Part shown: piece after piece, positions 1 to 64,000 of the stretch
How positions within the stretch are numbered: position 1 is the first letter of the stretch
How the letters are laid out: each line of letters starts with the position of its first letter
Assembly: GCA_023920165.1 (NCBI GenBank)
Contig: CP089276.1
Span: 1,922,001-1,986,000 of the forward strand
Direction of reading: 5' to 3'
Source: Curvularia clavata
Taxonomy: Eukaryota
Length of the DNA stretch: 64,000 nt
Translations under genes and position numbers: made by a program
Notes under the pieces: model-generated
What the model saw: only the letters and a program-made list of their open reading frames with translations
What the model was told of the DNA's origin: nothing
Databases searched by the model: none

Positions 1-272
1 CATACCGCTGTTCTGGACCATGATGAACAATGAAGAATAAACCTTCTCTTTCCCTCAGCAGAGCCCCACAAGTAGCCCTATTCCGCTTCTAGAGTACTGT
101 AAAAATGACAAAATTCTCAGATCTAGCATGATCTCAGTATATACATGATCTATTGGATACACAGATCCGTAAGGAAACACGGAGCGTTGCAGCGGCGCCT
201 TGCCTATCGGCCTCTAGTTTAAGATATGGATGCCTAATTCGCAAAAAGCACTCTGTATGCTTACAGATTAGC

Positions 273-2082
273 TCACATCGACACTACCATACTCGCAGGG
301 CATTGAGAGATGAGGTGCAAATCGTGGTACTTGTTGTGGCATGACGCTCTTTCTTTCCCCCAGCAATGAAGGCAAATATCGTAGTTCTCGTCACACGTAC
401 AACAATCTGGTGATGAGAGTTAGTAAGCGGGAGTGGTTTTGCGCTGTTGACCAAACTTACGAAGGTAGAGACTGTCCTCTAGCATATCGCGAGAACAGTT
501 GTCGCAGGTGAGATCTATCATTCGGTCGACATTGTACCTTGGGCAGTCTTTTAGAGCATAAAACGCTTGCTTCAACTTCGGGGCCACTCGCAGATCGCTC
601 TGCCCATGGAAGAAGCAGCCCTTGCCCTCATCTATACAAGATCTACAAACGTTGATACGCAAATCGTAAGAACGACCCGACTTTGCATCTTTCACTTTCC
701 TGTCATTTTCCATGCACTTTTTGCATCCTGAGTAACTAACGTAAGCAACAAACTTATGCTATTTCAGAGGTGGTTCTTACTAGAATAATCTTCCGAGGCA
801 GAATAGCTTTTCAGGCAATGGTCGCAGAATGAGGTCAGGAACGCTCCCATTGTATCCTCGGCCGAGACTCCATCCACCGCATACTCTTTGTATGGTTGTT
901 TCATGCGAAATGCAAATTTTCGGCTTTTCACAAATTTCCATTCAGCGAAAACTCGTGATTTTCGCTCAAAGATGCCTGGTTGTGCTTTGGCATAGGCCGC
1001 CTCGCTGTCATCTCTGTCATTCCTTAAATTGATCTGGAGGAGCTGTTCGTGAAGAATTGCAAGTTCTCGTCTGTTGGCTTCTTTCTGCGCTGCATTGCTC
1101 GTCCGTAAGGCCTTTACTTTTTGGTCGAGTACCTCTTGGCGTTTGAAAGACTGGCTGAAAGACTGCTCCCGTAGTTGCAATCGTTGATGCTGTATCTCGA
1201 GCCGTTGCTGCTGTATCTCAAACTGTTGTTGTGCTAGTTTGAGCGTAATCGCATAAACTTCTTTCGCCCGCTGCATTTTCTGCTCATACTCGGCTTGTAG
1301 ATTCGCGAACTGTCTTGCTTCTGCTGCGCGGATTTGCATCAGCTCTTCTCTATGAACGATGGTCTTCGCTGCTTCGGTGTCGTCTACTGAACGCCCATGG
1401 TTGACAATCTCCTCCTGTACCCTCAATGTGACCTTGGGTTGGGGAGCGAACTGGGCAAGGAGTCCAATGCATTCATCCCGTTGATAAGGAATCCGTTCGA
1501 TTCGAGAGCCCTTAGATACCATCTCACCCCACCATTCCCACGTATCAGTAAGCTCTTGTCGGCGGCTCTGAATCGTGGTTTCAGTCTCCATGTCACAAAA
1601 ACTGAGACCGAGCACGATGTTTTTGAAGTTGTTATTGCCGCACAATTTCTTGAACATAAGAAGATTGCGTATCTGAGAGCCCCTTTGGCGAGGGATGTTT
1701 ACTGCTTGGAGGTACAAAAGACCATTCAACAATTGACCTTTCTGGAATGCTTGAGCCATCCAGCGTGCCAACTCACGGTAAACATCTTCGTCATCGCGCT
1801 GGCTATCATCGAAGCCTGGTGTGTCAACCAAGACATATGTGATTCCTGCTGATTGAAAGCGATACTGGGCGATCTCTTGCGTGACTATAAGATGCAGTGG
1901 CGTTAGCTCATCTCTCTGCAGATCGTATAAAGTGAATTTAAATTACGAGACTCAGTGTCAGTGCTGGTAAGTATGTCACTACATTGCGTGACACGTTTGA
2001 TGAAACTGCTTTTGCCGCTTCCAGTGACCCCAACAACTCCGATAACCACTTCATTAGCGTTAGTACTCCATGGAGATGACAT
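273..2082 (-). CDS. P-loop GTPase (AIG1/MMR_HSR1/septin-like) with central coiled coil and two C-terminal ZZ-type zinc fingers; 4 exons (2082-1947, 1884-781, 727-461, 406-273)
   Basis: G1 VGVTGSGKSS in exon 1 and G3 LVDTPGFDD in exon 2, followed by a Q/E/K/R-rich helical region. GT..AG introns at 1946-1885, 780-728 and 460-407 join the ORF fragments in frame, giving CDHC..RCKKC..VCRSC..C..H and CDNC..HCCTCDENYDICLHC..CHNKYH. Stop TGA at 275-273. Confidence 0.8.
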
Positions 2083-2768
2083 TCTCAACGGATTGTAGAA
2101 GCTTTCTGCAGAGTATGGAAGTTTCTTGAGGTATTGGGCAGGTTGCGAGGCTGAGACGCAGCCTTGCCCAAGTCGACTCCACCAACGCGTCTAGCATCCA
2201 GCAACTGAGATCCAGCCTCACATAAGGCCCCCCACACCTCCCCGCGAAAAGTGCAGAATGATCTGACTTGTTGATAGCTACAACCACGCCTAGACTTATG
2301 GTGCAATATTTTTCAAAAAGCCCAGTAACTATACTAATAGCCTTTCTAAGTTATACTGCATGGAAATTAAATCAGAATATTAAGTGGTGATTGAGTTATG
2401 GCACTATGAATGTTGGTATCCACCGTTCTGCATGTTCGCTAGGTGTCCCATTACCTGTGCCACAAAGATATCTATTTTAATAGCCGAGATCCAGCCCGAA
2501 AGCAAATATGCATTACATCACGCAATGATTGGCGGAATTGGTTCGATAGCGGATTATCTTTGATCCTTCGCAAGCCTGATAGAGATACAAGGCTGTCTCA
2601 ACTTGCCAAGTGTTGGTGGTGGTAAGACATTTCAAGGCAGATAATGCCCATATATCGTATCTCTGTGCTGCTGCAATCCGTTCTTACACTACAAAGCCAG
2701 TCTCATACCTGTTGAAAAAATCCAGGCCTGTCGGGCAGTCCCTCCACAGTAGCACACACTGACCCAGC

Positions 2769-4186
2769 ATGGCGAGCTCAGACTCCCTTAGCAACATCAT
2801 CAGGTATGCAACGATCCTTGTAGCGATACACGACTTCATCTTAAGGCCTTCATAGCGCCGGCGACATCATCATTCCGATAATGGGTATTACTGGCTCCGG
2901 CAAATCCACTTTCATTGCACGCTGTACCGGAAATGAAACTGGAATCGGACATAAATTGCAATCACGTAAAGACATACCTTTTTCTTAGAATCAATGATAG
3001 AGAATGAAGTGCGCTTTACTGACCCAATCTAGATACAAGCGAAGTTTTGATCCAATCCTTCAAGTACAAGGGCCATACGGTTAGACTGGTTGATACTCCT
3101 GGGTTCGACGACAGCCGTAGCGAATTTGACGATGCCCAAATTCTTAATCAGATTGCAGGTTGGCTCATGCTTGCCAGCAAACATAGCCCACCTCTCACAC
3201 TCAATGGGATCATCTATCTTCACCCGATCAACGAGGCTGGAGGCCGGATGAGGGGCACAGCAAAGAATAATCTGAATATGTTTCAGGCCATGTGCGGTGA
3301 CGAGCCTATGTCAAGTGTTGTCATCGTAACGACAATGTGGTCCAAGGTCAAAGAAGGCACTGGCCTGGACCTGCAAAAACAGCTTTCTGAACGGTACTGG
3401 AACTCCATGATAGATGCGGGTTCCAAAGTCGTGAAACATGATGATACTTCGGCTTCTGCGTTGCGTATTATTGAGCATATCATAGACCGTAAGGCACAGG
3501 TGAAGATGGGGCTTCAGACGCAACTCGTAGAAGGAGGAATGAAGTTGGAAGAAACTAGTGCGGGTCAGCAACTAAGAAGCAAGGTGATTGAGGAGCAGAA
3601 CAGAGCTAGGAACAAGCTTCAAGATGCACAGCAAGACCTTGAGCAAGCTCTTAGGGACCGCGACAACACAACAGCAAACGAGATACTCGAGCTGCAAGCG
3701 AAACACGATGCAATGATACGCGCAAAAGAGGATGAACTAAACAGCATGAAAAGAAGAGCAGATGATCTGTACCAGCGAACTCTCGAATCGTTGGCTGCTG
3801 CCGAAAAAGAGAACGCGCGACTTCAAAAGGAAGCAGAAGAGAATGTAGCTGCAATAAAAAAGCAGATTGAAGTTGCGAATAGACAGCAGTTGGAAAGATA
3901 CAACCCGCCTCCACCAAGCTACAGCAGCTACAGTGGCTACAGCGGTGCGAGCTTGGGTCGTCGGGATCCTGTGGCTGAGATGCAGCTGCAATTGCAAGAG
4001 AAACAAAGAGAGGCTGAGCTGCGCAGACAGGATGTGCAGATGCAGACTTTCTTTCACTATGCCTCGATGGACATTGCAAAGCAACAGCTTGATGAAGCCA
4101 AGCGGAGTGCGAAGTGGGGTAAGGCTGGTGCAGTCATGAGCACTGTCGGAGCTGTGGCTGCCGTTATGTCTTGCAACGTCATGTAA
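2769..4186 (+). CDS. P-loop GTPase of the same family with coiled coil and C-terminal CaaX motif; 3 exons (2769-2803, 2856-2965, 3033-4186)
   Basis: G1 MGITGSGKST in exon 2, G3 LVDTPGFDD, LNGIIYLHPI, G4-like TTMWS, family motif LEETSAG and a long coiled coil; ends SCNVM*. Introns GTATGC..TAG and GTAAAG..TAG keep the frame. Confidence 0.85.
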
Positions 4187-4434
4187 TCCTTTCAGCCAGT
4201 GTCCAAATTGATGTCTGCTGGGTTAATGCATCAAGGTTGTGGTTGAACAAACCACCGCCAGTGAGCGCGGAGAAGGGGAGGACTTTTGGTAGAAATACAT
4301 TAAACTTTTTCTTCCTCTGACATTATAGTGAGCAGTATTTCCTGCTTGGCCCGTATCTAAGCAATGTTCATCACCTTTTGCATTGATGTATGCTCTGATA
4401 CCTTTCTTTCTGGTCGGCCTACTAGGGCCGCTAC

Positions 4435-5334
4435 CTATAGTTCTTCTTTGTCAATTGGTACTCTGTTATACCCTTCTGCCCCCCAAACCCCATAATTGAA
4501 CATTCCCTTAACTTCACTTCCAATAGTGTCTAGCGCAAACGCTTGGAGGCTCGTTCCAATGATGTCCATCGTTATCGGTATCAATTTTTCAAAACGATAC
4601 GGAGGAGAACACCGGATAATCACCAAAATCATCCACTCTGAAATTCCTTGCACGTCAATGAGCGGATGCTTATCTGGCTGAGACTCCCTGCCTGCCCAGC
4701 GGTAGAGTGTCAAACTCATACCAGTCATTGTTTCAAGCTTACTGCGCTGCAAACTCGTCTCCAGGTAGTGTGCTAGCAGCTTGGCACTTTGTAGGTCCCA
4801 CCCATATGGAGTACAGAGATTGATTCTGGTAATCGTTTCTGAAGATGCTCCGGAAAACTTTGCACATGCTAACTCACTGCGTAGGTCCGAAAAATACATG
4901 TATGGACGCTCTATCTCTTTATAAACGGCGAATTTGGCATTGACGATATCGAAGACCATTGCGTTCTTGTCGCCATACCCTACCGGCTTCTCGTCCTCTG
5001 CAAGGGACCTGGTCTGTTCCAGATTCAATTTCCGGCTGACGTTGTAGTACGGCTGATTTTTCAAGACACCTATGTCGCCCACGAAACATGTGTACATGTA
5101 GGCAGGCCACTTGTCCGGTTTCTCTTCGTGCGAGTAATCAGTGGCGCCATTGAGGGCGACACCACGTACACAGGCGTCTATGTTGGCGCCAGAAGAAGCG
5201 TCCTTGGGGATATTGAGGAGATCCTTGTTATGGAGTTTGGTCCATCGATGGAATGTCTCGGCGTTGGAGTCGTTAGGAGAGCGGAGAAGTGGGTGAACGA
5301 GTAGTACACCGGGTTGAGGAGAGATAGAACCCAT
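4435..5334 (-). CDS. Hypothetical protein, possibly EthD-like/dimeric alpha-beta barrel
   Basis: 299-aa ORF. N-terminal FHRWTKLHNKDLLNIP resembles the F.RW...H..D.L.IP signature of fungal EthD-like proteins. An unrecognised in-frame intron is possible. Confidence 0.5.
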   Translation of the reverse strand: MGSISPQPGVLLVHPLLRSPNDSNAETFHRWTKLHNKDLLNIPKDASSGANIDACVRGVALNGATDYSHEEKPDKWPAYMYTCFVGDIGVLKNQPYYNVSRKLNLEQTRSLAEDEKPVGYGDKNAMVFDIVNAKFAVYKEIERPYMYFSDLRSELACAKFSGASSETITRINLCTPYGWDLQSAKLLAHYLETSLQRSKLETMTGMSLTLYRWAGRESQPDKHPLIDVQGISEWMILVIIRCSPPYRFEKLIPITMDIIGTSLQAFALDTIGSEVKGMFNYGVWGAEGYNRVPIDKEEL

Positions 5335-6528
5335 GATTTCTTTGGAGAGTGTGGAAATTGAGGCAAATAGTTTTGATGGGAAAAATTCGCCGATTCGGAA
5401 AATACGTTATTCTGACCCTGAAACGGTCCTCTTTTCGAGATTACTGCAAGCTAGAAAGAAGACTGTATGTAAAAGCGCCTGTGGAAAGAGCAAATTATAT
5501 CTGTCAAAGCAGGGGCGAAAAAGAAAAGCCATCTACTACCAAAGACTGCGAGGCTTATTTGTTCAAACACGACATGGGATTTCGTAGCTCCTTTCTTTCT
5601 CATCTCAGCTATTGGTGAGTGCGTTTATTTGGTAACGGGAAAAGGGCATTGGGGTCCCGGACGTGCAGCACTAGGCATGCATGCCCTATCTGATGCTGCA
5701 TATGACATGCATGCATCCCTCATTCCACATGTAAGAAGGAAATAATTTGGAAGAAACCACAGTGTATAGCCAGTCCGGTTGCATCGGCAAGGCAGGTGTG
5801 TAGTCTAACGCACGATTCCCGGTGTGCTGAGAGGCATCTCGGCCCCTCTATCACTCTCTATACCATCACCACCGCGTGTCTTCGTGTATAAGTTTATCCA
5901 AACTACGACATGAATAATTGTACGAATGTCAAATTGCAGGAACACGAAAGGACTAGACAAAATAAGAATTTTTTTCGAGTACATATGATCAACAAGCACA
6001 ACGTCTCCAAGCCACCCACTTCATCATCTCAGTTCCTTGGAAACATTACACATTGCAAAACCTGGCGCAATTTTTCTAGATCAGACAAGACACACCTATT
6101 CACTTTGGCAGAGAAACAAGAACAAAAAACAAAGAAACCAACTGCAACAACAAACACAATTAACGAATACCTCGAGCAGACACGATAGAGATACACAAAA
6201 CGCAAGAGCCCTCGCTCATAATCCAACCTCCAAAAATCCCCAATCAAGGAAACAAGAAACAATCGTTCACGTCCATGGTCTCAACTCACCATACCAATCA
6301 CACAGAATGGACTCATGACACTTTTAATCGGCCTTGAAGCTACCCACCTAACAAACATGTCCGCCTTGAATCTCCAGTCTGCACTATCCCCTTTCCTCTC
6401 ACCCTCAAAAATAGTGCCGATCCCTCTCCTCTCATCCTCAGACCCAGTCAATTCAAACCAATATAAACCAGGAGCAGGAAAAAAAACATGCAATACAAAA
6501 GCTGCCATACGCTTTCACACTCTGAGAT

Positions 6529-6551
6529 AAAAAAAAAAAAAAAAAAAAAAA
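6529..6551. repeat. Mononucleotide A23 tract
   Basis: Direct count of the A run, downstream of the RSC4-like gene. Confidence 0.9.
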
Positions 6552-6822
6552 CGACTCCAAAAATTCTTCCAATGCAAAAATACCTCATACCCAATTGCCA
6601 TTTCCCCAGATAAGCTAGATATGAATAGAAAGAGGTAGAAGAGAAGGACAAGAGAAAATCAGAACCTCTCTTCACATTCGCCTACCGCAGCAGTGCAAAT
6701 GCCAAAAAACACACTACTTTCGCATTTCCCCGCAAAAAAACTCCCGTCAATGAATCCTCGCCGACCCAATCTCAGAGCATTACTCTACCACCCTCAAATT
6801 CCAAATCGACCAAGAGAAAACT

Positions 6823-9613
6823 CTAATTGGTCGCCTGCCTGGGTAAATGCAAGAAAATCGTACACTTTTCAATTTCCACGTCGTCCTTCTTCGCCGCTCC
6901 AGCATTGGCATTCTCATTCTGTTCTTTCCGCTCCTTCTCGGCAATGATTTCAACTTCTATACGGTTGACGCCACCAAGGAGCTTAGCTTCGAACAACGGC
7001 TCTCCCTTTTTCTTTCCGCCTTCGTAGCCGGGACCAGGAGTGGCACCATTGATGCCTGCTGTGACAGGGACGCGGTTCGCCTCGAGAGTCTTGTTGCCGT
7101 TGACGGTGACAAAAAGACGGTACATGCGGTTGGTGAGGGCGATGGGGATCTTGGGTATGATTTGGATGTACGAGTGGCTGGGGGCGACGACCATGGTGGC
7201 GCTGTATGTCGTCTTTTGGGTGTTGGCGAGGATGTTGACGGACCATGGCTTTGAGGCACTGAGTGCAGGGTGGGTGTTGAGTGAGATCTTTGGTATTAGT
7301 GCTTCTTCAGGGCCTGCATAATTGTTAGAAAAAAAATAACCCCATTAAACAGACTACACCTACTCTTGAGTGGAACTTTTCTGAAGCAATCAACTCGGGG
7401 TACAGGAGGCGCATGGTAACTCTGTGGCTGTTGAGGAGCGTAGTGGCCATTCTGCAGACCAAGACCGTTTGGATGTGGACTGCCGCTTCCCGGGCGGGAC
7501 ATATTCTGTGGTGGAGCCATGTTCGGATGTGGCGTTTGTACCGGAACACTGAGTCGTGAGTTGTCGGGTGCCGTGCTCGCAGGCCTTATCGCGCTCAACG
7601 CCGGAGATTGTACATCTTGCTTGACACCGTTGACAGGTGAACCCGCAGTCCTGCTCTGGCTTGCGGTCGATGGAGGATTATTTGAAGCGCCGCCCTTTGA
7701 CCCGACAAATGGATTTGTGGATGCTCCAGGGGTTCCTGCTTCGCCTGATGCGGCCCGCGATGACCGGTTGCCCATGCTATTGAGCACATGTCGTTGCTGT
7801 CGTAAAAGAGCGTCATTGTCGACAATGACACCTGGTGTTGCAGAATCGCGAGCACTTGGCGTATGAGGTTCTGAACCTGGGCTTGGTTTGAGCTTGAGCT
7901 TCAATTGCTGTTTAGGAGCCGCTGATGCTGTGGACATATTGAGCTTGAGCTTGGGCTGTGCTGGCTCGTTGACCTTTGATTTGGCTTCCTCGAGTTTCTT
8001 GTAAAAGATTTCCTGTAAGAGTCAGTAAAAGGCTGTTCAAAATTGGTGGGTTGACGTACCTCGAGTTCTAACGAAAGGTTGTAAATATCGCTGCCATCTT
8101 CGTTATAGATGCGTGCGTTCTTCCAGATCAAGCTGAATGCACTCTCAAAAGCGTCCCAGCTTTTGAAAAGGGTATGGCCTGTGGGAGCTTCACGTCCAAC
8201 AACGCCGCGAACCTTCTTCTGTATCGCAGATAGTGACATGGGATCCTTGATCAGCTGGTAGTAGTCTTTCAAGCTGCGTGATGGAAGATTGTGGAAGGGG
8301 ATGAATATTTGTAGGCCTTGGTCCTCGTAATCCATAATCTCACGCACAATCTGCTCCTGTGCCTGCTGGAATGTCTTGCCCTCGTAGTCTGCGCCATCGT
8401 TGTCTTCCGGTACTGCAGAGGCTGATTGTCGCAGTTTTGACGGGGCTGGTGTAGCTGATGCTGCCAGGGCGGCTGCCCGTCGAGGACGTTCAACGGTTTC
8501 ATGGGTAGCGGGTGTCTGTGGGGCCTTGGGTGTTGACGTAACGCGGGGCGACGGTCTTGACGGAGTAGAGTTGTCTTCACCAGGGATGGGCGTAGCTACT
8601 GCGACGTAGTTGCCGTCTCGGTATGCTGGGTTGTGCTTAACCATCCAATTTGAGGCGGTTTTGCGGAGGCGCTCGGCATCTTCGTATATGAGTGACTTCT
8701 TGTCGTTGTATGTCTTTGCATTGTTGACGAGCCGTTTACAGTCGCTCTCGACTTGGGCGAGGCTGGAATATTCGCCGTTGAGCAGTTTTTTCTGGGCGCC
8801 TTGTGTCAGCAATGGCACACTGGCTTACGAGTAGCAATTGGGAGTATGTGGTGGTGCTGTTGAATTCGTATTGGGGGAAAGACGCGTAGCGAGCATGTGA
8901 AGGAGCAGGCAGGTGGAAAGCGTACCTCGATGGTGTCAATGGCAATAGGTAGCTTGGTGAACTCGTAGTACTCGGGCACTTCGTCCTAGATAGAAACGTT
9001 AGCCTAGGCCGTGACAGAAGGCTAGCTAGAGCATACCCTGTCTGGAAGCGTGAGGAAGTGAACTGCAATGGGTCGTCCACTATAAGCCGTTAGTAAGAAT
9101 TCCGGAAGATGGCTTGCTGGGGCAGCATGGAAACTGTCCCCTGCAAGACTAGGGACAAAGGGAGAGCACGCACGTCTTGTCCTTTGCCTGCCTTAAGCTG
9201 TCGAGGAACTTCAAGCCCGCTGTTGTCGTTGATTCTACCGTCTCCGAGTTTGCATTGGTTTCGGCCTGCACGCGAGCGGATCGCAGTCAGCATTGTTTCG
9301 CCCGTCATTCCGTGGTGTTTCCCTAGTCTCGGATGCATCGCCGGTGTGCGCGTGGTGTTTGGGGGAGCGCGGAGGGGTCGACGGAGGTGGTGGTGGCCTG
9401 CTCGTCGAGCCGCCCAGGTGTCGCGCGCTCTTGTCCAAAGCCCATCCCGCATCGCGACCAAGACGCATCGTGCATCTCCAGAACACAGCCCCGACGATGC
9501 ATCAAACCTCCCCCATGGACTGCACGTACCGGCCCTTTTTGCCGCTTCGCAGGGCGATTGTCGTGCTCGGCTGCAGCGGCGCTTGCGGCTTTCCGCTTGG
9601 CCGCGCTCTCCAT
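6823..9613 (-). CDS. RSC4: Tandem-bromodomain RSC chromatin-remodelling subunit (Rsc4/polybromo-like), multi-exon
   Basis: Spliced exons give MESAAKRK..KGP / AETNAN..AKDK / TGRPIAVHFLTLPDR / DEVPEYYEFTKLPIAIDTIE / KKLLNGEY..LVNNAKTYN (bromodomain 1) and DYYQLIKDPMSL..IWKNARIYNEDGSDIY (bromodomain 2), then a C-terminal beta-rich domain ending GVNRIEVEIIA..EKCTIFLHL. Confidence 0.75.
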
Positions 9614-10028
9614 TTCCAGTACTTTTGGGATCGCGTAGTCTATCCGAGCAGGTTGCAGAAGGTCTCAATGCGAGTAGGGATTGTGGCGGCGGTGCAGTGA
9701 ATTGCGCGTTCGGTCGTCAACCCGGTGGACGCGCCGCAGTGTCAATCTAGGGTTCTCCCGACTTTGCCAAGAGCGGCGCACGAGCCAGCCGCGCATCACC
9801 GTCGTAGTTGGAGACATTAACCTGCAGCAACAACGTCACAGCACATCGTCTCCCAAATCAGACCGCAAACACTGAAATGACCATTCAAGAGCTACTAGGT
9901 GATGAATCCTGGCTGCTGTCTCTCAGGGGTATACAGGGAACAAGGAGACCGTCCGCTAACGCTGCAGCAACCCCATATTTGCCAGTACAGCTTTGAAATA
10001 AGAGAAAAGACTGCCCACCAACCCCTCT

Positions 10029-11528
<1,500 letters not shown>

Positions 11529-12488
11529 GATGGGCGAGTCGGAGTGCAGTTATACGACTGCGACAGGCGTGTGTTTGGGCTGGGGGGTCAGACTCGGGAG
11601 TGCCTGTCAGGCGCGTTGTCCAACAGTTCAGCTGGCTGTGGGGGGGGGCGGTTGATGAGGGGTAGGTAGATATCAGCGGTTATGTAGCAGGGCGTTGTCC
11701 GCAAGAAAAGCCAAGGGCCAGCAGTGCAAGGCAAGAGAAAAGGAGGCGCCTGGCTGGGTTGGGTCAGCAGCAGGAGTCAGTCGACGTCTGATATTGAACG
11801 AGCTGGAGGTGCACCTGGGCCAACGGTGGGGGCAGGCGCACCTGAAGGGGTCGTGTCCGCCTCGCGGCCTGTGGCTGATAACTCATGAGGCGCAGCGCAG
11901 GCTAGCCGTGGACTAGCTGCCACACCAACCCGACATTGTCGTTCTATTTTTGTTTTCCACGCCTGCAAGGCTGTATTGGCGTCGCATTCCAAAGCGCAAT
12001 CTTGGGCATATCTGCTATTATACGCCCATGTATCAGCAATATCCAGCCTGGGCTATTTTGGCCTGCCGCGCTTGTCAGCCGCCATCACTCCACTGTGGCT
12101 CCGGAGCAGCGAGCAGGGGCCGTGTCCAGTCCACCCGGTAGCGCGTCTGCATGCATTCATCTTGTCGTGGGCACACGGTCAGTGCATGGCGAGGAAAGAG
12201 AATGCCAGTCTAGCGACGAACGGCTGCTGTCAAAAGGCCTAGTTGCCGTTGTTCCAGGGCCCATCCCGAAAGGGGCAGCGGGTGTGGAGTGGGAGCAAGG
12301 CTGGCAGGTTTTGCATGTGCCATTGCTACGTCATGCCCGTTGCGCCTACTACATAAAATCAGGGTCTCAATCAACACACAGCTATTTCATCTCATCTGCT
12401 CACTTCTTGTTCTTCTTTGCCCCAGTATCCTTTCTACCAATTCCATTACCCCTCACACCACGCAAACACTCTCTCCACTCATCCAACC

Positions 12489-12845
12489 ATGGCTGTCAGC
12501 TTTCTCACCATCTTGGCGGGTCTAGTTGCCCTAACCGCAGTCTACTTGTACTTCTTCGGCATCTCGCCTGAGCTGAAGCGAAAGATGGAACGACAGGCCC
12601 TCAAGACCATGGGCGAAAACAAAATGTCTTACATGACAAAGGGTAAGTCGCCGTGTTCCTGCATATCAGACATCTGCTGACGCTCTCCAGACGCCATCAA
12701 CAAGGTTCCTGCCTCTGACCAAGAGGATGTCAAGAACCTCAAGAAGGGTGTCAGCAACCTTGCCGGCGGTGCCATGCAGAATCCGCTTGGAGAGCATGCT
12801 GGTGAAGCTGCAGACAGCCTTACCAGTCCTCTTACTGGTCGCTAA
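12489..12845 (+). CDS. Small single-pass membrane hypothetical protein (~102 aa), 2 exons (12489-12642, 12691-12845)
   Basis: Hydrophobic N-terminus MAVSFLTILAGLVALTAVYLYFFG. Intron GTAAGT..CTGAC..CAG; exon 2 continues DAINKVPASDQEDVKNLKKG..PLTGR*. Confidence 0.75.
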
Positions 12846-13180
12846 TGCCTCCTTTGTGTGCAGTTCGCGCGGTTACCCAAATCCGGGACTCATCGGCGAA
12901 TTTGGCCAACAAGGCACCAGATCCACAATGACGAGCAAGGCGCAGGCTGCGGTTCAGTAACAGGTCCTGGAGAAAGCGGAGTAACGGCGTATGAAAAGTT
13001 GGGTGGAAAGGTGGTTGGACGTCCTCGATGAACGGCTGGTTGTTCGTTTGCAGATCGGATTGGCTCTTCTCTTTCCCCGGCGGTTCTGATGAATTTCCCA
13101 CGACTCTAACGATTCCTTTGTAATGACATCTGATATCTCATGACCCTCAATCAACCAATCAATATCTTGCCCTCACATCC

Positions 13181-13576
13181 TCATCTCCCCTTGATCCCGC
13201 CACTCCACACCAACCAAGCCACGCCTTCCCAGCACAGCACAATCCCCCAAAACACCGCTTGAAATCCACTCTTCCTCGTCTTGTGTTGGAAATAATGCAT
13301 ACCCGCTAATGCGCCCGGCCACCCTCCCGCTAGCGCCAGTGTCTGCAACGTCGTTTCCCTGACCCTCCAGTTCAGGTTCCGTGCTTGCATCTTATCGTAG
13401 CCGTAGAACAGGAACGCCACCCCGCTCACAGTACTACCATAGAGGATCGCATAGACTGGGAGTTGTGATGCGGCGTAGAGCCGCATGAGTGCTGCTGCGG
13501 GGAGAATGAGCGAAGCGACGCCCGCGAGTGTTGCTATGGTCCAGGGCCGATGGCGGGGGCGCGCCCGCGGTACCAT
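13181..13576 (-). CDS. DUF1294 family membrane protein
   Basis: FLFYGYDKMQARNLNWRVRETTLQTLALAGGWPGALAGMHYFQHKTRK matches the DUF1294 signature (YG.DK..A...WR..E..L...GGW.GA...F.HKT.K). Confidence 0.85.
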   Translation of the reverse strand: MVPRARPRHRPWTIATLAGVASLILPAAALMRLYAASQLPVYAILYGSTVSGVAFLFYGYDKMQARNLNWRVRETTLQTLALAGGWPGALAGMHYFQHKTRKSGFQAVFWGIVLCWEGVAWLVWSGGIKGR

Positions 13577-14309
13577 GGCTGTGTGATTGAGTGCTCAAGG
13601 GCAAAGACACGGATACATCGTTGGCGGCACAACTGCAGGCACTGAATCGACGTGTTTTTCGAGAGGCGATGCGCGATGACTTGTACCTTTTTGATGTCTT
13701 GTCGATCTCCCGTTTCGACAGACATGCGGCGCTTGTGCGGAAGAGGTATAGTCGGTTGAGGGACTAGCAACTACTCGTAGTATACTCAACCCTCCAACCT
13801 TTGCAATACGCTAGACACTGTTTCTCATCCGCTTCTTTCTACTCAATTCCACCATTAGATATTTCCAGCACCAAAAGGCCAGCTCTATACTAACATCCTG
13901 TTCGTGGTCGAACCACTCATAGCAGCGTTGCGAACTACCCGAGCAAATCGACTTGAGTTGATTTAGCCAAGAATCAGGCGTCAAATTGATGTTGAAGCTC
14001 TATACATAATGCACAAATACATTGAACATTTTGCTATAGTAAAATAGCAGCAATTTTGGCGGGGTCTTGGTACTTCTACCTATTCGTCTGCCCGCGTCTC
14101 TCGCCAGTCCGCGTCTTTTGCCCGTCTCCGTCTTTCGCCCGTTCCAAACATTAGTCGTATAGCCTACAGGTAAACAAACTTGTGCTATCTGAGAAATGAA
14201 TGGTTATTATAAAGGATAGTCTTCAAGACTAGGCTATTGTTAATCCTCTCATTCCCATTATCATTCTCAAGTTTGGCAGCCCATATTTCCAAGACTCAAA
14301 ATCCACACC

Positions 14310-14869
14310 ATGACACCGCCAGTCCTGGAAGGAAACAAATTCTGCAACACAGCCATAAGGGTTAAAAACATAGATGGTTCTACGAGCTTCTATGTTGGTG
14401 TCCTTGGTATGAAGGAACTATATCGTATGGCTCTACAAAACGCAACCCTTGTATGGCTCGGATACCCCAACTGTGCTGACGACAGTACTCCACTGAGCAG
14501 GAGAGAGGGGGTATTGGAGCTCGTCGCTAAGAAAGTTTGTTCCATGTACAGACGTGGCGTAAAACAATGTAGCAGCTGACATTGGAAAAGGATTCTCATG
14601 TAGATGATCAGCATGATCATTCCAACTCGCATCCTATCAAGCTCGCCTTCCATGTCGCAGACTTGCCTCAGTTTATGGAACGTGTCAAGCAGCAAAATAT
14701 AAAAGTATTGAAAGAAGTGGGAGCTGCAGAAGCCCCAGAGGCAGTGGCATCATTCATGGGCTGTACGCCTACCGATCTGAAATCTGATGCGGTCGTATGG
14801 GAGAGCTTGAAGGAGGTTTGCTTTGTAGAAGACCCGGATGGTTATCTTGTCGAGATTGTGCCGTATTGA
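14310..14869 (+). CDS. Glyoxalase/VOC-family protein (lactoylglutathione lyase-like), 2 exons (14310-14534, 14591-14869)
   Basis: TAIRVKN..STSFYVGVLGM, REGVLEL and FVEDPDGYLVEI; intron GTTTGT..CTGAC..AAG in phase 0. Confidence 0.8.
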
Positions 14870-15315
14870 GCAGCGTGGCCTGATCATCGTATCGCTGGCC
14901 AGGATAGCCAGCACGTTAGACTCTGCTAAAACACGAGCTTTTCCTGCTATAATGGATCCTGAGGCTACAGCTTTATGAGTCATTCTGATTAACACAATCC
15001 TTGTCACGGTTAATTTCCGATTCGTCAAAGGGCCATGTCACCAAATTACAGTAATAAAAAGCTTGTTTCTGAATATGGATATCAATGCGATTCCTACACA
15101 GCTGGTTAAGAAATTAAACACTAACACTACCTTCCAAGCCACCAGACTAATTGACTTGCAATCAAGTATGTTTACAGTTATGTGCGCTTTGTAAAGCGGG
15201 ATTCACATAGACAAAGGAAAACACATCAAGGGCGTGACGCAGCGAGACCCATAGTTTAGACTTGAAAAATGTGTGTGATCCGCTAAATACAAGACATGAT
15301 GACTCTTTCAAAAGC

Positions 15316-17006
15316 TTAAGAGGAAAGAGCATCAACGCAGCCAAAGTGCTGCTCAACACCGTACGCGCCAGCAGCCTTCCAGGTGTCGTCCTGGAAAGAG
15401 AAGACACAGGCGTGAGAGCCAACCTTCTCCTGGATGCTCTTCATGGCGATCTTCTGGTCCTCCACGCTAGCGATGGCCTTGCCGTTGGCCTGGCCAGAAG
15501 AAGGCCAGCCAATCTCGCCAATGTACTTGCCCTTGCCAGCGGCGCCAGGGCACACCTTGGCGGCTTGGTCGAGTTGCTGGGCAGCAAAGTCACCAGCCAT
15601 ATCGGCGCTGATGGACTGGGTGAAGTAGGGCTGGACCTGGCAGACAAAGACGTCAATGTGGTCGCAGAGGGCAGCACCCATCTCCTCCCAGATGTTGACA
15701 GGCTCAGTGGTGGTGACGGCAACAGACGAGGGGAAACCAGCGCCCTGGAGCTCCTGGCGAACGTGGTCAATGTAGGAAGCGAGCTCCTCGGGCTTGCAGT
15801 TGCCGTTGAACATGCACTCGTTACCGACGATGACCATGGCGACAGAGTCCTTGGGGGCCTTGTTCTTAATGTCCTGGAGCTGCTCGTCGGCGTACTGGGA
15901 GAAGCAGCCCTTGCCGTCCTTGCCACCAGCCTCGAGGAAGATACCGTAGATGATCTTGAGTCCATGCTTCTGGCACTCGGGAACGACGTGCTCGAAGACA
16001 CCGCAGTCAGTGCTGTAGGAGCGGATGGTGGTGAAGCCAAGATCAGAGATCTTCTTGATATCGGAGGCAATCTCCTCAGCAGTCTTGCACTGACCAGACT
16101 GGGCGTAAGGAGTGTAGGTGATGGCCCACTTGTCGCCGTTGGTTACAATGTGGCCATTGCCACCAGCGGGGGCAGAGGGCTTGGGCTTGTCACTTCCTTG
16201 GGAGGGAGTGGGCTTTTCTCCAGAGGGGTAGGTAGCGGGCTTGCTCTGCTCAGGAACAGCAGGGTAGGAAGGCTGGTTGGGCTTAGGGGTCTCAGGCTGG
16301 CTGGGCTTGGACTCCTTGGGAGGCTGAGGAACAGCCGGGTAAGCAGGCTGGCTTGGCTGGGGAACAGCCGGGTAGGCTGGCTGGCTCTGCTGAGGAACTG
16401 GGGCAGGTCCAGTGGGCTTGGGGGTCTCCTCAGTGCAAGAGGTAGACTCAGGGACAGCAGGCTTGCTTTCCTGGGGAACGGCCGGCTTGCTTGGCTGGGG
16501 GACCGAAGGGTAACCGGGCTGGCTCTGCTGAGGAACAGCGGGCTGGCTCTGAGGGGGAACGGCAGGGTAGCCAGGCTGGCTCTGCTGGGGAACGGGGGCA
16601 GGTCCAGTGGGCTTGGGGGTCTCCTCAGTGCAGGAGGTGGACTCCGGGACAGCAGGCTGGCTCTGCTGAGGGACAACAGGGTAGCCAGGCTGGCTTTGCT
16701 GGGGAACAGCTGGGTAGGCAGGCTTCGAGACCTCTGGGACAGAGGGCTTGGGGGTCTCAGGGGTGGCAGTGGGGTAGTGAGGAGCTGGGTGCTCTGGAGG
16801 AAGTTAGGATACTACTTCATCTTTTCAGCAATTGCTCCGTGGAAGAACTAACCTGGGGTCACGTAGACGGTGGTGTAGACCGTGCAAACATCAGCCTGAG
16901 GAGCCACTGGGTACTCGTGGCGGCGCTGGTGGAAACCAGCATGGGCCTTGTGCTGAGAGGCGAAGACTGACCCAACGAGGGCAGCGGTAACAAAGGCGTA
17001 CTTCAT
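15316..17006 (-). CDS. Secreted GH17 cell-wall beta-glucanase/glucanosyltransferase (BtgE/Scw11-like) with Pro/Gln-rich repeat linker; 2 exons (17006-16853, 16793-15316)
   Basis: Signal peptide MKYAFVTAALVGSVFA; catalytic domain WAITYTPY..GQCKT..IRSYSTDC, VIVGNE, YIGEIGWPS and FSFQDDTWK..GAYGVEQHFG. Confidence 0.85.
16230..16760 (-). repeat. Intragenic imperfect tandem repeats encoding (A/G)YPAVPQQSQP units and two copies of PAVPESTSCTEETPKPTGPAPVPQQSQP
   Basis: Near-identical ~60-bp blocks start at about 16402 and 16597, interspersed with repeated ggctggctctgctg.ggaac motifs. Confidence 0.85.
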
Positions 17007-18524
17007 CTTGGATGCAATAATAGGTTTTTAGTAGCTAGGGCAGGGTGATCGTCCGCTGAGCGAGTGAAGCGGGTAATATTAAGGTATAATGTGTATAACG
17101 AGTGACGGGGCACAATAGGCCAAAGAATTACTTGCCAACGAGGCGATGCGTAACGAAAAGCCTTGCGTAACGACAAGAGAAAAGAATTCGAAACCAGGCT
17201 GGACAGCCAGCGCTTTTGAGTGATGGGCCATGGCCTGTGAGCCAACCAGGCAGTGGGCCGCTGTGGCTCAAAAGGCGTTAGTTAGGGGTGCTGGAAATTA
17301 CTACGGCTATTGCTGGACAAGAAAGGTATGGACATCCTGTGACCGGCTCTATTGAGTTCCCAAGTTGTCCCGAGCGGAAATGACATCTGGGGTATGGCGG
17401 TCGTGTTGGGTGGAGTGCGGATCGGCTCTAGCCTCGGATGCGGTTAAGCGCATTTACCCTGCTTCACCCTGAACAACACGACCAAGTGCGTCACTACAAG
17501 CACAATGCTACCTTTCGTACGCGCGCATTCCTCTGGATGCCATGAATCCTTGCGTATCAAGGAACACACTGCGCCTTTCTTACATACTCGCCATGGATGG
17601 ATCCCTCAGCTGTCAAGGCGTGCCGCTCCTGTGCTGACAGCTTACCAACGGGCACCTCACCAAGCCAATGACATTCCGGCTAACGGCAGTGACCATAGCA
17701 TTTCACGCGTGGTTAAGTCTTGTGCATCTCACAAGGACAAGGCGGAACCATGGCCACAGCGCTAGTTAATATGCAGGTACCGAACGGTCTGGGCAGGGAA
17801 TTGCTTTCCTGACCGCTGTTTAATTGGCCGAGGTTCGTATTCATGACATGGGGGAAGGACGGTAGTGGAGGCCTGGGGGCGTGCCCCCTTTCTACGACTC
17901 AATGCCACACAGAAATAGTATTCCCGCTAGTTATCGATGATGGACGTTGCTAAGCTCTCTGGACAGGGGTGCCTGTCGCGCTGAAACTTTATTATACATT
18001 TGTGCGAGCCAAATGCTATAGAACTGTGAGGCTGCCAGAAATGAGATCGACGCATATGGCCATTCCCACGCCGCGGAACCAGGTGCGATGCAGATAATTC
18101 GTCTTGTAGCCGAGTGTGCTTGTATCTACAGTGCCATTCTATCTTGTTGTCGACCATGTGCAACAAGGGTCAGCCGACCATCGACCTATATAGCAACCCC
18201 AAGCGCGGGTCTTATTCGCGCTAGGGACTGGTTAGTTGACACGAGACTGGAGCTACGACAATGGACTCGGCAAGTATCGTTATACTAGCAAATTAGCAAG
18301 TCATACCTTATCACAATCTCCGATATTCATATAACATGTCATCATCACTGGGAGTTCACTACACATCGGCTGAAATGTTGCTGACAGTAATTATCTCTTA
18401 CTATTGCATCTATCGCATTTATTGCTGAGAAGACATTCAAAACTATGGAAAAAGATATTATACATTCATCATTACAGCAATGCCAAGCTCTCCACGGCAA
18501 CTTCAAACTTACTTTTCATCTTCG

Positions 18525-19739
18525 CTATGCCCTGACACTCTCTGGGCCATAATAGTGTGCTCTGAACATATTCGAAAACTCCTTTGCCCCGTTTCCACTA
18601 AAATGCCCTTCCTTGCCCCTGGCAGTCTTGATCGCTGCCTTTGTCGATCGCGGAAACATCTCCTCCTCGTAATCCCTGATACCATCGTCGAGGCTCTTCT
18701 CGCCCTTGCATACCTTGACTATCTCCTGTGACAACACATAGGCATCCTTCATGGCGACATTGACCCCCTCACCAGCGAATGGTGTGAACACATGCGCTGC
18801 GTCCCCGATGAGTGTCACACCGGAGCGACGCGGCCAACGGAACCCTATAGGCAGCTCGTAAAGACCGCGAACCGTCAGGCTATCGTTGCAAGACAAGACA
18901 ACGCGCTTCAGGTCCTCATGAATGTGCGATAAATGGCGCTCCATATACTGCTTCAGTGCTGAATCTTTCTGCGTCCAATCGATGCCGCAAGTCTTGAGAA
19001 AATCTTCCGGTACCCTCAAAGAAGCATATGTCAGCAAACTACCATCGCCCTGTCGCTGAGCCTGGACAGCGCAGCCCTCTCCAAAGGCCATCATTGAGCC
19101 CTCCCCAGCATATTTGAGCAGCCAAGGATCTGCCTTGATATCGTCACAAGTCAGTACAACTGCCGAAATACCAGAGTACGCCGGCATCTGGTCCGTCAGC
19201 GCCTTGCGAACCTTGGACCACGCCCCGTCGCCCCCGACTACCAGATCTGAGCCTTGTTCTATCGTACCGTCCGCAAATACCAGGTCGTACTTGGCCTCGC
19301 CATTTTTCGATGGCACCACCTCTTTCAACTTTTTTCCGAACTGGACTTTCCCCTTCTCCAGTCTCTCAAACATGATTGTCGCAAGGGCCATGCGATCAAT
19401 CTCAGGCCTCGAATCAAACGCTGCCTCGCCTTCCTTGGCCTCTTGCTTGTCGCCCTCATTCTCATCCCAAAAGACCTCGCCGGTTATGAGGTGGACTACT
19501 TTCATCACGTCGCTCTCAGGCCGAGCGTGCTTTTTGAATTCCTCCCATAGATCTGCTTCTTTGAGGGCGAGTTGTCCGGTTTGCGGGTGCAGGTCTAGGG
19601 ACCCGCCTTGTGTGCGGAGAACAGGTGAGGACTCATAGACTGTGAAGGGGATGCTGTGTTTTTGGAGAATGCAGGCGAGGGCGAGCGAGGCTGGGCCGGC
19701 ACCTATGATGCTGATTTTGGGGTGTTGCGGCGATGCCAT
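18525..19739 (-). CDS. FAD-dependent monooxygenase, TetX-like subfamily, intronless
   Basis: IIGAGPAS, QGGSLDLH, RPEIDR, VVGGDGAWSKVR and TLIGDAAH..TPFAGEGVN motifs. An upstream in-frame ATG at 19760 is possible. Confidence 0.85.
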   Translation of the reverse strand: MASPQHPKISIIGAGPASLALACILQKHSIPFTVYESSPVLRTQGGSLDLHPQTGQLALKEADLWEEFKKHARPESDVMKVVHLITGEVFWDENEGDKQEAKEGEAAFDSRPEIDRMALATIMFERLEKGKVQFGKKLKEVVPSKNGEAKYDLVFADGTIEQGSDLVVGGDGAWSKVRKALTDQMPAYSGISAVVLTCDDIKADPWLLKYAGEGSMMAFGEGCAVQAQRQGDGSLLTYASLRVPEDFLKTCGIDWTQKDSALKQYMERHLSHIHEDLKRVVLSCNDSLTVRGLYELPIGFRWPRRSGVTLIGDAAHVFTPFAGEGVNVAMKDAYVLSQEIVKVCKGEKSLDDGIRDYEEEMFPRSTKAAIKTARGKEGHFSGNGAKEFSNMFRAHYYGPESVRA

Positions 19740-20996
19740 GGTTTCGTCGCTTGACGGCATGGATTGTTGTTGGTTTTTCCAAGTCAAGAGTTTGGGTTCG
19801 GCAGAGAAATGGGTTGTGTGTAAAAAGAAGTAGGTAGTAGAGACCAGACGACTCGAGTTCCTCTTTCTTGAAAATCGGAGTCAAGGGTTCGTCTCTGTGT
19901 AATGAAGTAGCTGTCAGGGTGCTTCTCTTCAAGTCCAGGAGTTTGTACAGAAACGACTCCTATACTCTCTTTCTACTGCGCCATTTAAGTACTTTTTCTT
20001 TCACCTTCCTCGAGTTTATTTTACGTCTGCCTAGATGCTCATCATCACGTGAAACACCCTTCTCCTGCAACAGCCTGAGCGATATCCGGCGCTTCTCGGA
20101 TGCCTCGCTCGTTAGAAAAATGCGAACGGTATACACGGTGTACGCATTCTAGTCTCGGTGCCGAGCGGTCTGTTGTAAAGTCCGAGGGGCCGCTAATCCA
20201 TCGACCACCGATTGATCTACTGCGCCACAGGCAACCAACGCCTTATGTGTGGTTATTTGCTCTCTTCTAGTCCAGTACCTATGGGCGCCTAGGCTACGCG
20301 TAATTCATGCTTTAAAGTTCTCACCTAGTGACCATGACTGCATTCATCGTGGTAACCTATTCTCCGATTACTCATCTTGCCTTTCAATTTTGTTGATCAG
20401 TTGAGGTGCAACTCACAAAGCAGGGATATGAAACGCGTTCAGGAATCTGTCTTTGCTCGATACAAACTCCTTATCTTTAATTATCAAAATTGTATCAGGG
20501 ATAAAAAACGTAGAAACATGTCGGATAGACGACTAAGACCGAAATAGGCAGTTTACAATTGGGGATGTACCTGAAAGTCACGTGGTGGCTGCCTGATGTA
20601 CGTCACTTAGTATGGGTGTGGCTGTAGGGATTGCTTCTGGAATTAGTTCGGAATTATATCCCCAACAAGTCTTGAGTCTTTAACCATCCCTGCTATACTT
20701 GGGCAAAATTGTCTGGCGGTGTGCACTTGCGCTTTTGCTGTGATTACATCCGATCAGTAATGGGCTTATGGACCATCATCACAGCGCATCTGTACTAGGC
20801 GTACATGCAATCCCGCGCACAAAGCACTTAGGCACGTTGATGGAGCGGGCCACAAGCTTCCGCTGCCCAATCGTGCGAATTACGTCGTGGTGTTGGGTCG
20901 TGCTCATTCAGGAACCACAATTCCTGGAAACCCCCAACAAGTCTCGACTCCCTCGGGAAAACATCCACGTCATTGGACCCTTAATCAATAGGCCTA

Positions 20997-22078
20997 TCAA
21001 GTCAAACCCAGACCCAAGCCTCGTCGATTTTTCCCCAAACCAGGTCTTTTGGATGCCAACGGAATATTGTGGACTGCGTTTCCAACCCTGACTTTTACAG
21101 CGTCGAACATAGCGCTTGGCGAATCAATGTACTTGCTTGTGTCAATGCTTTGCACGAGAGCTGTCCATTGGGCGTCGGGCTCAGCCAAGTTCCAGGCTAT
21201 GCTGACGTGGAAATATTGCGAGCAATCTTGGGGCTGGGGATCATTCTTGTCGACCTTCCTTCTCTTTGGGCCGCGGTTTTGGTCAACGTCTTCCATCGGG
21301 CCGTCTCCTGCACCGCCGGTATACAAACCAGGGTGTCCGGTGTCTGTAGCAGCTTGGTTGCAAGCACGCAGTAGAGTGTTGAGCTCATCATTCTCTGGCC
21401 GCTTAATGCTCAGGACCAAGAACCAGCGATTGCGCTCAAAGTTGGGCACCCATTTGAGGCCCTGAAACTCGAAGTTGAATGCTGGCACTGCGCTTCGTCG
21501 CAAAGAAGCGCTCAGTGTTTCGAGAAATGTTTCTCTGTCGTCAGTCTTGATTTGCAACGTCCGCGATAGCGATACATGCAGAGGCAACGGCACACCCAGG
21601 TCTGATTGGAGCGAAGGCTTTATCTCTGGTATTGACAGTTTCTTGATGCGTTTAGCGTTTTCCAGTTCAAGTGTGTTCTTCACGTGCTGTATCAAACTGT
21701 GCAAGGCATGGGACTCAGGCTGTGTCGGGATCCCTCCAACAGGTTAGTTGGTCTGCTATGGATGCTGCTCGTGATGCCGTGCTCGTAAGTATCCTTACAC
21801 TCTAGGTAGACGTGACTGGGCCAATTGCCCTGCACGTGAGGGACAGCGCGCCGACGTCCGCCATGTAGGTCTGGATTGTCGCTAGTGCTGACACGGGCAT
21901 TTGTTGCGTAGAGGTCGTGAAAGGCTGGCGGCAGTGGTGGCAGAGCATGTGCGTCGGTGGCTCCACCGCTGCTGGGCGTGGGCTTGGTGGCAGCAGGCTC
22001 GGTAGGGTCGACGCGGATGTTATCATGCCCTGTCTCGTCGTCGTCGGAGGCAGAATCCGGATAAGCGACGAGGGCCAT
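20997..22078 (-). CDS. USB1: U6 snRNA phosphodiesterase Usb1; 2 exons (22078-21799, 21733-20997)
   Basis: [32 protein letters not shown] and two 2H motifs, LHVSLS and FHVSIAW. Confidence 0.9.
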
Positions 22079-22451
22079 GGCGGGCTCGATCGCAAGAGGG
22101 TGAAGGATCACCGCAGCTGTCGTCACTTGTGGATGGAGCCAAGGGTGGGCCCCGCTTTGAGCCTAGCGCATCCGCATGACGTACGGCAGCGATTGGGCCG
22201 CGTCTGCGCTCACCAAGAGGTTACCAGAGAGAACTGACGCAGGGCCGCGACTGAGCCGCCATGACATGTATTGTGTCTACGCGTCCCACTGCATGCGATG
22301 CCTGCTCAGGCATTTATCAGCCCGGCCGCCCCTTCTTGTCCGGTGACCTGGTTTCCCTTCCTCCCTCTTCCATATCATACCTGACATCTCACTCTCCTAC
22401 CTGCTGAACAGAATTACGTCCTCATCTGAAATTTTGCAACACACCACCACA

Positions 22452-23692
22452 ATGGCATTGGAAGCCGTATGTTATTTCTGTCGTTTGAGTGAATACACAT
22501 GCTGATTTTGCAGGCGCATCATGCACTGATTGATCCTCTAATCGAGCCAGACCCAAGCGACGAGACAGGACTGAACAGTCACTTCCGTTCGACTTTTGCG
22601 CCTGCCGCTCCAATTACTCCGCCTGGATCCGCTGGACACCCCAAGGAGCACCCTTCTGTTAGCATTCAAAATACCGGCAGCTCCGTCGAAACCAACCCAT
22701 ATCGTCGCTCGAGGGCTGTGTCGGACACCAAGGGCATGTCACCCTCCATGACGAACTACGGTCAGACTTCATCGCAGAGCAGGCGGTACGATTACCCGTC
22801 CCCTCCCAGCTCTGCCAGTCCCAAACGCAGCCGGTTCCCCAACAATTACCGTGCCGAAGCCCTCGGATCCCTGAACGAACCCAAGCCACGACGAGCCAGC
22901 AACCCGCCTCCATCCACCCTCAACAAAGATGAACTCACCCGAAAAAGCTCCTTGAAAGCACGTTACCCAGGCGACAAGTCCCACAGACCGCTAGACCAAC
23001 TCCGTCATGACGAGAAGGTGGCTCACCGGGCTCCACATCTTAGGAAAAAGAACTTCCAAGGAGCCGACGTCATCGACCGGCTCGATAAGGCGAGCATTGG
23101 TCGTTACCACCACGAAGGTCCCTACGATGCAGCCAGCATCGCTCGCAACAGAGTGGAAAAGTATAGTCCCCTCGCGGCTGTTAAGGATTCCAATGAGGAG
23201 GCACTGAAAGCTACCCCACGCGAGAACATCATCGATGCTGTACAGAGACACCGTCCTCTCGAGGGAGTCGCCAACATTCCCCCGGGTATGGCGGATCGTT
23301 TCGGAAGGGTTCTCGATTACGAGGAGGGAGCCGACCTGCAACGTGAGCCTGGCGGTGATTATCGCCGCTGGCCTGGTGTGGTATGTTTGATTTTGTATCG
23401 ACCCCCAAAAAATACGTCTACTAACGTGCCGTAGCAATATCACCCTGACGACCTCAAGGGCAAGGGCGAACCGTCTTTCACGATTGAGAGAGCCCTCAAG
23501 GAACACAAACGTACTGGCGACAGCGGAACTGAGATGAAGACGCGCAGCCACCGCGCCCGCAGCGCAGGCAACCTTGACAGTCCCCAAGTCATGGGCGTTA
23601 GCAGTAGCAACAATGGCGAAAAGAGCATGGGAAGTGCAATCAAGAGACGAATCGGTAGCATCCGTCGTCGCAAGCACGACGCTGATGCTTAG
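22452..23692 (+). CDS. PAL1: Pal1 cell-morphology/endocytosis protein; 3 exons (22452-22466, 22514-23380, 23435-23692)
   Basis: DVIDRLD..RYHHEGPYDAASIARN..SPLAAV Pal1 core; GTATGT..AG introns in frame. Confidence 0.8.
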
Positions 23693-24370
23693 AATACTCG
23701 ATTTTCCCCACGACCAATGCGCTTCGATGTCATACATGGAGTTTTCTGCACGTTGAGCGAGCGCTTGTCCAACGAAATTGTACCAGAGAAAAGCACGGTC
23801 TCGAATCGCAGGTGTGCTTTTCTCATTTCCTTGTCTTCTCCATATTTCCTTTCGGTCCAGCATAGAGGTATATTGTCAGCGGCTCCATGTGTCCAGCAAA
23901 ACACACCTTCAGTACGATTTCCTTATATTTCTTTTTGAGTAGTCTGGCGCATCTCTGGGTTCTCACGACCAAGTGTCGCTTGGTCGATAATCAGTGTACG
24001 ATATATAAGACGTGGAAAAAAATTGTTAGGTTGGCAAGGAGACGAAATAACGAAGCAATATCATTTTCAATCGTGTTAAACATTACATACCGAATCGTCC
24101 ATGTACGTGTGTGAGGTGCTCAAAAGGAAAAAAACGAGACAGGTAAGCATCCTAGAGAAGAAACCAGACATGCAGCGCTATAGAGGGTATGCGAAGGAGA
24201 AGCAGGATGTGCGCATAGAAAACAGATAGGAGAGTAGGGAAAATAACAGCTTTTCAGAGTCAGCACTTTACCTCATGACCTTGATTCATCCCACTCACTT
24301 AATCGTCGCGTCTTCCAATTTTCGCGTTTTCACGGCAGCAACCCAATTTGTGCTGTTGTTTTCTGTGTGC

Positions 24371-26065
24371 TTACCCATCAGCCGCCTCGACATCTTGCAT
24401 CTTGACCTTTGCAGCAGCCTTGACGAGCTGCTTGAGACGCTTCTCCATGACGCTGCGACCCTCGAGTGTCTGCCAGACTTGGTGTGGCGCCTTGTTAACC
24501 ACATCCCAGCTGACGAGATTGTCAGTGAGGTGAGTTAGGTCTTTTTGCTTACGTTCCCACTCGCTGTCCCTCTTGACCTCGATTCCACTTGAGACAACGA
24601 CAAGCGGCGTGTTTGAGCTTTGGATATTTCGTGCAGCAGAGACTTCATTCTTGGTAAGACTGTCAGCGACGAGGTTCTCTTGAAGCTGGGCCTTGATGAA
24701 TTTGCCGGATTGGTAGGCGTTGCGGCCGTAGACACGGTCTTCGCGCGTTCGTCCCTTGAAAAGTGCACCTGCTAAGCGCACGGTACCAAGAGGTGAGATG
24801 ATACCCCAGGCCCAGAGCAAGAAACCACGTCCAGGGTTGGCGATACGGTGGAGAAGGTCCTCGTGAAGAGGATCGACCATCATGATACCAGTGACCTGCT
24901 TCAGGTGGCGCGAGCTGAAAATACGTGAGACAATGCTGCCAGTACCAGCTGAGACCAGAATCCATGGGCCTTCTTCACCAGACTTGGCAAGCGCCTCGGA
25001 AAGGGCATCTGCGGACATGCCGGCCGAGTGCGGAGAGGGAGCGTTGTCAGAGAAAGAATATCCGGGGCGGTCCCAGTAACAGTAGCGAGAGATGGTGCCG
25101 TTCTTGTAGGCTGCGTAGGCCCAGTGCTCAAAGTCATACTCCAGTGGCTCCTCTCCGGCCTCGAGAATGATAGTGGGGTCCTTTGAACCATTTGTCTCAG
25201 TTACATTGCCAATGCAAGCCAAATGAACTGCGTATTTGTCACCGTCCACTAGGATGCGGTCACCATACATCTTCAGTGTTGCATCGCGGCCACGTAGACC
25301 TAGGGTGGCAGTCATCAGGATTACAATGACTATGAAGATAGCGGTAAGTATAGTTGCAATCAAAACAGCGACCCATTCCCTCAGAGTGCGGCGGGTCTCT
25401 GCACGGCCAGTCAGACGCTCCTCTTCTTCCCGCTTGCCGTATGCAACAACGCGATCGGTCAAGATGCACCAGACAGCCATCAAGAAAGCCCAGATGACGC
25501 TTGCAATGCCAACCCAGCCTTCTTCGAGCCTTATACGTGGAATCGACAGGATGAGAATCATGTCAATGGCTAGGAGACCTGCGATAACGGCGGTTTCAAT
25601 GCGTAGACCTTTGGCCGGCGTAACGAAGAAAATGGTGGTTACGAGGAGGTTGCCGATGGTAAGACATGTGTAGGCAAAGTCGAAGAAGCCTGATCCGCGG
25701 GTGTGCAGGCCGGGAGGAGAGACGAAGATGGACACCAGCAGGAGGACCCACCACAGGAAGCTGATGATCAGGAACAGGATGGTGAGATAGCGCATGGCCC
25801 GTACGGTCCAAAGATTATAAGGAGACACCTTTAGCCATTAGTACGACTCATATTGTAGCGATAGAGCTCGACTCACAGCCGGGTCGTCTGGGTCAAGGTA
25901 GCCATCTGAATTAGGTGGCGGCCTAGGGCGATCGAGAAGCCTCGTTCTCTCGTTTGGTTCCTCATGTCTCATTGAGGACCTAGAGGGCGCATCGTCGTTA
26001 GAAATCGGATAAGGCTCCTGGGCTGCCAGGCCATTGTTGCCATCATCTTTGGCACCTTTCCACAT
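24371..26065 (-). CDS. Integral membrane protein with C-terminal alpha/beta-hydrolase-fold domain (yeast YNL115C-like)
   Basis: EPNERTRLL, YLDPDDPA|VSPYNLW across an intron (~25877-25829), several TM segments, then YCYWDRPGY..SDNAPSPHSAG. Confidence 0.75.
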
Positions 26066-26732
26066 GCTGGGCAGGGGAACTTCTTGTAGGGACAAAAGTC
26101 CGCGTCGTGTAGTCGTAACAGAGAGGTGCAATCAGGGCAAAAAGGAGAGTGGAGTCCGTGTGGATCCAAAAGGGTACAGGATAGACGAGCGCTTTGTAGA
26201 GCTCGCAGATATGCTCAATGCTTCCTGGGGGCGCGGAGGTTTTACTGAAGCTCGTCGCGCTAAGAGTGACGGGATCGACATACGTCATCATGCCATGCAT
26301 CCAGACGCGCGAACACCCTAGTCGCAAATCATCCAGATCCCCGCCGCCACGCCTACATACGAGATCGGAATACACGTCAACCAAGTCCACGGGACTGGCA
26401 GCTCCCGCCCAGCCTCATATTATCTCTCACCGCCATACCCAAATCACCTCTCCATCGACTTTCTGGTACAGGGTGCACGATGGGGTTGGATGTCCTGGTC
26501 AACAACTCGCTTAGGCATAGAGCTACCATCCCTGTCGGCGATTAGATAGGACACCCCACTGTGTTCAGTCCCCCTCACGCATTGCCCTTCCACCGATCCA
26601 GGCATATAACTCATCGGAAAGCTGCATAACGTGCGCCCTTCTCTCAACTAGTGGGGCCAATCAACTCACCGCGGACCTCCACGGCCCCCCAAATCCTGCT
26701 TTTGGACACTGTACAGCCTCGTTCAAGCCGCC

Positions 26733-27916
26733 ATGTCCAGCCTGGCCAGAGAGTTTGCCAAAACCAAGCTCTCTTCCTTGCCGCCACCCGAGCCACTGCA
26801 GGAAGAGCCGCCCGAGTACGAAGATGACTCGTCGTCTGCCTCGTCCATGTCTAGCACCGGCACTGTCATCCCGTCAAACACGCTGAGACCCGCCCCCGCA
26901 ATACACTGGTCCGACTACTATGCCCAGGAGTTCTACCTGGAGCAGGATCGCAATGGCTCAGGCCATGCAAAGTTCCACGTCTATCTCACGCCCCCGGCAT
27001 CACCAAAGGCTCCGCTGATAGTGCTGCATCATGGTGCAGGAAGTTCCGCAATGACTTTTGCGCTTGCGTCCAAGGAGATTAGGAAGGCCATGCCAGACAT
27101 CGGTATACTCGCTGTCGAGGCACGCGACCATGGCAGTGTAGTCTGGGATGCTAGCGGAGAAGTGGATACAGACTTAAGCATTGCCCAACTTAGTCAGGAT
27201 CTAGTCGACATGATATCGCTCACGCAAGCCAAGATGGGTTGGGAAGAGCTGCCTACAATTATCCTCATTGGACACAGCTTGGGCGGTGCTGTCGTTACCG
27301 AGACTGCAAACAGCGGATCACTGGGCAGCAAACTGATGGGATTCGGCGTCCTCGACGTGGTCGAAGGCTCGGCCATGGAGACGCTGGGACATATGCATAC
27401 ATACTTGGCCAGTAGACCAAAGTCGTTCCCTTCACTTCCTGCTGCTATTGAATGGCACATTCGTTCACGCACATTGCGCAACCCACAATCAGCAAGAGCT
27501 AGTGTACCGAGTCTGTTGCTGCAAAATGCAGACGGACGATGGGCATGGCGAACAGAACTCTCGAGTACAGAGCCGTATTGGGAAAACTGGTTCACTGGAA
27601 TGAGTGGCAAATTTCTCCGCGGCAAAGGAGCCAAGCTGTTGTTACTTGCTGGAACGGACAGGCTGGATAAGGAGCTAATGATAGGACAGATGCAGGGTTT
27701 GTCTCCCTATGATTATTCTGCTGCTCAAATCGTATCTAACACAATGCAGGCAAATTCCAACTCCAAGTTTTTCCAGCCGCTGGCCATTTTCTCCATGAAG
27801 ATCTTCCTGAGAAGACCGCCGAAGTTGTCGTAGAGTTTGTAAAGCGTAACGACAGGAGTACGCTTGTCCTTCCACCCAAAGTTTCTGATCTGCTTGCGCA
27901 AGGCAAGCGGGTTTAG
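26733..27916 (+). CDS. PPE1: Protein phosphatase methylesterase 1; 2 exons (26733-27696, 27750-27916)
   Basis: LHHGAGSS, GHSLGG, LDVVEGSA and AGTDRLDKELMIGQMQ|GKFQLQVFPAAGHFLHED. Confidence 0.92.
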
Positions 27917-28117
27917 AGGTGCTGTTGTCAGTATGTAGCGGCTTTCCTTTACAAGATGCGCTCATCCAAGTCGACATCGTCAAGCCCGCTGGCTGCAGGT
28001 GACCTGGGTATGCCTTACTCCACCTCAACCATTTCTCAATCTTTTTTTAACTGTTTCTAGTATCCAAATCTCGCAGTCCTGCCTCGAATTTAGGACCGCC
28101 CCAATATCCAAGTCCAC

Positions 28118-29083
28118 TCATGGCGAAGCAGGCCTATCACCATTCTTATCATCACCCTTATCGCCGCCCTGTGCATCATCACCGCCTTCAGCCTTGGGCT
28201 TGTGCTTTCTCCTCCTTTTGCGGGGTGCAGAATCTTCGCGCTCACCCCGCTGACTGTCTCCGCTAGCAGCATTTGTTGTAGATGGCCGTGGTTTCTTAGT
28301 AGAATTAGACTGTGTAGCTGTCTTCTCCTTCTTGGGCTTCTTGACGCTCAGTGGATTAGGGCCTTTCGGGCCCTTTCGCTTCTTTGCCTTGGGTTTTGTC
28401 TCTCCTGTAGACTGATCGTCCATAGAGCGACCACCCTCTCCGTCTTGACCATCGTCTTCTCGTTTCCTCTTCAATGGAGTATCTGGCTTGCGCTGTCCTT
28501 TGAGTCCCAACTTGAACTTTGATTTTTCCTCTCGCTCGCGGTGCTGCTCGGTAATATCAGCCATGGATTCCATGAGTACCACCGACTTGGCCAAATATAT
28601 AATGGGAACACCAGCAATCGTTCGCATTTTTGCGCGCGTGTCTGGGTCGTTGGCCGCAACTACGTATCGGTGTTTGTTTGTCGCATTGTCCTTGGGATCA
28701 ACCACAGAACTCAGACAATCGTGTGTGCTAAGCGGTTCATCAAGGTCCTGGTGATTGCATCGGCGGCGCTCGTATTCCTTCGCTTGTAATATGAGGGTCT
28801 CGTTCTTGGGCTTCGCATTGTAGAGGTGTCGCATGTCGCAAGTCGTGATCATAGGCTTCACTTGCCCCCCGAGCATCTTTTGTATGCGCGCGATAAGGTC
28901 GATCTTGAAATTGTATGCATCTTGCAGGATCTGAGAGTCGAGCAGGACTTGGTACGGTTCGCGGAATCCAAAGTTGATTTCGTATTGGTGGAGCTGTTTC
29001 TTGTACGCCTATGTCGCTGTCAGTGACAAGCCTGAATGTAACCGACAATGATTCGAATCTACCTTTGCGCGCTTCAACTTCAT
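28118..29083 (-). CDS. UTP23: rRNA-processing PIN-domain protein Utp23; 2 exons (29083-29063, 29008-28118)
   Basis: MKLKRAK|AYKK..FGFREPYQVLLD, ERRRCNH, NKHRYVVA and KGPKGPNPLSVKKPK. Confidence 0.92.
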
Positions 29084-29388
29084 GGCGACGATGTGTATGG
29101 GGGTGTTGGATGATTGCGGGCAAGAAATTTAGAACGGCGGCCAAAAGTTCAGAATGCGCGGAATTTAGGCCGTGCATGGACCACGCTACTGATTCGCATC
29201 CGGTACCCTGCGGCAGGTGCGACACCCCCGTCACTCCGCATTCGTGAATCTGCCCTGAGGGGACCAAGACCAGTCGCGCATACTTTGGTCTTTGCTCTCA
29301 CTCCTTACGCAAAGATACGACACGCGTTCCGCAATTGACACCATATCGTTTGGTCTCTCCATGCTTTTCTTACGGTAGTCCCACCAGA

Positions 29389-32300
29389 ATGAGCGAGAAC
29401 CCCGCCGAGACCCCCAAGAATGAGGGAAATAGTACAGCGACCACGGAAGCCAAGAAAGGCGCCAACGAAGGAGTCGAGTATGATGATTTCGGTCTACCGA
29501 TAAGGAAAAGGCGACCACGAACTCCAGTCGAGGATAGCTCAGACTCGGACTCGGAGAAGTTTGAGGATGCCGTAGCTTCCAAAGAGGACAGCACAGAGCA
29601 AGCCAACGCACCCGAGGCCAAGGAAGATACACTAGATGGAAAGGATGAAATGGCTAAGGGTTCGAAGGCGGTGCTAGAGAACACTGAGGCGGAGAGCAAT
29701 GCGCAAACCAAAGCCAACACGCCGGCGGCAGAGCCAGTGGTGACAGCCAAACAGGAGCGACCCGGAGAACAGTCTGGAGAGCAATCTGGAGATCAGTCTC
29801 GGGAGCAGCCTGAGACGAAACCTACAGAAACCAAGCAGCATGTCCCAGAAAACATACAGTCCCCCTCAACTTCCGAGCCCTCGAAACGCGTCAGCATGGC
29901 TGATTCACACCGCCACGAAGCGAACGTCGCATCTATATCCGAGTACTCGCACCAACACCTTGTTTCACAAGCACAACAGGAGGACAAGAAGAAGGATATG
30001 GACGACGACGATGATGAAGGCTGGCAGACTATGCCCTCATATGCTCATTATGACATGTACGATGACGATAACAGGCTTATCGCGAAAGAGAACGCGGAGG
30101 CGCTGGAAGATATGCACGGCTATGGGAATGTCGGAGGAGCTGCTAAGGGTTATACTAGAGTTATCATGGACGATGACGCTGATTCGCAAACGAGCATGGA
30201 CGATAACACTGCATATCTCTTCAAAGAACGAAGTACTGCCTTGGCAGACGAAGACGAAGAAGGGCGAGATCCACTCTCGCAGATGCAAGCCACCAAGAAC
30301 CTTCTTACTGAGGGACAGCGTGTCGCCTACGTCGGACTGGTACGACTAGCCACCAAGGAAATGGAAAAGAAGTTCTCCGAGTTCAAGTCAACCAACAGAA
30401 AGCTCAAGAAACAGCTGGAGCTACAGTCGGCGACAACCAAGATGTGGTCGCAAAAAACTATGGTCAAGCTGTATGGGCATATGGACATCAATGCGTCTGA
30501 GCAGATCATGATTGAGCAGTTGTCAGAGCACGGCGTTGTGCCCGCTGATCTCACGCCAGCACTAATGCAGAATGCGCGAGTTAAAAACCCGGTAGCAGAA
30601 GACACAGAATCGGTCAAGGGAGCACACTCTACCAAACCATCCATATCATCGCCTCGTCCTGAAACGCCAGCGGAAACGTCCAAATCGAAACAATTTTCAT
30701 CACCAGACTCGGAAGGGCATACTTACTCACCACCTCCTCCACCCTATGACGAACATCAAGATGACGGGTATGATTACCCAGAAGCCAGATCACCGTCCCA
30801 GCTCCCAACAAGCAAAAACCTTGATATCGATCTCCGATGGACTGTCTTGTGCGATCTGTTCCTGGTTCTTATTTCGGATTCTGTTTATGATTCGCGCTCG
30901 AGGGAGCTATTTGAGCAAGTTGGTCGGTACCTTGGCGTGGACTGGCTGGAGACTTGCCGATTTGAGAAGCGTGTTACAGATGCACTGGAGATGCAGGAAC
31001 AGGCTGACAAGGAGAACTGGAATGAAGATGAGCATATGATCAATCGTGCAAAACGGGCACGTAACAAGCGGCTGGCGTTCATGGGTCTTGCGACTGTTGG
31101 TGGCGGACTTGTGATTGGCTTGTCCGCAGGCCTTCTTGCTCCTGTTATTGGCTTTGGGCTCGCAGCAGGTTTTAGTACCATTGGTGTGGCTGGCACTGGC
31201 ACTTTTCTGGCGGGTGCTGGAGGTGCTGCCATCATCACGTCGACTGGTGTTGTCACTGGCAGTACCATTGGTGTCCGAGCGATGAACAGGCGTACGGGTG
31301 CAGTGAAGACATTCGAGTATCGGCCTCTGCACAACAACAAAAGGACTCATCTCATCATTACGTTGGCAGGCTGGATGAATGGCAAAGTGGATGACGTCCG
31401 ATTGCCATACAGTACTGTGGATCCTATCATGGGCGACATTTACTCTGTTCTTTGGGAGCCTGAAATGCTGAGAAGTATGGGTGACACCATCAACATTCTT
31501 GCTACTGAAGTGAGTGTGATCAGCTGATCAGCAGGGTACGTATACTGACAGTGTCCAGGCTCTTACACAAGGATTGCAGCAAGTCTTAGGAAGCACCATT
31601 CTCACAGCACTCATGTCTGCTATGACGCTACCACTTGCTCTTACAAAGTTGTCATACTTGATTGATAACCCATGGATCGTTTCGCAAGCTCGAGCCGATA
31701 TGGCTGGACTTATTTTGGCAGACTCACTAATCGATCGAAACTTGGGAACAAGACCTGTCACTCTCGTCGGCTTCTCATTGGGCTCAAGAGTCATTTTCTC
31801 ATGCCTGAAGGAGCTTGCGGAACGTGGTGCGTTTGGTATCGTTCAGAACGTGTACATGTTTGGCACACCAGCAGTGGCCAAGTATGACGACTACGTCAAG
31901 GCCCGGTCTATTGTGCCTGGAAGGTTTGTCAATGGGTATGCTACCAATGATTGGATCCTAGGTATGTTGCCTGTTTTGTGTTTGCCGTCCTTGGTATTGA
32001 CATGTCTAGGTTACCTCTTCCGCGCAACCAGCGGTGGTGTTATGCGCGTCGCAGGTCTTGCCCCTGTGCAAGTCCCCACGATTGAGAACATCAATGTGAC
32101 TGAGCTCGTGCCTGGTCATATGGCTTACCGTGCCGCAATGCCCAAGCTGCTTCGTGAAGTCGGGTGGCTTGTTGAATCGGATGAATTTGCTGAAATCGAG
32201 GATCCGGATCCGGACAACCACGAGCTGCGGCAACGTGAACTCATCAACGAGATTGAAGAAGCGCGAAGAGAGCTGGAGAAGAAGGCGCAGGAGAAAAGAG

Positions 32301-33058
32301 GCAGCAAACTCAGTTGGTGGAAGAAGAAGAAAGCCGCAAAGAACGATTGGGAAGTCTATGACGAGAACTCGAATGTCGCGCCTCCAGGCCACAAGAAGCT
32401 GGACCAGGACCAGGACCCAGCGAAATTGGCCGAAAATCAAATCATGTTCGACATTGATGCGATACGAAAAGAAGTCGCGGGTCTAGCTGCCGAAAGCAAA
32501 GAATACAACGCGGAGTCGGAATTCAAGATCAAAGAGATCAAATCCACCCTTCCGCCCATGAAGATCGATATTGCTACTGTTCCTCCATCAGAAACAGGCA
32601 ATAAGCCCTACGCCAAGCTCCGGGAGACGAAGAGCTACAACGACAGTCTGGGCACATCGAGCAGCACGGCGAAGCCCGCTTCCAATGGAACGCACACGGC
32701 CAGCGGATGGGAAGAATACGACGAATTCGAGCACGAGCAAGAGCACATGGAAATGACTTTTGATACTTCCTTCCGCGACCCGTCACCCCCTCGTTCTAGT
32801 ACTCCCAATTCCACCAACAAGTCCCCACTCCCGCTATCACCCCTTCCAGCACAGCCCTCTCGCGCAGACGCCTCATCGCCATGGGACGACGACCCCCTGT
32901 CTTCCTCACACGGCGCGAGGCCAGCACTCCGCTCAGTCAAGACAGACAGCCACGCTACGTCGTTAGAGCCGCCACCTGACCTGGGACATAACGCGTGGGC
33001 AGACGAGTTTGAAGATGATTTTGGTCAGGAAAAAGAAGTCAAGATGAGCTTTATGTGA
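29389..33058 (+). CDS. DUF726 / TMCO4-like membrane protein (yeast Mil1-like); introns ~31510-31558 and ~31962-32009
   Basis: DLRWTVLCDLFLVLI..YDSRSR, MGLATVGGGLVIGLSAGLLAP and RPVTLVGFSLG.RVIF. Confidence 0.85.
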
Positions 33059-33912
33059 TGCTTGGATAGTGGTTTCACCACGTCATGTGGCTGACCGGGT
33101 TGTTTGTTCTTCTTACACCTCCCTTTTTCTTCTTTTTCTTTTTTTTCAGCCTTGTTTCCCCTTGTTGTGTATGTGCGTGTAAGTGCTTTTTGGCATAGGA
33201 TTTTCAGCGCGCATTTGTGTTTATGAGAGGGGTTCGGCTCGCTTGCGCCTTTGTTGGAGACTTTACAGGCGTTTGTTGCTTTTTGCTTGCTTGGTTATAG
33301 TCAGTACAAGGGGGGCGTTTTGGTTAGTGTTCTTTTTTTTTCGGGGCATACTTGATGTTTATGCTGCATTGTTTGCTGGAGGGGAAAGAACTGGGTATTG
33401 GTGCTTTTGTTGGAGAGAATGTTGTTCAGCATGTATTGGGGTGGGGGGTTTGAGCTTGTTGCGGCGAAGGCCCTGAAGGGTATGGCGGGGAGAAGAAGGA
33501 AGGAAACAGATAAATAAACATATAACTTTACTAGTCAGATGATCTATGTAATACAAATCCTACAACGTTAAATTCTTTTTGTAACTTTCACGTGCTTTTG
33601 TGCGGAAACACACTTGTACTGTGGACTTTGTCGACAGAAGTGGATGCTTGGAGATTTGACTTTCAAACTCGCCTTGGGTGATTGCATTTGAGAGTAAGAA
33701 TTAGCCGCGAGTCGCTACTTTCCTCTCAGCCCTTAGGTCCAAACGACTCCAGCGTATCTTGATGGGTTCAAAATCGTCTTTTGTATCATATACATAGTTT
33801 TATACAACTTGGACTCTGCTCATTAGCAGGCCAGGTTAACTCAAACAAGCCCAAGTGACCTCTTACTTTGCCACTCTTACACTCTCTATCTAGACCCTTC
33901 AATTCTAACCCC

Positions 33913-34689
33913 TTAGCCCATTGCCTTCAAGAAATTTGCTTCCTTAATCGCCGCTCTCCGCTTATTTCGCATCGCCTTCGTCAACTCATCTCTTGCCTCC
34001 GCAGCCTGCACCGCACCCTCAAGCGTACCATCACCGGCGGGTAAATCAATCGTCTGCTCATACAGCGGCACTTTGGGTATCATCATCTCTGGGTTCATGG
34101 CTTGTTCCTTGCGGAGGCGCTTGGCGGCTAGACGACGCTGTTTCTTGGATTTGGCTGGGCAGAATTAGAAAATCGGGCTCAAGGGCGCCAATGGAAAGGG
34201 AGCAAGGAAATGCAACGTACAGAATAAATCTCCCACCCCCTTCTCGGCCTTCTTCTCCTGTCGGTCAAGAATCGTCCATAGCCATGCGGGATACTCTTCG
34301 TCCGGCGCGGCAATGGGATCCTGTCTGTCTTTCAGGAAATTGAGGCCCTTGAGCGGTTGGCCCGCTGGTACGCTGCTCTTGACTAGCGGCGCGACTTTCT
34401 TCTTTGCCGCCTCTGCTGCCGTTGCTTTGAGATCGGGGCTCGCGGCGGGCGTCAGTGGCTCGCTGAAGGGTTGCGCGGCAGACGTGGATGTGGCGGTAGG
34501 CGGGGTATGTGAGGAGGATGAGTCGCCTTGACGCGCGGCGGATTGCGTGGCTGTAGAGCTGGAAATGGGTGTCGCATTGTGGAGGGGAGATGTGGTGGTG
34601 AGGAAGCGTGGACTCTGTGAGCGCAGAGAGAATGATGGTATTTGCTGGGCGCTACGGGAGGCAGCCCGGAGGCACGATCGGCATATCAT
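33913..34689 (-). CDS. MRPL37: Mitochondrial large ribosomal subunit protein mL54 (yeast MrpL37); intron 34220-34155
   Basis: Presequence MICRSCLR; SSVPAGQPLKGLNFLK..DPIA.PDEEYPAWLW; C-terminal RRAAIKEANFL. Confidence 0.85.
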
Positions 34690-35631
34690 CTTTTTTGGAG
34701 GGTGTTCCTGAGCAGGAGAGGGTGTTTTGTGAGGGCTGGATTGCTGGCTGTCCCCTCCTCAATTGACGATAGGTCAAAAGTTTGAGACGACAAGGGAAGG
34801 CTGCCGAGGGTTTCGCCGACGCCGGTTGGCGGCGTTAGGCGGTGCGGTCTCCCGCCCACCACCACACCCGCCCGCACTACACCTAGAGGAGCCATGTCAT
34901 CCTCCTCCACAGCCAGCCGCCGGGCCTTGCTTCTTAACAGATCGTTTTAAGATGCACATGCACACGCGATCGGCCGGACAGCTCTGGATAGGCAGGTCTC
35001 AGATACGGTCTAGCACCTTCCTATCTCGAAATTCTCCGCCTGCCTTATGCGTTCCTCAGATAGCTGGACTGGTGAGACAGGGCATACGCAAGCATGATCT
35101 ACACGGCTAGGATCAAAGCCGAGAGAATGGCAAACTGCCGAAGCACCAATGTAACATCACATCATGTGAAGAACGGGCTATGAAATGCTACTGGCATAGG
35201 AATGTGTTTCTTTCATTCTGGAATATGTAGGTCTGAGACACAGATGCAGTGTAGCCACCGCATCCAACATAGCCCAGAACAAGTGACTGCGCCTATGGCG
35301 AGCCACGGCCCTGGTGACATCGTACAGAGAGCAAAACGTGAGAGATCGTTAAAGACAGTGCGGGATCGGTGCCCAAAACCTGAGGCTGAGATTCCGGATA
35401 CCTAATGCGTTCCTTCCAACCAGACCAGCAGGCGAAATCCAAAAAAATATAACACAGGGGAAACTAATATTAAACAAATGAGTGGGTGGGGGGAGGCGTG
35501 GTGGGAATCCGCTAATATGTACAGAGGAAAAGGGAGAGCATGAGACGTTGTCTAAGGTATCGAGCAACAAACAACAGAGACCATCCGAGAAACGCGGGGT
35601 AAAGAAACTAGAGAGAGAGGCCAAGACGTGG

Positions 35632-36462
35632 TTAGATCCAAGCCATGGCGGGGGGTTGGTGAGGCACGCCGAAACGTCTGCTGAACAAAGGCTGGATGTC
35701 TGCCAGGTAGTCAGCAGCACAAAAGGCGGCCAGGTTCTTGGATCGCATGGCGGAAAGGTCGGCCTCGGCCTCGGCATCTCGAATCACGCCACCAAACTCC
35801 TCAACCACTTCATTCAGCTGCTCGAGCTCGCGACCAAAGGGATGGTTCTCTTCCTGGATTGTGGCTGTAAACATGTCGAGTGATGATCGCTGTTCTCGCG
35901 AGCTTCGTGAGCCCACGCTTCCGAGCGAGCCGGTACTGACGTGCTGAAGAGATCGCTTGTGAGCCAGTCGCTCGTGCGCGCGCTTGCTGTGCGAGAGGGC
36001 CCTCTGCGGGATAGCCGGGACAGGCTCGCTGACTTCTTCCTTGACCCTCTTCAGACTGGTCGTCGAGGCCGACTTCTTCAGAGGTTTGACGTGGGGCGAT
36101 GGGAGGCCCGCGAGGTGGTGCGGTACTGGGGAAATAGGCGAGAGATCGACAGAAGAAGCATCCGTCAGGGTAGTGTCCCTGGATCCGTGCGAAGAGGCCC
36201 GAGAGCGAGTTGATACACTGTGGTCTGAGTCGTCTGCTGAGGATTGAGCTAGGGAAGCCATGGAAGAGGCACTCTTGAGGTTGGCAATGTCTGGTGCGTT
36301 GTACGAAAGCATGTTTGTAGTCGATACCAGAGCAACGGGCAGAGAGATTTTGGTGCGGTCGATGGAGCCATTCTTGACACTGTGGCTGCGGGTTGGCGAA
36401 ACAGACTCCTTCGGCTCGTCAGTCCGCTTCATGCGCTTCGTCATGGCGCGAGCGAGAGACAT
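35632..36462 (-). CDS. Ser-rich hypothetical protein
   Basis: 276-aa single-exon ORF with ordered-looking blocks IDRTKISLPVALVSTTNMLSYNAPDI and HPFGRELEQLNEVVEEFG. Confidence 0.75.
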   Translation of the reverse strand: MSLARAMTKRMKRTDEPKESVSPTRSHSVKNGSIDRTKISLPVALVSTTNMLSYNAPDIANLKSASSMASLAQSSADDSDHSVSTRSRASSHGSRDTTLTDASSVDLSPISPVPHHLAGLPSPHVKPLKKSASTTSLKRVKEEVSEPVPAIPQRALSHSKRAHERLAHKRSLQHVSTGSLGSVGSRSSREQRSSLDMFTATIQEENHPFGRELEQLNEVVEEFGGVIRDAEAEADLSAMRSKNLAAFCAADYLADIQPLFSRRFGVPHQPPAMAWI

Positions 36463-38425
36463 ATTGAAGGATTAATTCGAGAGAAGTGGGCGATATTGCA
36501 AGATAAGCGTCTAGCAGTCGGGCGCAGGGCAGGCAATTCTGGCAGCGACGGTCGTTGGCCGCTATCTGGCTGAGGTGCAGCTAAGCGGGGTACTGCCGTA
36601 GATAAATTGCGCTTGTTGCTGGCACGAGGTCCAAACAGCTGCTAGTTAGTGCTCCGCTAATGCAACTGTCGCAGTCTTCTGGAATGAGGGCAAACAGCGA
36701 TTTGCGGTCGACAGTGACGGTGGAGTTGGCCTTGTGGTACAGAGGTCACAAGGTGCGATGGTTCGACGGTCCGGTGCACTTGGATCCAGCAAACCCGACG
36801 AGAGCGTTTGATATGGTTGTTGTTGCTAGTGAATCAAGAAGGTTTTCTGGCTTTTCTCCGTGTTTCTTATTTTTTGGTGATTTTGTTGTTCAAGTTGCTG
36901 GTCTCGCAGCAGGCAGTGAAGATAGGGATAAATGGGGTGGCAAAGGGGGGAGAGTGAAGGATCGTCTGTCAAAGAGCGTTGAGAATGGTTGTGAAGTAAA
37001 AGGAGCGAACACCGGGCTGCGCAAGGAAGGGGTTGCTGGTCTGCGAGGCAACGCGCGCTTGAGGCAAAGAGAGGGAAGAAGGCAGTGAAGAGGAGAGCGC
37101 GTGATTCAGCGACCAGCGGCCTTCTTGAAAAACCCAGAGGCGCGGCCTGTCTCCCAGAGATTGACTGGGCCCGCCCAGGAACAGCCAACCGCTGGCGACG
37201 CGACCCTGCGCTAGTGCGTGATGGCCGCTGCATTGGGCCTAGTGCGTTCGGCGTTTCTCCCAGCACGCCAATCAGAGGGCCTTCGTCGTGTCTCAGGTTA
37301 AGGTGGCTTCATTGGTCTGTTTGCTTGTTCTGTCCGGTTGGTACTACCAAAGTATGGCTTGTTTCAATGCAGCCCAGGAACAGCGTCACCCACTCCACTT
37401 TCGGCGTCATGGTCCTCAACCAGAATTAGAATGGCATTGACTCTGCTGAAATGAACGCCCAAACCCCTCGCTTCGTCCTGCGCCCGCGGCCCATCCCCCC
37501 GTCTACCCGCGAATCACAGCCGTCCACCTCATCCGCAGCCGTCCCGTCTATACATGCGCAATTTGCCCGCCTCCCATGTGGCCATTCATGGCATTCTAAA
37601 CTCTATCGGCCCCCGTGCAAACGCGCAACAGGCGAGTTGGCTGCTGACACGACTCTGTCTGTCCTTGTACGCGCCTGCACGAACAAAACTCTACACACAT
37701 AGCCGCTAAACCCCAATCGCCCTGCCCCCCCTCTCTTACAAACTACTTCGACAAGCCCGCCGCCACTGCTACCATTCCTGTGCCTTACGCGGCGTCCGAG
37801 TTTCAACCTCAGCGAGGGCCGACCGTGACAAGATTTGGACCATGTGTATCCACTAGCATGTACCTGGTCATGACGATCTCGCCAGACCGAGACCTCTCTC
37901 CTCACTCGGATCCACTGGGGGGCTCACCCATGTGTGCCCAGCCGGTCTGGAAGTGCATGTGTTAGCTGCAAGCTGCGAACGTTGATCTGCCGTTCGTTGG
38001 CGCTATCCTCCAAATAGCGCCGCCATGTTGGTTGGCCTCGCCGTCTTCTCCTAGCGCCATGAATGCGAAAACGACTTAGGCTGCGTGTCCGACTTTTCCT
38101 ACTGACGCCGATAGTAACAGTTCATGGAACCATCCAAAGGCTGAACGAGTCAGGTGAGATGAAAGGAGCCGGAAAGCCTAGGGCGGGGAGATCGGGGATT
38201 CGGTGACTTGATGAAACATGCACGGATCCGCAAACTGTCGCGTCTACTTGCATCTGCAGAAACAGCATCAAACATCCTACAACATGTAAGATGCTCAGAG
38301 TAAGCTTCACATTGTGCCTCGTCACGCCAGGTCCAAAGGTATCTGTACACAGGCAAACCAACATCACACCATCCTGAGGCCCTCGACCCTGTGTCTAGCT
38401 TCTCTCCGCCTAGGGTATCTTGGTC

Positions 38426-40120
38426 CTACTCCTCCATCGACTCCCATCCCTTGTCTGCTCCCTCATCATCATCCTCGTCGTTGCTCTCTCCTTCTTCCGA
38501 ATCCGAGTCCGTGTCTTGCTCCTCCAAGCCCACAAGACGCTCCTTACCGTCTCCTCGGACTGCCGGCACCTTGCTTGCAAACGCCGCACGCACAGCTGCG
38601 TTGGTGCTCGTGTCCCAAATCTGGACTGCACCCTTGCTTCCGGCCACTGCCAATCGGAATCCAACCTCATTGTCAGGGGCAAATGACGTGGAGAAAACTT
38701 TTCCTACTCCCAAATCCCGTGACACCACCATGCTAGGTCCGCTTTCCTGAATGTTCCACAATTTGACTTGCTTGTCTGTAGACCCTGTCGCCAGGTACCC
38801 AGGAATCACTGGGTTGATGTCGAACGATGAGATGGATTCGTCATGGGCTTGAAGAATCCACACTGGTTTCGAGGCCGACGGGTCTTTGGGTGCGTTGCGA
38901 ACATCGTGATAGTGAATCATGCCGTTCTCAGTCGAGACCTGGGACTATTAGTACTACATCATCCGGGATTTGGCCTTGCAGCACTTACATAGAAGTAGTT
39001 GGGGTCATGAGGGTTCCACCGTACACTCTCGACATCACTCTCAACACCCCACCGTGGCGCCTTTGCATCGGGTGCACGCATATCGGCAACCACAACTGTG
39101 CGATCGTAACTACCACTCAGCAGTGCAGTAGTCTCGACAGGATGCCAAGCCACGGAGCACACCTTGTCTGTGTGGTACGTGTATGACTTTGCGCATTTTG
39201 TCGTGTTCAAATCCCATAGCTTGATGGTCTTGTCGGCAGACGAGGATGCGAGAAGGTTGCGGTGGTGACGGTTGGCCGCGAGCGAAAGCACCGAATCGAC
39301 GTGAAACTCGTCGTTGGCCTTCTTCGACTTCTTCTTCTTCTTTTTGGGCTTGTCGGCCTTGTTGGCGTCGTCGGCGCCTTGTCCTAGCACGGCGTCGGGG
39401 TACATGCTGTCAACCACGTCCAGGTTCCAGATCTCAATGTCTGGGTCCATGGTTCCAATAGCCACAAAGTTACCCTTGCCTTCGCTTGTGCCTGCAGATT
39501 TGCCCACAGGAAGATCTAGCCATTCAACAGCAAGCGGAATGGCAGGCAACATGATGTCGTGGTGCACATAGAGGTTGTCGTCCTCGTCTTCGTAGACATA
39601 GACTTCGAGATGCGCAACCTCGTCCTCTATCCTTCCAGCCAAGACCAGGTTGTCTGTTGCCAGAATCTGCAGCTCTTCCCGCTCTTCCTCGTCTTCCTCG
39701 TCACCGCCCTCCATGGTGATGTACGGGTCGTCCTCATCGTTCTCGTGGAAGACTAGGTTCTTTACGTTGCCAAACATGGCCATTGTATCGCCCTGATCCT
39801 GGGCAACTTCATCATCGTAGTGCTCGAGGTCATATTCTTTGAGATCGTCGTCATCGTCCCTTGAAATAATTAGCCTTGAAGTTCCAGCAACCCAAGTAGC
39901 GCACTTACTCATCGTCCTTCTTCACAGCTTTGCTTGAAGTTCCATTGCTCTTGGCCTTCTCTTCAGCTTGCGCCTCTTCGAGTTCTTCCTTGGCGTCTTC
40001 CAACTGCAGATTCGCAAGCTTCGATATGCGGTCGTATTCTTCCTCGTCGAACTGATAACGTGTAGGGAAGGGTGCTGCAAAGCCGCGCGGCACCCATGTC
40101 GTTGCTGTGATCATAGACAT
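38426..40120 (-). CDS. PWP1: Periodic tryptophan protein 1 (WD40, ribosome biogenesis), 3 exons
   Basis: MSMITATTWVPRG, DLKEYDLEHYD, LEVYVYE..NLYVHHDIMLPAIPL and GNFVAIGTMDPDIEIW. Confidence 0.92.
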
Positions 40121-40365
40121 TGTGGCGTTATGGAAGGAAAGTATGCGCAGCGAGAGCGCAAGTTGCGTGGGGAACTTTTTTGCGAGTAGGAAATAATTTT
40201 GGGCGCCCCGCAACGATTGGCCGAAGCTTGTTCCCTATCGATAATTGCGGACCTCCGAGCATCAACTTTCCCGCCATCTCATCACCATCAACACCACAGG
40301 GATTCCCACGCCCCTCAACGTACACGTTTTTTTTAGCAGCAGTGTCTTGAGCCGCAGCACTCACC

Positions 40366-43305
40366 ATGGAACGCGGTCACAGCCCAAAGAGGCGAAAGCT
40401 CGACCCTGAAGAATACTCGATCGCGCCTCGTCCAAAGTTTCGCAAACCAAACAAGCCTGCGTCTTCCCGCGCGCATACACCCAAAGCCAACGAAAATGGC
40501 GCGGAGCCACACCAGGAGTCTTTCGAGGGTTCCGAGCCTCTGGTGGAAGACTTTGACTCAATGGCCCTGGACCGCGATTGGTACGGCGGTGAGGAGAACG
40601 GGCATACGTTTGGCGACGACACGCACAACCCCTTTGGTGGCACTGAGAGCTCATGGCTCGATGCACAACGAGAGGCTGCTTTGACAGAAAAGAAACAGAA
40701 CAACCGAGCGAGCATGCGGGCGCAGCAAAAGCAAAAGGATGTCGATGCATGGGAGACAAATCGAATGCTTCAATCCGGCGTTGCCCAAAGACGACACTTT
40801 GACGATGACTTTGACGATGACGAAGAGAGTATGCGCGTGCACATCCTCGTACACGAGCTCAGACCACCATTTTTGGACGGGAAGACAGTCTTTACCAAGC
40901 AAATCGACCCAGTCCCGGCGGTGCGAGATCCTCAGAGCGACATGGCAGTTTTCAGTCGGCGCGGCAGTCGCGTGGTGAAGGAAAAACGGCAACAAAAAGA
41001 ACGTCAAAAGCAGACACAGGAAGCCACCAGTGCAAAGGGTACTACACTGGGAAACATAATGGGCATCAAAGAGGAGGACACCGACAGCGCTGCGCCCGCG
41101 CCTGAAGAGGAAGAGAAGCAGGGCAGTAGCAAGTTTGCACAACATCTCAGCAAGCAGGAAGGTGCAAGCGCCTTCAGTAAGAGCAAGACACTCAGAGAGC
41201 AGAGGCAGTACCTCCCAGCTTTTGCAGTACGAGAAGACTTGCTTCGCGTAATCCGAGATAACCAAGTCATAATTGTCGTTGGTCAAACCGGCTCCGGAAA
41301 GACCACACAATTGACACAGTTCCTCTACGAAGACGGCTACGCTAAAAACGGACTCATCGGCTGTACACAACCGCGTCGTGTAGCAGCCATGAGTGTAGCG
41401 AAACGTGTAAGCGAAGAAATGGAAGTCAAGCTGGGTGGTCTAGTTGGATATGCGATTCGTTTCGAAGACTGCACTAGCAAAGAAACGAAGATCAAATATA
41501 TGACTGATGGTGTCTTGCTTCGAGAATCATTGGTTGAGCCTGACTTGGACAAGTACTCTTGCATCATCATGGACGAAGCACACGAGAGAGCCCTGAATAC
41601 TGATGTGCTGATGGGCCTCCTCAAAAAGGTTCTGGCACGAAGACGAGACCTCAAGTTGATTGTTACCTCGGCCACCATGAATGCAGACCGATTCTCGCGC
41701 TTCTACGGAGGCGCCCCAGAATTCATCATTCCAGGGCGAACATTCCCCGTAGACATTCAGTACTCACGGTCACCCTGCGAGGACTATGTCGACAGTGCTG
41801 TCAAGCAGGTCTTGGCCATCCATGTTTCACAAGGACCTGGCGATATCCTCGTCTTCATGACGGGTCAAGAGGATATTGAAATCACCTGTGAGCTTATCGC
41901 AGAACGATTGAAGCTGTTGAATGATCCGCCAAAACTCAGCATCCTTCCCATTTACAGTCAGATGCCTGCCGATCTGCAAGCAAAGATCTTCGAGCGAGCG
42001 GCACCAGGCGTACGAAAGGTTATTGTGGCGACCAACATTGCTGAAACGAGTTTGACGGTCGACGGTATCATGTATGTCGTTGATGCGGGATTTTCCAAGC
42101 TCAAAGTCTATAACCCCAAGATGGGCATGGACACGCTTCAAATTACGCCGATCTCTCAAGCAAACGCCTCGCAACGTGCTGGTCGCGCTGGGCGCACAGG
42201 TCCTGGAAAATGCTTCCATTTGTACACGGAGAGAGCTTTCAGAGACGAGTTTTATATCCAGACGATACCGGAAATCCAACGGACAAACCTCGCTAATACT
42301 GTTCTGCTGCTTAAATCGCTCGGTGTGCGAGACTTGCTCGACTTTGATTTCATGGATCCACCACCGCAAGACACAATCACGACTTCGCTCTTCGACCTTT
42401 GGGCTCTTGGTGCACTCGACAACATTGGCAATCTGACCGACCTGGGCCGTACCATGACGGCCTTCCCTATGGATCCCTCTCTCGCCAAACTCATCATAAC
42501 AGCCACAGAATACGGATGCAGCGAAGAGATGCTTACAATCGTCGCCATGCTCTCTGTCCCCTCTGTCTTCTACCGCCCCAAAGAACGACAGGAAGAATCC
42601 GACGCCGCGCGAGAAAAGTTCTTCGTCCCGGAATCCGACCACCTCACCCTCTTGCACGTCTACACACAGTGGAAAGTAAACGGCTACTCCGACGGCTGGT
42701 GCATCCGTCACTTTCTGCACCCGAAAGCGCTGCGCCGCGCCAAGGAAATCCGGGACCAGATCCTCGACATCATGGGCAAGCAGAAAATGCCCCTCATCTC
42801 CTGCGGCACAGACTGGGACATAATCCGGAAGTGCATCTGCTCAGGCTACTACCACCAAGCCGCCAAAGTCAAAGGCATCGGCGAATATATCAACCTCCGC
42901 ACCTCGGTCACCATCCAACTGCATCCTACGTCGGCCCTCTACGGCCTAGGCTACCTCCCCGATTACGTTGTCTACCACGAACTGATCCTTACGTCCAAGG
43001 AATACATGTCGTGCGTTACTGCCGTGGACCCCCACTGGCTCGCCGACCTTGGCGCCGTGTTTTACTCCATCAAGGAAAAGGGCTACTCTGCGCGCGACAA
43101 GCGCATTGTCGAGACAGAGTTTAACAAGAAGGCGGAGTTGGAGAGGCAGATGGCGCTAGATAAAGAGAGGGAGGAAAAGAGGATTGCGGAGGAGGAGAGT
43201 GGGCCTGTGGTCAGGAAGCCCGGGGCGGGTAAGAAGAAGGATGAGGATGGAGATGGGGTTGTGAAGAGGCCGGTGATTGGGAAGTCCAAGTTTCGACGAA
43301 GGTAG
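40366..43305 (+). CDS. PRP16: Pre-mRNA splicing DEAH-box RNA helicase Prp16
   Basis: [21 protein letters not shown] and QRAGRAGR; Prp16-type N-terminal LDRDWY and [21 protein letters not shown]. Confidence 0.95.
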
Positions 43306-43585
43306 ATTTGTGTGCTAGGGAGTAGACAAGGGGAGACGTATACAAAACAATTTGCATAGATGAGGGCTTTATTCCTATCATATCAACCCTTCAGTTTTTT
43401 CTTTGCAAAACATGATTAACATCGAATGAACGTTAGGAAGATTTCCCAATTAGAGCTGTAGGAGACACACAGTCCATCTCAGAACGACCAACACTCGACA
43501 GAAAATGACACATCACATTCGTAATTTTCATAATACCTTGTCCAACATAGACATCATCAGATATGATCCAATTTTCTTCCCACCC

Positions 43586-45680
43586 TTACTCATCCTTCAT
43601 ATCCTCATCCCCACTTCCCTCGCTCTCTTCGTCCTCATCATCCTCGTCTTCCCCAAACTCGACCCCATACTCGGCGCAAACATCCCACCGATCTCCTTTT
43701 GCACTCTTACTGACATATTTTGTAAACCTCAACACACCCCTGTCGCGCAAGACGATAGCCAGGTTATTCCATGCGGCGGGCTGGCTGAACAAAATGCCGT
43801 CGTCCTCGTCATCAGCAGCTGACTTGTAAATGGCTGGATCGGCCTTTGCTTTGCGGCGCTGGCCGGCGCCGGTCGAGGTCGAGGGTTCTGAAGAAGTGGT
43901 GGGCTCGGCGTCGTCTTCGCCAGCCATGTACATTTCGTAGCCGCCGACTTCTTCTTCGGGCTTGGGTTGTTCAGGCTGCTTCTCTTTGCTACTGCTGGCC
44001 TTGGTCTTCTTTTTCTTGCTGGACTTGCCGTTTCGTGAGGTTTCTTCTTCTTCGGCGGCTGCTTCTTCGGGCTCTTCGTCTTCGTCACCCCAGCCGCGCG
44101 AGGGCGTGATGCCGAGACAGACTTCGAGTTGGGGGTCTTCTTCCTCGTAGGCGGTGGCTAGTGTGTAGTCGAGACCACGGCGGAATCGGCGGGCAAAGAT
44201 GTTACTCTTTGTCAGTGTGATGCCTGTAACAAGCGAAATCCACTTCATGAAAGCAGGGTGAGGGAAGAGAATATCGACAAGGTCGTCGTATGGTGTCATG
44301 CCATCGTTTTCGGGGTATGGTGTCGTTGGTATGGGTTGAACGGCCTTGCGGTATAGGAAGCGATGCTTGTGTGGTGGGCGTGCAACACCAACTACGGATT
44401 CCTTGTGATGAGGGTTAGTCGGCAGGCTAGGCACCGCCTCGTGGTCCTTTGATTCAAGGTACTCTCGCAGCCGCGCGGAGAACTTGTTGGACAAGAACTG
44501 TGCAAGTCGTACGGAGGACTCATCAGAGAACATCTTCGAGAGTTCCTCCACGGTGTCTGGAACGAGATAGTTCGGGTTGATGTACTTGATGAGGAAGTCA
44601 ATCTCATCTTCTGTAAGCTCATCATCTTCCTGCTTTGCCTGCTCTTCCCAGTATGGGTTCTCGACCCAATGGGGTTGAGGCTCATCGAAGACATCGGCCT
44701 TTCCTCCTTGCAACTGAGCTAGTGAGCTTTTCTCGGCTAGCTTTTCCTCAAGACCTTCCTCATAGCCATCCTCCCCTTCCTGTGGGATGTGGAACCAGCC
44801 ACTGATGGCCATACGGACACGCCCACCATCCTCTTGCGCCTTCTCCTCAGCGCTTCGTCTGTATACTTCCTCGACATCATGGAAGCTCTCACCAGGCTGC
44901 ACTGTGAAGAATGACAGCTGGTTCCACGCAGGTGGAATTGACAAAGAGAAATCTGGTTGCGGTACTTTGACTTTGTCGCCGTCTGGTGTTTCGAGGTCTT
45001 CTGTTGGGTATAGTCGCAACGCACCTCCCCACTCGGCCTTCCATTCGATATCGGGGTCGAGCAGATACAAGATCCAACTCACGCGACGGCTTCCAATGAC
45101 GTCGTCGTGACACAGCAAGTGACATCCTGGGGTGTAAACATTCTGCTGTGGGATCAGCACCATTCCTTTATGCTCTGATCCATGCCACTTACCACAGCCA
45201 TATCTGTTTTTACACCGCTCAATGGCCCGGATCCGGTTATCGAGGATAGGTACTTGCGAAATGCAGATGAGTAGAGCGAATCACGAAGTGTGAGGAGCGA
45301 CGGCAGGCGCTTGAGTGCCGAATCATCGAGGCCGTCAAGATTGGCAAGATCACCAGATTGGTGAATCTTGTAGATGTCCGTCTCCTTTGGTGTGAAATGG
45401 ATGTGCTCGCGAATTTCGTTGCGGACATTGCGCAGGAGCGTGTCGTTGACAAGGTTTTGGATGACGGCATGCTTGTAGCTGTAAGCTGTCAGAAAAGGCC
45501 GAAGGTGAATGTGGCGGTGCTTGCGTACGGCTGCGATTGAGCGTACTCATTGGCATATGCCTCGAGCACTTTGCCGTCGAAGAGACCGTCGCGGAAGTTC
45601 TTATGCGCCTCATCGTCAGAGATGGCCCTCTTCTTTTTTGCCATGCCATTGGCAGGCGCTTCGTTCTTGCGCTTGCCCAT
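43586..45680 (-). CDS. TPA1: uS12 prolyl 3-hydroxylase Tpa1/Ofd1 (2OG-Fe(II) oxygenase), 3 exons
   Basis: HFTPKETDIYKIHQSGDLANL, HLLCHDDVIGSRRVSWILYL, SFHDVEEV, RMAISGWFH and ARRFRRGLDYTLA. Confidence 0.92.
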
Positions 45681-46289
45681 TTCAACTGCAGCGACAAGCT
45701 TGAAAAAGATAGCAAGGCGAAATCAAGTTGGGGTGTAGAGGCAATGGAGCAGGAAGCTGGTTGAAGACAAATTTGGTCGGCGTAAGCTTTTCGCAATCGC
45801 CGACGCCATCGCTCTCACACCACAGTCGGTCCACCTACTTCTGTATGGCCACCTGGCGATGATTGTTGCCCCGGGTGGGTGTTTCCCCCTCAAGTTCACC
45901 GATAATGATGACCGCACCAACCGAACAACGACCTGTGGCTGCAGGGCGGCAAGCGATGAAAGTATTACAGCTGGGTGGCTGCGGAGAGCCTCGTACTCCG
46001 GTTGGCTGGCACCTTGCTTCCGCCGACGGCAACTGTCGATAGTTTCCCAGCCTTTGAACTTTGGTATAGACATGTTATCTCTTCACCTACTTCTAGAGGG
46101 TTGGATCTACACATGCGGGTAATGCGTCCCTTTGTATGGTCACAAAGCACACTGCTATCTAGTGGGTATATGAACATGATCGACGGCGCGTGACCGGGTA
46201 CACCTCCCGCATTGCCAAGACGTGCGTAGTTGGCTATTTCAAGACAGAGGGGGATTCACATTGGTTGCCGCCTTCTACCGCAACACCTT

Positions 46290-47594
46290 TTAGTCATCTT
46301 GGCTTGTCGAAAGCAGCTTAGCCATCTTCCCCTCCAGCATCTTGACGTCGTCTCCAACCGTCTTGATGTTGTTCACCATGGTTGTCTCGGCCTTTTTAAT
46401 GTCCTTCTCCAGAATCTCTAGCTGCTGCTCCCACTTCTTGATCTCTTGCTCCTGTGCCGACTGTCGGCGTTCTAGCTCGGTCAAGACCTCATCAGCCTGC
46501 CAAGCACTTGTGTGTACAAGTCGCAGTGTGCGTAACCGTTCAAGGACTAGCGGTAGGACAGGCGACAGCTTTTCAATAGAGGGCAATGTGCCATACAAGG
46601 CGTTGATCTTCGCTTCCTGATCGGGATAGGCAGCTGCGTTGCCGTCACTTGAAGCCCCGCCAGCTTCTGCCGCCTCCTGCCGAACTTCCTTCAAGTGCTC
46701 TGCCTCTGCCGTGAGCTTCTTGATGCTTTGCGTTACTGTATCCAGGTTGTTTGATGCAGCATCTCCCACCAGGCCAAGGGTCTGCTCTAACCGCGTAAGG
46801 GTGGTGGACACTGGGAAGGGTGTGTGCTCGCTTAGTTCGGGCATTGTATTGCCGTTCAAACCCAGGCTGCTCTCCAATTGTGTTATACGCCTGTCAAACT
46901 CGGCCGCTTGGTTCAATACGAATTCCAATTGGCTTTTTTGCACTTGCGTCCCTGGTAATGGCGGCTGGTTCGCAATGGCCTTGCTGAGTTTAGGGCTGGG
47001 ATCAAACGGCTTGTAGCTGTCAAATTTCTGCACCGTCCGATCGAGTATTGCTTGTGCACCCCGAGCGCCACCTTTGTGTGCAGCGTAAATGGTGTCGACC
47101 TTGCTGGCTATCATCTCCATCATCTCCTTGGGATCCTGCTCTTCAATCTTCGACTTGTCCCCGCTCTCGACGTTTCGCTCGTACTCATCCTCCAGCGCCG
47201 CCAACTCGCGTTTTATTCTTAAGAGCTTCTGTGCGAATCCCTCTTCCTCTTCATCGCTGTCGCCGCCTATTATCTCGCCCCGCCGTCGCTGGCGTCGTGT
47301 AGATGTGCGATAAGATTGGCGTTGCGCTGTGATGTTGTCGGAAAAGTCGACCCCGCGGGCGTCTACTCGAGCAGGCTGGAACCGGTTTCGAGCCTGGTCG
47401 GGCTGCAAGCGTTGGTGACGAACTGCCGAATCGTCGTTGTCGTCGTCGTTGTCGTCCTCAGCATCGGACTCGGAGACGGCAGTCGAAGCTTGTATTGTGG
47501 ACACATCTTCTGCAAGCTCTGGGGTCTCGTAGATGTCGGGTGCGGTATCAATGCCGGGGAGGTTGTCGTATTTTGGTCTTGTGGCTTCAGACAT
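46290..47594 (-). CDS. DCTN2: Dynactin subunit 2 (dynamitin/p50)
   Basis: KYDNLPGIDTAPDIYETPEL, VDFSD, KINALY and LPLVLERLRTLRLVH with coiled coils. Confidence 0.88.
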   Translation of the reverse strand: MSEATRPKYDNLPGIDTAPDIYETPELAEDVSTIQASTAVSESDAEDDNDDDNDDSAVRHQRLQPDQARNRFQPARVDARGVDFSDNITAQRQSYRTSTRRQRRRGEIIGGDSDEEEEGFAQKLLRIKRELAALEDEYERNVESGDKSKIEEQDPKEMMEMIASKVDTIYAAHKGGARGAQAILDRTVQKFDSYKPFDPSPKLSKAIANQPPLPGTQVQKSQLEFVLNQAAEFDRRITQLESSLGLNGNTMPELSEHTPFPVSTTLTRLEQTLGLVGDAASNNLDTVTQSIKKLTAEAEHLKEVRQEAAEAGGASSDGNAAAYPDQEAKINALYGTLPSIEKLSPVLPLVLERLRTLRLVHTSAWQADEVLTELERRQSAQEQEIKKWEQQLEILEKDIKKAETTMVNNIKTVGDDVKMLEGKMAKLLSTSQDD

Positions 47595-48322
47595 TGTGAA
47601 ATAGAGGGGTGGGGTTGGCTAGTTGGCCGAAAGTCGGGGTTTACACTATTGAGGGACGCGTTTCGCTGGAACTATCGCGACGTACACTAGTCCCTACATG
47701 GTTTAGTCACATAATAGTCCTACATACGTCTTCGTGTTGTTGGCATTCGAGATACAACATCTGCCTCCATCTCTCCGCCATATGCTCTGACTGAATGATA
47801 GGTCCAAATTCTCGCAAAATATCGGGCGTACTGGAGAAGCTGTCAAAAAACTCTTGAGGAGAGGATGAGGATGGCGGAAGGAGACATACGTTCCTGAGGA
47901 GACTGATCCAATCAGCCAAGAATTCAGCAACTGTAGCTTTCTTTTGTCCAGCAACAACAATGAGAAAGAAGCGAGTCGCAAGTTCCTGATCGACGGCTTG
48001 ACGTATAAAACACTGAGAAGTGTTCTCTCGGGATGGGCAAGTGATTCTGCAATTAGAGAAATCGCTTGGAACTTAGCAAAAGCCTGACTGCAGTAGAGAT
48101 GGGAGGGAAGGCGGGATTTAGATCAGGAGATGTGATACTCAACACCCATAATGACATGTTGTGATCAGCGGGAGAGGAACGCCGCGTGCATTTCGAGGGT
48201 GCAAGGGTGGTCGATGCGCATACACGTGACTAGAGGCTCCAGGCAGAATAGTATATCCTCCGTCCCTCGCTTCATATCCTTCCTTTTTATTTTGCATAAA
48301 GCTGTTCTTCACGGATTCAAAG

Positions 48323-48826
48323 ATGTCAGCTGTTGCGAACCAACTCGAAAACTACTCCATCTACATCAACCTCAGCCTGCGCGGTGCTCAACCTGGCTTT
48401 CACTGGAGCATTTTTATCACTACAAACAAGTTCGAAGGCGAAGTATGGCATGCAGTCAATCGAAACGGGGGCTGGTCCTTGGAGACCAATACCACAAACG
48501 GTGTTCCTAGCTCCATGGGCCTGTGCCTTGTTCTGAAATTGGGCACTGTTTCAAACCAAAATTGGGAGACGCTTCGGACCACCCTCGCAAACATACCAAG
48601 CGGTGGTCAGCCGTCCCTACATACCAGAGAGATATTCACATGTAGAGTCTGGGTCAAAGACGCTATCTGTGCACTTCACAACGCCGGAGTGGTCCGTCTC
48701 GCAAAATCTATCGAAACTATTGAAAAGGTTGCAATCGAGATGGCCGAAGATAACCGAGCATCCGTTGAGCTGGGTACTGGTGAAGTTTTGGTTCTGAACA
48801 GTACAGGATTCTCAGACACAGCTTGA
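48323..48826 (+). CDS. Small intronless hypothetical protein with His...Cys motifs, putative permuted papain-like fold (DUF6914/DUF6540-like)
   Basis: 167-aa ORF with FHWSIFI, WHAVN and FTCRVWVKDAI..L. Confidence 0.65.
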   Translation: MSAVANQLENYSIYINLSLRGAQPGFHWSIFITTNKFEGEVWHAVNRNGGWSLETNTTNGVPSSMGLCLVLKLGTVSNQNWETLRTTLANIPSGGQPSLHTREIFTCRVWVKDAICALHNAGVVRLAKSIETIEKVAIEMAEDNRASVELGTGEVLVLNSTGFSDTA

Positions 48827-49429
48827 CAGAGTATAGCAACTGGCTGAGCCTTCTTCTTAGGTATTGTACAAGGAAGGAGACGTATGTTCACAGCGAAGTC
48901 AATATTGTTGGTTTCGACGAGAGCATTTGACTTGGGGTGGTTACGCAGCTTCCATCACCTATGCTTAAAATCGAGTTATTCAGGAAAGCCACATTTTTGC
49001 TTGAGGTCAGTTTTCTACTTGAGGTAGCTCTACAGTGTTGAAATGCTACTATTTACTCTGTTATGCGCTTTTGTAGTTGACACCCCTTTACCATCAAATA
49101 ATTTTGTGGAGCCAAGTATGTGACTGAGTTTGCTGCGTCACGAAAATCTAGAATCATATCAATTTTCGAAATCCATGCCATTGCTTTCTACGACTGAAAG
49201 CTTCTGTTTCGGCTTGAGTTTCCATAGAATCAACGAATGCGAATGGTCCGAGATGTGGTGCGAGTTGTCATTTGCGTGCATTTTCTCAAAAGAAAGTCAA
49301 GTTCACTACTGCGACATTGTCTCAGCAGATTTAGCATGGCGCAACCCAAAACGAAACCAGTATGCGGTCACGTGAGACTGCTGGATTGCAAATGTCGTGT
49401 TATATTCGAAGCTCGTCTTAAGATTTGAT

Positions 49430-50595
49430 CTATGCCTGCACCTTGAATGTACGGCCACTGGCCGTCTTGCGTTCCTTCTCCTCCGACTCTGGTCGAGCTC
49501 TGCGGAGAACTAAATAGGTTAGCGAACAAACCCATCAAGAGTATACATGTGGTAGACGTACCTTGGAGGAAGTCGGCAGTCCTCTTGCGCATCCTCGAGT
49601 GAATGAAAGCCTTGGAAGCTTTGATGTGGTAGTGGAAGTAGTCGCGGAAGGTCTGGATGTGTGAGATGACCTCGGCTCGGCGTTGGTTTGTGAGATGACG
49701 AGGGAAAAGCACTGTGGCAGTCAGTTATGCACAGCCATGAACACGTTTCACTAGAGGTCTGCGTACCAAAGGTGATGTAGCCGATGTCGGCAGAGCCAGA
49801 TGTGTCGACTCCGGGAATGCCCTGCAGCTCGAGTGGTGGGTCGTTCCTGAACAGCACTTGGGGAGCGTTTTGAATAGCTCGCCGCCTTGCATCGACAAAC
49901 TCCTGGAGGAAAACCTTTCCAAATATCCTGTCCGTCTCTTCCCGGAACACGGTTGAGAAAATGACAGTGACACGGTCGTGGCTGGCCTTGACGTAGATGG
50001 CCTCTTCTTCTCGGTAGTGGATTGCGCGTACATCACCACCCTCCTTTACACCTTGCGGTGCTGCCTCGGATGTGTATTTGGAAGCCTCCTCTTGGAGCTG
50101 GTGGAACTCGTCAAAAGCCTGCTCGAAAGGTGCGGCCATGGCATTTCGCTTGAGAAGGGCTATGCGGCGAACAAGATCATCCTTGGCCTCTGCATACCGT
50201 CAGCACTTTCCTTTACCCATGCAGGGTCAGTCGCACCCTGATCCTCTGGCAAATTCTCCAGATCTACCAGAACAGAGAAATCGTATCCGGACTCCGGTTC
50301 TACAATGTACGGCCCATACTCGCGCTCCAGGACCGCCTGCGCACCGTACTGGACGAGTTCCTTGAAGCATTTGATGTGCAGCGACACGAGGATCTTGGTT
50401 TTGCTCTCCGGGGTTGAGATGTGGAAGGTGACGTTGTCAAAGTCGGAGACGACCTGGTCAATGTTGGCTGGGGCTCCTCTGTGTGCTGTTAGCTACCTGG
50501 CAGCGGAGCGGGAGGCAGCGGGGCATGGCGTACCCATTGACGCGGTCCCTGAGCAGGGACTCGATGAGAACGTTCTGGTAGTCGAGAAGAAGCAT
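49430..50595 (-). CDS. ARPC2: Arp2/3 complex 34 kDa subunit, multi-exon
   Basis: [51 protein letters not shown]; last exon [20 protein letters not shown]. Confidence 0.95.
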
Positions 50596-50911
50596 GGCGG
50601 CAATTGCAGCTTCTCGTAGGGCTGGGGGGAGTGTTGGTGTTGTCGGGCGGGGAGCTCTCGAGTCGGGCAGTGATGCGGAGGACGGAGGTGCGCTGTAGTG
50701 ATGCTGGAAGGTGGGCCTAGCGCCAGCCGTGGGGTCAGGCCCTTGTCTAAAAAGTTTCCAGAACCATGCGAACTTGTATCTCGACATTCACCACCGGCGC
50801 AAAGGCGCACGTATTTCGCTACGAGCGCCATGAGCAGAGATAATCGTACCTAATACCATTGAGACAACCCGTTTTACAAATCGCTGGTCTATTTTGTGAC
50901 CGCAGCACAGC

Positions 50912-53855
50912 ATGGTCAAATCCTACAGGTAATGCGCATCTACAGCGCAACCCACGCAAAAGCTTCTGCTGACCTTCACGCAGCAAGTATGAGCAGACCG
51001 ACGCGTTCGGCGTGGTCGCGACTGCTACCTCGAACATTGTCTGGACTCCGGAAGGCCTGACCCAGCCGGGTTCCAATCGCCCTGCTGGTGCTGGGCGCGC
51101 ATACGCCGCCGCGAACGAGGAGGTCTTGTGCTGGGATATAAAGAAGAGTGAACTTGTGAGCAGATGGCGCGACAATTCGTGCACCGAAGAAGTCACCGTC
51201 ATTCGTCGAAGCGAGGTGGACCCAGATGTCTTCGCTGTGGGCTATGCGGATGGAAGCATACGTATTTGGGATGCGCGAACGTCGACGGTCATCATTAGCT
51301 TCAACGGACACAAGTCAGCAGTCACAGTCCTCGCTTTTGACCAAACCGGAGTCCGATTAGCGAGTGGTTCCAAAGACACAGACATCATCATATGGGACCT
51401 GGTCTCGGAAACAGGTCTGTTCAAGCTAAGAGGACACAAGGGTCAGATTACTGGTTTACACTTTATTCATCCCGAGAATGCGCCACAAGAGGATGGCGCA
51501 GGCGACGAAGACGTCGATATGGACCCGGATCAAGCATTCCTGCTCTCCACTAGCAAGGATGCGCTGATCAAGATCTGGGACGTCACCACCCAACACTGCA
51601 TCGAGACACACATAGCGCAAACCAATGGAGAGTGCTGGGCACTTGGTGTTTCTCCAGATGGCAGCGGCTGTATCACAGCAGGCAATGATGGTGAGCTCAA
51701 GGTGTGGGCGATCGACCAAGCCGGTTTGCGAAAAGCCAGTTCAAAGATTGGTGAAGCTGCAGACTTGGAATATCTCACTCCAAGGGGCATCCTATACCGA
51801 CAAGGCAAGGATAGAACACAGGGCATCTCATTTTACTCAAAGGCCGACTACATCGCGGTGCATGGTGCAGAGAAGGCTGTCGAAATTTGGCGCATAAAGA
51901 CGCCAGAAGAGGTTAGGAAGAGCCTGATCAGGAAGAGAAAGAGAAAGAGGGAAAAGGCCAAGAGCGAGATGAAGGAAGACGCGCAAGACGAGGCTGATGC
52001 CGACGAGAAGGTCAACGTGGCTGATGCCGAAATTGGTGAAGTATTTGTGCCGTACGTGACTGTACGAACAGCAGGAAAGGTGAGGTCGGTTGCGTGGATG
52101 CATATTAAAGGAACCAAGAAGTTGCAGCTTCTTGTCGGAACCAACAACAACCTCATCGATGTCTACGAGGTGCCGCAAAAGAGCAAGTCGAAGAGCGAGG
52201 AAACACCCGACTATTCACGAACATTGGCTGTCGAACTCTCTGGGCACAGGAACGACGTGCGAGCGCTCGCACTTAGCTCGGATGACCGCATGCTAGCATC
52301 CGCTTCAAGCGGAGGCCTCAAGATCTGGAACGTGAGGACACAGAATTGTTTGCGCACGCTCGAGTGTGGGTATGCTCTCTGCTGCGCATTCCTTCCCGGA
52401 GACAAGATCGTCGTTGTGGGAACGAAAGACGGCGACATTGAGCTATATGACATTGCAGCGTCCACTCTGCTCGACAAGATTTCTGCGCATGAAGGAGCCG
52501 TGTGGACTATGCAGGTGCACCCTGACGGCAAGTCTCTCATCACTGGCAGTGCCGACAAATCAGTCAAGTTCTGGAACTTTGAAATTGTTCAAGAAGAGAT
52601 ACCAGGAACCAAGCGAACAACACCTCGTCTCAAGCTCATCCAGTCCCGTATTCTCAAGGTTAACGACGATGTTCTGAGCGTGCAATTTTCGCCCGACTCA
52701 CGACTCCTAGCTGTTGCCACCCTCGACAATACCGTCAAAGTCTTCTTTGTGGACTCGCTCAAGCTTTTCCTCAATCTGTACGGCCACAAGCTACCTGTAC
52801 TCAACATGTCCATCTCCAGCGATAGCAAACTGATTGCTACTTGTTCCGCTGACAAAAACGTGCGCATATGGGGCCTAGACTTTGGAGACTGCCATAAAGC
52901 GCTCTTCGGTCATGAGGACAGCATTATGCAGATCTCATTCATCCCACACCCAGTCGATGGTGATGAACGCCACATCCTCTTTAGTGCCAGTAAAGACAGA
53001 ACAATTAAGAGCTGGGACGGCGACAAATTCCAGCAGATTCAGAAGTTCAAGGGCCATCACGGCGAGATCTGGGCGATGACTGTAGCGCGGACAGGTGACT
53101 TCATCGTCACAGCCAGTCATGACAAGAGCATACGCATTTGGACGCGATCGGATGAGCCCATCTTCCTGGAAGAAGAGAGAGAAAGAGAACTAGAAGAAAT
53201 GTACGAAAAGACACTCGCGGCAAACCTCGAAGACGACGAAGACCCCAACGGTGAACGCGCCGAAGCAGTCGACGCCAGCAAACAAACAATCACTACCCTT
53301 ACAGCTGGTGAACGCATCCAAGAAGCCTTAGACCTGGGTGTCGCAGACCTGGAAGTCGTTCGCGACTGGGAAGTCCAAAAGAAGTCCAATCCTAAGATCG
53401 CACCACCACAGCGTGATCCTCTCTTCCTCGCTCTCGGAAACATATCCGCTGAACGTCATGTCCTAAACACTATCTCCAAGATTCCAGCTGCACAACTTCA
53501 CGATGCACTGCTTGTTCTGCCCTTTTCCTCTCTACCTGCTCTCTTCACATTCCTGGCCATCTGGGTACGCAAGCAGTGGAACATCACCCTGACCTGTCGC
53601 GTCCTATTCTTCATGCTCAAGACTCATCAAAAGCAGATTGTTGCGAGCAGAGAGCTAAAAACTGTAATTGAGGGAATGCGTAACGACCTCCGCAATACGT
53701 TGATGGGTAACAAGGACCTGATTGGGTTCAATGTTGCAGCCATGAGGTTTGTTGGCGAGAGGGTGGATGAGGCGCGGTTGGTTAGATGGGAAGACGTAGA
53801 CAAACTGGAGGAGGAGAAGAACAGGAAGAAGAGAGGGTTTGTTGATGTAGCATAG
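50912..53855 (+). CDS. DIP2: U3 snoRNP WD40 protein Dip2/Utp12; intron 50929-50983
   Basis: MVKSY start, multiple WD40 repeats, LFLNLYGHKLPVL..SADKNVRIWGLDFGDCH and a C-terminal Utp12 domain (DALLVLPF). Confidence 0.93.
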
Positions 53856-54092
53856 AGACTTTCTTTCGGAGCATAAGTTTGGACGGCGCATTGGTTCTGG
53901 TCAAAAAATCATTGTACCATTGATTGGGTTATGGCATGTTGATGAATATATACATTACTACAGGACCGCTTCTTTAAAGTGTGTTGGTTCATCACGTCTC
54001 ATGAAATTAACTTTGACCTGCCCCAGTCTTTTCCCTAGCTCTTCAGTCTGGTGTTACTCCTAGTCTCATCATCACTTCCACCACTGTTTTGA

Positions 54093-55772
54093 TCACAAGC
54101 TCGACTTACAGCGAAGCTCAGCAAACTCTTCCTCTTCTTGTCGTACATTCTGCCACGTATCAGCAAGCCGCCACAGCTTGTTCATCCCAATATCCTCCAA
54201 CATCGCGCCTCTCCCGTTACGATATACGGCATCGTACTGCTCTTCGTCGACTTCCGTCATGCCATTACTACCAAACACTGTAAGCTTACCGCTCTTGGCC
54301 CATCCCTCACCATTAATATATCGGATGAATTGATCCTGCATTGCTCGCGCAACCTCTCGAGTGTGCTTATCGAGATGCTCTTCAAAGTTATTCAATAGGA
54401 GCACAACGTCCAGCTCGTGAGAAGCAAGGCCTTTGAATGGGCCATCGATAGGATTGGGAACATGGAAGTGATACCGTGAAGCGCGTTTCGGTGGAGAGCT
54501 AGCTTTCCAGCCCCTGTAGGCTACCAATGCTGGCAAGTAGAAGCGCAATTCGCTCACCAGCTCGAGTAAGCGTTCACTCTCTTGTTTCTTGGGTGAAGGA
54601 CCGTCTAAACTGTATGCAGCTAGCAGCCTTTGCGATTCGGATGCCGTGAGGTACTTCACACATGCTGCTCTGAGTCGGTCCAGCACACCGGGTGGATCGA
54701 GAACCCTAGTCTTCAGAACAAGCCCATCATGTGCTGTATCTCCTATGACGAACTCTTTGCACCAAGAAGGCTTGTGTACTACGCTCTCCCCATCATTCAA
54801 GGAATCGAGGGAGACCTGCTCCGTCAGAAACTCATTGTCGACAGTCGCAGTAAAATACTGGGCTAGTGGCAGCTTCTGAGCAAGCTCTTCAGCATCGATA
54901 TCTAGCAGCGCTCTCTTCCTGCTATCAGCATCCCCCCTATCCAGCTTCAAATACGTCGACTGGTCCTCCAGCATCTTTTGCTGCCACCATTTATTCCGCC
55001 ATTTCCGCAGTGTCGCCTCACCGCTCATGACAACCACTCTTTCAAACAACCCTCCTTCTCCAGCAACATTAGCACAAAGCAACGTTGAGAGCGATATCCC
55101 ACCCGCGGACTCCCCCGCAGCTGTGATATTATCCGGATCGCCGCCAAAACCTGCAATGTGCCGCTTGATCCATCGGAATGCCTGCACCTGATCTTTGTAC
55201 CCCATATTACCAACAGATCCAATATCTTCGCCAGCCAAGAAGCCAAAGATGTTGACGCGATAATGTATACCCACCCCAATCACATGTTTCCCGGTTTCAA
55301 TGCTGCGTTCCACAAATCGCCGCATTTGGTACTGCGGCCAGTTATTGGATCCCATGCTAAGGCCTCCGCCGTGGACCCATACGAAGACTGGCAGTTGACG
55401 CCCTGTTGTCGTTCCGGCACCCACAACAGACCTGGGTACCGTGACATTCAACTGGAGACATTCGAATTCGTCCATTTTCTCTGTTGGGCCTTGGCCTTCC
55501 GAGCACTCGAGGACCGCGTCGCCAGTCAGGGCCAGATCCCAGGCCTGTGCTCCGCGGTGCTGGGGACATGATGGGCCAAAGTGAGTGGCGTCAACCACGC
55601 CATCCGGTCCTTCTTTCAGCAGGTCATGGTTGGGTTTTGGGTCTTGGTATCTTCCTGGTATGCATGCGTATTTAAGGTTTCGAAACTCGATGGTTGATGG
55701 GGAGAGCTTTCCGCGGAGGGTTTGCTTCAGGGTGGCATGGCGAAGTTCATCTGGCTTTGAGGACATTGTCAT
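54093..55772 (-). CDS. Type-B carboxylesterase (COesterase family), no evident signal peptide
   Basis: ECLQLNV, LPVFVWVHGGG, FGGDPDNITAAGESAGG (catalytic Ser) and SHELDV (His). Confidence 0.88.
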   Translation of the reverse strand: MTMSSKPDELRHATLKQTLRGKLSPSTIEFRNLKYACIPGRYQDPKPNHDLLKEGPDGVVDATHFGPSCPQHRGAQAWDLALTGDAVLECSEGQGPTEKMDEFECLQLNVTVPRSVVGAGTTTGRQLPVFVWVHGGGLSMGSNNWPQYQMRRFVERSIETGKHVIGVGIHYRVNIFGFLAGEDIGSVGNMGYKDQVQAFRWIKRHIAGFGGDPDNITAAGESAGGISLSTLLCANVAGEGGLFERVVVMSGEATLRKWRNKWWQQKMLEDQSTYLKLDRGDADSRKRALLDIDAEELAQKLPLAQYFTATVDNEFLTEQVSLDSLNDGESVVHKPSWCKEFVIGDTAHDGLVLKTRVLDPPGVLDRLRAACVKYLTASESQRLLAAYSLDGPSPKKQESERLLELVSELRFYLPALVAYRGWKASSPPKRASRYHFHVPNPIDGPFKGLASHELDVVLLLNNFEEHLDKHTREVARAMQDQFIRYINGEGWAKSGKLTVFGSNGMTEVDEEQYDAVYRNGRGAMLEDIGMNKLWRLADTWQNVRQEEEEFAELRCKSSL

Positions 55773-57295
55773 TGTGGAGATGCGCGCATACTACTTGGAA
55801 ACGTTTCGAAGGAGATATTTTGTATTTGCAGGATACTTTATTATTAACATTGTAGTGGTCCGCCTTACATGGCTTCCCCGGAGTGACGAATAGAGATGTG
55901 GGGTGATGTGGGGCTTATACCTCGGTAGTGGCAGTGAAGCCATCGAACTGGTCGTAGTAGACGGTTACATGGCTGCTTTTGAATTAGGTGTCTTCGTGAA
56001 TTATCTAAAAGATGGGGCAGTATATTAGATCAAACCATGTTCTGAACCAGTCGATACACTAAAGGACACTAACACTGTAGACTAGGCATGTCACTTTACC
56101 CTGGTATCACCGTAGTTTCAACTGCGTTCACTCAGCCCCATTTGTAAGAACACTAGAAGGCGTGGAAAAACTTTTTAACGGGGTTTTCTCCATCCTTGTT
56201 CGATATTTGGCCTTCGACGAAGAGCTCTGCTTGACAGTTAGAAGCTGAGTGAAAAGAAGACGAGCTAAATAAAAACCCACCCAGAGATCTCACAACAAGG
56301 CCAATATCTTGATGATATCTGCTTAGTTGGAATGCATCGATCTTGCATCCAAGGTTCTTTGTGGAGGCGTCGTAATTGTCACTTCACCCTGTGCATGTGT
56401 TATAGTGCACAGTATTCATTATTGGAATGACTATGGTAGGGGTAGCACATGGGCCACAAGGAAGGGCGAGTTTGCGCTCCATTCTCCGCTGCAACAGCTT
56501 GTAAACTAGTTTCGCATGCACAGAGCTCTAGAACCCATCATTGCACCGAGCCCTTGCTCATGTCTTCATCCACTCACTGCATCACGGCCTAACACCGTCA
56601 AATCAATCGTAACGCTAGGTTCGGCCCGACGGGACTCAGCTCGAAGTTGTTATCTTTCGGCTTCACAGGCTTATCTTCTAGAGGAACAAGCGTAACCAGT
56701 TCGAGCTGTGGTAGCCGAGAATGGGGCTGAAAGTGCGGGGCTAACTATGTACGCTCCATATAAATGTATCGAGTAACTTCTATAGGTAAATGTGGCGGCC
56801 AGTAGCATCTAGACATGTTGCCTCATGTACGCTGAAAGCACTCGCATAGTCCGCGGATACTGTGCACCACCTCTACTCTTGGTACCTCTACCGATGCGCC
56901 TGCTCAGCCTCGTGCCCTGTATCTTATGTAGTGTTACCATGCCTATCACTGAGGCGTACTTCCCATCGTATAATTGGGGCGGATGTTGAAGCTTTCTGTG
57001 TGGTAAGAGATCCCTGTGGTGTGGTTGGCGAATTGAAGCTGATATATTTTCAGCTCCTGCCTGCCTAATGCAATGCGAGACGGGCATAGCCTGATCCAGT
57101 TCTGTTAGTATGAGCTTACCACAACTTGTAGTAGTTTGATGTACCTTGGCGTGCTTGGAAGCCAAGGTATGGAAGACAGCTGAAAAGAAGAGCAATCCAT
57201 TAAACTTATCAGGGTCGATGCTGAGTCCTCTTCTTCTCTAATTTCACAGCTTGAGTCTATGCATAGAGACCAATCTCTTCCATTCTTGAGTCATA

Positions 57296-59325
57296 ATGGC
57301 ATACCAACACTTGCCTAAAACCCAGACTACCGTTGAAGTCGAGCCAGCCAATGAAGGCTACAACTCTCCCTCTCCTCCCCAACACTTTGGAGATGATGAT
57401 CGCAACTATGAATTCGATCACTCAAGTCCAGTATCTACCGTGGGGCCGCGAACTGTCAAGCACCTGGCACACTGGAGCTCGTCCACCAACACTACTACTA
57501 TTACTTCGGAGGCAAGTAGCCAGAAATCTAGCCGCAAGGCCAAGTCATCCCATGCTCGTACTTGGGCGTTTGAGATTATGGCTATTCTAGTTGCTCTCGG
57601 TGCTGTCGGGTCCATCATTGGCGTCGTCTTCAAGTATAACGGGCGTGCTTTACCCGAATGGCCTCACGACATCACTTTGAACGCACTCATTGCTCTGCTA
57701 GCTACATGTGCAAATGCTACCATGTCAGTCTGTCTTTCGAGTGGCATCTCGCAGGCCAAGTGGATTCGGTTCAAGCAGACGCCAACTCCACTGTCTGACA
57801 TTGAGGCCTTTGACGAAGCGAGTCGTGGTACTTGGGGTGCTCTCAAGCTATTGATAAAGGCAAGAGGAGGGTAGGTAACTCTCATTCTGACCGTAGTCAG
57901 TGACTAACACTTTTGTCTCTCAGATTGCTCGGGTCTTTTGGAGCCATTGTAGCCATCGTCGGTCTTGCCCTTGGGCCCTTTGCACAGCAAATAGCAACGT
58001 ACAACATACGAACCGTCGAGAGTGATATAGGGGCCACCATTCCTCGAGCACTAAACTACACTGGTGCGCTGCCGGGTAACACAAGTAATAGTCAGTATTC
58101 CAATTTCAAATAACGTCATAAGATAGCCTGCTGATATCCCATAGCTGGCTTTGTACCTATTCTTCCCCTGAAAGCAGCGGTTTACAATGGCTTGTTCGCT
58201 GAGAATAACAGGCCTGCGGCATCCCTCCAATTCGAATGCTCAAGTGGTACCTGTACATGGAAGCCCTTTGAGACGCTGGCTGTTTGTCACGAATGCACCG
58301 ACATCACTCCGCTCATGACACGATACTGTGCACCAGAAATGGGTGTTTCACCAAATGTATCCTCCTGTGGATGGCAAGTGCCTCAAGGGGGGCTGCTCAA
58401 CACCAGCTCCGACGTATTTAGTATGACTTCGTTCATTCCATCCGCATATGGGGATATGCCCCACTCCACAATGATTAAGCTCATTTTCATGGGCACGGAA
58501 CACCAGGATAAGCCCCGTGAACTCAATCCTTGGGCCAAGCAATGCACACTCCAAGCTTGCGTCAATACGATATCCGCAGCGGTAGTGAACGGTACGCACC
58601 AGGAGAACATCACGCATTCAACCATGAACCACACTGTACTTGACATGAGTTCTCCGGACCCAAATGCCGACTATGGCGTCTATATTCGCGGTGATTCGGA
58701 CGACACCGACTATCTCGTTGGTATGGGTGCTCTGCTAAGCATCCGCGGCTGGTTCAGCGCAATCTTTTCCAACGGCTCTGCCACTCGGACAACCAGCGAC
58801 TTCACCCGCAGCGTCACCGACCCGGATCGCGCCGTAGTCGTGAACCTCACTGTGGGTATCGCGTCAGGAGAGACATTTTTTGACACAGACATTCTTACTG
58901 CGTTTTACTGGAACTACTATGAGTACGCTAACGGACTGGACATGTTGATGAGTGATTTAGCGGTGTCGATGACCACGGCTTTCCGCAGCTTCATGGGTGC
59001 AGTGCCCACAAATGGAAAGTCCATCACCATCGAGTCTTACGTTCATGTTCGTTGGGGCTTTGCTGTTCTTCCTATCGCTGCTGTTCTGGCAACTCTGGTG
59101 TTCTTGATCGTTTCCATAACGATGACACATACATCTGATACGCAGGCATGGAAGACTAGTGCTCTGGTGTCGCTCTTCCATGGCCTGGACCTTCCAACGA
59201 AAGAGAGATTCAGTGCAAAGAGTAGCCTGAGCGCGAAAAAGAATCAGGCGAAGGCCGTCAAGGTGCAGCTATGCACTAATGACCACAACGAAACTTTGCT
59301 TCGGGCTGAGAAGGCATCTTGCTAG
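57296..59325 (+). CDS. DUF3176-family membrane protein; 3 exons (57296-57870, 57924-58090, 58145-59325)
   Basis: ITLNALIA, ISQAKWIRF..LSDIEAFDEASRGTWGAL, GPFAQQ, CSSGTCTW..F.TLAVC and YVHVRW..WKTS.L. Confidence 0.85.
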
Positions 59326-59411
59326 TTCTTCAGAGACGATTATTGTTCAGTAGCATATGGGTAGACTGCCTTTGGGATATAGGCCTTTTCAGACCTTTTT
59401 GAATCTACAAT

Positions 59412-60953
59412 CTAAGCCCTGCTTCCACCATCAATATCCTTACTCTTTCGGCCCTCACTACTATCATCACTTTCCGTGTCGCTTAATAAACCATCCCAAG
59501 CCTCGTCTTCCATATTATCCGCCTCACTCTCTCTTCCAGCTCCTTCCTCCACTTTGACGTTCACAAATAATATCCACAACCCGATATCGTAGATGATCCT
59601 GCACGTACCAGACGCCAGGAAAGCAACCCAGAAGTTGTCACTGCCGGCAAGGAGACCAGTGATTGACGGGCCCACGCTCATAGCCAGAGTTCGTACCATA
59701 CTCGTGATACCCATCGCACCTGTGCGCTCCTCCGGCTTGACGACTGCGGCAATGAAGGCTGTGCGTGGGGCTTGATCCATACTATTGAGGGCGGCTCGGA
59801 AGAGCATCAGCCCGATTGTCCACCCGGCATGCGATGGCAAAGGAATAAAAGCGATTGACAACGACGAAGGAAGATGCGTAAAAACCATAGTGTTGATGAG
59901 GCCGATGCGTTTAGCTAAAGGTCCAGCAAAAATAGCGCCGACTGCGCAAAGGAATTGCGAAGCCGAGGTGATATCTCCGAGCGTAGCCTTGGAGACGCCA
60001 AACTTCCGGTCGACATAGTAGTTCATTAGTGAGTATGGTGTCATTCCATCTGACAGGCTATCGACGGCGAGAAGTATCCAGAGCTTGTACAAGATTGATC
60101 GTGTAGTCTTCGAAATTTGACTGAAATAGCTTTGTTTCTTCGGCGATTGTGTGACTCGAAGATTTTCCCTTCTTCTTGAGGGCTCACCGTCTTGATCAAA
60201 CCCATCGGTCGTGCTCGGTGTCATGGCTTCGAGAAGCACTTCTTCCTCCTCTCCATCACCACTGCCTCTCCGCTCTTTCATTTCGGCACGTTTCTCGCCA
60301 GCCGACTCACATCTGGCACTCAATCCCAGGCATAGTATACATCCAAGTATACCAAAGGCTGCGTATCCCCAGAACAAGGCATGGTATGCCTTGGTAGCAT
60401 TTCCGCTACTCTTCTCAAGTGCGTGCACTATTCTTCCTGCGACCTCCGCTCCTATAGCTCCAGCCATCGTGGTCGCTGTGACGTACCACGACAGAACGTC
60501 ACTTCTTGTCTTCTCGTCAGTCAAGCCACTCAAAATACTCTCCTCGACTGCCCTGAATGGCCCACAGTCGGCTCCGGTAACAGAAATGATGCCAAATACT
60601 GCTGCAATCAAGAGGATCCAGAAGTTTTCGGAAATTGCAAATGCCACACCTGAACAAGCCATCATCACGCTACCCATGAACAGAATCTTTCTCCTTCCAA
60701 GTTTATCCGCCACCAGGGTAAGTAGCAAGGAGAGCAAGACATCTCCCAGTAGTGTGAGAGTCATGAATACTCCGATTCTCGAATCGGGAAATTTGAGAGA
60801 CGCGAAGAACAAGGCCAAAACGAGACTAGGGATTCCGGCAGTAAACATGCGCAAGGAACGCAGTGTGATAATGATGTAAGCATCCCGTCCGGTTGCGTTG
60901 AGCGATTGTACACCGAGGAAGCCGGCAATTCGCGATACAAACATGGGAGCCAT
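59412..60953 (-). CDS. Major facilitator superfamily transporter
   Basis: About 12 hydrophobic segments; MFS motif A ADKLGRRK; RIGLINTMVFTHLPS and MDQAPR.AF. Confidence 0.88.
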   Translation of the reverse strand: MAPMFVSRIAGFLGVQSLNATGRDAYIIITLRSLRMFTAGIPSLVLALFFASLKFPDSRIGVFMTLTLLGDVLLSLLLTLVADKLGRRKILFMGSVMMACSGVAFAISENFWILLIAAVFGIISVTGADCGPFRAVEESILSGLTDEKTRSDVLSWYVTATTMAGAIGAEVAGRIVHALEKSSGNATKAYHALFWGYAAFGILGCILCLGLSARCESAGEKRAEMKERRGSGDGEEEEVLLEAMTPSTTDGFDQDGEPSRRRENLRVTQSPKKQSYFSQISKTTRSILYKLWILLAVDSLSDGMTPYSLMNYYVDRKFGVSKATLGDITSASQFLCAVGAIFAGPLAKRIGLINTMVFTHLPSSLSIAFIPLPSHAGWTIGLMLFRAALNSMDQAPRTAFIAAVVKPEERTGAMGITSMVRTLAMSVGPSITGLLAGSDNFWVAFLASGTCRIIYDIGLWILFVNVKVEEGAGRESEADNMEDEAWDGLLSDTESDDSSEGRKSKDIDGGSRA

Positions 60954-61880
60954 GTTGGTGATGCTTGACAGCAGGTTGCTGGTGGACAAATGCGGTTAAA
61001 GTACTCGCAACCAACGGAGATCTGGTTCCAGTGGTCACGAGGGGTTGGCGAGAGAAGATGGAGAAGAAGAAGAGAATTCCGGCCTACGAGAGGTAGGTGA
61101 TTGCCTAGACGTTAAACCCGTCCCGGGTTTAAGGTCAGTCGTGATTGGGCTTTGTGACTCACCATGGCGTGCATGGGAAGCTCCATCCAACAGCTTCTAG
61201 ATCTCGGTCACAGAAATAGGCACCGGCAACCTTGCCGATGTTCGCTGCTGTTATGTTGCTGCGCGGCCGAGACACCGAATGTACAATCTAAACGAGAATG
61301 TGGGGGTGGGGTACGTCATAGTCGACATCTTCGCTCCCGTGCATATCTTGACCACTCTCTCTCCATCCTCAAAACCACTTTAGTATTCACATATTTTGTA
61401 CACAAGAGGACACTGAGGTGTCCGCTATACTTCAAATGTTTCTCCTATGTGACTAACACCGATCTATTCTGCTTGGCGATCACATGTAACCAACTTTTTT
61501 GCCATGCCAGGCAACACCACCAGATTCTGGAACTGCGTGCATTCACCTCGAACAACGCATGAATAAAGCGGATATTGTTACAGTACCGTTCAAAACTGCC
61601 CTCACCCTTTGCGCAAGCGACAATATTGTTGGGTCCCTGTTAGTCTAGGAAATCCTTGCTAATTCCAACTAATCGCGGAGTACTGGGACCTACTAGCTCT
61701 AAATAAGCTAGCTTGCAATCAGGAGGCACTCTTATATGTAGAATAGGTGCAATGCAGTGCTGTACGCATCGTAGTCGATATAAAGTTACACCATATTCAT
61801 TGATGTTTGCTGACCTGTTTATGCTTTCTATAGTTCCTCCCGTATGTGTCCTCAAGCGTACACTTTAGATCTAGGTCTCC

Positions 61881-62256
61881 TCACTCCGCTTCCCACCATT
61901 CTAGGATTGCCAAAGAAGACTTAAGATTAAAATGACCAGCTTTTAGCACTCGCTGACACGGCTGTACACATTTTCGTACTAAGACTATAGCCTCTACATT
62001 CCGGCTTTATATTTTCTACACAAAGGCTAGGTTAGCAATATTAGTTGGCGTGGCAGGATAGTCTGCTCTGAGCTTTGTATTAAAAACCACTACTATTTGC
62101 GCGGATAGGTCGTTAGCATTGTTGTATCGCCAATAGTGCCTATGTATCAATACTAGATTAAGCATGTTTGTCATTGGGATAATCGGCTCTAAGCTTCGTC
62201 TTACTTGTCTCTATTATCTACACAAATAGCTTCTTAGCGTTGTTCCACCGCCCTTG
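61881..62256 (-). pseudogene. Degenerate C-terminal TPR-repeat remnant of an NLR (NB-ARC/NACHT-TPR type)
   Basis: Manual translation: QGRWNNAKKLFV*IIETSKTKLRADYP / frameshift / MTNMLNL..RYNNANDLSAQIVVVFNTKLRADYPATPTNIANLAFV*KI*SRNVEAIVLVRKCVQPCQRVLKAGHFNLKSSLAILEWWEAE*. This matches the fungal NLR TPR consensus QGRW.EAE.L.VQVMET.K.KLGADHP.TL.SMANLA. Confidence 0.85.
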
Positions 62257-62326
62257 GCCCAAAGACTACATCGAGCAGCCGCTCCAGTACTGTGGCACGT
62301 GGCCTCTACTATAGCTCTATACGTAC

Positions 62327-63433
62327 TTATCTCCTCCCGAACACAGCCCCGTGAACTCCACCGTTGATGACTCCAGCTTGTTGGCCCGAGTTCTGACTAC
62401 CAAATGTAACGTTCATTGCATGCGTTGCAGGTTGATGCGAAGACACATTCGCACTTTTCTCCCGGTCTTCCACTTGTACAGCAGGAATTGTTGACAACAG
62501 CCCCTTCGCATACGCAGCGGCAGTTGCCGCCGCATAGTTCTGCCAACCCTTGTTCTTGTGAGAGTCTGCATAGTCACAGATGCCTCGGATGACCACACAC
62601 GGGTGTTCTTCCATAACACCGGCAGCTTCCATCTCAAAGCAGATTGCTTCATGCTCGAGATGGACCCTGTTGCGTTCCACGGCAGATATCTGTAGCTGAT
62701 TGCTCGAGGCGATATTGCCAAAATGGACAGACGGCTCATCAGTCGGTCGTGTGGCAGACTCCCCGCGTTCAAAACGCGAAATAGTGTAGTCTGCGTCGCA
62801 GCAATCTTTGCAATCGTCAAGCTCAGTGCCTTGGTGCTGGTAGCCGTCCTCGAAGAGCCTGTCGCGAATGGGGCCTGGGTCATCGTACTGGCCTTGTCGC
62901 TTCTCGTCGAGCTTAAGACGCATCTGCTTCAACGTATCGCAGATATTAATCTTAGACCACCCTTCCGATCGAAAATTGTTAACAGCGACCAGAAGATCAC
63001 CAGGAACGCCGTTAGTGTGTCCACGAAACTTGAGGCATCCTTGACCCTGCCAAGCGCCCTTGTCGTATTGCAACACCCCACCGTGGTTACCCCGCGGATA
63101 ACTGACGACTACGTCTCCTAGCACAATCTCCGAGGCAGCCCCAGCTGGTCCATAGCGAGGCACGCCGCCAGCGATACCGACGAGGAAGAAGTACTTAATA
63201 TTTGGAAATCCATCGCGCATTTTCTCAGCAAGAATTGCGGCTTGGCTGAGCCCGATTCGCCGCTGCACCCCCATGACGACCTTGTGCACTCCGATTCGGC
63301 CGCCTAAATAGAAAACGCCCTTGTGTTGGACCTCGTCCTGGGGATACTCCTCATCAAACACAAGTCGTGCAGCTTCCTTTTCTAAAGGCAAGGGGGAGAT
63401 CCACCCGATGGTGAAGTGATGATTCGAGGCCAT
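62327..63433 (-). CDS. PNP_UDP_1 (purine/uridine phosphorylase, Pfs-like) domain protein with C-terminal putative amyloid signalling motif
   Basis: FTIGWISPLPLE, LVGIAGGVP, IVLGDVVVS, VHFGNIAS.N, CFEMEAAG and IRGICDYADSHKNKGWQNYAAATAAAYAK; tail NVTFGSQNSGQQAGVINGGVHGAVFGRR*. Confidence 0.92.
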   Translation of the reverse strand: MASNHHFTIGWISPLPLEKEAARLVFDEEYPQDEVQHKGVFYLGGRIGVHKVVMGVQRRIGLSQAAILAEKMRDGFPNIKYFFLVGIAGGVPRYGPAGAASEIVLGDVVVSYPRGNHGGVLQYDKGAWQGQGCLKFRGHTNGVPGDLLVAVNNFRSEGWSKINICDTLKQMRLKLDEKRQGQYDDPGPIRDRLFEDGYQHQGTELDDCKDCCDADYTISRFERGESATRPTDEPSVHFGNIASSNQLQISAVERNRVHLEHEAICFEMEAAGVMEEHPCVVIRGICDYADSHKNKGWQNYAAATAAAYAKGLLSTIPAVQVEDREKSANVSSHQPATHAMNVTFGSQNSGQQAGVINGGVHGAVFGRR

Positions 63434-63753
63434 GCTGCAAAAAGAAAAATCTCAATGATGGCTCCAAAGACGGTTGCAAAACTTGGGTGTTTGTGGTAGG
63501 TAGGAGATGTAAGAAAGTTATAGGCAGCAGTGCAGATAAAGAGCAGCGCTCAGCCTTGTCACTCAGCCTCGTCGCAGCCATCAATCAGGTTTTTCGTGAC
63601 AAGCTTGGCCTTTGATCATGATCAACGATTTGTGGAAATAACGGCATATGCTCATAAACAGCGTTAGGATTAGTGAATCGAGCAAGCTAGATAGCACTGT
63701 ATCTACATTTTCCGCCCACTAATTTACTACTAGACGATATCACGCTTGTTGCA

Positions 63754-63963
63754 CTATCGCACACTAGAGAATACACCAGTTTTCAACTTCGAGAGAGTTA
63801 TACGCCTAGCCCAACGATTCTTCCACAGCCACATAACAACCATCACAACGGCCATAGGGGCTGTGAAGGCCCAGTAAACCCAGAAATGGTGTGACACAGT
63901 AAACGACGAACTTCCTATGTCTCCACTGGGCTCAAAAGAAAAGAAGCTCATCCCAAAAACCGT
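63754..63963 (-). CDS. Last exon of a CorA-like transmembrane-domain protein (gene extends beyond the window)
   Basis: TVFGMSFF..FTVSHHFWVYWAFTAPMAVVMVVMW resembles the GM(N/S)-loop plus final TM helix of fungal CorA-like domains; preceded by a GCTAAT branch site and AAG acceptor. Confidence 0.7.
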   Translation of the reverse strand, partial: TVFGMSFFSFEPSGDIGSSSFTVSHHFWVYWAFTAPMAVVMVVMWLWKNRWARRITLSKLKTGVFSSVR

Positions 63964-64000
63964 CTTCAATCCAGCCATTAGCCAGGTATTGTATCAAATT

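Follow-up and report, generated by a model that had tools for sequence, protein, structure and literature searches.

A divergent pair of paralogous GIMAP/AIG1/Toc34-like GTPase genes conserved in several classes of Pezizomycotina

Positions 273–4186 of the 64-kb window (the whole stretch of Curvularia clavata DNA that was analysed) contain two divergent, spliced and expressed paralogous P-loop GTPase genes, and the region probably constitutes a two-gene module that is conserved in several classes of Pezizomycotina. The main new result is the age of this pair, which is old and has stayed together across distant fungi. A description of the pair was not found in our literature searches, and the nearest mention that came up concerns Sordariales, where an orthogroup matching MMR_HSR1, Septin and AIG1 was left out of the NLR candidates (PMC12258605).

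Gene models and sequence features of the pair

The two genes, here called A and B, are arranged head-to-head around a common spacer:

273–2082, minus strand: gene B, GTPase with ZZ-like zinc fingers, 546 aa (gene model and spliced RNA contigs)
2083–2768, no strand: shared divergent promoter region between the start codons of genes A and B
2769–4186, plus strand: gene A, CaaX-tailed GTPase, 432 aa (gene model and spliced RNA contigs)

The initial annotation placed the two ATGs about 690 bp apart; the measured distance is 686 bases, and the divergent transcription is confirmed by RNA contigs, in which gene B transcripts reach position 2146 and gene A transcripts start at 2532, with no transcript cover over about 2147–2531, a gap of approximately 385 bp. 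Spliced contigs of both genes are present in X1 and X4, runs from two different studies, and parts of both genes are found in X9 and X18. The suggested co-expression holds to the extent that the genes are transcribed in the same runs, but this is co-presence only, and contig depth cannot rank expression. The 11-mer GAGATCCAGCC is located twice in the intergenic region, at 2207 and 2486; these repeats are short and may have arisen by chance. A third copy of the family was not detected by tblastn in the 64-kb window. Bromodomain, FAD monooxygenase and HVSL genes are among the eight longest ORFs that were scanned in the neighbourhood (within 22 kb).

Gene A consists of exons 2769–2803, 2856–2965 and 3033–4186, with the ATG at 2769 and a stop codon ending at 4186, and its model is identical to database protein P0001. 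Both introns are present as GT..AG joints in all four runs. Gene B is made up of exons 2082–1947, 1884–781, 727–461 and 406–273, with the ATG at 2082–2080 and a stop codon ending at 273, and all three introns correspond to joints in the spliced contigs of X1 and X4. The public model of gene B, P0121, is 100% identical across exon 2 and has 483 aa, whereas the RNA-supported splicing gives 546 aa. Exon 727–461 is included in the spliced contigs and the 3' end of P0121, which is without the second zinc finger, is therefore wrong; the public gene model is hereby corrected. The following elements were recognized in the two coding regions:

2884–2907, plus strand: P-loop (G1) of A, GITGSGKS (motif)
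3092–3112, plus strand: G3 or Walker B of A, DTPGFDD within LVDTPGFDD, invariant among A orthologues
3329–3346, plus strand: G4-like element of A, TTMWSK (clade consensus)
3905–3946, plus strand: Pro/Ser/Tyr linker of A with a PPxY (PPSY) (motif)
4118–4171, plus strand: Gly/Ala-rich hydrophobic stretch of A, GKAGAVMSTVGAVAAVMS (composition)
4172–4183, plus strand: CaaX box of A, CNVM, predicted farnesylation signal (conserved in orthologues)
2008–2031, minus strand: P-loop (G1) of B, GVTGSGKS (motif)
1805–1825, minus strand: G3 of B, DTPGFDD (motif)
1589–1606, minus strand: G4-like element of B, LSFCDM, with the Asp kept (SFCD) (motif and clade consensus)
606–826, minus strand: zinc finger 1 of B, CDHC...CKKC...CRSC...CFFH, aa 399–454, spanning intron 780–728
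324–506, minus strand: zinc finger 2 of B, ZZ-like, CDNC...CCTC...CLHC...HNKYH, aa 488–530, spanning intron 460–407

The G1, the G3 LVDTPGFDD and the L.G..YL motif that had been ascribed to both proteins were all found as stated, the last one reading LNGIIYL in A, LNGLLYL in B. Behind the LxGxxYLH strand both proteins have a conserved Arg (R120 in A, R111 in B), which could correspond to the arginine finger of Toc or GIMAP proteins. The G4-like element of A has a Ser where an Asp stands in the family pattern T-[KMQ]-W-D (TMWS, Asp absent), the canonical G4 being [NT]KxD. With Pfam MMR_HSR1 (PF01926) P0001 scores 33.9 bits and P0121 40.4 bits, both above the cut-off of 21.9. These domain scores were taken on the full-length database proteins, and scans of single exons gave only sub-threshold P-loop matches because both the G domain and the fingers are interrupted by introns. 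In a BLASTP comparison A and B show 27% identity over 205 aa (E 3e-21), restricted to the G domain, in keeping with the first description of the genes as paralogous yet strongly diverged.

Protein A is predicted to have a long helical stalk, with helices at residues 224–257, 263–337 and 361–427 in a low-confidence AF2 model (mean pLDDT 60.8), and the composition of B is suggestive of a coiled coil. In 16 of the 17 closest orthologues the PPxY of A is located 84–103 aa from the C-terminus, and it occurs in 0.3% of shuffled sequences. The protein ends with ...GKAGAVMSTVGAVAAVMS-CNVM, where the hydrophobic stretch has 58% small residues and a mean Kyte-Doolittle hydropathy of 1.12, and a value of about 1.1 is low for a transmembrane helix. 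All 10 orthologues compared keep C429 and M432, and A thus has the conserved Cys fourth from the C-terminus that marks a CaaX box. A C-x-x-M end is present in 43 of the 120 proteins retrieved with A, and in 33 of these 43 the 19 residues before CxxM have a mean hydropathy of at least 1.0. A Met in the X position of a CaaX box directs farnesylation, and A is accordingly predicted from its sequence to be farnesylated at Cys429.

At the other C-terminus, the Cys/His spacing C-x2-C ... C-x-C ... C-x2-C ... H-x3-H of the B finger fits the ZZ type, and the intron directly before CCxC is conserved in loci L002, L004, L005 and L068. The Pfam cut-off for ZZ (PF00569 / PF25299) of 27.5 bits was not reached, the scores of the ZZ_ADA2 model being 17.4 bits (E 0.005) for a segment of 60 aa from P0124, the Didymella orthologue, and 16.5 bits for P0178. 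The best non-antibody PDB matches are the ZZ domains of KCMF1, PRT1 and ADA2 (E 0.14–0.8), and the top three Atlas clusters are ZZ (0.82–0.86), the latter being a lead only; these leads derive from the Didymella orthologue, and the fingers of the window are split by introns. An AF2 model of the 60-aa finger alone was unusable (pLDDT 51.7), and a search with the B profile against PDB sequences gave only coiled-coil noise with E above 0.03. The C-terminus of B is thus a probable ZZ-like zinc-finger module, with a Pfam match below threshold. The complementary C-termini noted at the outset are borne out, with a conserved CaaX-type end in A versus the ZZ-like fingers in B.

Family membership and conservation across fungi

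A and B are distantly paralogous P-loop GTPases of a GIMAP/AIG1/Toc34-like (paraseptin-type) kind. The best Foldseek matches of the A model are GIMAP7 (E 1.2e-8), Toc34, GIMAP2 and GIMAP5. VIA gave Z values of 15.6 for GIMAP7 (209 residues aligned) and 15.5 for GIMAP2 (192) with this model of mean pLDDT 60.8, and septin (Septin 9), EngB, Arl2 and Toc34 tie with the GIMAPs within 1 Z. GIMAP4, GIMAP5 and GIMAP7 were also matched by a profile search against PDB sequences. The kinship to GIMAP/AIG1 claimed by the initial annotation is supported by these fold matches and by relatives found with the B profile that exceed the Pfam AIG1 (PF04548) cut-off of 27 bits (P0194 with 38.6, P0210 with 62.3 and P0183 with 108 bits), but A and B themselves fall below it with 18.4 and 24.2 bits respectively. 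The family comprises 6293 representative clusters at E<=1e-3. The wider family also shows expansions and tandem arrays, and is found in NLR-like architectures, as GTPase-WD40 proteins and as a PNP_UDP-GTPase-ankyrin protein (P0312).

In the nearest relatives, one of them named Alternaria alternata, the orthologues are one-to-one, with 76–82% identity for A and 77–79% for B. The 73 metagenomic fungal loci examined contain 32 pairs of adjacent family genes, of which 16 are divergent, 14 tandem and 2 convergent. Eight of the divergent pairs join the clade of A with the clade of B (L002, L004, L005, L010, L011, L017, L049 and L068), where the clades hold 31 rows (SH-aLRT 84) and 21 rows (SH-aLRT 88) respectively, moderate supports from a quick tree, and the A-side genes of these loci are about 33–39% identical to A. 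The A-side CxxM end is present in 5 of 5 evaluable pairs of this type, and the B-side CCxC...CxxC (ZZ-like) motif in 4 of 4. Five of the 16 divergent pairs are not of the A/B type, as both of their members resemble A more (the first pairs of L002 and L005, and L018, L023 and L051), and three more are ambiguous or truncated (L021, L026 and L029). Three A-clade genes have no divergent partner; L031 and L023 (at 10001) have tandem neighbours, and no partner of the A-clade gene of L008 was found within 2.9 kb upstream in a search at E up to 10. Homologues of A and B are located on contigs of equal size in seven further cases, one of them Microthyrium, and a possible A-like/B-like fusion protein is present in Aureobasidium. 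The test put forward in the initial annotation, the frequency of head-to-head homologues, came out in its favour, in that A-clade/B-clade divergent pairs recur in distant fungi, but the variable C-terminal partner that it foresaw gives way to a conserved ZZ-like module in B.

Within the four runs, which are a small sample, nearly all contigs match the window with an identity of 99% or more. The 4.1 kb contain 20 single-base differences across these runs, of which 17 are coding and 13 of the 17 synonymous. The allelic diversity that was to be looked for is accordingly small in these runs. Pfam scans of A and B, and of the eight longest ORFs of the neighbourhood (within 22 kb), found no HET, NLR, NACHT or HeLo domain.

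A putative membrane module and alternative readings

The explanation that we favour, as somewhat more likely than not, is that the pair is a co-regulated module, in which an anchored and a soluble GTPase would act as one membrane-bound unit by analogy with GIMAP2 and GIMAP7. A and B would be transcribed outward from one short promoter region. Farnesylated A, together with its hydrophobic helix, would be seated on the cytosolic face of an endomembrane, and B would be soluble with ZZ fingers that bind a protein ligand; elsewhere, ZZ domains recognize free protein N-termini. GTP-dependent pairing of the G domains of A and B, aided by the stalks, might then either bring B and its ligand to the membrane of A or allow B to regulate the GTP cycle of A. 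The G4 Asp is lost in A and kept in B, which fits unequal roles of the subunits, and a heterodimer with physical binding between A and B is presumed.

Vertebrate GIMAPs are the top-ranking structural match, with other GTPases within 1 Z. GIMAP genes are clustered, as are A and B, and the G domain is followed by helices or a coiled coil, as in A. Anchored and soluble members pair via their G domains, and anchored GIMAP2 and GIMAP5, when binding GTP, are described as requiring the soluble GIMAP7 for hydrolysis (PMC8201404). The fungal pair differs in that A and B are below the Pfam AIG1 cut-off, the anchor of A is a CaaX box with a Gly/Ala-rich helix instead of a transmembrane tail, the soluble partner has ZZ-like fingers, and the genes form a strict divergent two-gene unit in fungi; one paper states that, to current knowledge, the GIMAP family is lacking from representative fungi, yeast among them (PMC7053062). 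Toc33/34 is among the top fold matches of A (Z 14.4–14.8), and is a small GTPase, anchored in the membrane, whose partner Toc159 is a larger paralogue, with dimerisation controlling the GTPase activity (PDB titles 2j3e, 3def). Toc33/34 and Toc159 are, however, parts of the import machinery of plastids, and they lack a CaaX box, a ZZ domain and a long stalk.

GBPs combine a GTPase with a helical stalk and a CaaX box at the C-terminus, and their non-prenylated paralogues are recruited by the prenylated ones. The farnesylated GBP1, GBP2 and GBP5 resemble A as stalked GTPases with a C-terminal CaaX box, and are weak P-loop matches (E 0.007–0.03), but GBPs belong to the dynamin-like large GTPase fold family and the likeness is weak and confined to the P-loop region. 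Plant AIG1/IAN proteins are AIG1-type GTPases with a likeness to A and B at the level of sub-threshold Pfam AIG1 matches only, and to our knowledge they have no paired ZZ-finger partner. One listing of prenylated proteins with links to biotic stress includes Arabidopsis AIG1 (PMC6866125). The ZZ fingers of p62, PRT1, KCMF1 and ADA2 match those of B in Cys/His spacing, and those of KCMF1, PRT1 and ADA2 also with sub-threshold sequence matches, but the fingers of B are tandem and fused to a GTPase and a stalk.

A clearly less probable explanation is that A and B are independent paralogues from an old inverted duplication, each acting alone or as a homo-oligomer, with the adjacency kept by shared regulation or by chance. 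Homodimers are known for GIMAPs, Toc33 and septins (PDB titles; PMC8201404), divergent duplication is common in the family as five divergent pairs join two A-like genes, and the interaction of A with B is one that we so far infer. Against independence speak the A-clade/B-clade pairing in eight loci where the A-sides are only about 33–39% identical to A, the recurrence of complementary C-termini (CxxM in 5 of 5, ZZ-like in 4 of 4 evaluable pairs), and the orientation skew of 16 divergent against 2 convergent pairs. Gene order in Dothideomycetes is otherwise reportedly scrambled rapidly (mesosynteny), which also speaks against it.

An unlikely extension is an innate-defence module that, in the manner of GIMAPs, plant AIG1 and farnesylated GBPs, would protect membranes from intracellular threats, with B sensing new N-termini left by foreign or activated proteases and A serving as the membrane scaffold; it overlaps with the co-regulated membrane module and adds a role in defence. 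The nearest structural relatives are immunity-associated GTPases, and the family is large (6293 representatives at E<=1e-3) with some NLR-like architectures. For the AIG1 family of Arabidopsis, prenylation and induction by pathogens are listed (PMC6866125), and N-degrons are ligands of the p62 and PRT1 ZZ domains (PMC5524641, PMC12370974). Defence genes typically evolve fast, on the other hand, whereas the A/B pair is conserved one-to-one and subject to purifying selection, and the ZZ assignment is sub-threshold. More speculative still, and in our view improbable, is the idea that the pair senses protein N-termini on membranes as a two-component system of fungi. The ZZ fingers of B would capture new N-termini made by proteases that are foreign or activated by stress, B and farnesylated A would then assemble, driven by GTP, into a GIMAP-like scaffold on an organelle, the PPxY of A would recruit a Rsp5-type ubiquitin ligase, and the scaffold would trigger defence, autophagy or cell death. 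If true, the pair would be an ancient fungal counterpart of animal GIMAP/GBP immunity in the form of a fixed two-gene unit.

Fungal incompatibility loci typically hold linked gene pairs. A polymorphic non-self recognition pair, like linked het or doc genes in allorecognition or heterokaryon incompatibility, as suggested by the initial annotation, would agree with this and with the expansions, tandem arrays and NLR-like fusions of the wider family, but is very improbable given the contigs of the four runs, nearly all of which match the window at 99% or more, the 13 of 17 synonymous coding differences, the one-to-one orthologues (76–82% identical for A, 77–79% for B), the absence of incompatibility domains from A, B and the eight scanned neighbour ORFs, and a literature search on GIMAP, NLR and allorecognition that found no fungal paper with the word GIMAP.

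Significance of the pair

Vertebrate lymphocytes, plants and some invertebrates are the settings in which GIMAP/AIG1-type GTPases are studied, and the cooperation between anchored and soluble GIMAPs is unsettled. Fungi offer a minimal version of it, with one putatively anchored and one putatively soluble paralogue. The two genes are fixed in divergent orientation in several classes of Pezizomycotina, and these organisms lend themselves to genetic manipulation. If A and B do pair, they would constitute a tractable model for GIMAP2/GIMAP7-style regulation, and a first way into a large family of fungal proteins, so far uncharacterised, with 6293 representative clusters.

Gene models and transcription of the divergent pair

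The two divergent GTPase genes correspond to two adjacent Curvularia clavata database entries, with locus tags ending _04359 and _04360, and 686 bases separate their ATGs. The CaaX-tailed gene is called A and its paralogue with ZZ-like fingers B.

2769–2803, 2856–2965 and 3033–4186, + strand: exons of gene A, encoding 432 aa, identical to database protein P0001
2082–1947, 1884–781, 727–461 and 406–273, − strand: exons of gene B, encoding 546 aa, with introns supported by RNA

All introns of both genes are present as joints in spliced contigs of the sequencing runs X1 and X4, from two studies. The splicing identifies the runs as RNA, so A and B are both transcribed in these samples; the RNA check proposed in the initial annotation finds the two transcripts together. 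Runs X9 and X18 contain parts of both genes as well. RNA cover of B ends at 2146 and that of A begins at 2532, so that about 385 bp between them are free of transcript, an arrangement like that of a shared divergent promoter. In the promoter region (window 2153–2496) the 11-mer GAGATCCAGCC has two exact copies, at 2207 and 2486, and a near copy at 2153, and could be either a regulator site or chance. The copy at 2486 is preceded by a 17-mer at 2469–2485 that resembles another at 2326–2342. Low-depth alternative joints are located in the 5' leader of A (window 2621–2780), one of them (2620–2696) present in X9 and X18 and the other (2620–2781) in X18 only, at depth 2, which would delete the start codon of A.

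In the public model of gene B, the 483-aa P0121, the intron at 460–407 is read through, part of exon 727–461 is skipped and the last exon is missing, and the second zinc finger is therefore absent. The exon at 461–726 is included in X1 and X4, its upstream joint (726–780) also in X18, and no joint skipping this exon is reported in the run contigs. The public model is wrong at its 3' end; the RNA contigs indicate a protein of 546 aa that carries two zinc fingers.

The GTPase domain and the two C-termini

The A and B proteins are genuine but distant paralogues, with 27% identity over 205 aa (E 3e-21) that is confined to the G domain. Full-length A and B pass the Pfam MMR_HSR1 model (33.9 and 40.4 bits) and both miss the AIG1 cut-off of 27 bits, with 18.4 and 24.2 bits respectively. 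The profile of B finds 6293 relatives at E≤1e-3 among 1.84 billion representatives, and many of the 51 relatives scanned, out of the 150 best, pass AIG1, for instance with 38.6, 62.3 and 108 bits. With these relatives and the profile and fold matches below, the pair is a member of an extensive family in fungi that is related to the AIG1/GIMAP/Toc "paraseptin" GTPases, though both members fail the curated AIG1 test. The sequence profile of A gives weak matches to GIMAP4, GIMAP5, GIMAP7, a septin, GBPs and Toc120/90. A was also modelled with AF2 from a 10-sequence alignment; the model is of modest quality (mean pLDDT 60.8) and has a G domain to about residue 200 followed by long helices at 224–257, 263–337 and 361–427. 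Foldseek ranks GIMAP7 (E 1.2e-8), Toc34, GIMAP2 and GIMAP5 at the top for this model. The VIA-align scores are Z 15.6 for GIMAP7 (209 residues, rmsd 3.8) and Z 15.5 for GIMAP2, and Septin 9, EngB, Arl2 and Toc34 come within one Z unit of these.

The family consensus of the G4 motif is T-[KMQ]-W-D. In A it reads TMWS, the Asp being lost as in most of the A clade, and in B it is SFCD with the Asp retained. A conserved Arg follows the LxGxxYLH strand (R120 in A, R111 in B), and could be the counterpart of the arginine finger mentioned for paraseptin GTPases in a passage of PMC11238149.

Protein A ends in GKAGAVMSTVGAVAAVMS-CNVM, where the Cys and the terminal Met are invariant in 10/10 orthologues, and a final Met in a CaaX box is of the farnesyltransferase type. 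A C-x-x-M end is found in 43 of the 120 proteins retrieved with A, and in only two of the 51 retrieved with B. In 33 of the 43 the 19 residues before the box reach a mean hydropathy of 1.0 or more; 47–74% of the residues in the hydrophobic tails are small. The Gly/Ala-rich stretch of A has a lower hydrophobicity than membrane-spanning helices usually show, and we infer from this that it is a second, in-plane anchor. The listing of Arabidopsis AIG1 as prenylated in PMC6866125 offers a precedent for a prenylated GTPase of the AIG1 type.

A PPxY motif precedes the end of A by 84–103 residues in 16 of the 17 closest orthologues.

3905–3946, + strand: conserved PPxY motif of A, in the linker between the two stalk helices

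It is found in 18 of 45 proteins with a CxxM end and in 8 of 126 other proteins; after shuffling, 0.3% of the sequences contain it. WW domains, e.g. those of Rsp5, classically bind PPxY, and the motif suggests that A might bind a ubiquitin ligase with WW domains, for instance Rsp5.

Protein B has two Cys/His clusters at its C-terminus (aa 399–454 and 488–530). Both are split by introns, and the ZZ score was thus taken on the Didymella orthologue P0124, in which one finger is intact and an SH3 domain (54.9 bits) comes after it. ZZ_ADA2 scores 17.4 bits (E 0.005) on a 60-aa part of P0124, under the cut-off of 27.5. The best non-antibody PDB matches of the finger are the ZZ domains of KCMF1, PRT1 and ADA2 (E 0.14–0.8), and its top three Atlas clusters are also ZZ (0.82–0.86), a lead only. 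AF2 models the isolated finger with too low a confidence (pLDDT 51.7) for use. "ZZ-like" is the best reading of these fingers, not an established one. The two divergent paralogous genes with complementary C-termini, as described in the initial annotation, are upheld by the spliced RNA contigs, the 27% identity, and the CNVM end versus the ZZ-like fingers.

Recurrence of the pairing in other fungi

The profile of A recruited 73 fungal metagenomic loci (L-numbers below), in which tblastn located the family genes with 105 matches. Adjacent family genes form 32 pairs, of which 16 are divergent, 14 tandem and 2 convergent; with a gap of at most 3.5 kb the numbers are 16, 5 and 2, and the two convergent pairs arise where one divergent pair meets the next, on L002 and L005. 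Eight divergent pairs (L002, L004, L005, L010, L011, L017, L049 and L068) have one gene closer to A and the other closer to B. A quick tree made with IQ-TREE from 87 G-domain rows, picked out of 254 (paired genes, genes with a CaaX box, and representatives), splits these pairs into an A clade (31 rows, SH-aLRT 84) and a B clade (21 rows, SH-aLRT 88), with agreeing sub-groupings within the two clades. The 5' ends of the partners are 612–2230 bp apart, and the A-side genes show only about 33–39% identity to A. All five pairs whose contig allows reading have a CxxM end on the A side; the hydrophobic stretch is present in L004, L010 and L011 and absent from L002 and L005. The B-side motif CCxC...CxxC is found in 4/4 readable pairs, and the intron position just before CCxC is kept.

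Loci L002 (247–8194) and L005 (1169–8736) each carry two divergent GTPase pairs side by side, and in their A/B-type pair both partners have a CaaX end (CVLM or CMLM, and on the B side CAIM or CVIM), with no hydrophobic stretch.

Homologues of A and B are reported on equal-sized contigs in seven further cases, including Didymella, Lophiotrema and Microthyrium, and named family members are found in Dothideomycetes, Lecanoromycetes, Leotiomycetes, Eurotiomycetes and Sordariomycetes. The 791-aa protein P0174 of Aureobasidium melanogenum, which is seen on 17 contigs, resembles A in its N-terminal half and B in its C-terminal half, and as a predicted gene model is possibly a natural A/B fusion.

Against the reading of the pair as a conserved module, five divergent pairs unite two A-like genes, three are ambiguous or truncated, and the A-clade genes on L008, L031 and L023 (at 10001) have no divergent partner. 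In a large group of loci with about 32% identity, the family genes lack CaaX and stand only singly or in tandem arrays. Pairing thus belongs to the A/B subfamily and not to the family at large.

A possible defence role and the probable working of the pair

A role in non-self recognition had been suggested for the pair. Nearly all contigs of the four runs match the window at 99% identity or more, with 20 single-base differences in 4.1 kb, 17 of them coding and 13 of these synonymous, and one additional Leu/Val difference at an exon junction. The orthologues of A and B are one-to-one, and the neighbourhood (window 4435–21743) looks ordinary; five of the eight longest ORFs scanned there have no Pfam match, and the others are:

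7904–8824, − strand: bromodomain gene
18528–19880, − strand: FAD-dependent monooxygenase
21000–21743, − strand: HVSL-family gene

Given the near-identical alleles, the one-to-one orthologues and the ordinary neighbours, a polymorphic allorecognition locus does not fit, in a small sample of four runs. A defence-related role may apply to the wider GTPase family, which includes NLR-like layouts, namely GTPase-WD40 proteins and a PNP_UDP-GTPase-ankyrin protein from Trichoderma (P0312, T. harzianum). WD40 or PNP_UDP/ankyrin fusions are seen in L018 (3640–5400) and in P0241, P0282, P0302 and P0312, and in such members the GTPase occupies the usual NACHT or NB-ARC position.

No description of the divergent A/B pair was found in the literature searched. 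The GIMAP family is said in PMC7053062 to be lacking, as far as known, in representative fungi such as yeast, and a study of Sordariales (PMC12258605) excluded from its NLR candidates an orthogroup in which such Pfam domains are hit.

The pair consists of two expressed divergent paralogues, one with a prenylation-type end and the other with ZZ-like fingers, and their co-inheritance is ancient. Protein A would be farnesylated and membrane-bound and B soluble, binding a protein ligand via its fingers, and the two might meet through GTP-dependent pairing of the G domains plus the stalks. The nearest worked example is the GIMAP family, with anchored GIMAP2 and GIMAP5 versus soluble GIMAP7: in the part of PMC8201404 dealing with them, the anchored proteins bind GTP and do not hydrolyse it alone, and GIMAP7 stimulates GIMAP2. 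Dimerisation of Toc33/Toc159, known from PDB titles, is a second example for such pairing. The ZZ domains of p62 and PRT1 bind free N-termini according to the abstracts of PMC5524641 and PMC12370974, and by analogy this suggests that free N-termini may be the ligand of the fingers of B.

Follow-up and report, generated by a model that had tools for sequence, protein, structure and literature searches.

The stretch of DNA analysed here (hereafter the window, 64,000 nucleotides) covers positions 1922001-1986000 of contig CP089276.1 of the Curvularia clavata assembly NCBI GenBank GCA_023920165.1 (G000:C3:1922001-1986000). At its end three units follow each other on the minus strand: the 3' end of a CorA-like pseudogene (63754..64000, comprising the last exon at 63993-63754 and part of the last intron), an intact, single-exon gene encoding a PNP_UDP effector of 368 aa (P0001; 62327..63433), and a TPR remnant of an NB-ARC-TPR NLR (61883..62256), identified by its identity to the 3' end of an intact NLR. 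The last exon of the CorA-like gene is separated from the PNP ORF by 320 bp and the PNP gene from the TPR remnant by 70 bp. A preliminary description of the locus had reported these three units with gaps of ~320 and ~70 bp, and ORFs, Pfam matches and alignments find them as claimed. A fourth gene lies wholly beyond the window on the plus strand, a PP-NB-ARC-TPR NLR termed NLR1 (window-extended 65252-68119; G000:C3:1987252-1990119; L009 4253-7120), which was recognised by its open frame, Pfam domains and motif. Further into the window, an MFS transporter (59412-60995, Pfam) is an ordinary neighbour, absent near the cassette in 22 related metagenome loci. The same absence was noted for a carboxylesterase-like ORF, seen by eye at 54093-55790.

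The PNP ORF (63433-62327) matches Pfam PF01048 (PNP_UDP_1) with an E-value of 4.4e-7 and runs into a G/N/Q-rich tail, so that the effector had rightly been called intact. The tail carries a PP-type amyloid signalling motif, MNVTFGSQNSGQQAGVINGGVHGAVFGRR, at 62330..62416 on the minus strand, recognised by its match to the NLR head. Compared with the related locus L084, PNP has a dS of 0.27 and a dN/dS of 0.16, and dN/dS is 0.09-0.11 against L089 and L090, values that indicate purifying selection. RNA contigs of runs X1, X4 and X22, from three studies, cover the ORF end to end; the RNA evidence comes from 4 of 24 listed runs, the fourth being X13, which was left out as it held only pieces of 150-210 bp, and contigs give neither strand nor level. 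Selection and expression of the PNP gene had both been proposed as checks, and the gene is found to be conserved by selection and transcribed. Among the top 84 matches of a search that spanned proteins of 202-644 aa, 69 relatives measure 340-420 aa and 61 of these have a motif-like C-terminal tail, tail labels being rough pattern calls with some errors. The closest relatives are not all-in-one NLRs, and the motif is kept in PNP homologues. Those relatives that are named belong mostly to what we take to be the order Pleosporales. Different tail types are found on near-identical enzymes, as in P0015, which is 93% identical over 81% of the query and has another tail type. The putative catalytic residues E18, E267-M268-E269, R283 and D287 (P0008 numbering), for which the catalytic role is our assumption, are invariant in all 30 aligned PNPs, and the EME/R/D stretch aligns weakly to MTA/SAH nucleosidases (PDB sequence search, best E 0.13). 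A predicted PNP fold with conserved putative nucleosidase residues is thus present, as in Cap17-like ATP nucleosidases. The stop codon and ~25 bp beyond it are common to L084, where homology to that locus ends. Judged by these comparisons, PNP is a stand-alone gene type. A second PNP-motif gene, with 73% aa identity, is located elsewhere in the genome (L011 5082-10000; G000:C2:677081 onward). Behind it, in the same orientation, lies a motif-NACHT-WD40 NLR whose motif is of a shorter subtype; this 10-kb locus gave no CorA-like match.

NLR1 begins 1,252 bp beyond the window, at a distance of 1.8 kb from where PNP starts, and its own start codon lies head to head with that of the CorA-like gene at a distance of 229 bp. 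It encodes 921 aa in an intact open frame, with Pfam matches to NB-ARC and TPR_10/12 (eight TPR_10 stretches) and with the Walker A motif lying across an intron. Both introns (window-extended 65346-65399 and 65551-65598) are skipped in RNA contigs of X1, X4 and X22, which come from three studies, showing that they are spliced. The NB-ARC domain has a dN/dS of 0.14 against L084, and five of the six differences seen in RNA runs are synonymous. The protein has no effector domain but an N-terminal motif, and it is encoded next to the effector. This NLR head, MASATSFGDANAGLQAGIINGPVSAAFQ, matches the PNP tail with a score of 63, which none of 300 shuffles reached, and the 16 best of 40,284 six-frame windows, taken from the 64-kb window and 26 own-genome loci, all come from motif-bearing effector or NLR genes. 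NLR1 and PNP are intact, transcribed and motif-matched, so that the proposal of an NLR-effector immune locus is borne out. Two other intact NLR heads of the genome, on C1 and C4, score 54-55 against the PNP tail, NLR1 being the best of the three, and the PNP tail matches that of a HeLo-like effector on C1; the pairing of tail and head need not be exclusive. NLR1 has a dS of 1.3-1.5 against L084, far above that of PNP and of the CorA-like gene (0.33). By this difference the receptor was swapped on the cassette, and NLR1 may be a later partner of PNP.

The motif itself departs from the PP consensus. The NLR side (NAGLQAGIIN) and the PNP side (NSGQQAGVIN) keep NxGxQxG, with the last N shifted by one compared to NxGxQxGxN, and the PNP motif has a Q where the PP core (G-hydrophobic-Q-hydrophobic-G) normally has a hydrophobic residue. 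Canonical PP motifs (GxQxGxNxG) were seen near NB-ARC loci elsewhere in the genome (L060 and L061; C5 ~867 kb and C7 ~954 kb). In a score matrix, effector tails and NLR heads change type together across loci: the tail/head pair of L087 scores 53 and its tail scores 20-31 with other heads, and the effector tails of C2 and L090 score best with NACHT-type heads. At L087 (1452-5393), PNP and the downstream NLR share a different motif, which looks HRAM-like to us, a label we presume to fit, and the upstream CorA-like gene is a heavily mutated remnant. Neither the PNP tail nor the head of NLR1 fits the PUASM pattern FxGxGxQxxGxGxF given in the sections of PMC9815663 consulted. In its supplement file 7, the tails of the PNP homologues P0125, P0135 and P0060 are filed as PP/NLR07, and the supplement entries include the PNP homologues PSN62773.1, PSN58704.1 and KZM25280.1 as PP/NLR07 with PF01048. 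Since three homologs are listed in this way, the NLR/PNP pair, as far as its sequences tell, belongs to the known amyloid-linked NLR/PNP_UDP class.

The TPR remnant behind PNP is of a different nature. It measures 374 bp, contains stops and a 5-bp deletion, and retains only the last two TPRs plus the cap at the C-terminus. The preliminary description had seen a destroyed receptor here; the TPR stretch is indeed broken, but it holds neither an NB-ARC domain nor a motif. Changes of the types C>T and G>A outnumber T>C and A>G by 60 to 26, and the TpA/ApT ratio of 1.34 is reached by 3 of 168 window tiles; this decay fits RIP. One RNA contig, from run X1, spans PNP and the remnant. We considered the remnant as a recent copy of NLR1 and rejected this, as its identity to the 3' end of NLR1 over 374 columns is 67%, and that to the NLR of L084 is 68%. 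In four of the 22 metagenome loci (L087, L089, L090 and L094), a close PNP relative is followed by an NLR in the same orientation, and in L089 and L090 both this downstream NLR and the divergent NLR are present and face outward. The two NLRs of L090 are 81-91% alike and those of L089 72-77% in patches, and the downstream NLR (NLR2) of both loci has its own motif-bearing start. In the portion of the PMC9815663 lists covered here, PSN62772.1 and PSN62774.1, entered as motif-bearing on the NLR side, flank the CorA+PNP model PSN62773.1 by accession order. The TPR remnant is therefore probably the leftover of an outward-facing NLR2 that relatives still keep. As the simplest reading, argued from the relatives, we infer that a deletion took most of NLR2, rather than that a fragment was inserted. 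The same outcome as that of the proposed deletion, a truncated gene fused to a TPR end piece, is seen at a locus on C4 (L015 5350-9325 and L016 570-1230; G000:C4 ~4367350-4372230). There, an intact motif-NLR of 1286 aa stands next to a divergent HeLo-like partner that is cut off and joined to the TPR end piece, so that the orphan is the receptor. The flanks of this locus (L015 563-4449 and L016 3249-7953) hold, by eye, HET-NB-ARC-TPR and HET-NACHT-WD40-like genes and appear to be part of a larger NLR cluster.

The CorA-like gene extends beyond the window to window-extended position 65023 (L009 4024-2755). Compared to L084 it has lost 240 bp at extended ~64455 and 141 bp at ~64095, it carries two frameshifting 1-bp deletions and three in-frame stops, and by this alignment it is a pseudogene in this genome. 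The preliminary description had considered its product as a further membrane-acting component, which does not hold for this genome. The pseudogene is still transcribed and spliced; in X1 and X4, contigs run through both deletion points with no additional sequence there. Its dN/dS is 0.27, calculated for in-frame sequence; intact copies have values of 0.16-0.26, which speak for purifying selection, and they have no amyloid motif at the C-terminus. Pfam CorA matched neither the exon within the window nor the locus in a genome scan, and the family assignment of the pseudogene rests on intact relatives. The predicted structure of one of them, P0122 (pLDDT 62.8), has only CorA family members among its top Foldseek matches (best E 7e-6), and the ten best structural matches are all CorA, CmaX, ZntB or Mrs2 proteins, with a Z-score of 15.8 and an rmsd of 8.9 over 293 aligned residues to 5jrw_A in a VIA comparison. 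The model has an alpha-beta-alpha soluble domain, a long stalk helix and two C-terminal membrane helices, which is consistent with the CorA/Mrs2/ZntB architecture. The GMN selectivity loop is present in 5 of the 111 family sequences with a readable loop, in which SMS and STS dominate; the L084 and L089 copies have it. The family is large, with 5,534 CorA-like cluster representatives at E<=0.001, and the Atlas clusters nearest to the protein are mostly from Ascomycota. A literature search found no description of a function for this ascomycete family.

We show here that CorA-like genes recur next to PNP genes. The neighbourhoods of PNP homologues, which the preliminary description had proposed to inspect for linked NLR and CorA-like genes, contain both. 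In 7 of the 22 metagenome loci (L084-L090), a CorA-like gene or its remnant lies just upstream of PNP, and five of them (L084, L085, L086, L089 and L090) have the order NLR/CorA-like/PNP, to which L089 and L090 add the second NLR behind PNP. L084 is near-identical to L085, a single metagenome yielded L086-L088, and several of the other loci among the 22 are too short for a decision. The 30 closest relatives found with the CorA-like part of P0015 include 13 gene models that run into PNP, from 10 named taxa (P0015, P0016, P0023, P0076, P0115, P0125, P0126, P0130, P0134-P0137 and P0143), and one further relative runs into a NACHT domain; five of the 13, query included, were first found via PNP and eight are independent of that choice. 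Membrane helices are often skipped in these models. Since L084, L089 and L090 show a stop codon and a gap between the two genes, the fused models are probably annotation artefacts of two adjacent genes. Within the C. clavata genome, the closest CorA-like paralog (C2:5013097-5014144) is 29-40% identical to P0122, has no stops in the matched pieces and stands opposite a PNP gene ~1 kb away, behind which a NACHT-ANK frame follows (L119 6074-7487 and L120 127-4527; G000:C2:5013000-5019500; head to head). We infer that the PNP and NACHT-ANK frames form one NLR. The genome has 18 CorA-like and 17 PNP loci, and two of the former have a PNP locus within ~1 kb, where 0.05 would be expected; with the focal pair left out, the second own-genome pair gives P ~0.05 at 2 kb and 0.09 at 5 kb. 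The other 16 loci are more than 150 kb from PNP or on a contig without a PNP match. Among 150 distant CorA-like representatives, three carry PNP-NACHT or TPR parts.

The linkage is seen with PNP domains whose identity ranges between 92% and ~40%, with several types of motif, with PNPs that lack a tail, and in both orientations. In a FastTree phylogeny rooted on the C2 PNP, with 1 of 108 sequences dropped for short coverage, CorA-adjacent copies are spread from base to tips, tail-less ones included, the neighbour being known for a minority of tips. Based on these comparisons, the link between CorA-like and PNP genes is real, and, since CorA-adjacent PNPs reach from base to tips and include tail-less ones, it appears to be older than the amyloid tails. 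No match to any of five flanking-gene queries was obtained in the 22 loci, from which we conclude that the cassette moves as a block. The papers and supplements searched contained no description of a fungal CorA/PNP/NLR link. In the accessible rows of supplement file 2 of PMC9815663, at least 13 NLRs are labelled CORA, 12 of them C-terminally and none with a PNP label. An earlier mention of the CorA-like/PNP link may exist, but neither the outward-facing pair of NLRs nor the CorA-like gene as a recurring partner seems to have been described. The link is easily missed, because public gene models fuse the CorA-like gene with PNP and often omit membrane helices.

The best explanation of these observations, to which we assign a probability of about 0.8, is that NLR1 and PNP form a two-gene amyloid unit working inside an older four-gene cassette. 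The ancestral order would be NLR1, pointing left, followed by the CorA-like gene, PNP with its motif and NLR2, all pointing right; the CorA-like gene and NLR2 have decayed here, with NLR1 and PNP retained. By analogy to HET-S/NWD2 and HELLP/PNT1, NLR1 would sense non-self via its TPRs and oligomerise, and its N-terminal motif would then seed amyloid assembly of the PNP tail. Tail assembly would cluster PNP and switch the enzyme on. If the enzyme behaves like Cap17-like PNP domains, clustered PNP would cleave ATP to adenine, and the cell would die or arrest. The CorA-like protein would be an accessory that travels with PNP immune genes, likeliest as a second membrane-acting output or modulator, and we put its having a role in the pathway at about even odds. 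It is dispensable and was lost here.

A simpler view of the CorA-like gene, that it is a mere passenger on a mobile NLR/PNP segment with no role in the pathway, falls only a little short of an even chance. PNP stays intact where the CorA-like gene is dead or missing, as at this locus, at L087 and at the PP-PNP locus on C2, and a segment that moves as a block could carry such a passenger along. The lack of a C-terminal amyloid motif in intact copies, the borderline statistics of the second own-genome pair and the 16 of 18 own-genome copies away from PNP point in the same direction. The breadth of the link, in PNP identity, motif type, tail and orientation, and the purifying selection on intact CorA-like copies argue against a passenger. 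More specifically, this CorA-like clade could be a second-step membrane effector of PNP-based NLR immunity, a proposal made by analogy that we regard as doubtful. An NLR would activate the PNP nucleosidase, either in cis or through amyloid templating, and altered ATP, Mg2+ or a nucleosidase product would open the CorA-like channel. If true, fungi would possess an equivalent of the nucleotide-gated CorA effectors known from bacterial CRISPR defence, and it would travel on a mobile cassette on which the two outward-facing NLRs exchange receptors and amyloid tails. Less probable still is that the CorA-like protein, instead of being a killing output, is a guarded target, decoy or antidote that keeps PNP toxicity in check or that the NLR monitors. 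The head-to-head starts of the CorA-like gene and NLR1 would suit such a relation, and the GMN loop kept in so few sequences fits a changed function, but loss of an antidote is unexpected while PNP and NLR1 stay intact and expressed, as they do here.

The preliminary description had furthermore proposed that the receptor was lost and the effector orphaned, possibly kept because another NLR triggers it in trans. That an NLR once stood downstream agrees with the relatives that have one, but an intact, motif-matched NLR is still linked: annotation beyond position 64000 uncovers it 1.25 kb past the edge, on the opposite strand. The orphaned effector was an artefact of the window edge, and with the start of its cognate NLR at a distance of 1.8 kb from that of PNP, no trans trigger is needed. 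One could still suppose that the deleted downstream NLR was the only cognate receptor of PNP, which would now be trans-triggered by unlinked NLRs or idle. The remnant has the same orientation as PNP and occupies the place of the NLR of relatives, and two unlinked intact NLRs, on C1 and C4, have similar heads, so that additional trans signalling is possible. We nevertheless consider a deleted sole receptor very improbable, because the linked, intact and spliced NLR1 has the best head of the three (63 versus 55 and 54) and because L084 has the same divergent layout without an NLR in the 2 kb behind PNP. The C1 locus (L058 2883-6656; G000:C1:482883-486656) is an intact, divergent pair of a HeLo-like (PF17111) effector and an NB-ARC-TPR NLR; the effector tail is nearly the same as that of PNP and the NLR head is related. 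Cross-talk between this pair and NLR1/PNP is possible. That a single PNP-NTPase-TPR gene once broke up into PNP and the TPR remnant, as all-in-one PNP NLRs (PMC4986451, in the part covered) and the C2 locus might suggest, is hardly credible, because close relatives keep the PNP tail and stop, an ATPase domain is absent at the remnant, and NLR2 of L089 and L090 starts with its own motif; the two-gene view favoured in the preliminary description stands.

The repeated PNP-NLR link of one CorA-like clade offers a testable function for a large ascomycete family. If this protein has a role, fungal amyloid signalosomes would gain a membrane component that lacks the motif, unlike their known effectors, which have it. 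Natural genotypes provide a ready-made comparison, with the CorA-like gene intact in L084 and dead at this locus, and PNP 91% identical between them.

Several known systems resemble the locus in parts. In SAM-AMP type III CRISPR (PMC10600005, as far as covered), a CorA-family membrane protein likewise stands repeatedly beside a nucleotide-processing enzyme in an immune locus; this is an analogy only, as no cyclase or known second messenger is found here and the fungal gene is dispensable. The Cap17-like ATP nucleosidase effectors (10.1101/2023.01.24.525353) also have a PNP domain in an NLR context, and a fungal NLR PNP domain is reported, in the portion of that study consulted, to prefer ATP and to be toxic in E. 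coli; the PNP described here is stand-alone and predicted to be amyloid-triggered. PUASM-linked PNP_UDP pairs, in the sections covered, combine the motif FxGxGxQxxGxGxF with a NACHT-type NLR, whereas the locus has neither and its NLR is of the NB-ARC-TPR type. The PNP_UDP-amyloid/NLR pairs of PMC3321046 and PMC9815663 share the effector class with the present pair. The CorA-like neighbour sets this locus apart from them, as the accessible main texts contain no mention of CorA; two PNP proteins listed in PMC9815663 are CorA+PNP run-together models, on which the parts covered hold no comment. A parallel in gene arrangement is provided by the clusters hellp/pnt1 of Podospora anserina and hellp/sbp/pnt1 of Chaetomium globosum, which, in the accessible part of PMC7885112, likewise place an NB-ARC-TPR NLR adjacent to a separate, motif-matched effector, and the PP clusters described there have the G-x-Q-x-G core in common with this locus. 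Compared to these clusters, the effector here is a PNP_UDP enzyme, the third gene is CorA-like and motif-less where both known effectors carry the motif, and a second NLR flanks the cassette.

Follow-up and report, generated by a model that had tools for sequence, protein, structure and literature searches.

A decayed 3' end of an NB-ARC-TPR NLR gene in Curvularia clavata probably belongs to the left arm of an old Tc1/mariner-derived element with cargo genes; the element runs from position 61579 of the window to C3:1990406. The window is the whole stretch of 64,000 nucleotides analysed here (G000:C3:1922001-1986000); it comes from a fungal genome of 32.4 Mb, and the named relatives of its proteins are mainly from Pleosporales. 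Taken alone, the relic is ordinary. The cargo of the element would be a two-component cell-death cassette, consisting of a PP-like NB-ARC-TPR receptor and a divergent PNP_UDP effector with a matching motif, together with a broken CorA-like gene. Many NLR genes of the same genome lie between similar ends, which suggests a way for NLR genes to move. A wider reading, for and against which the balance is about even, is that small Tc1/mariner-type transposons are a major vehicle for the birth and movement of fungal NLRs. On this reading, each of several end families would transport entire NLRs or NLR-effector cassettes, with 23 units counted and roughly a quarter of sampled NLR/PNP loci involved. 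The elements would also shuffle effectors and receptors via a shared amyloid motif, and could rebuild lost ends by copying the NLR arm, leaving relics behind.

Layout of the unit

The unit is 6,828 bp long and lies in an MFS transporter locus, with its left end at window position 61579 (C3:1983579) and its right end at C3:1990406; the portion at 61579..64000 is inside the window and the rest runs past it. The left terminus (61579..61640, plus strand) begins with TA and then CAGT, and mirrors the right end as an imperfect inverted repeat. It is followed, still within the left arm, by a copy of an NLR 3' flank (61641..61880, minus strand) and by the relic itself (61881..62257, minus strand). Beyond the relic lies a remnant of a Tc1 DD34E transposase core (62258..62305, plus strand), and then a stand-alone PNP_UDP effector gene of 368 aa (62327..63433, minus strand), whose open frame contains PF01048 above the cut-off and ends in a PP-like amyloid signalling motif (aa 341-368; 62330..62413, minus strand). 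The 3' part of a CorA-like membrane-protein pseudogene, recognised by tblastn to the copy at the metagenome locus L073, occupies 63754..64000 (minus strand) and continues past the window to about C3:1986700. Outside the window, an intact PP-like/NB-ARC/TPR NLR gene with two introns (C3:1987252-1990119, plus strand) is divergent from PNP; its 3' flank leads to the right terminus, ACTG followed by TA, at C3:1990406.

The decayed NLR end

The relic was originally picked out from the letters of the sequence, as about three TPR-type repeats interrupted by three internal stops and one frameshift. Six-frame translation confirmed the broken NLR fragment: the TPR-type repeats lie on the minus strand and end in the terminal helix ..SSLAILEWWEAE*, with the stop at 61883-61881. 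The estimate of the repeats was a fair one, as there are two clear repeat cores and a capping repeat before the helix, and the lesions were borne out by comparison with intact paralogs. The stops correspond to CAG>TAG at 62220, TGG>TAG at 62018 and CAA/CAG>TAA at 62009, and the frameshift is a 5-bp deletion near 62176. Read through, the relic has no direct Pfam match at E<=1, but the expected similarity to NLR and TPR proteins was found against intact NLR ends of its own genome (E 3.6e-19 and 4.7e-17 in a genome search). The relic also matches the neighbouring NLR, in which Pfam recognises NB-ARC together with TPR_10/TPR_12, at 42% over 97 aa. The relic has no NTPase domain, its homology beginning at 62257, and it is a fragment whose frame is not open. 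At the other side, homology extends beyond the feature as first noted, through the NLR 3' flank, to 61579; over 61579-61880 the identity to the corresponding flanks of three intact NLRs and another relic, on C4, is 55-59%. More TPR-end relics with stops occur at C1:5112276 and C4:2321578, where no inverted arms were seen within the fetched 10-kb stretches.

The attribution of these changes to RIP holds in part. The polarity of mutation was scored at sites where three intact paralogs agree. In the relic, C>T and G>A changes affect 47 of 146 G/C sites, against T>C and A>G changes at 16 of 125 A/T sites (OR 3.2, p 1.6e-4), and 16 of 30 CpA/TpG sites have changed versus 20 of 83 in other contexts (p 0.006); the polarised changes also include 20 transversions. 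The intact arms yield OR values of 0.65-2.5, which are not significant, and the C4 relic is likewise without significant bias in the same region. Transition bias and CpA preference are both present in the relic, but its own 3' flank copy has no C>T bias (OR 0.89). Moreover, the CorA-like pseudogene, a control that is single copy in the genome and lies in the same 6.8-kb unit, has OR values of 1.2-1.9 and a CpA skew that is not significant, and the excess of the relic over this control is significant neither for the bias (p 0.18) nor for CpA (p 0.07). The GC content (0.42) and substrate index (1.05) of the relic compare with 0.27-0.29 and 0.68-0.79 in six Tc1 copies of the genome, which are far more degraded. 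The TpA/ApT index, which had been proposed as a check, reaches 1.34 in the relic, a value attained by 4 of 170 windows of equal size; however, the index alone is not diagnostic because one intact NLR end scores 1.69. Together, these patterns support RIP mildly, and the relic is best described as a product of old neutral decay on which a mild RIP-like signal is superimposed. Separately, AT-rich Tc1-like elements of ~2.1 kb with inverted repeats of ~330-370 bp (L057, L064, L066, L067, L069 and L070) provide evidence of RIP in the lineage.

Termini and inverted arms

Homology between units halts at 61579, where TA is followed by CAGT, and at the right terminus, with none in the 300 bp of flank. 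The terminal inverted repeats at C3 are imperfect, having 5 mismatches in the 20 nt following the hexamer; their outer limits are sharp. Ordinary Tc1 elements of the genome likewise end in TA followed by CAGT. DD34E transposases carry out TA-targeted cut-and-paste, and TA at both ends represents the target duplication in Tc1/mariner elements. In the present data all 14 tabulated pairs have TA at either end, a count that is partly circular, as TA was built into the search patterns of three end families.

A 28-nt pattern of the end found here (A-type) matches at 6 places in the genome and nowhere in the control, and the matches form 3 inward-facing pairs, each enclosing a PP-like NB-ARC-TPR NLR. 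In the unit at C3:1983579-1990406 the NLR is accompanied by the divergent PNP, at C4:4367051-4372578 by a HeLo-like stub fused to another TPR relic, and at C1:482604-486753 by a divergent HeLo-like gene. There are no young identical copies among them, because A-type units are mutually only 60-75% identical. In metagenomes the exact A-end pattern has 0 matches. All 58 metagenome PNP loci were scanned for the A end (26 of the 58 were gene-mapped), and it was present in two only, L073 and L074, which are near-identical to each other; the far end of this L073/L074 element was not found. Among the first 15 of 80 DDE_3 loci, the A-type end was absent at <=5 mismatches per 20, with one 6-mismatch match. 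In addition, C4:4367051-4379627 holds the A-type unit and a C-type unit (HET-NACHT-WD40) ~640 bp apart, with a HET-NB-ARC-TPR gene just to the left, and is an NLR cluster built from adjacent elements.

Other arms of this kind are more numerous. A second (B-type) end motif forms 6 pairs of 3.8-18 kb, all six enclosing a NACHT gene and two of them also PNP; its search gave 14 matches, of which C2:2652056 and C2:4857561 were left out of examination. A third (C-type) end motif, TA followed by ACGTCCGTCCCT, has 33 matches and 0 in the control. All 7 of its inward pairs enclose an NLR mark, and an NLR lies on the inner side at 9 of the 22 ends outside the pattern-building set, where the null gives a mean of 0.53 and a maximum of 5 in 20,000. 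In an NLR-first test, inverted repeats were detected at E<=0.01 in 13 of 44 NLR/PNP-centred 10-kb stretches. Two of these positives were dropped, C7:1052701 being a separate small TE and C1:575601 a coding ankyrin-to-ankyrin match. Non-coding inverted arms bracket the gene in 11 of the 44 stretches versus 0 of 16 in the small control set (p 0.027), and the remaining 33 are without bracketing arms. This wider inverted-repeat test was used because a stricter TA-CA pair test found 3 of 46 stretches (0 of 13 controls). The total comes to 23 units (3 + 6 + 11 + 3, the last three paired from coordinates only): A-type ends occur in 3, namely the window's unit and two more, and the other 20 NLR units have other TA-bounded or inverted arms.

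An account that dispenses with transposition is unlikely. It would make the arms local inverted duplications of an NLR with its 3' flank, the termini conserved 3' elements of NLRs, and the transposase a chance neighbour. It gains from two metagenome loci, L076 and L078, which have NLR copies on either side of PNP and no A-type end, from the inverted NLR pieces present in one arm at C4 and C7 too, and from the lack of an empty site. However, the end at C1 comes after a HeLo-like effector and not after an NLR, arms of the B-type and C-type lack coding sequence both 5' and 3' of the gene, and homology stops at TA. Local duplication also sits poorly with the transposase pieces found at the same junction in three loci (see below), and with a C-type arm on C2 that lies upstream of a decayed Tc1 transposase and a HET-domain gene. 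There, the arm, the decayed transposase and an open HET-domain/ankyrin-like gene stand in a row (C2:5422151-5426330; L058, L213), and a second arm was not found in 10 kb.

Movement of the units we infer rather than observe, because no empty site was seen: none was found in four sequencing runs, and among the joints listed none crosses the unit. A comparison of isolates had been suggested as a way to find an intact NLR at the locus. Isolate X3 has the whole unit, colinear and with only two listed differences in the relic. The other runs are patchy, and the relic is uncovered in X18, X19 and X13, which is not evidence of absence.

The proposed cargo

The PNP gene is complete and has relatives of up to 92% identity across the full length; like its close relatives, it ends in the PP-like motif and a stop. 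This tail is common to PNP relatives and HeLo-like proteins, and shares about 75% DNA identity with the tail of the HeLo-like effector at C1. The motif also matches the N-terminus of the intact divergent NLR, which lies 1.8 kb away, upstream of PNP. The NLR motifs reach E 0.041 and 0.27, below the cut-off, with Pfam Ses_B, which we take to be the Pfam model of PP, and the PNP motif has no Pfam match. Because of this low score, and because the motif here (NxGxQxGxxN) is one residue longer than the published core (NxGxQxGxN), the pair is termed PP-like and its amyloid behaviour is predicted. If the pair signals as its motifs imply, ligand binding at the TPRs would cause the NLR to oligomerise, and the NLR motif would template the amyloid fold onto the PNP tail. 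The clustered PNP would then destroy nucleotides, probably ATP, and cell death would follow. Run X18 has contigs from which both predicted introns of the NLR are missing, with the joints at GT..AG, and one that spans PNP to window position 62194. These contigs point to expression of PNP and of the NLR, the run, from a single study, being probably RNA although not on record as such.

Between PNP and the NLR, the CorA-like gene (Atlas, CorA-like 0.96; PF01544 on 4 of 17 relatives) is broken by deletions of about 240 and 141 bp relative to L073. Of the 17 proteins that match one CorA-like exon, nine have a gene model that also includes a PNP domain. In the metagenomes, CorA-like precedes PNP in 7 of the 15 closest loci (in one only partly), and the linkage of the two is thus widespread. 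CorA-like is a possible third, pore-forming component of the pathway. A CorA-like gene lies between NLR and PNP in several fungi (L073, L075, L076, L078 and L084), and public gene models often fuse it with PNP. A PNP paralog (73% aa) at C2:677081-680208 (L030, L044-L045) has a different tail and is followed by a tandem NACHT NLR with an N-terminus that resembles this tail; no inverted arms were found at this PNP-NACHT locus. Relatives of this PNP clade have several interchangeable tail types.

The transposase remnant and related cassettes

The spacer of ~45 bp between PNP and the relic matches the transposase of L073 and L074 at 81% over 43 nt (E 6e-5 to 6e-6 in 744 kb) and a transposase on C7 at 78% over 41 nt (E 0.01), corresponding to codons ~211-225 of the C7 protein. 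The remnant has the same place and orientation as in L073, and its last bases overlap the homology to the PNP 3' flank, which ends at 62303. L073 and L074 contain the same cassette, with a PNP of 91% aa identity and a right end common to the base, and match neither flank of the window locus, i.e. the cassette lies at another locus. This occurrence in another fungus would support movement indirectly. Directly after PNP and tail-to-tail with it, L073 and L074 have a decayed Tc1 transposase, most of which is kept, while the NLR is upstream of PNP. At the same place, L075 keeps ~80 bp of the transposase 3' end, a piece below tblastn detection; pieces of transposase thus mark the same junction in three loci (window, L073/L074 and L075).

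The sequence-only reading envisaged no mobile element. A deletion would have removed the middle part of a single PNP-NB-ARC-TPR gene, or of an NLR in tandem downstream of PNP, and RIP would have mutated the TPRs left behind. Part of this stands, since the NLR N-terminus and NTPase are indeed absent beside PNP, tandem NLRs follow directly downstream of the same PNP type in L076, L077, L078, L079 and C2, and the relic has the RIP-like bias described above. Nevertheless, such a deletion is improbable. The PNP frame is intact as a stand-alone gene, the spacer is made up of PNP 3' flank and a transposase fragment, and it is this transposase remnant that weakens the proposal. Further, the relic carries the NLR flank up to a terminus that is paired 6.8 kb away, and the closest cassette, L073, has its NLR upstream and its transposase downstream. 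A collapsed PNP-NLR fusion was also rejected, given that PNP stands alone, ends in its motif and a stop, and has an intact divergent NLR 1.8 kb upstream.

The transposase on C7 is a member of this family in G000 with an intact ORF (325 aa; DDE_3, DD34E, D149/D233/E268), and it adjoins a degenerate NACHT gene. About 100 bp past this ORF is a 13-mer identical to the first 13 nt of the window left end; 2 of the 4 genomic matches of the 13-mer are chance matches inside genes. No second matching end for this transposase was found within 40 kb, and the ends near it were rejected as its own termini, as they belong to an enclosing 18-kb B-type unit. That unit (C7:2821249-2839331; L138, L131, L132) contains the degenerate NACHT gene, which has a very long repeat array, the intact-ORF Tc1 transposase, and a nested second transposase with 52-bp inverted ends. 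Its right arm contains inverted NLR-piece copies of 89-92% identity, and the unit may be a younger example of relic formation.

Origin of the relic

Among the sequences compared, the closest relative of the relic is the NLR of L073. The relic is 64% identical to the L073 NLR end versus 60% to its own neighbour NLR, a six-arm tree joins relic and L073 at 100/100, and 14 transversions and 7 non-RIP transitions are common to these two alone. A recent copy of the neighbouring NLR was considered as the source and rejected on the placement in the six-arm tree (a five-arm tree is unresolved). The unit matches L073 at 79-94% identity as far as about C3:1986900, and at 57-72% over the NLR. These comparisons suggest that the relic is the end of PNP's earlier partner NLR, moved or copied to the left arm, and that the present NLR is a replacement.

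The ancestor would have resembled L073, with the transposase facing PNP, the CorA-like gene in the orientation of PNP, and then the divergent NLR running towards the end of the element. A rearrangement may have carried the NLR 3' end, along with the adjoining flank and terminus, into the central part of the transposase, so that both ends of the element would have become NLR-type. Mild RIP would have accompanied the later decay of this orphaned NLR end, and the NLR now present in the right arm would be a different PP-NLR. The relic could have arisen by an inversion, by an inverted duplication, or by deletion after a second copy was made, and the data do not distinguish among these routes. At C4, C7, L076 and L078, too, NLR pieces flank the cargo on either side; in L076 and L078 inverted NLR copies flank CorA-like and PNP, and the NACHT copies of L078 are 81-91% identical. 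Very improbable is a maintained spare sensor end, whereby inversion between the TPRs of the arms would swap the receptor C-terminus in a shufflon-like manner: inverted TPR copies do face an intact NLR at C3 and C4, but the relic has stops and a frameshift, is only 60-66% identical to the cis NLR and does not group with it, and isolate X3 is colinear.

Relation to known systems

Two-component amyloid signalling by fungal NLRs involves an effector with a C-terminal motif and an adjacent NLR with an N-terminal one, the NLR templating the amyloid fold onto the effector, and PP is paired with both enzymatic and pore-forming effectors (PMC9815663). The pair described here has the same layout, with a motif that differs from the published core by the additional residue and is not PUASM (FxGxGxQxxGxGxF). 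In the available part of that paper, transposition is mentioned as a possible reason for clustering, and Starships are the only example cited (PMC9815663). Cap17-like PNP ATP nucleosidases are immune effectors, and PNP as an NLR-linked effector has been proposed for fungal NLRs, according to the portion of the preprint consulted (bioRxiv 10.1101/2023.01.24.525353). The PNP domain is NLR-linked here too, in a putative member of this clade with a predicted ATP activity.

Transduplication by Tc1/mariner and hAT elements is documented in Pyrenophora tritici-repentis, where either a histone H3-like gene or a coiled-coil ORF serves as cargo and is present in tens of copies that are nearly identical (PMC3538342). 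The cargo here, by contrast, consists of full NLRs or NLR-effector pairs in single diverged copies, and several end families are involved. Starships carry NLRs as cargo, but the examples given in the accessible text measure about 77-195 kb and have a tyrosine recombinase (bioRxiv 10.1101/2021.12.13.472469), whereas the present units span 3.5-18 kb and have TA ends and remnants of DDE transposases. Identity with a Starship was rejected for the 6.8-kb unit, in which the genes identified are PNP, CorA-like and NLR only, with no captain and no giant size. In Podospora, NLR remains with a C>T excess have been described, and NLRs are TE-associated and sometimes translocated (PMC13449251, PMC4986451). 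Those studies do not settle on a mechanism (ectopic recombination or 'direct mobilization'), and the text examined describes no TIR-bounded NLR units.

In the literature covered, with subscription journals mostly outside its scope and supplements not included, we came across no description of small TA/TIR-bounded elements with NLRs or amyloid NLR-effector pairs as cargo; TE annotations in supplements may bear on this. RIP-hit NLR remains, TE-associated NLRs, Tc1/mariner transduplication and NLR cargo of Starships are all known. The passages available pose as an open question by what means fungi that have RIP continue to acquire, move and recombine NLRs (PMC13449251, PMC12258605), the vehicle named in the former being the giant Starship. 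If the present reading is true, short TA-bounded elements with a receptor and an effector would offer a concrete and testable route for NLR gain and movement. Such elements would keep a cell-death pathway linked, insert between housekeeping genes, and permit effector swaps, as with PNP and HeLo-like proteins, which have a tail in common. Searches of other genomes can start from the end motifs straight away.

Elsewhere in the window, positions 16001-17000 have a GC content of 0.61-0.62 and a high TpA/ApT (2.8 at 16501-17000), and are probably a repetitive coding region.

Follow-up and report, generated by a model that had tools for sequence, protein, structure and literature searches.

A PP-type amyloid signalling motif at the C-terminus of a predicted nucleosidase effector from Curvularia clavata

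PP-type amyloid signalling is known from HELLP/SBP/PNT1 of Chaetomium globosum and HELLP/PNT1 of Podospora anserina, as described in the relevant sections of PMC5485727. The PP core reads NxGxQxG(xN), is pseudo-palindromic around a central Q and spans about 20 residues (PMC9815663, PMC5485727). In NLRs the motif typically lies at positions 5-9 (PMC9815663). Wojciechowski et al. 2022 (PMC9815663, supplement file 7) tabulate PP (NLR07)/PF01048 pairs, in which the NLR carries a PP motif at its N-terminus and the PNP_UDP protein carries one at its C-terminus. The motif of the PNP_UDP homologues is placed at about residues 346-363, for example in the rows for Penicillium camemberti. No Pleosporales entry occurs among 30 of the 237 NLR07 rows of that file, and the portions of PMC9815663 at hand report no experiment on PP/PNP_UDP pairs.

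A second arrangement is the PUASM pair of Colletotrichum gloeosporioides (EQB50682.1 / EQB50683.1), where a free-standing PNP_UDP effector with a C-terminal tag is encoded next to an NLR (PMC9815663). The PUASM motif forms fibrils, binds ThT and shows prion behaviour as a GFP fusion, and PUASM NLRs are of the NACHT or NACHT-WD40 type (PMC9815663). PNP domains are also found within fungal NLRs, as in 'NLRN', whose domain cuts ATP more readily than dATP and has a toxic effect in E. coli (bioRxiv 10.1101/2023.01.24.525353). For enzyme effectors, the portions of these sources at hand catalogue amyloid control only, and what they test is prion behaviour, in PUASM peptides and in GFP fusions.

Here we describe a PNP_UDP effector gene near the right end of the 64,000-nucleotide stretch of Curvularia clavata DNA that we analysed (the window). 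Similar to HELLP/SBP/PNT1, a pseudo-palindromic GxQxG motif of about 20 residues occurs at an effector C-terminus and at the N-terminus of NB-ARC/TPR receptors, a single receptor would serve two or more effector types, and the genes form clusters (here at the metagenome loci L001, L003 and L005). The two systems differ in the enzymatic effector, which is a PNP_UDP nucleosidase here and a SesB-like lipase there, in the effector-side variant (NSGQQAGVINGGVHGAVFG here, not reported by PF17046), and in the adjacent NLR, which in the window is a relic only. The architecture is also that of the PP/PF01048 pairs; unlike the window locus, those rows record co-occurrence within the genomes of other taxa. 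The locus shares with PUASM the C-terminal tag on a free-standing PNP_UDP protein and, at L001, the neighbouring NLR, but the PUASM pattern FxGxGxQxxGxGxF is absent here, and the NLRs are NB-ARC-like with TPR repeats. As a PNP/MTAN fold acting as NLR effector, the protein would resemble Cap17-like immune ATP nucleosidases such as the PNP domain of Hyaloscypha variabilis 'NLRN'; that domain is fused to its NLR, whereas the one described here is separate and amyloid-tagged. With mammalian RHIM (RIPK1/RIPK3) the tail shares a G-x-Q-x-G segment, which has been used to relate PP and RHIM (PMC5485727), but it has neither an [IV]Q[IV]G tetrad nor a kinase context. The supplement of PMC9815663 already lists PP motifs on PNP_UDP (PF01048) proteins, which makes the combination less novel than an earlier, sequence-only reading implied. 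The locus is a clear example of a catalogued death/defence effector type and not a new system, and it leaves the known framework of NLR amyloid signalling unchanged.

The effector CDS (62330-63433, minus strand) is one uninterrupted single-exon ORF of 368 residues, running from the ATG at 63433 to a stop at 62327 (stop codon 62327-62329). The single-exon structure is supported by the ORF and its translation, by orthologue lengths of 365-368 residues, and by metatranscriptome contigs that are colinear with the CDS without joints. The sequence-only reading had placed the tail at the very end of the protein, after the enzyme domain and a short linker. We observed this arrangement: on the minus strand, 62327-62416 translates to M-NVTFGSQNSGQQAGVINGGVHGAVFGRR-stop and closes the intact ORF.

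The last 25 or so residues are, as judged from their sequence, an amyloid signalling motif of the PP family. This 'class A' motif, NVTFGSQNSGQQAGVINGGVHGAVFGRR, occupies 62330-62413 (minus strand), with its core, F344-G366, at 62336-62404. In the 64 kb translated in six frames, N.G.Q.G has a single match, which is in the effector tail. The tail reads N-S-G-Q-Q-A-G-V-I-N, which matches NxGxQxG exactly and shifts the closing N by one residue; the same shift is present in NLR-side motifs (N-A-G-F-Q-A-G-I-V-N). An HMM built from 40 NLR N-terminal motifs only was searched against the six-frame window (1866 segments). The effector ORF was the sole significant match (19.8 bits, E 4.7e-5), and the runner-up segment scored 3.8 bits. 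On the isolated 40-residue tail the same HMM gave 23.3 bits, whereas none of 1000 composition-preserving shuffles exceeded 10.9, and it matched 93 of 147 effector proteins.

The scan for PP, sigma, HRAM and PUASM profiles proposed earlier gave a divided result: the PP core pattern was present, but PF17046 and the sigma, HRAM and PUASM models or patterns did not match the tail. The Pfam PP model PF17046 (Ses_B) gave no match to the full-length protein (E up to 1), to the 57-residue tail (E up to 10) or to the NLR-side 32-mer. It does match the 'class B' tail of orthologue P0073 (27.1 bits, cut-off 23.2), and it gave 16.9 bits on that of P0006. A PUASM identity was rejected, as FxGxGxQxxGxGxF had no regex match in the six-frame window. 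HRAM/HET-s and sigma were rejected because the tail has no HET-s_218-289 or NACHT_sigma (PF17106) Pfam match at E up to 10; PF17106 tails are carried by orthologues P0047, P0049 and P0077. RHIM was also rejected, since the tail lacks the [IV]Q[IV]G tetrad, whose sole match in the window (28506-28517) lies outside the effector gene. Of the 'PP/RHIM-like' label given to the tail, the PP part fits the NxGxQxG core, and the RHIM likeness is limited to the GxQxG segment.

The tail recurs on other effectors. A word-index search with the 40-residue tail gave 32 candidates and 30 matches in longer proteins, comprising 5 PNP_UDP orthologues and 25 HeLo-like proteins or pieces. The exact 19-mer NSGQQAGVINGGVHGAVFG was found in 27 of the 32 tail-bearing proteins and is common to PNP_UDP orthologues and HeLo-like (HELLP-type) proteins of Pleosporales. 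These data bear out the expectation that the tail is conserved among homologues. In a nucleotide alignment of five loci, differences within the tag core were almost all synonymous. The effector-side variant (GQQAG...GGVHGAVFG) is near-identical on both effector types and differs from every NLR-side motif seen. None of the 32 word-sharing candidates was an NLR. HMMER with the tail against 1.84 billion representatives (E up to 0.001) returned two matches, the effector pieces P0141 and P0147, and no NLR, an absence that is weak because a 25-residue motif hardly reaches significance in a set of this size.

NLR N-termini carrying a similar motif, which the sequence-only reading had called for, were found. 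Among 52 NLR homologues that are complete at the N-terminus, 41 have a motif of the type ISFGDANAGFQAGIVNGPV... starting at residue 6-7; at locus L001, such an NLR is found 2.2 kb from the orthologue. NLR-side motifs read G-F-Q-A-G and the effector side G-Q-Q-A-G; the tail agrees with the NLR-side consensus at about 11 of 24 positions and with the L001 NLR at 12 of 17. Because the two sides differ, templating would have to work across non-identical motifs. L001 is an orthologous metagenome locus with 86.6% nucleotide identity over window positions 62303-63996 (blastn), and its colinearity extends to the last bases of the window. It has an intact PP-motif/NB-ARC/TPR NLR gene that starts 2215 bp upstream of the PNP_UDP orthologue, in divergent orientation. 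This NLR opens with MPPAIWFGDANTGFQAGVINGNVDATFHQAP, continues with IPFGHDKDFVERG and, further on, LVGLGGVG followed directly by KSQLAIE; its later regions are NB-ARC/NACHT-like, DUF7779 and TPR_10/12. NLR genes flank tag-bearing genes in four of the five metagenome loci (L001, L002, L003 and L005), and L004 spans only 2 kb. At L003 and L005, PP-motif NLRs lie on either side of a HeLo-like gene. An intact partner NLR in the C. clavata genome is extrapolated from L001, as the window stops 567 bp to the right of (upstream of) the effector gene.

The body of the effector is a predicted MTAN-fold N-ribosyl hydrolase with a full set of catalytic residues. The domain (PNP_UDP_1 / MTAN-like; residues 1 to about 318, 62480-63433, minus strand) is delimited by Pfam, a PDB profile search, an AF2 model with Foldseek, and invariant columns. 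PNP_UDP_1 matched with 30.0 bits (gathering cut-off 25.1, E 4.4e-7), in agreement with the family name given to the enzyme before. The description as a phosphorylase did not stand, as the protein is MTA/SAH-nucleosidase-like; 'PNP_UDP' is a misnomer here, because the enzyme is a predicted nucleosidase and not a phosphorylase. A profile from 52 homologues matched MTA/SAH nucleosidases in the PDB, with 4jos at the top (E 3.1e-8). The AF2 model (mean pLDDT 81.6) retrieved MTAN structures in Foldseek (E about 3e-13, TM normalised to target 0.74-0.78), including 4bmx (E 2.9e-13, TM 0.77). All 52 aligned homologues have E18, E267-M268-E269, R283 and D287 unchanged, and EME and R..(S/C)D align to MTAN motifs. 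The mutant entries 1z5n and 1z5o point, by their titles, to roles for MTAN E12 and D197; E18 is the putative equivalent of E12, by position only. By analogy with NLR-linked fungal PNP domains, the enzyme is probably an ATP/dATP nucleosidase. In P0080 the same domain (66% identity) runs straight on into ..ALVGLGGVG, a direct fusion to an NLR. The linker (residues about 319-340, 62414-62479, minus strand) was delimited from orthologue tails, among which its sequence varies, and from pLDDT. Residues 324-368, covering linker and tail, have pLDDT below 50 and are therefore predicted to be unstructured in the monomer.

Directly downstream of the effector gene lies a decayed NLR relic (61884-62256, minus strand) that retains the last TPR units and the C-terminus (..LEWWEAE). 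It was identified by tblastn with the L001 NLR (46% identity to residues 687-783, E 2e-26), and its reading frame has three in-frame stops and one frameshift. Beyond it, 61579-61883 (minus strand) shares homology with the sequence 3' of the NLR genes at L001 and L005 (blastn; window 61591-62081 vs L001 576-1061 and window 61579-61970 vs L005 14344-13957, both 69.7%). On its other side the relic adjoins a 43-bp fragment of a DDE_3 (Tc1/mariner-type) transposase, ..DYIEQPLQYCGTWP.. (62262-62304, plus strand), which aligns by blastn to L005 10491-10533 (88%) and L004 1273-1313 (90%). The L005 ORF 10184-11248 has a DDE_3 Pfam match, and the same element follows the tag at L001, L004 and L005. GC content falls to 0.40 in the relic. 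An origin by RIP was unsupported: 132 substitutions include 51 GC-to-AT and 42 AT-to-GC changes, and TpA/ApT is 1.35 in the relic and 1.45 in the intact L001 counterpart. The 62 kb left of the effector gene contain no intact NLR and no second PP motif, and none of 13 long ORFs checked across the window has a NACHT or NB-ARC domain. The WD40 protein encoded at 50973-53855 is of the nucleolar WDR3/Utp12 type.

Our data suggest that the gene product is a free-standing effector of a fungal NLR amyloid-signalling pathway, an assignment we consider probable. A PP-motif/NB-ARC/TPR NLR would sense its ligand through the TPR repeats and oligomerise, and its N-terminal PP motifs would form a cross-beta template. 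This template would convert the C-terminal PP motif of the effector, and stacking would gather the nucleosidase domains, switch on nucleotide degradation and lead to growth arrest or cell death. With the tag shared by HeLo-like proteins, one receptor could fire membrane-damaging and nucleotide-depleting effectors jointly. Amyloid formation is what we would expect of the predicted motif, templating would take place between the differing NLR-side and effector-side variants, and proximity would activate the enzyme on its presumed nucleotide substrate.

Three other explanations bear on the tail and its control. The effector may be orphaned, its controlling NLR lost from this genome, with the protein silent, constitutively active as a nucleosidase, or regulated in some other way. 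In favour, the window contains no NLR sequence other than the relic beside the transposase fragment, and the 64 kb hold no other PP motif. We consider this unlikely, as the ORF is intact, the tag core is identical to that of other species, and L001, colinear to the last bases of the window, keeps an intact upstream NLR. Non-adjacent genes can also encode motif pairs, at least in the cases covered by PMC9815663, and the metatranscriptome contigs over the gene count weakly against this reading.

It is quite improbable that the tail instead serves NLR-independent self-association or localisation, for example through homo-oligomers, condensates, or co-aggregates formed with the HeLo-like protein alone. 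The tail is a significant match to the NLR-motif HMM, NLR genes flank the tag-bearing genes at most of the metagenome loci, and the architecture equals that of published PP, sigma and HRAM systems (in the sections of PMC5485727 that cover them); the near-identity of the variant on two effector types, unlike every NLR-side motif seen, is what such a tag would predict. A functionless chance C-terminus rich in G, N and Q would account for a short tail with low model confidence and no Pfam match, but is hardly credible and is already contradicted by the conservation data. The tail is not a chance product, because the 19-mer recurs invariant across species on two unrelated N-terminal domains; the mostly synonymous core changes and the gap between the tail score and its shuffles point the same way.

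The motif may also have a history of its own. Window positions 62308-62410, which comprise the motif, the stop and 19 nt at the start of the 3' UTR (the latter two at 62308-62329, minus strand), align by blastn to the 3' end of the HeLo-like gene at L005 (9995-10097, 90.3% over 103 nt). Between PNP_UDP and HeLo-like loci, nucleotide homology begins exactly at the motif and spans 771 nt through the 3' flank, which indicates, from these alignments, cassette-like transfer of the tag between effector genes. Such movement of tag and 3' flank would be a route for rewiring these pathways. More tentatively, and short of calling it probable, we propose that the amyloid tag is a mobile address label, copied as a cassette between HeLo-like and nucleosidase genes and signalling across differing motifs. 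The cassette would contain the PP motif, stop codon, 3' flank and DDE transposon and, originally, an NLR gene. A single cassette step could have wired a nucleotide-depleting effector to a receptor already controlling a membrane-damaging one, with templating between differing motifs and possibly co-aggregation of both effectors.

The locus offers a clean and well-conserved PP-tagged nucleosidase, identified receptor-side motifs and a sister HeLo-like effector with the same tag. These features make it a practical system for asking whether the enzyme is switched on by fibril formation, and whether fungal cell death combines membrane attack with ATP depletion.

All metatranscriptome contigs compared, 4 of 4 from X19 and 2 of 2 from X20, lie inside 62284-63475, with >=99% identity. 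They are a weak hint that the effector gene is expressed, as RNA contigs could stem from library DNA. Flanking sequence within 61500-64000 lacks RNA-contig cover in parts, which is no evidence of silence. In X7, a run labelled 'RNA?', contigs cover the flanks as well as the gene, which suggests DNA.

The tail-tagged effector is encoded by an uninterrupted ORF of 368 codons at 63433-62330 (-), with its stop codon at 62327-62329 and a C-terminal end reading ...HAMNVTFGSQNSGQQAGVINGGVHGAVFGRR. Translation confirmed the sequence-only reading of 62327-62416, which comprises the stop codon, the 28 residues given there and one Met before them. Most of the protein is a PNP_UDP_1 domain (30.0 bits in Pfam, gathering score 25.1). 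A PDB search with a profile made from alignment A3 (52 homologues) returned MTA/SAH nucleosidases (top 4jos, E 3.1e-8), and an AlphaFold2 model built on A3 (mean pLDDT 81.6, pTM 0.81) matched MTAN structures in Foldseek (E ~3e-13, target-normalised TM 0.74-0.78). E18, E267-M268-E269, R283 and D287 are invariant in 52/52 homologues. The MTAN motifs E-M-E and R..(S)D have their aligned counterparts in the effector's EME and R..(C)D; catalytic positions are marked by the titles of mutant PDB entries (Glu12Gln, Asp197Asn), and E18 would be the counterpart of MTAN E12, by position alone. With MTAN-type fold matches and invariant catalytic residues, the enzyme looks like an active N-ribosyl hydrolase, a prediction from sequence and model. 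The word phosphorylase, used earlier for the domain, is thus a label of the family and not a predicted activity. From residue 324 to the C-terminus the model has pLDDT <50, consistent with a flexible linker followed by a tail lacking structure in the monomer. H200, C208, C212 and H237 are also invariant in the 52 homologues and lie in a segment (residues ~190-237) inserted with respect to bacterial MTAN; together they may bind a metal, a site that would be particular to this clade of fungal effectors.

Two metatranscriptome runs, X19 and X20, contain contigs at least 99% identical to the gene. The placed contigs (n = 4 and n = 2) all lie within 62284-63475, an interval made up of the gene and 43 nt of 3' UTR. 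They hint weakly at transcription; library DNA could also explain the contigs. One of them has a C>T change at 62334, which turns the penultimate Arg into Lys outside the motif core.

The tail proved to be conserved among homologues. A homologue search with the effector protein gave 7934 proteins at E <=0.001 among 8000 scored, and five of the 120 homologues listed, all PNP_UDP proteins (P0002-P0005, P0076), have the same tail. Searching longer proteins with the last 40 residues gave 30 hits among 32 candidates: these five and 25 others. Four of the 25 are complete proteins (254-281 aa) in which Pfam recognises PF17111 (Ophiobolus, Decorospora, Pyrenophora seminiperda, Paraphaeosphaeria), and the remaining 21 are fragments, 101-157 aa long, of proteins of that type. 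PF17111 is named PigL_N, pigment biosynthesis cluster protein, in the Pfam release used; we take it to be the former Helo_like_N, the HeLo-like domain. NCBI labels some of these tag-bearing proteins 'azaphilone pigments biosynthesis' or 'Cytochrome P450', names that are probably misleading for the 254-281 aa proteins. The exact 19-mer NSGQQAGVINGGVHGAVFG is present in 27/32 proteins containing SGQQAG, and the linkers before it are wholly different between PNP_UDP and HeLo-like proteins. In a nucleotide alignment of the window with metagenome loci L001, L003, L004 and L005 (A2), substitutions in the motif core are nearly all synonymous.

The motif had been described as PP/RHIM-like. Its likeness to RHIM is confined to the GxQxG segment, and the tail has no RHIM tetrad; the published PP core, NxGxQxGxN, is matched except that the closing N lies one residue off, as in receptor-side motifs. 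PUASM was rejected: its pattern FxGxGxQxxGxGxF has 0 matches in the six-frame window. Translated in six frames, the 64 kb contain a single N.G.Q.G, located in the effector tail, and no second PP motif was found. The Pfam PP model PF17046 gives no match to the effector protein or its tail, and does pass on the commoner class B tails of orthologues (P0073). The tail would thus be a divergent PP-family variant, filed by signature and receptor-side relatedness and not by the Pfam model.

Scanning metagenome contigs with an alignment of tails (A1) gave 123 pattern matches, of which 5 were confirmed as loci (L001-L005). L001 and L002 are nearly identical in sequence and both orthologous to the window (62303-63996 vs L001 6902-5184, 86.6% over 1720 nt, up to the window's last bases). 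In L001 an opposite-strand NLR gene, whose start is 2215 bp upstream of the start codon of the nucleosidase, begins MPPAIWFGDANTGFQAGVINGNVDATFHQAP. Its intron 1 (GT donor, GCTAAC..AG branch and acceptor) is followed by an exon reading ..IPFGHDKDFVERG..LVGLGGVG; past intron 2, KSQLAIE.. leads into an ORF of 783 codons. That ORF shows weak hits to NACHT/NB-ARC, a DUF7779 and two kinds of TPR stretch (TPR_10, nine; TPR_12, seven). L003 and L005 contain a same-tail HeLo-like gene with NLR genes on both sides, starting MASTISFGDANAGFQAGIVNGPV....

When proteins were searched using the NB-ARC region of the L001 NLR, 120 homologues were listed, of which 52 have a Met start and a pre-P-loop region; the 68 5'-truncated gene models were left uncounted. 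Among the 52, 41 have the motif at residue 6-7, and PP motifs typically lie at positions 5-9 (PMC9815663). The other 11 have sigma-like, HET or other N-termini, including a truncated PP motif in P0193. Species with tail-bearing effectors also contain motif-bearing NLRs, and in several of them record labels suggest that effector and NLR genes are adjacent. The two are on contigs of equal length in, e.g., P. seminiperda (P0135/P0174) and Paraphaeosphaeria sporulosa (P0144 with P0184 and P0188), and in Boeremia exigua a nucleosidase with a class B tail and an NLR have the consecutive locus tags g522 and g523. In P0080, a homologue of the effector (66% identical), the nucleosidase domain continues straight into ..ALVGLGGVG, an all-in-one NLR architecture.

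An HMM built solely from 40 NLR-side motifs recognised the window ORF at 19.8 bits; among 1866 six-frame segments this corresponds to E 4.7e-5, and the runner-up reached 3.8 bits. The isolated tail scored 23.3 bits, compared to at most 10.9 in 1000 shuffles, and the HMM recognised 93/147 effector proteins. The tail agrees with the NLR consensus at ~11/24 positions, and its first 17 positions show 12 matches to the L001 NLR; the effector-side G-Q-Q-A-G corresponds to G-F-Q-A-G in the receptors. Judged by these comparisons, the two motifs are related, not identical. Searches with the effector tail found no NLR carrying the effector-side variant.

Homology between the nucleosidase and HeLo-like loci starts exactly at the V-T-F-G codons and extends past the stop codon and 3' flank into a transposon (L001 6795-7559 vs L005 9995-10762, 88.6% over 771 nt; window 62308-62410 vs L005, 90.3%). 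Upstream of the motif, similarity between these loci is absent in A2. Nucleotide identity across tag and flank equals or exceeds the 86.6% orthologous identity of the nucleosidase gene, so that tag and flank probably stem from one copy through recombination, and convergence is unlikely. L005 contains an intact 354-aa DDE_3/HTH transposase (10184-11248, -) that separates the gene with the tag from the NLR after it, and decayed copies or fragments lie at the equivalent spot in L001 (7071-7595), L004 and the window (62262-62304).

We classified the tails of 93 homologues with a normal-length domain. Class B (the common PP form, FGNNN.GFQAG...) accounts for 37, class C (shorter; ..FGNN..G[IV]Q[GA]RD.HGN[IV][QH][IVF]G or ..SIQAG.INGNIQFG) for 17 and the window's form, class A, for 5; HRAM-like tails number 5, sigma tails 3 (with PF17106), and 26 proteins have none or a truncated one. 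On a domain-only tree, a quick search without bootstrap that leaves room for recombination within the domain, tail labels need 11 changes against a possible minimum of 4. Class A alone needs 4, at least 3 of them forced by well-supported branches, and the window's nearest relatives (clade 99% SH-aLRT) include a protein with an HRAM-like tail. The tree shows apparent tail swapping family-wide, the same behaviour on a wider scale. Class C bearers (P0020, P0027, P0031, P0032, P0035, P0036, P0040-P0045, P0050, P0052-P0055, P0072) have tails ending in VQVG/IQFG/IHIG-like tetrads, nearer the RHIM core than the window's tail, and some NLR N-termini resemble a class C partner, e.g. P0167 (..GFQARDIHG..).

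No NACHT or NB-ARC was found among the 13 long window ORFs tested. Directly past the effector's stop codon come 19 nt of 3' UTR common to HeLo-like genes (-), a 43-bp DDE_3 transposase piece at 62262-62304 (coding +, nucleotide matches), a decayed NLR end at 62256-61884 (-; last TPR units and C-terminus ..LEWWEAE, tblastn E 2e-26) and a homologue of the NLR 3' flank at 61579-61883 (-, nucleotide similarity). The decayed end is 46% identical to L001 NLR residues 687-783 and has three in-frame stops and a frameshift. L005 has the HeLo-like gene and tag (to 10078), the transposase at 10184-11248 on the opposite strand, and then a second NLR from ~11250 with its 3' flank to 14344. The window is colinear with this order, minus ~0.4 kb and ~3.2 kb, which indicates that its genome formerly had an NLR immediately after the tag, now destroyed. 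The divergent upstream NLR, if placed as in L001, would begin ~1.6 kb past the window end.

In anatomy, tagged effector and NLR match the PP, sigma and HRAM systems already published. There the motif lies at the NLR N-terminus and the effector C-terminus; once the NLR oligomerises, its N-terminal motifs fold and form an amyloid template, by which the effector motif is converted (PMC5485727). By analogy, the receptor would oligomerise, its N-terminal motifs would become the template, and the effector tail would be converted. The nucleosidase domains may then be activated by forced proximity along the fibril; MTAN-family enzymes are active as dimers. The presence of the same tag on HeLo-like and nucleosidase proteins suggests that the two share the receptors by which they are fired. 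The best substrate lead, again by analogy, would be ATP/dATP: the PNP domain of a Hyaloscypha variabilis NLR is reported to release adenine from ATP > dATP in vitro and to be toxic in E. coli (bioRxiv 10.1101/2023.01.24.525353). MTA/SAH nucleosidase activity was predicted earlier (PMC4986451). Catalytic residues, a conserved tail and matching NLR N-terminal motifs together support the sequence-only reading of an NLR effector.

The available portions of PMC9815663 already tabulate PP motifs on PF01048 proteins (supplement file 7, NLR07 rows with PF01048 partners, rows 4-33 of 237) and describe PP and sigma as accompanying both pore-forming and enzymatic effectors; the PNP_UDP-linked motif experiments there cover PUASM peptides and GFP fusions only. 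A limited open-access literature search found no study in which amyloid templating switches on a nucleosidase enzyme. Because PP-tagged nucleosidase systems are known and catalogued, this case adds one more member, distinct in its effector-side motif variant. Of modest interest besides are one tag on two effector types, the dead NLR beside the gene, and the cassette-like transfer of the tag with its 3' flank and transposon.

In L001 a gene at 3975-5420 (+) separates nucleosidase and NLR, and it is conserved in the right end of the window (63754-63993, -). Its last exon has a CorA-like ..FGM(S/N)FF.. segment and then a transmembrane helix; Pfam gave no hit on three pieces (window 63754-63993, L001 4230-4727 and 4675-4995). 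A contig of run X7 departs from the window at 63963 and has 255 unmatched letters beyond that point, which may be a structural difference between strains where the NLR side would begin. Long overlapping ORFs at 15238-16851 (+) and 15316-16803 (-) have many G.Q.G / QAGxAGEQ-type repeats; the + strand ORF had no Pfam hit, and the region is probably a low-complexity repeat. A DUF726 protein spans two overlapping ORFs at 29248-33058 (+), with 29248-31527 matching profile positions 2-156 and 31520-33058 matching 154-291, which suggests an intron or frameshift at ~31520.
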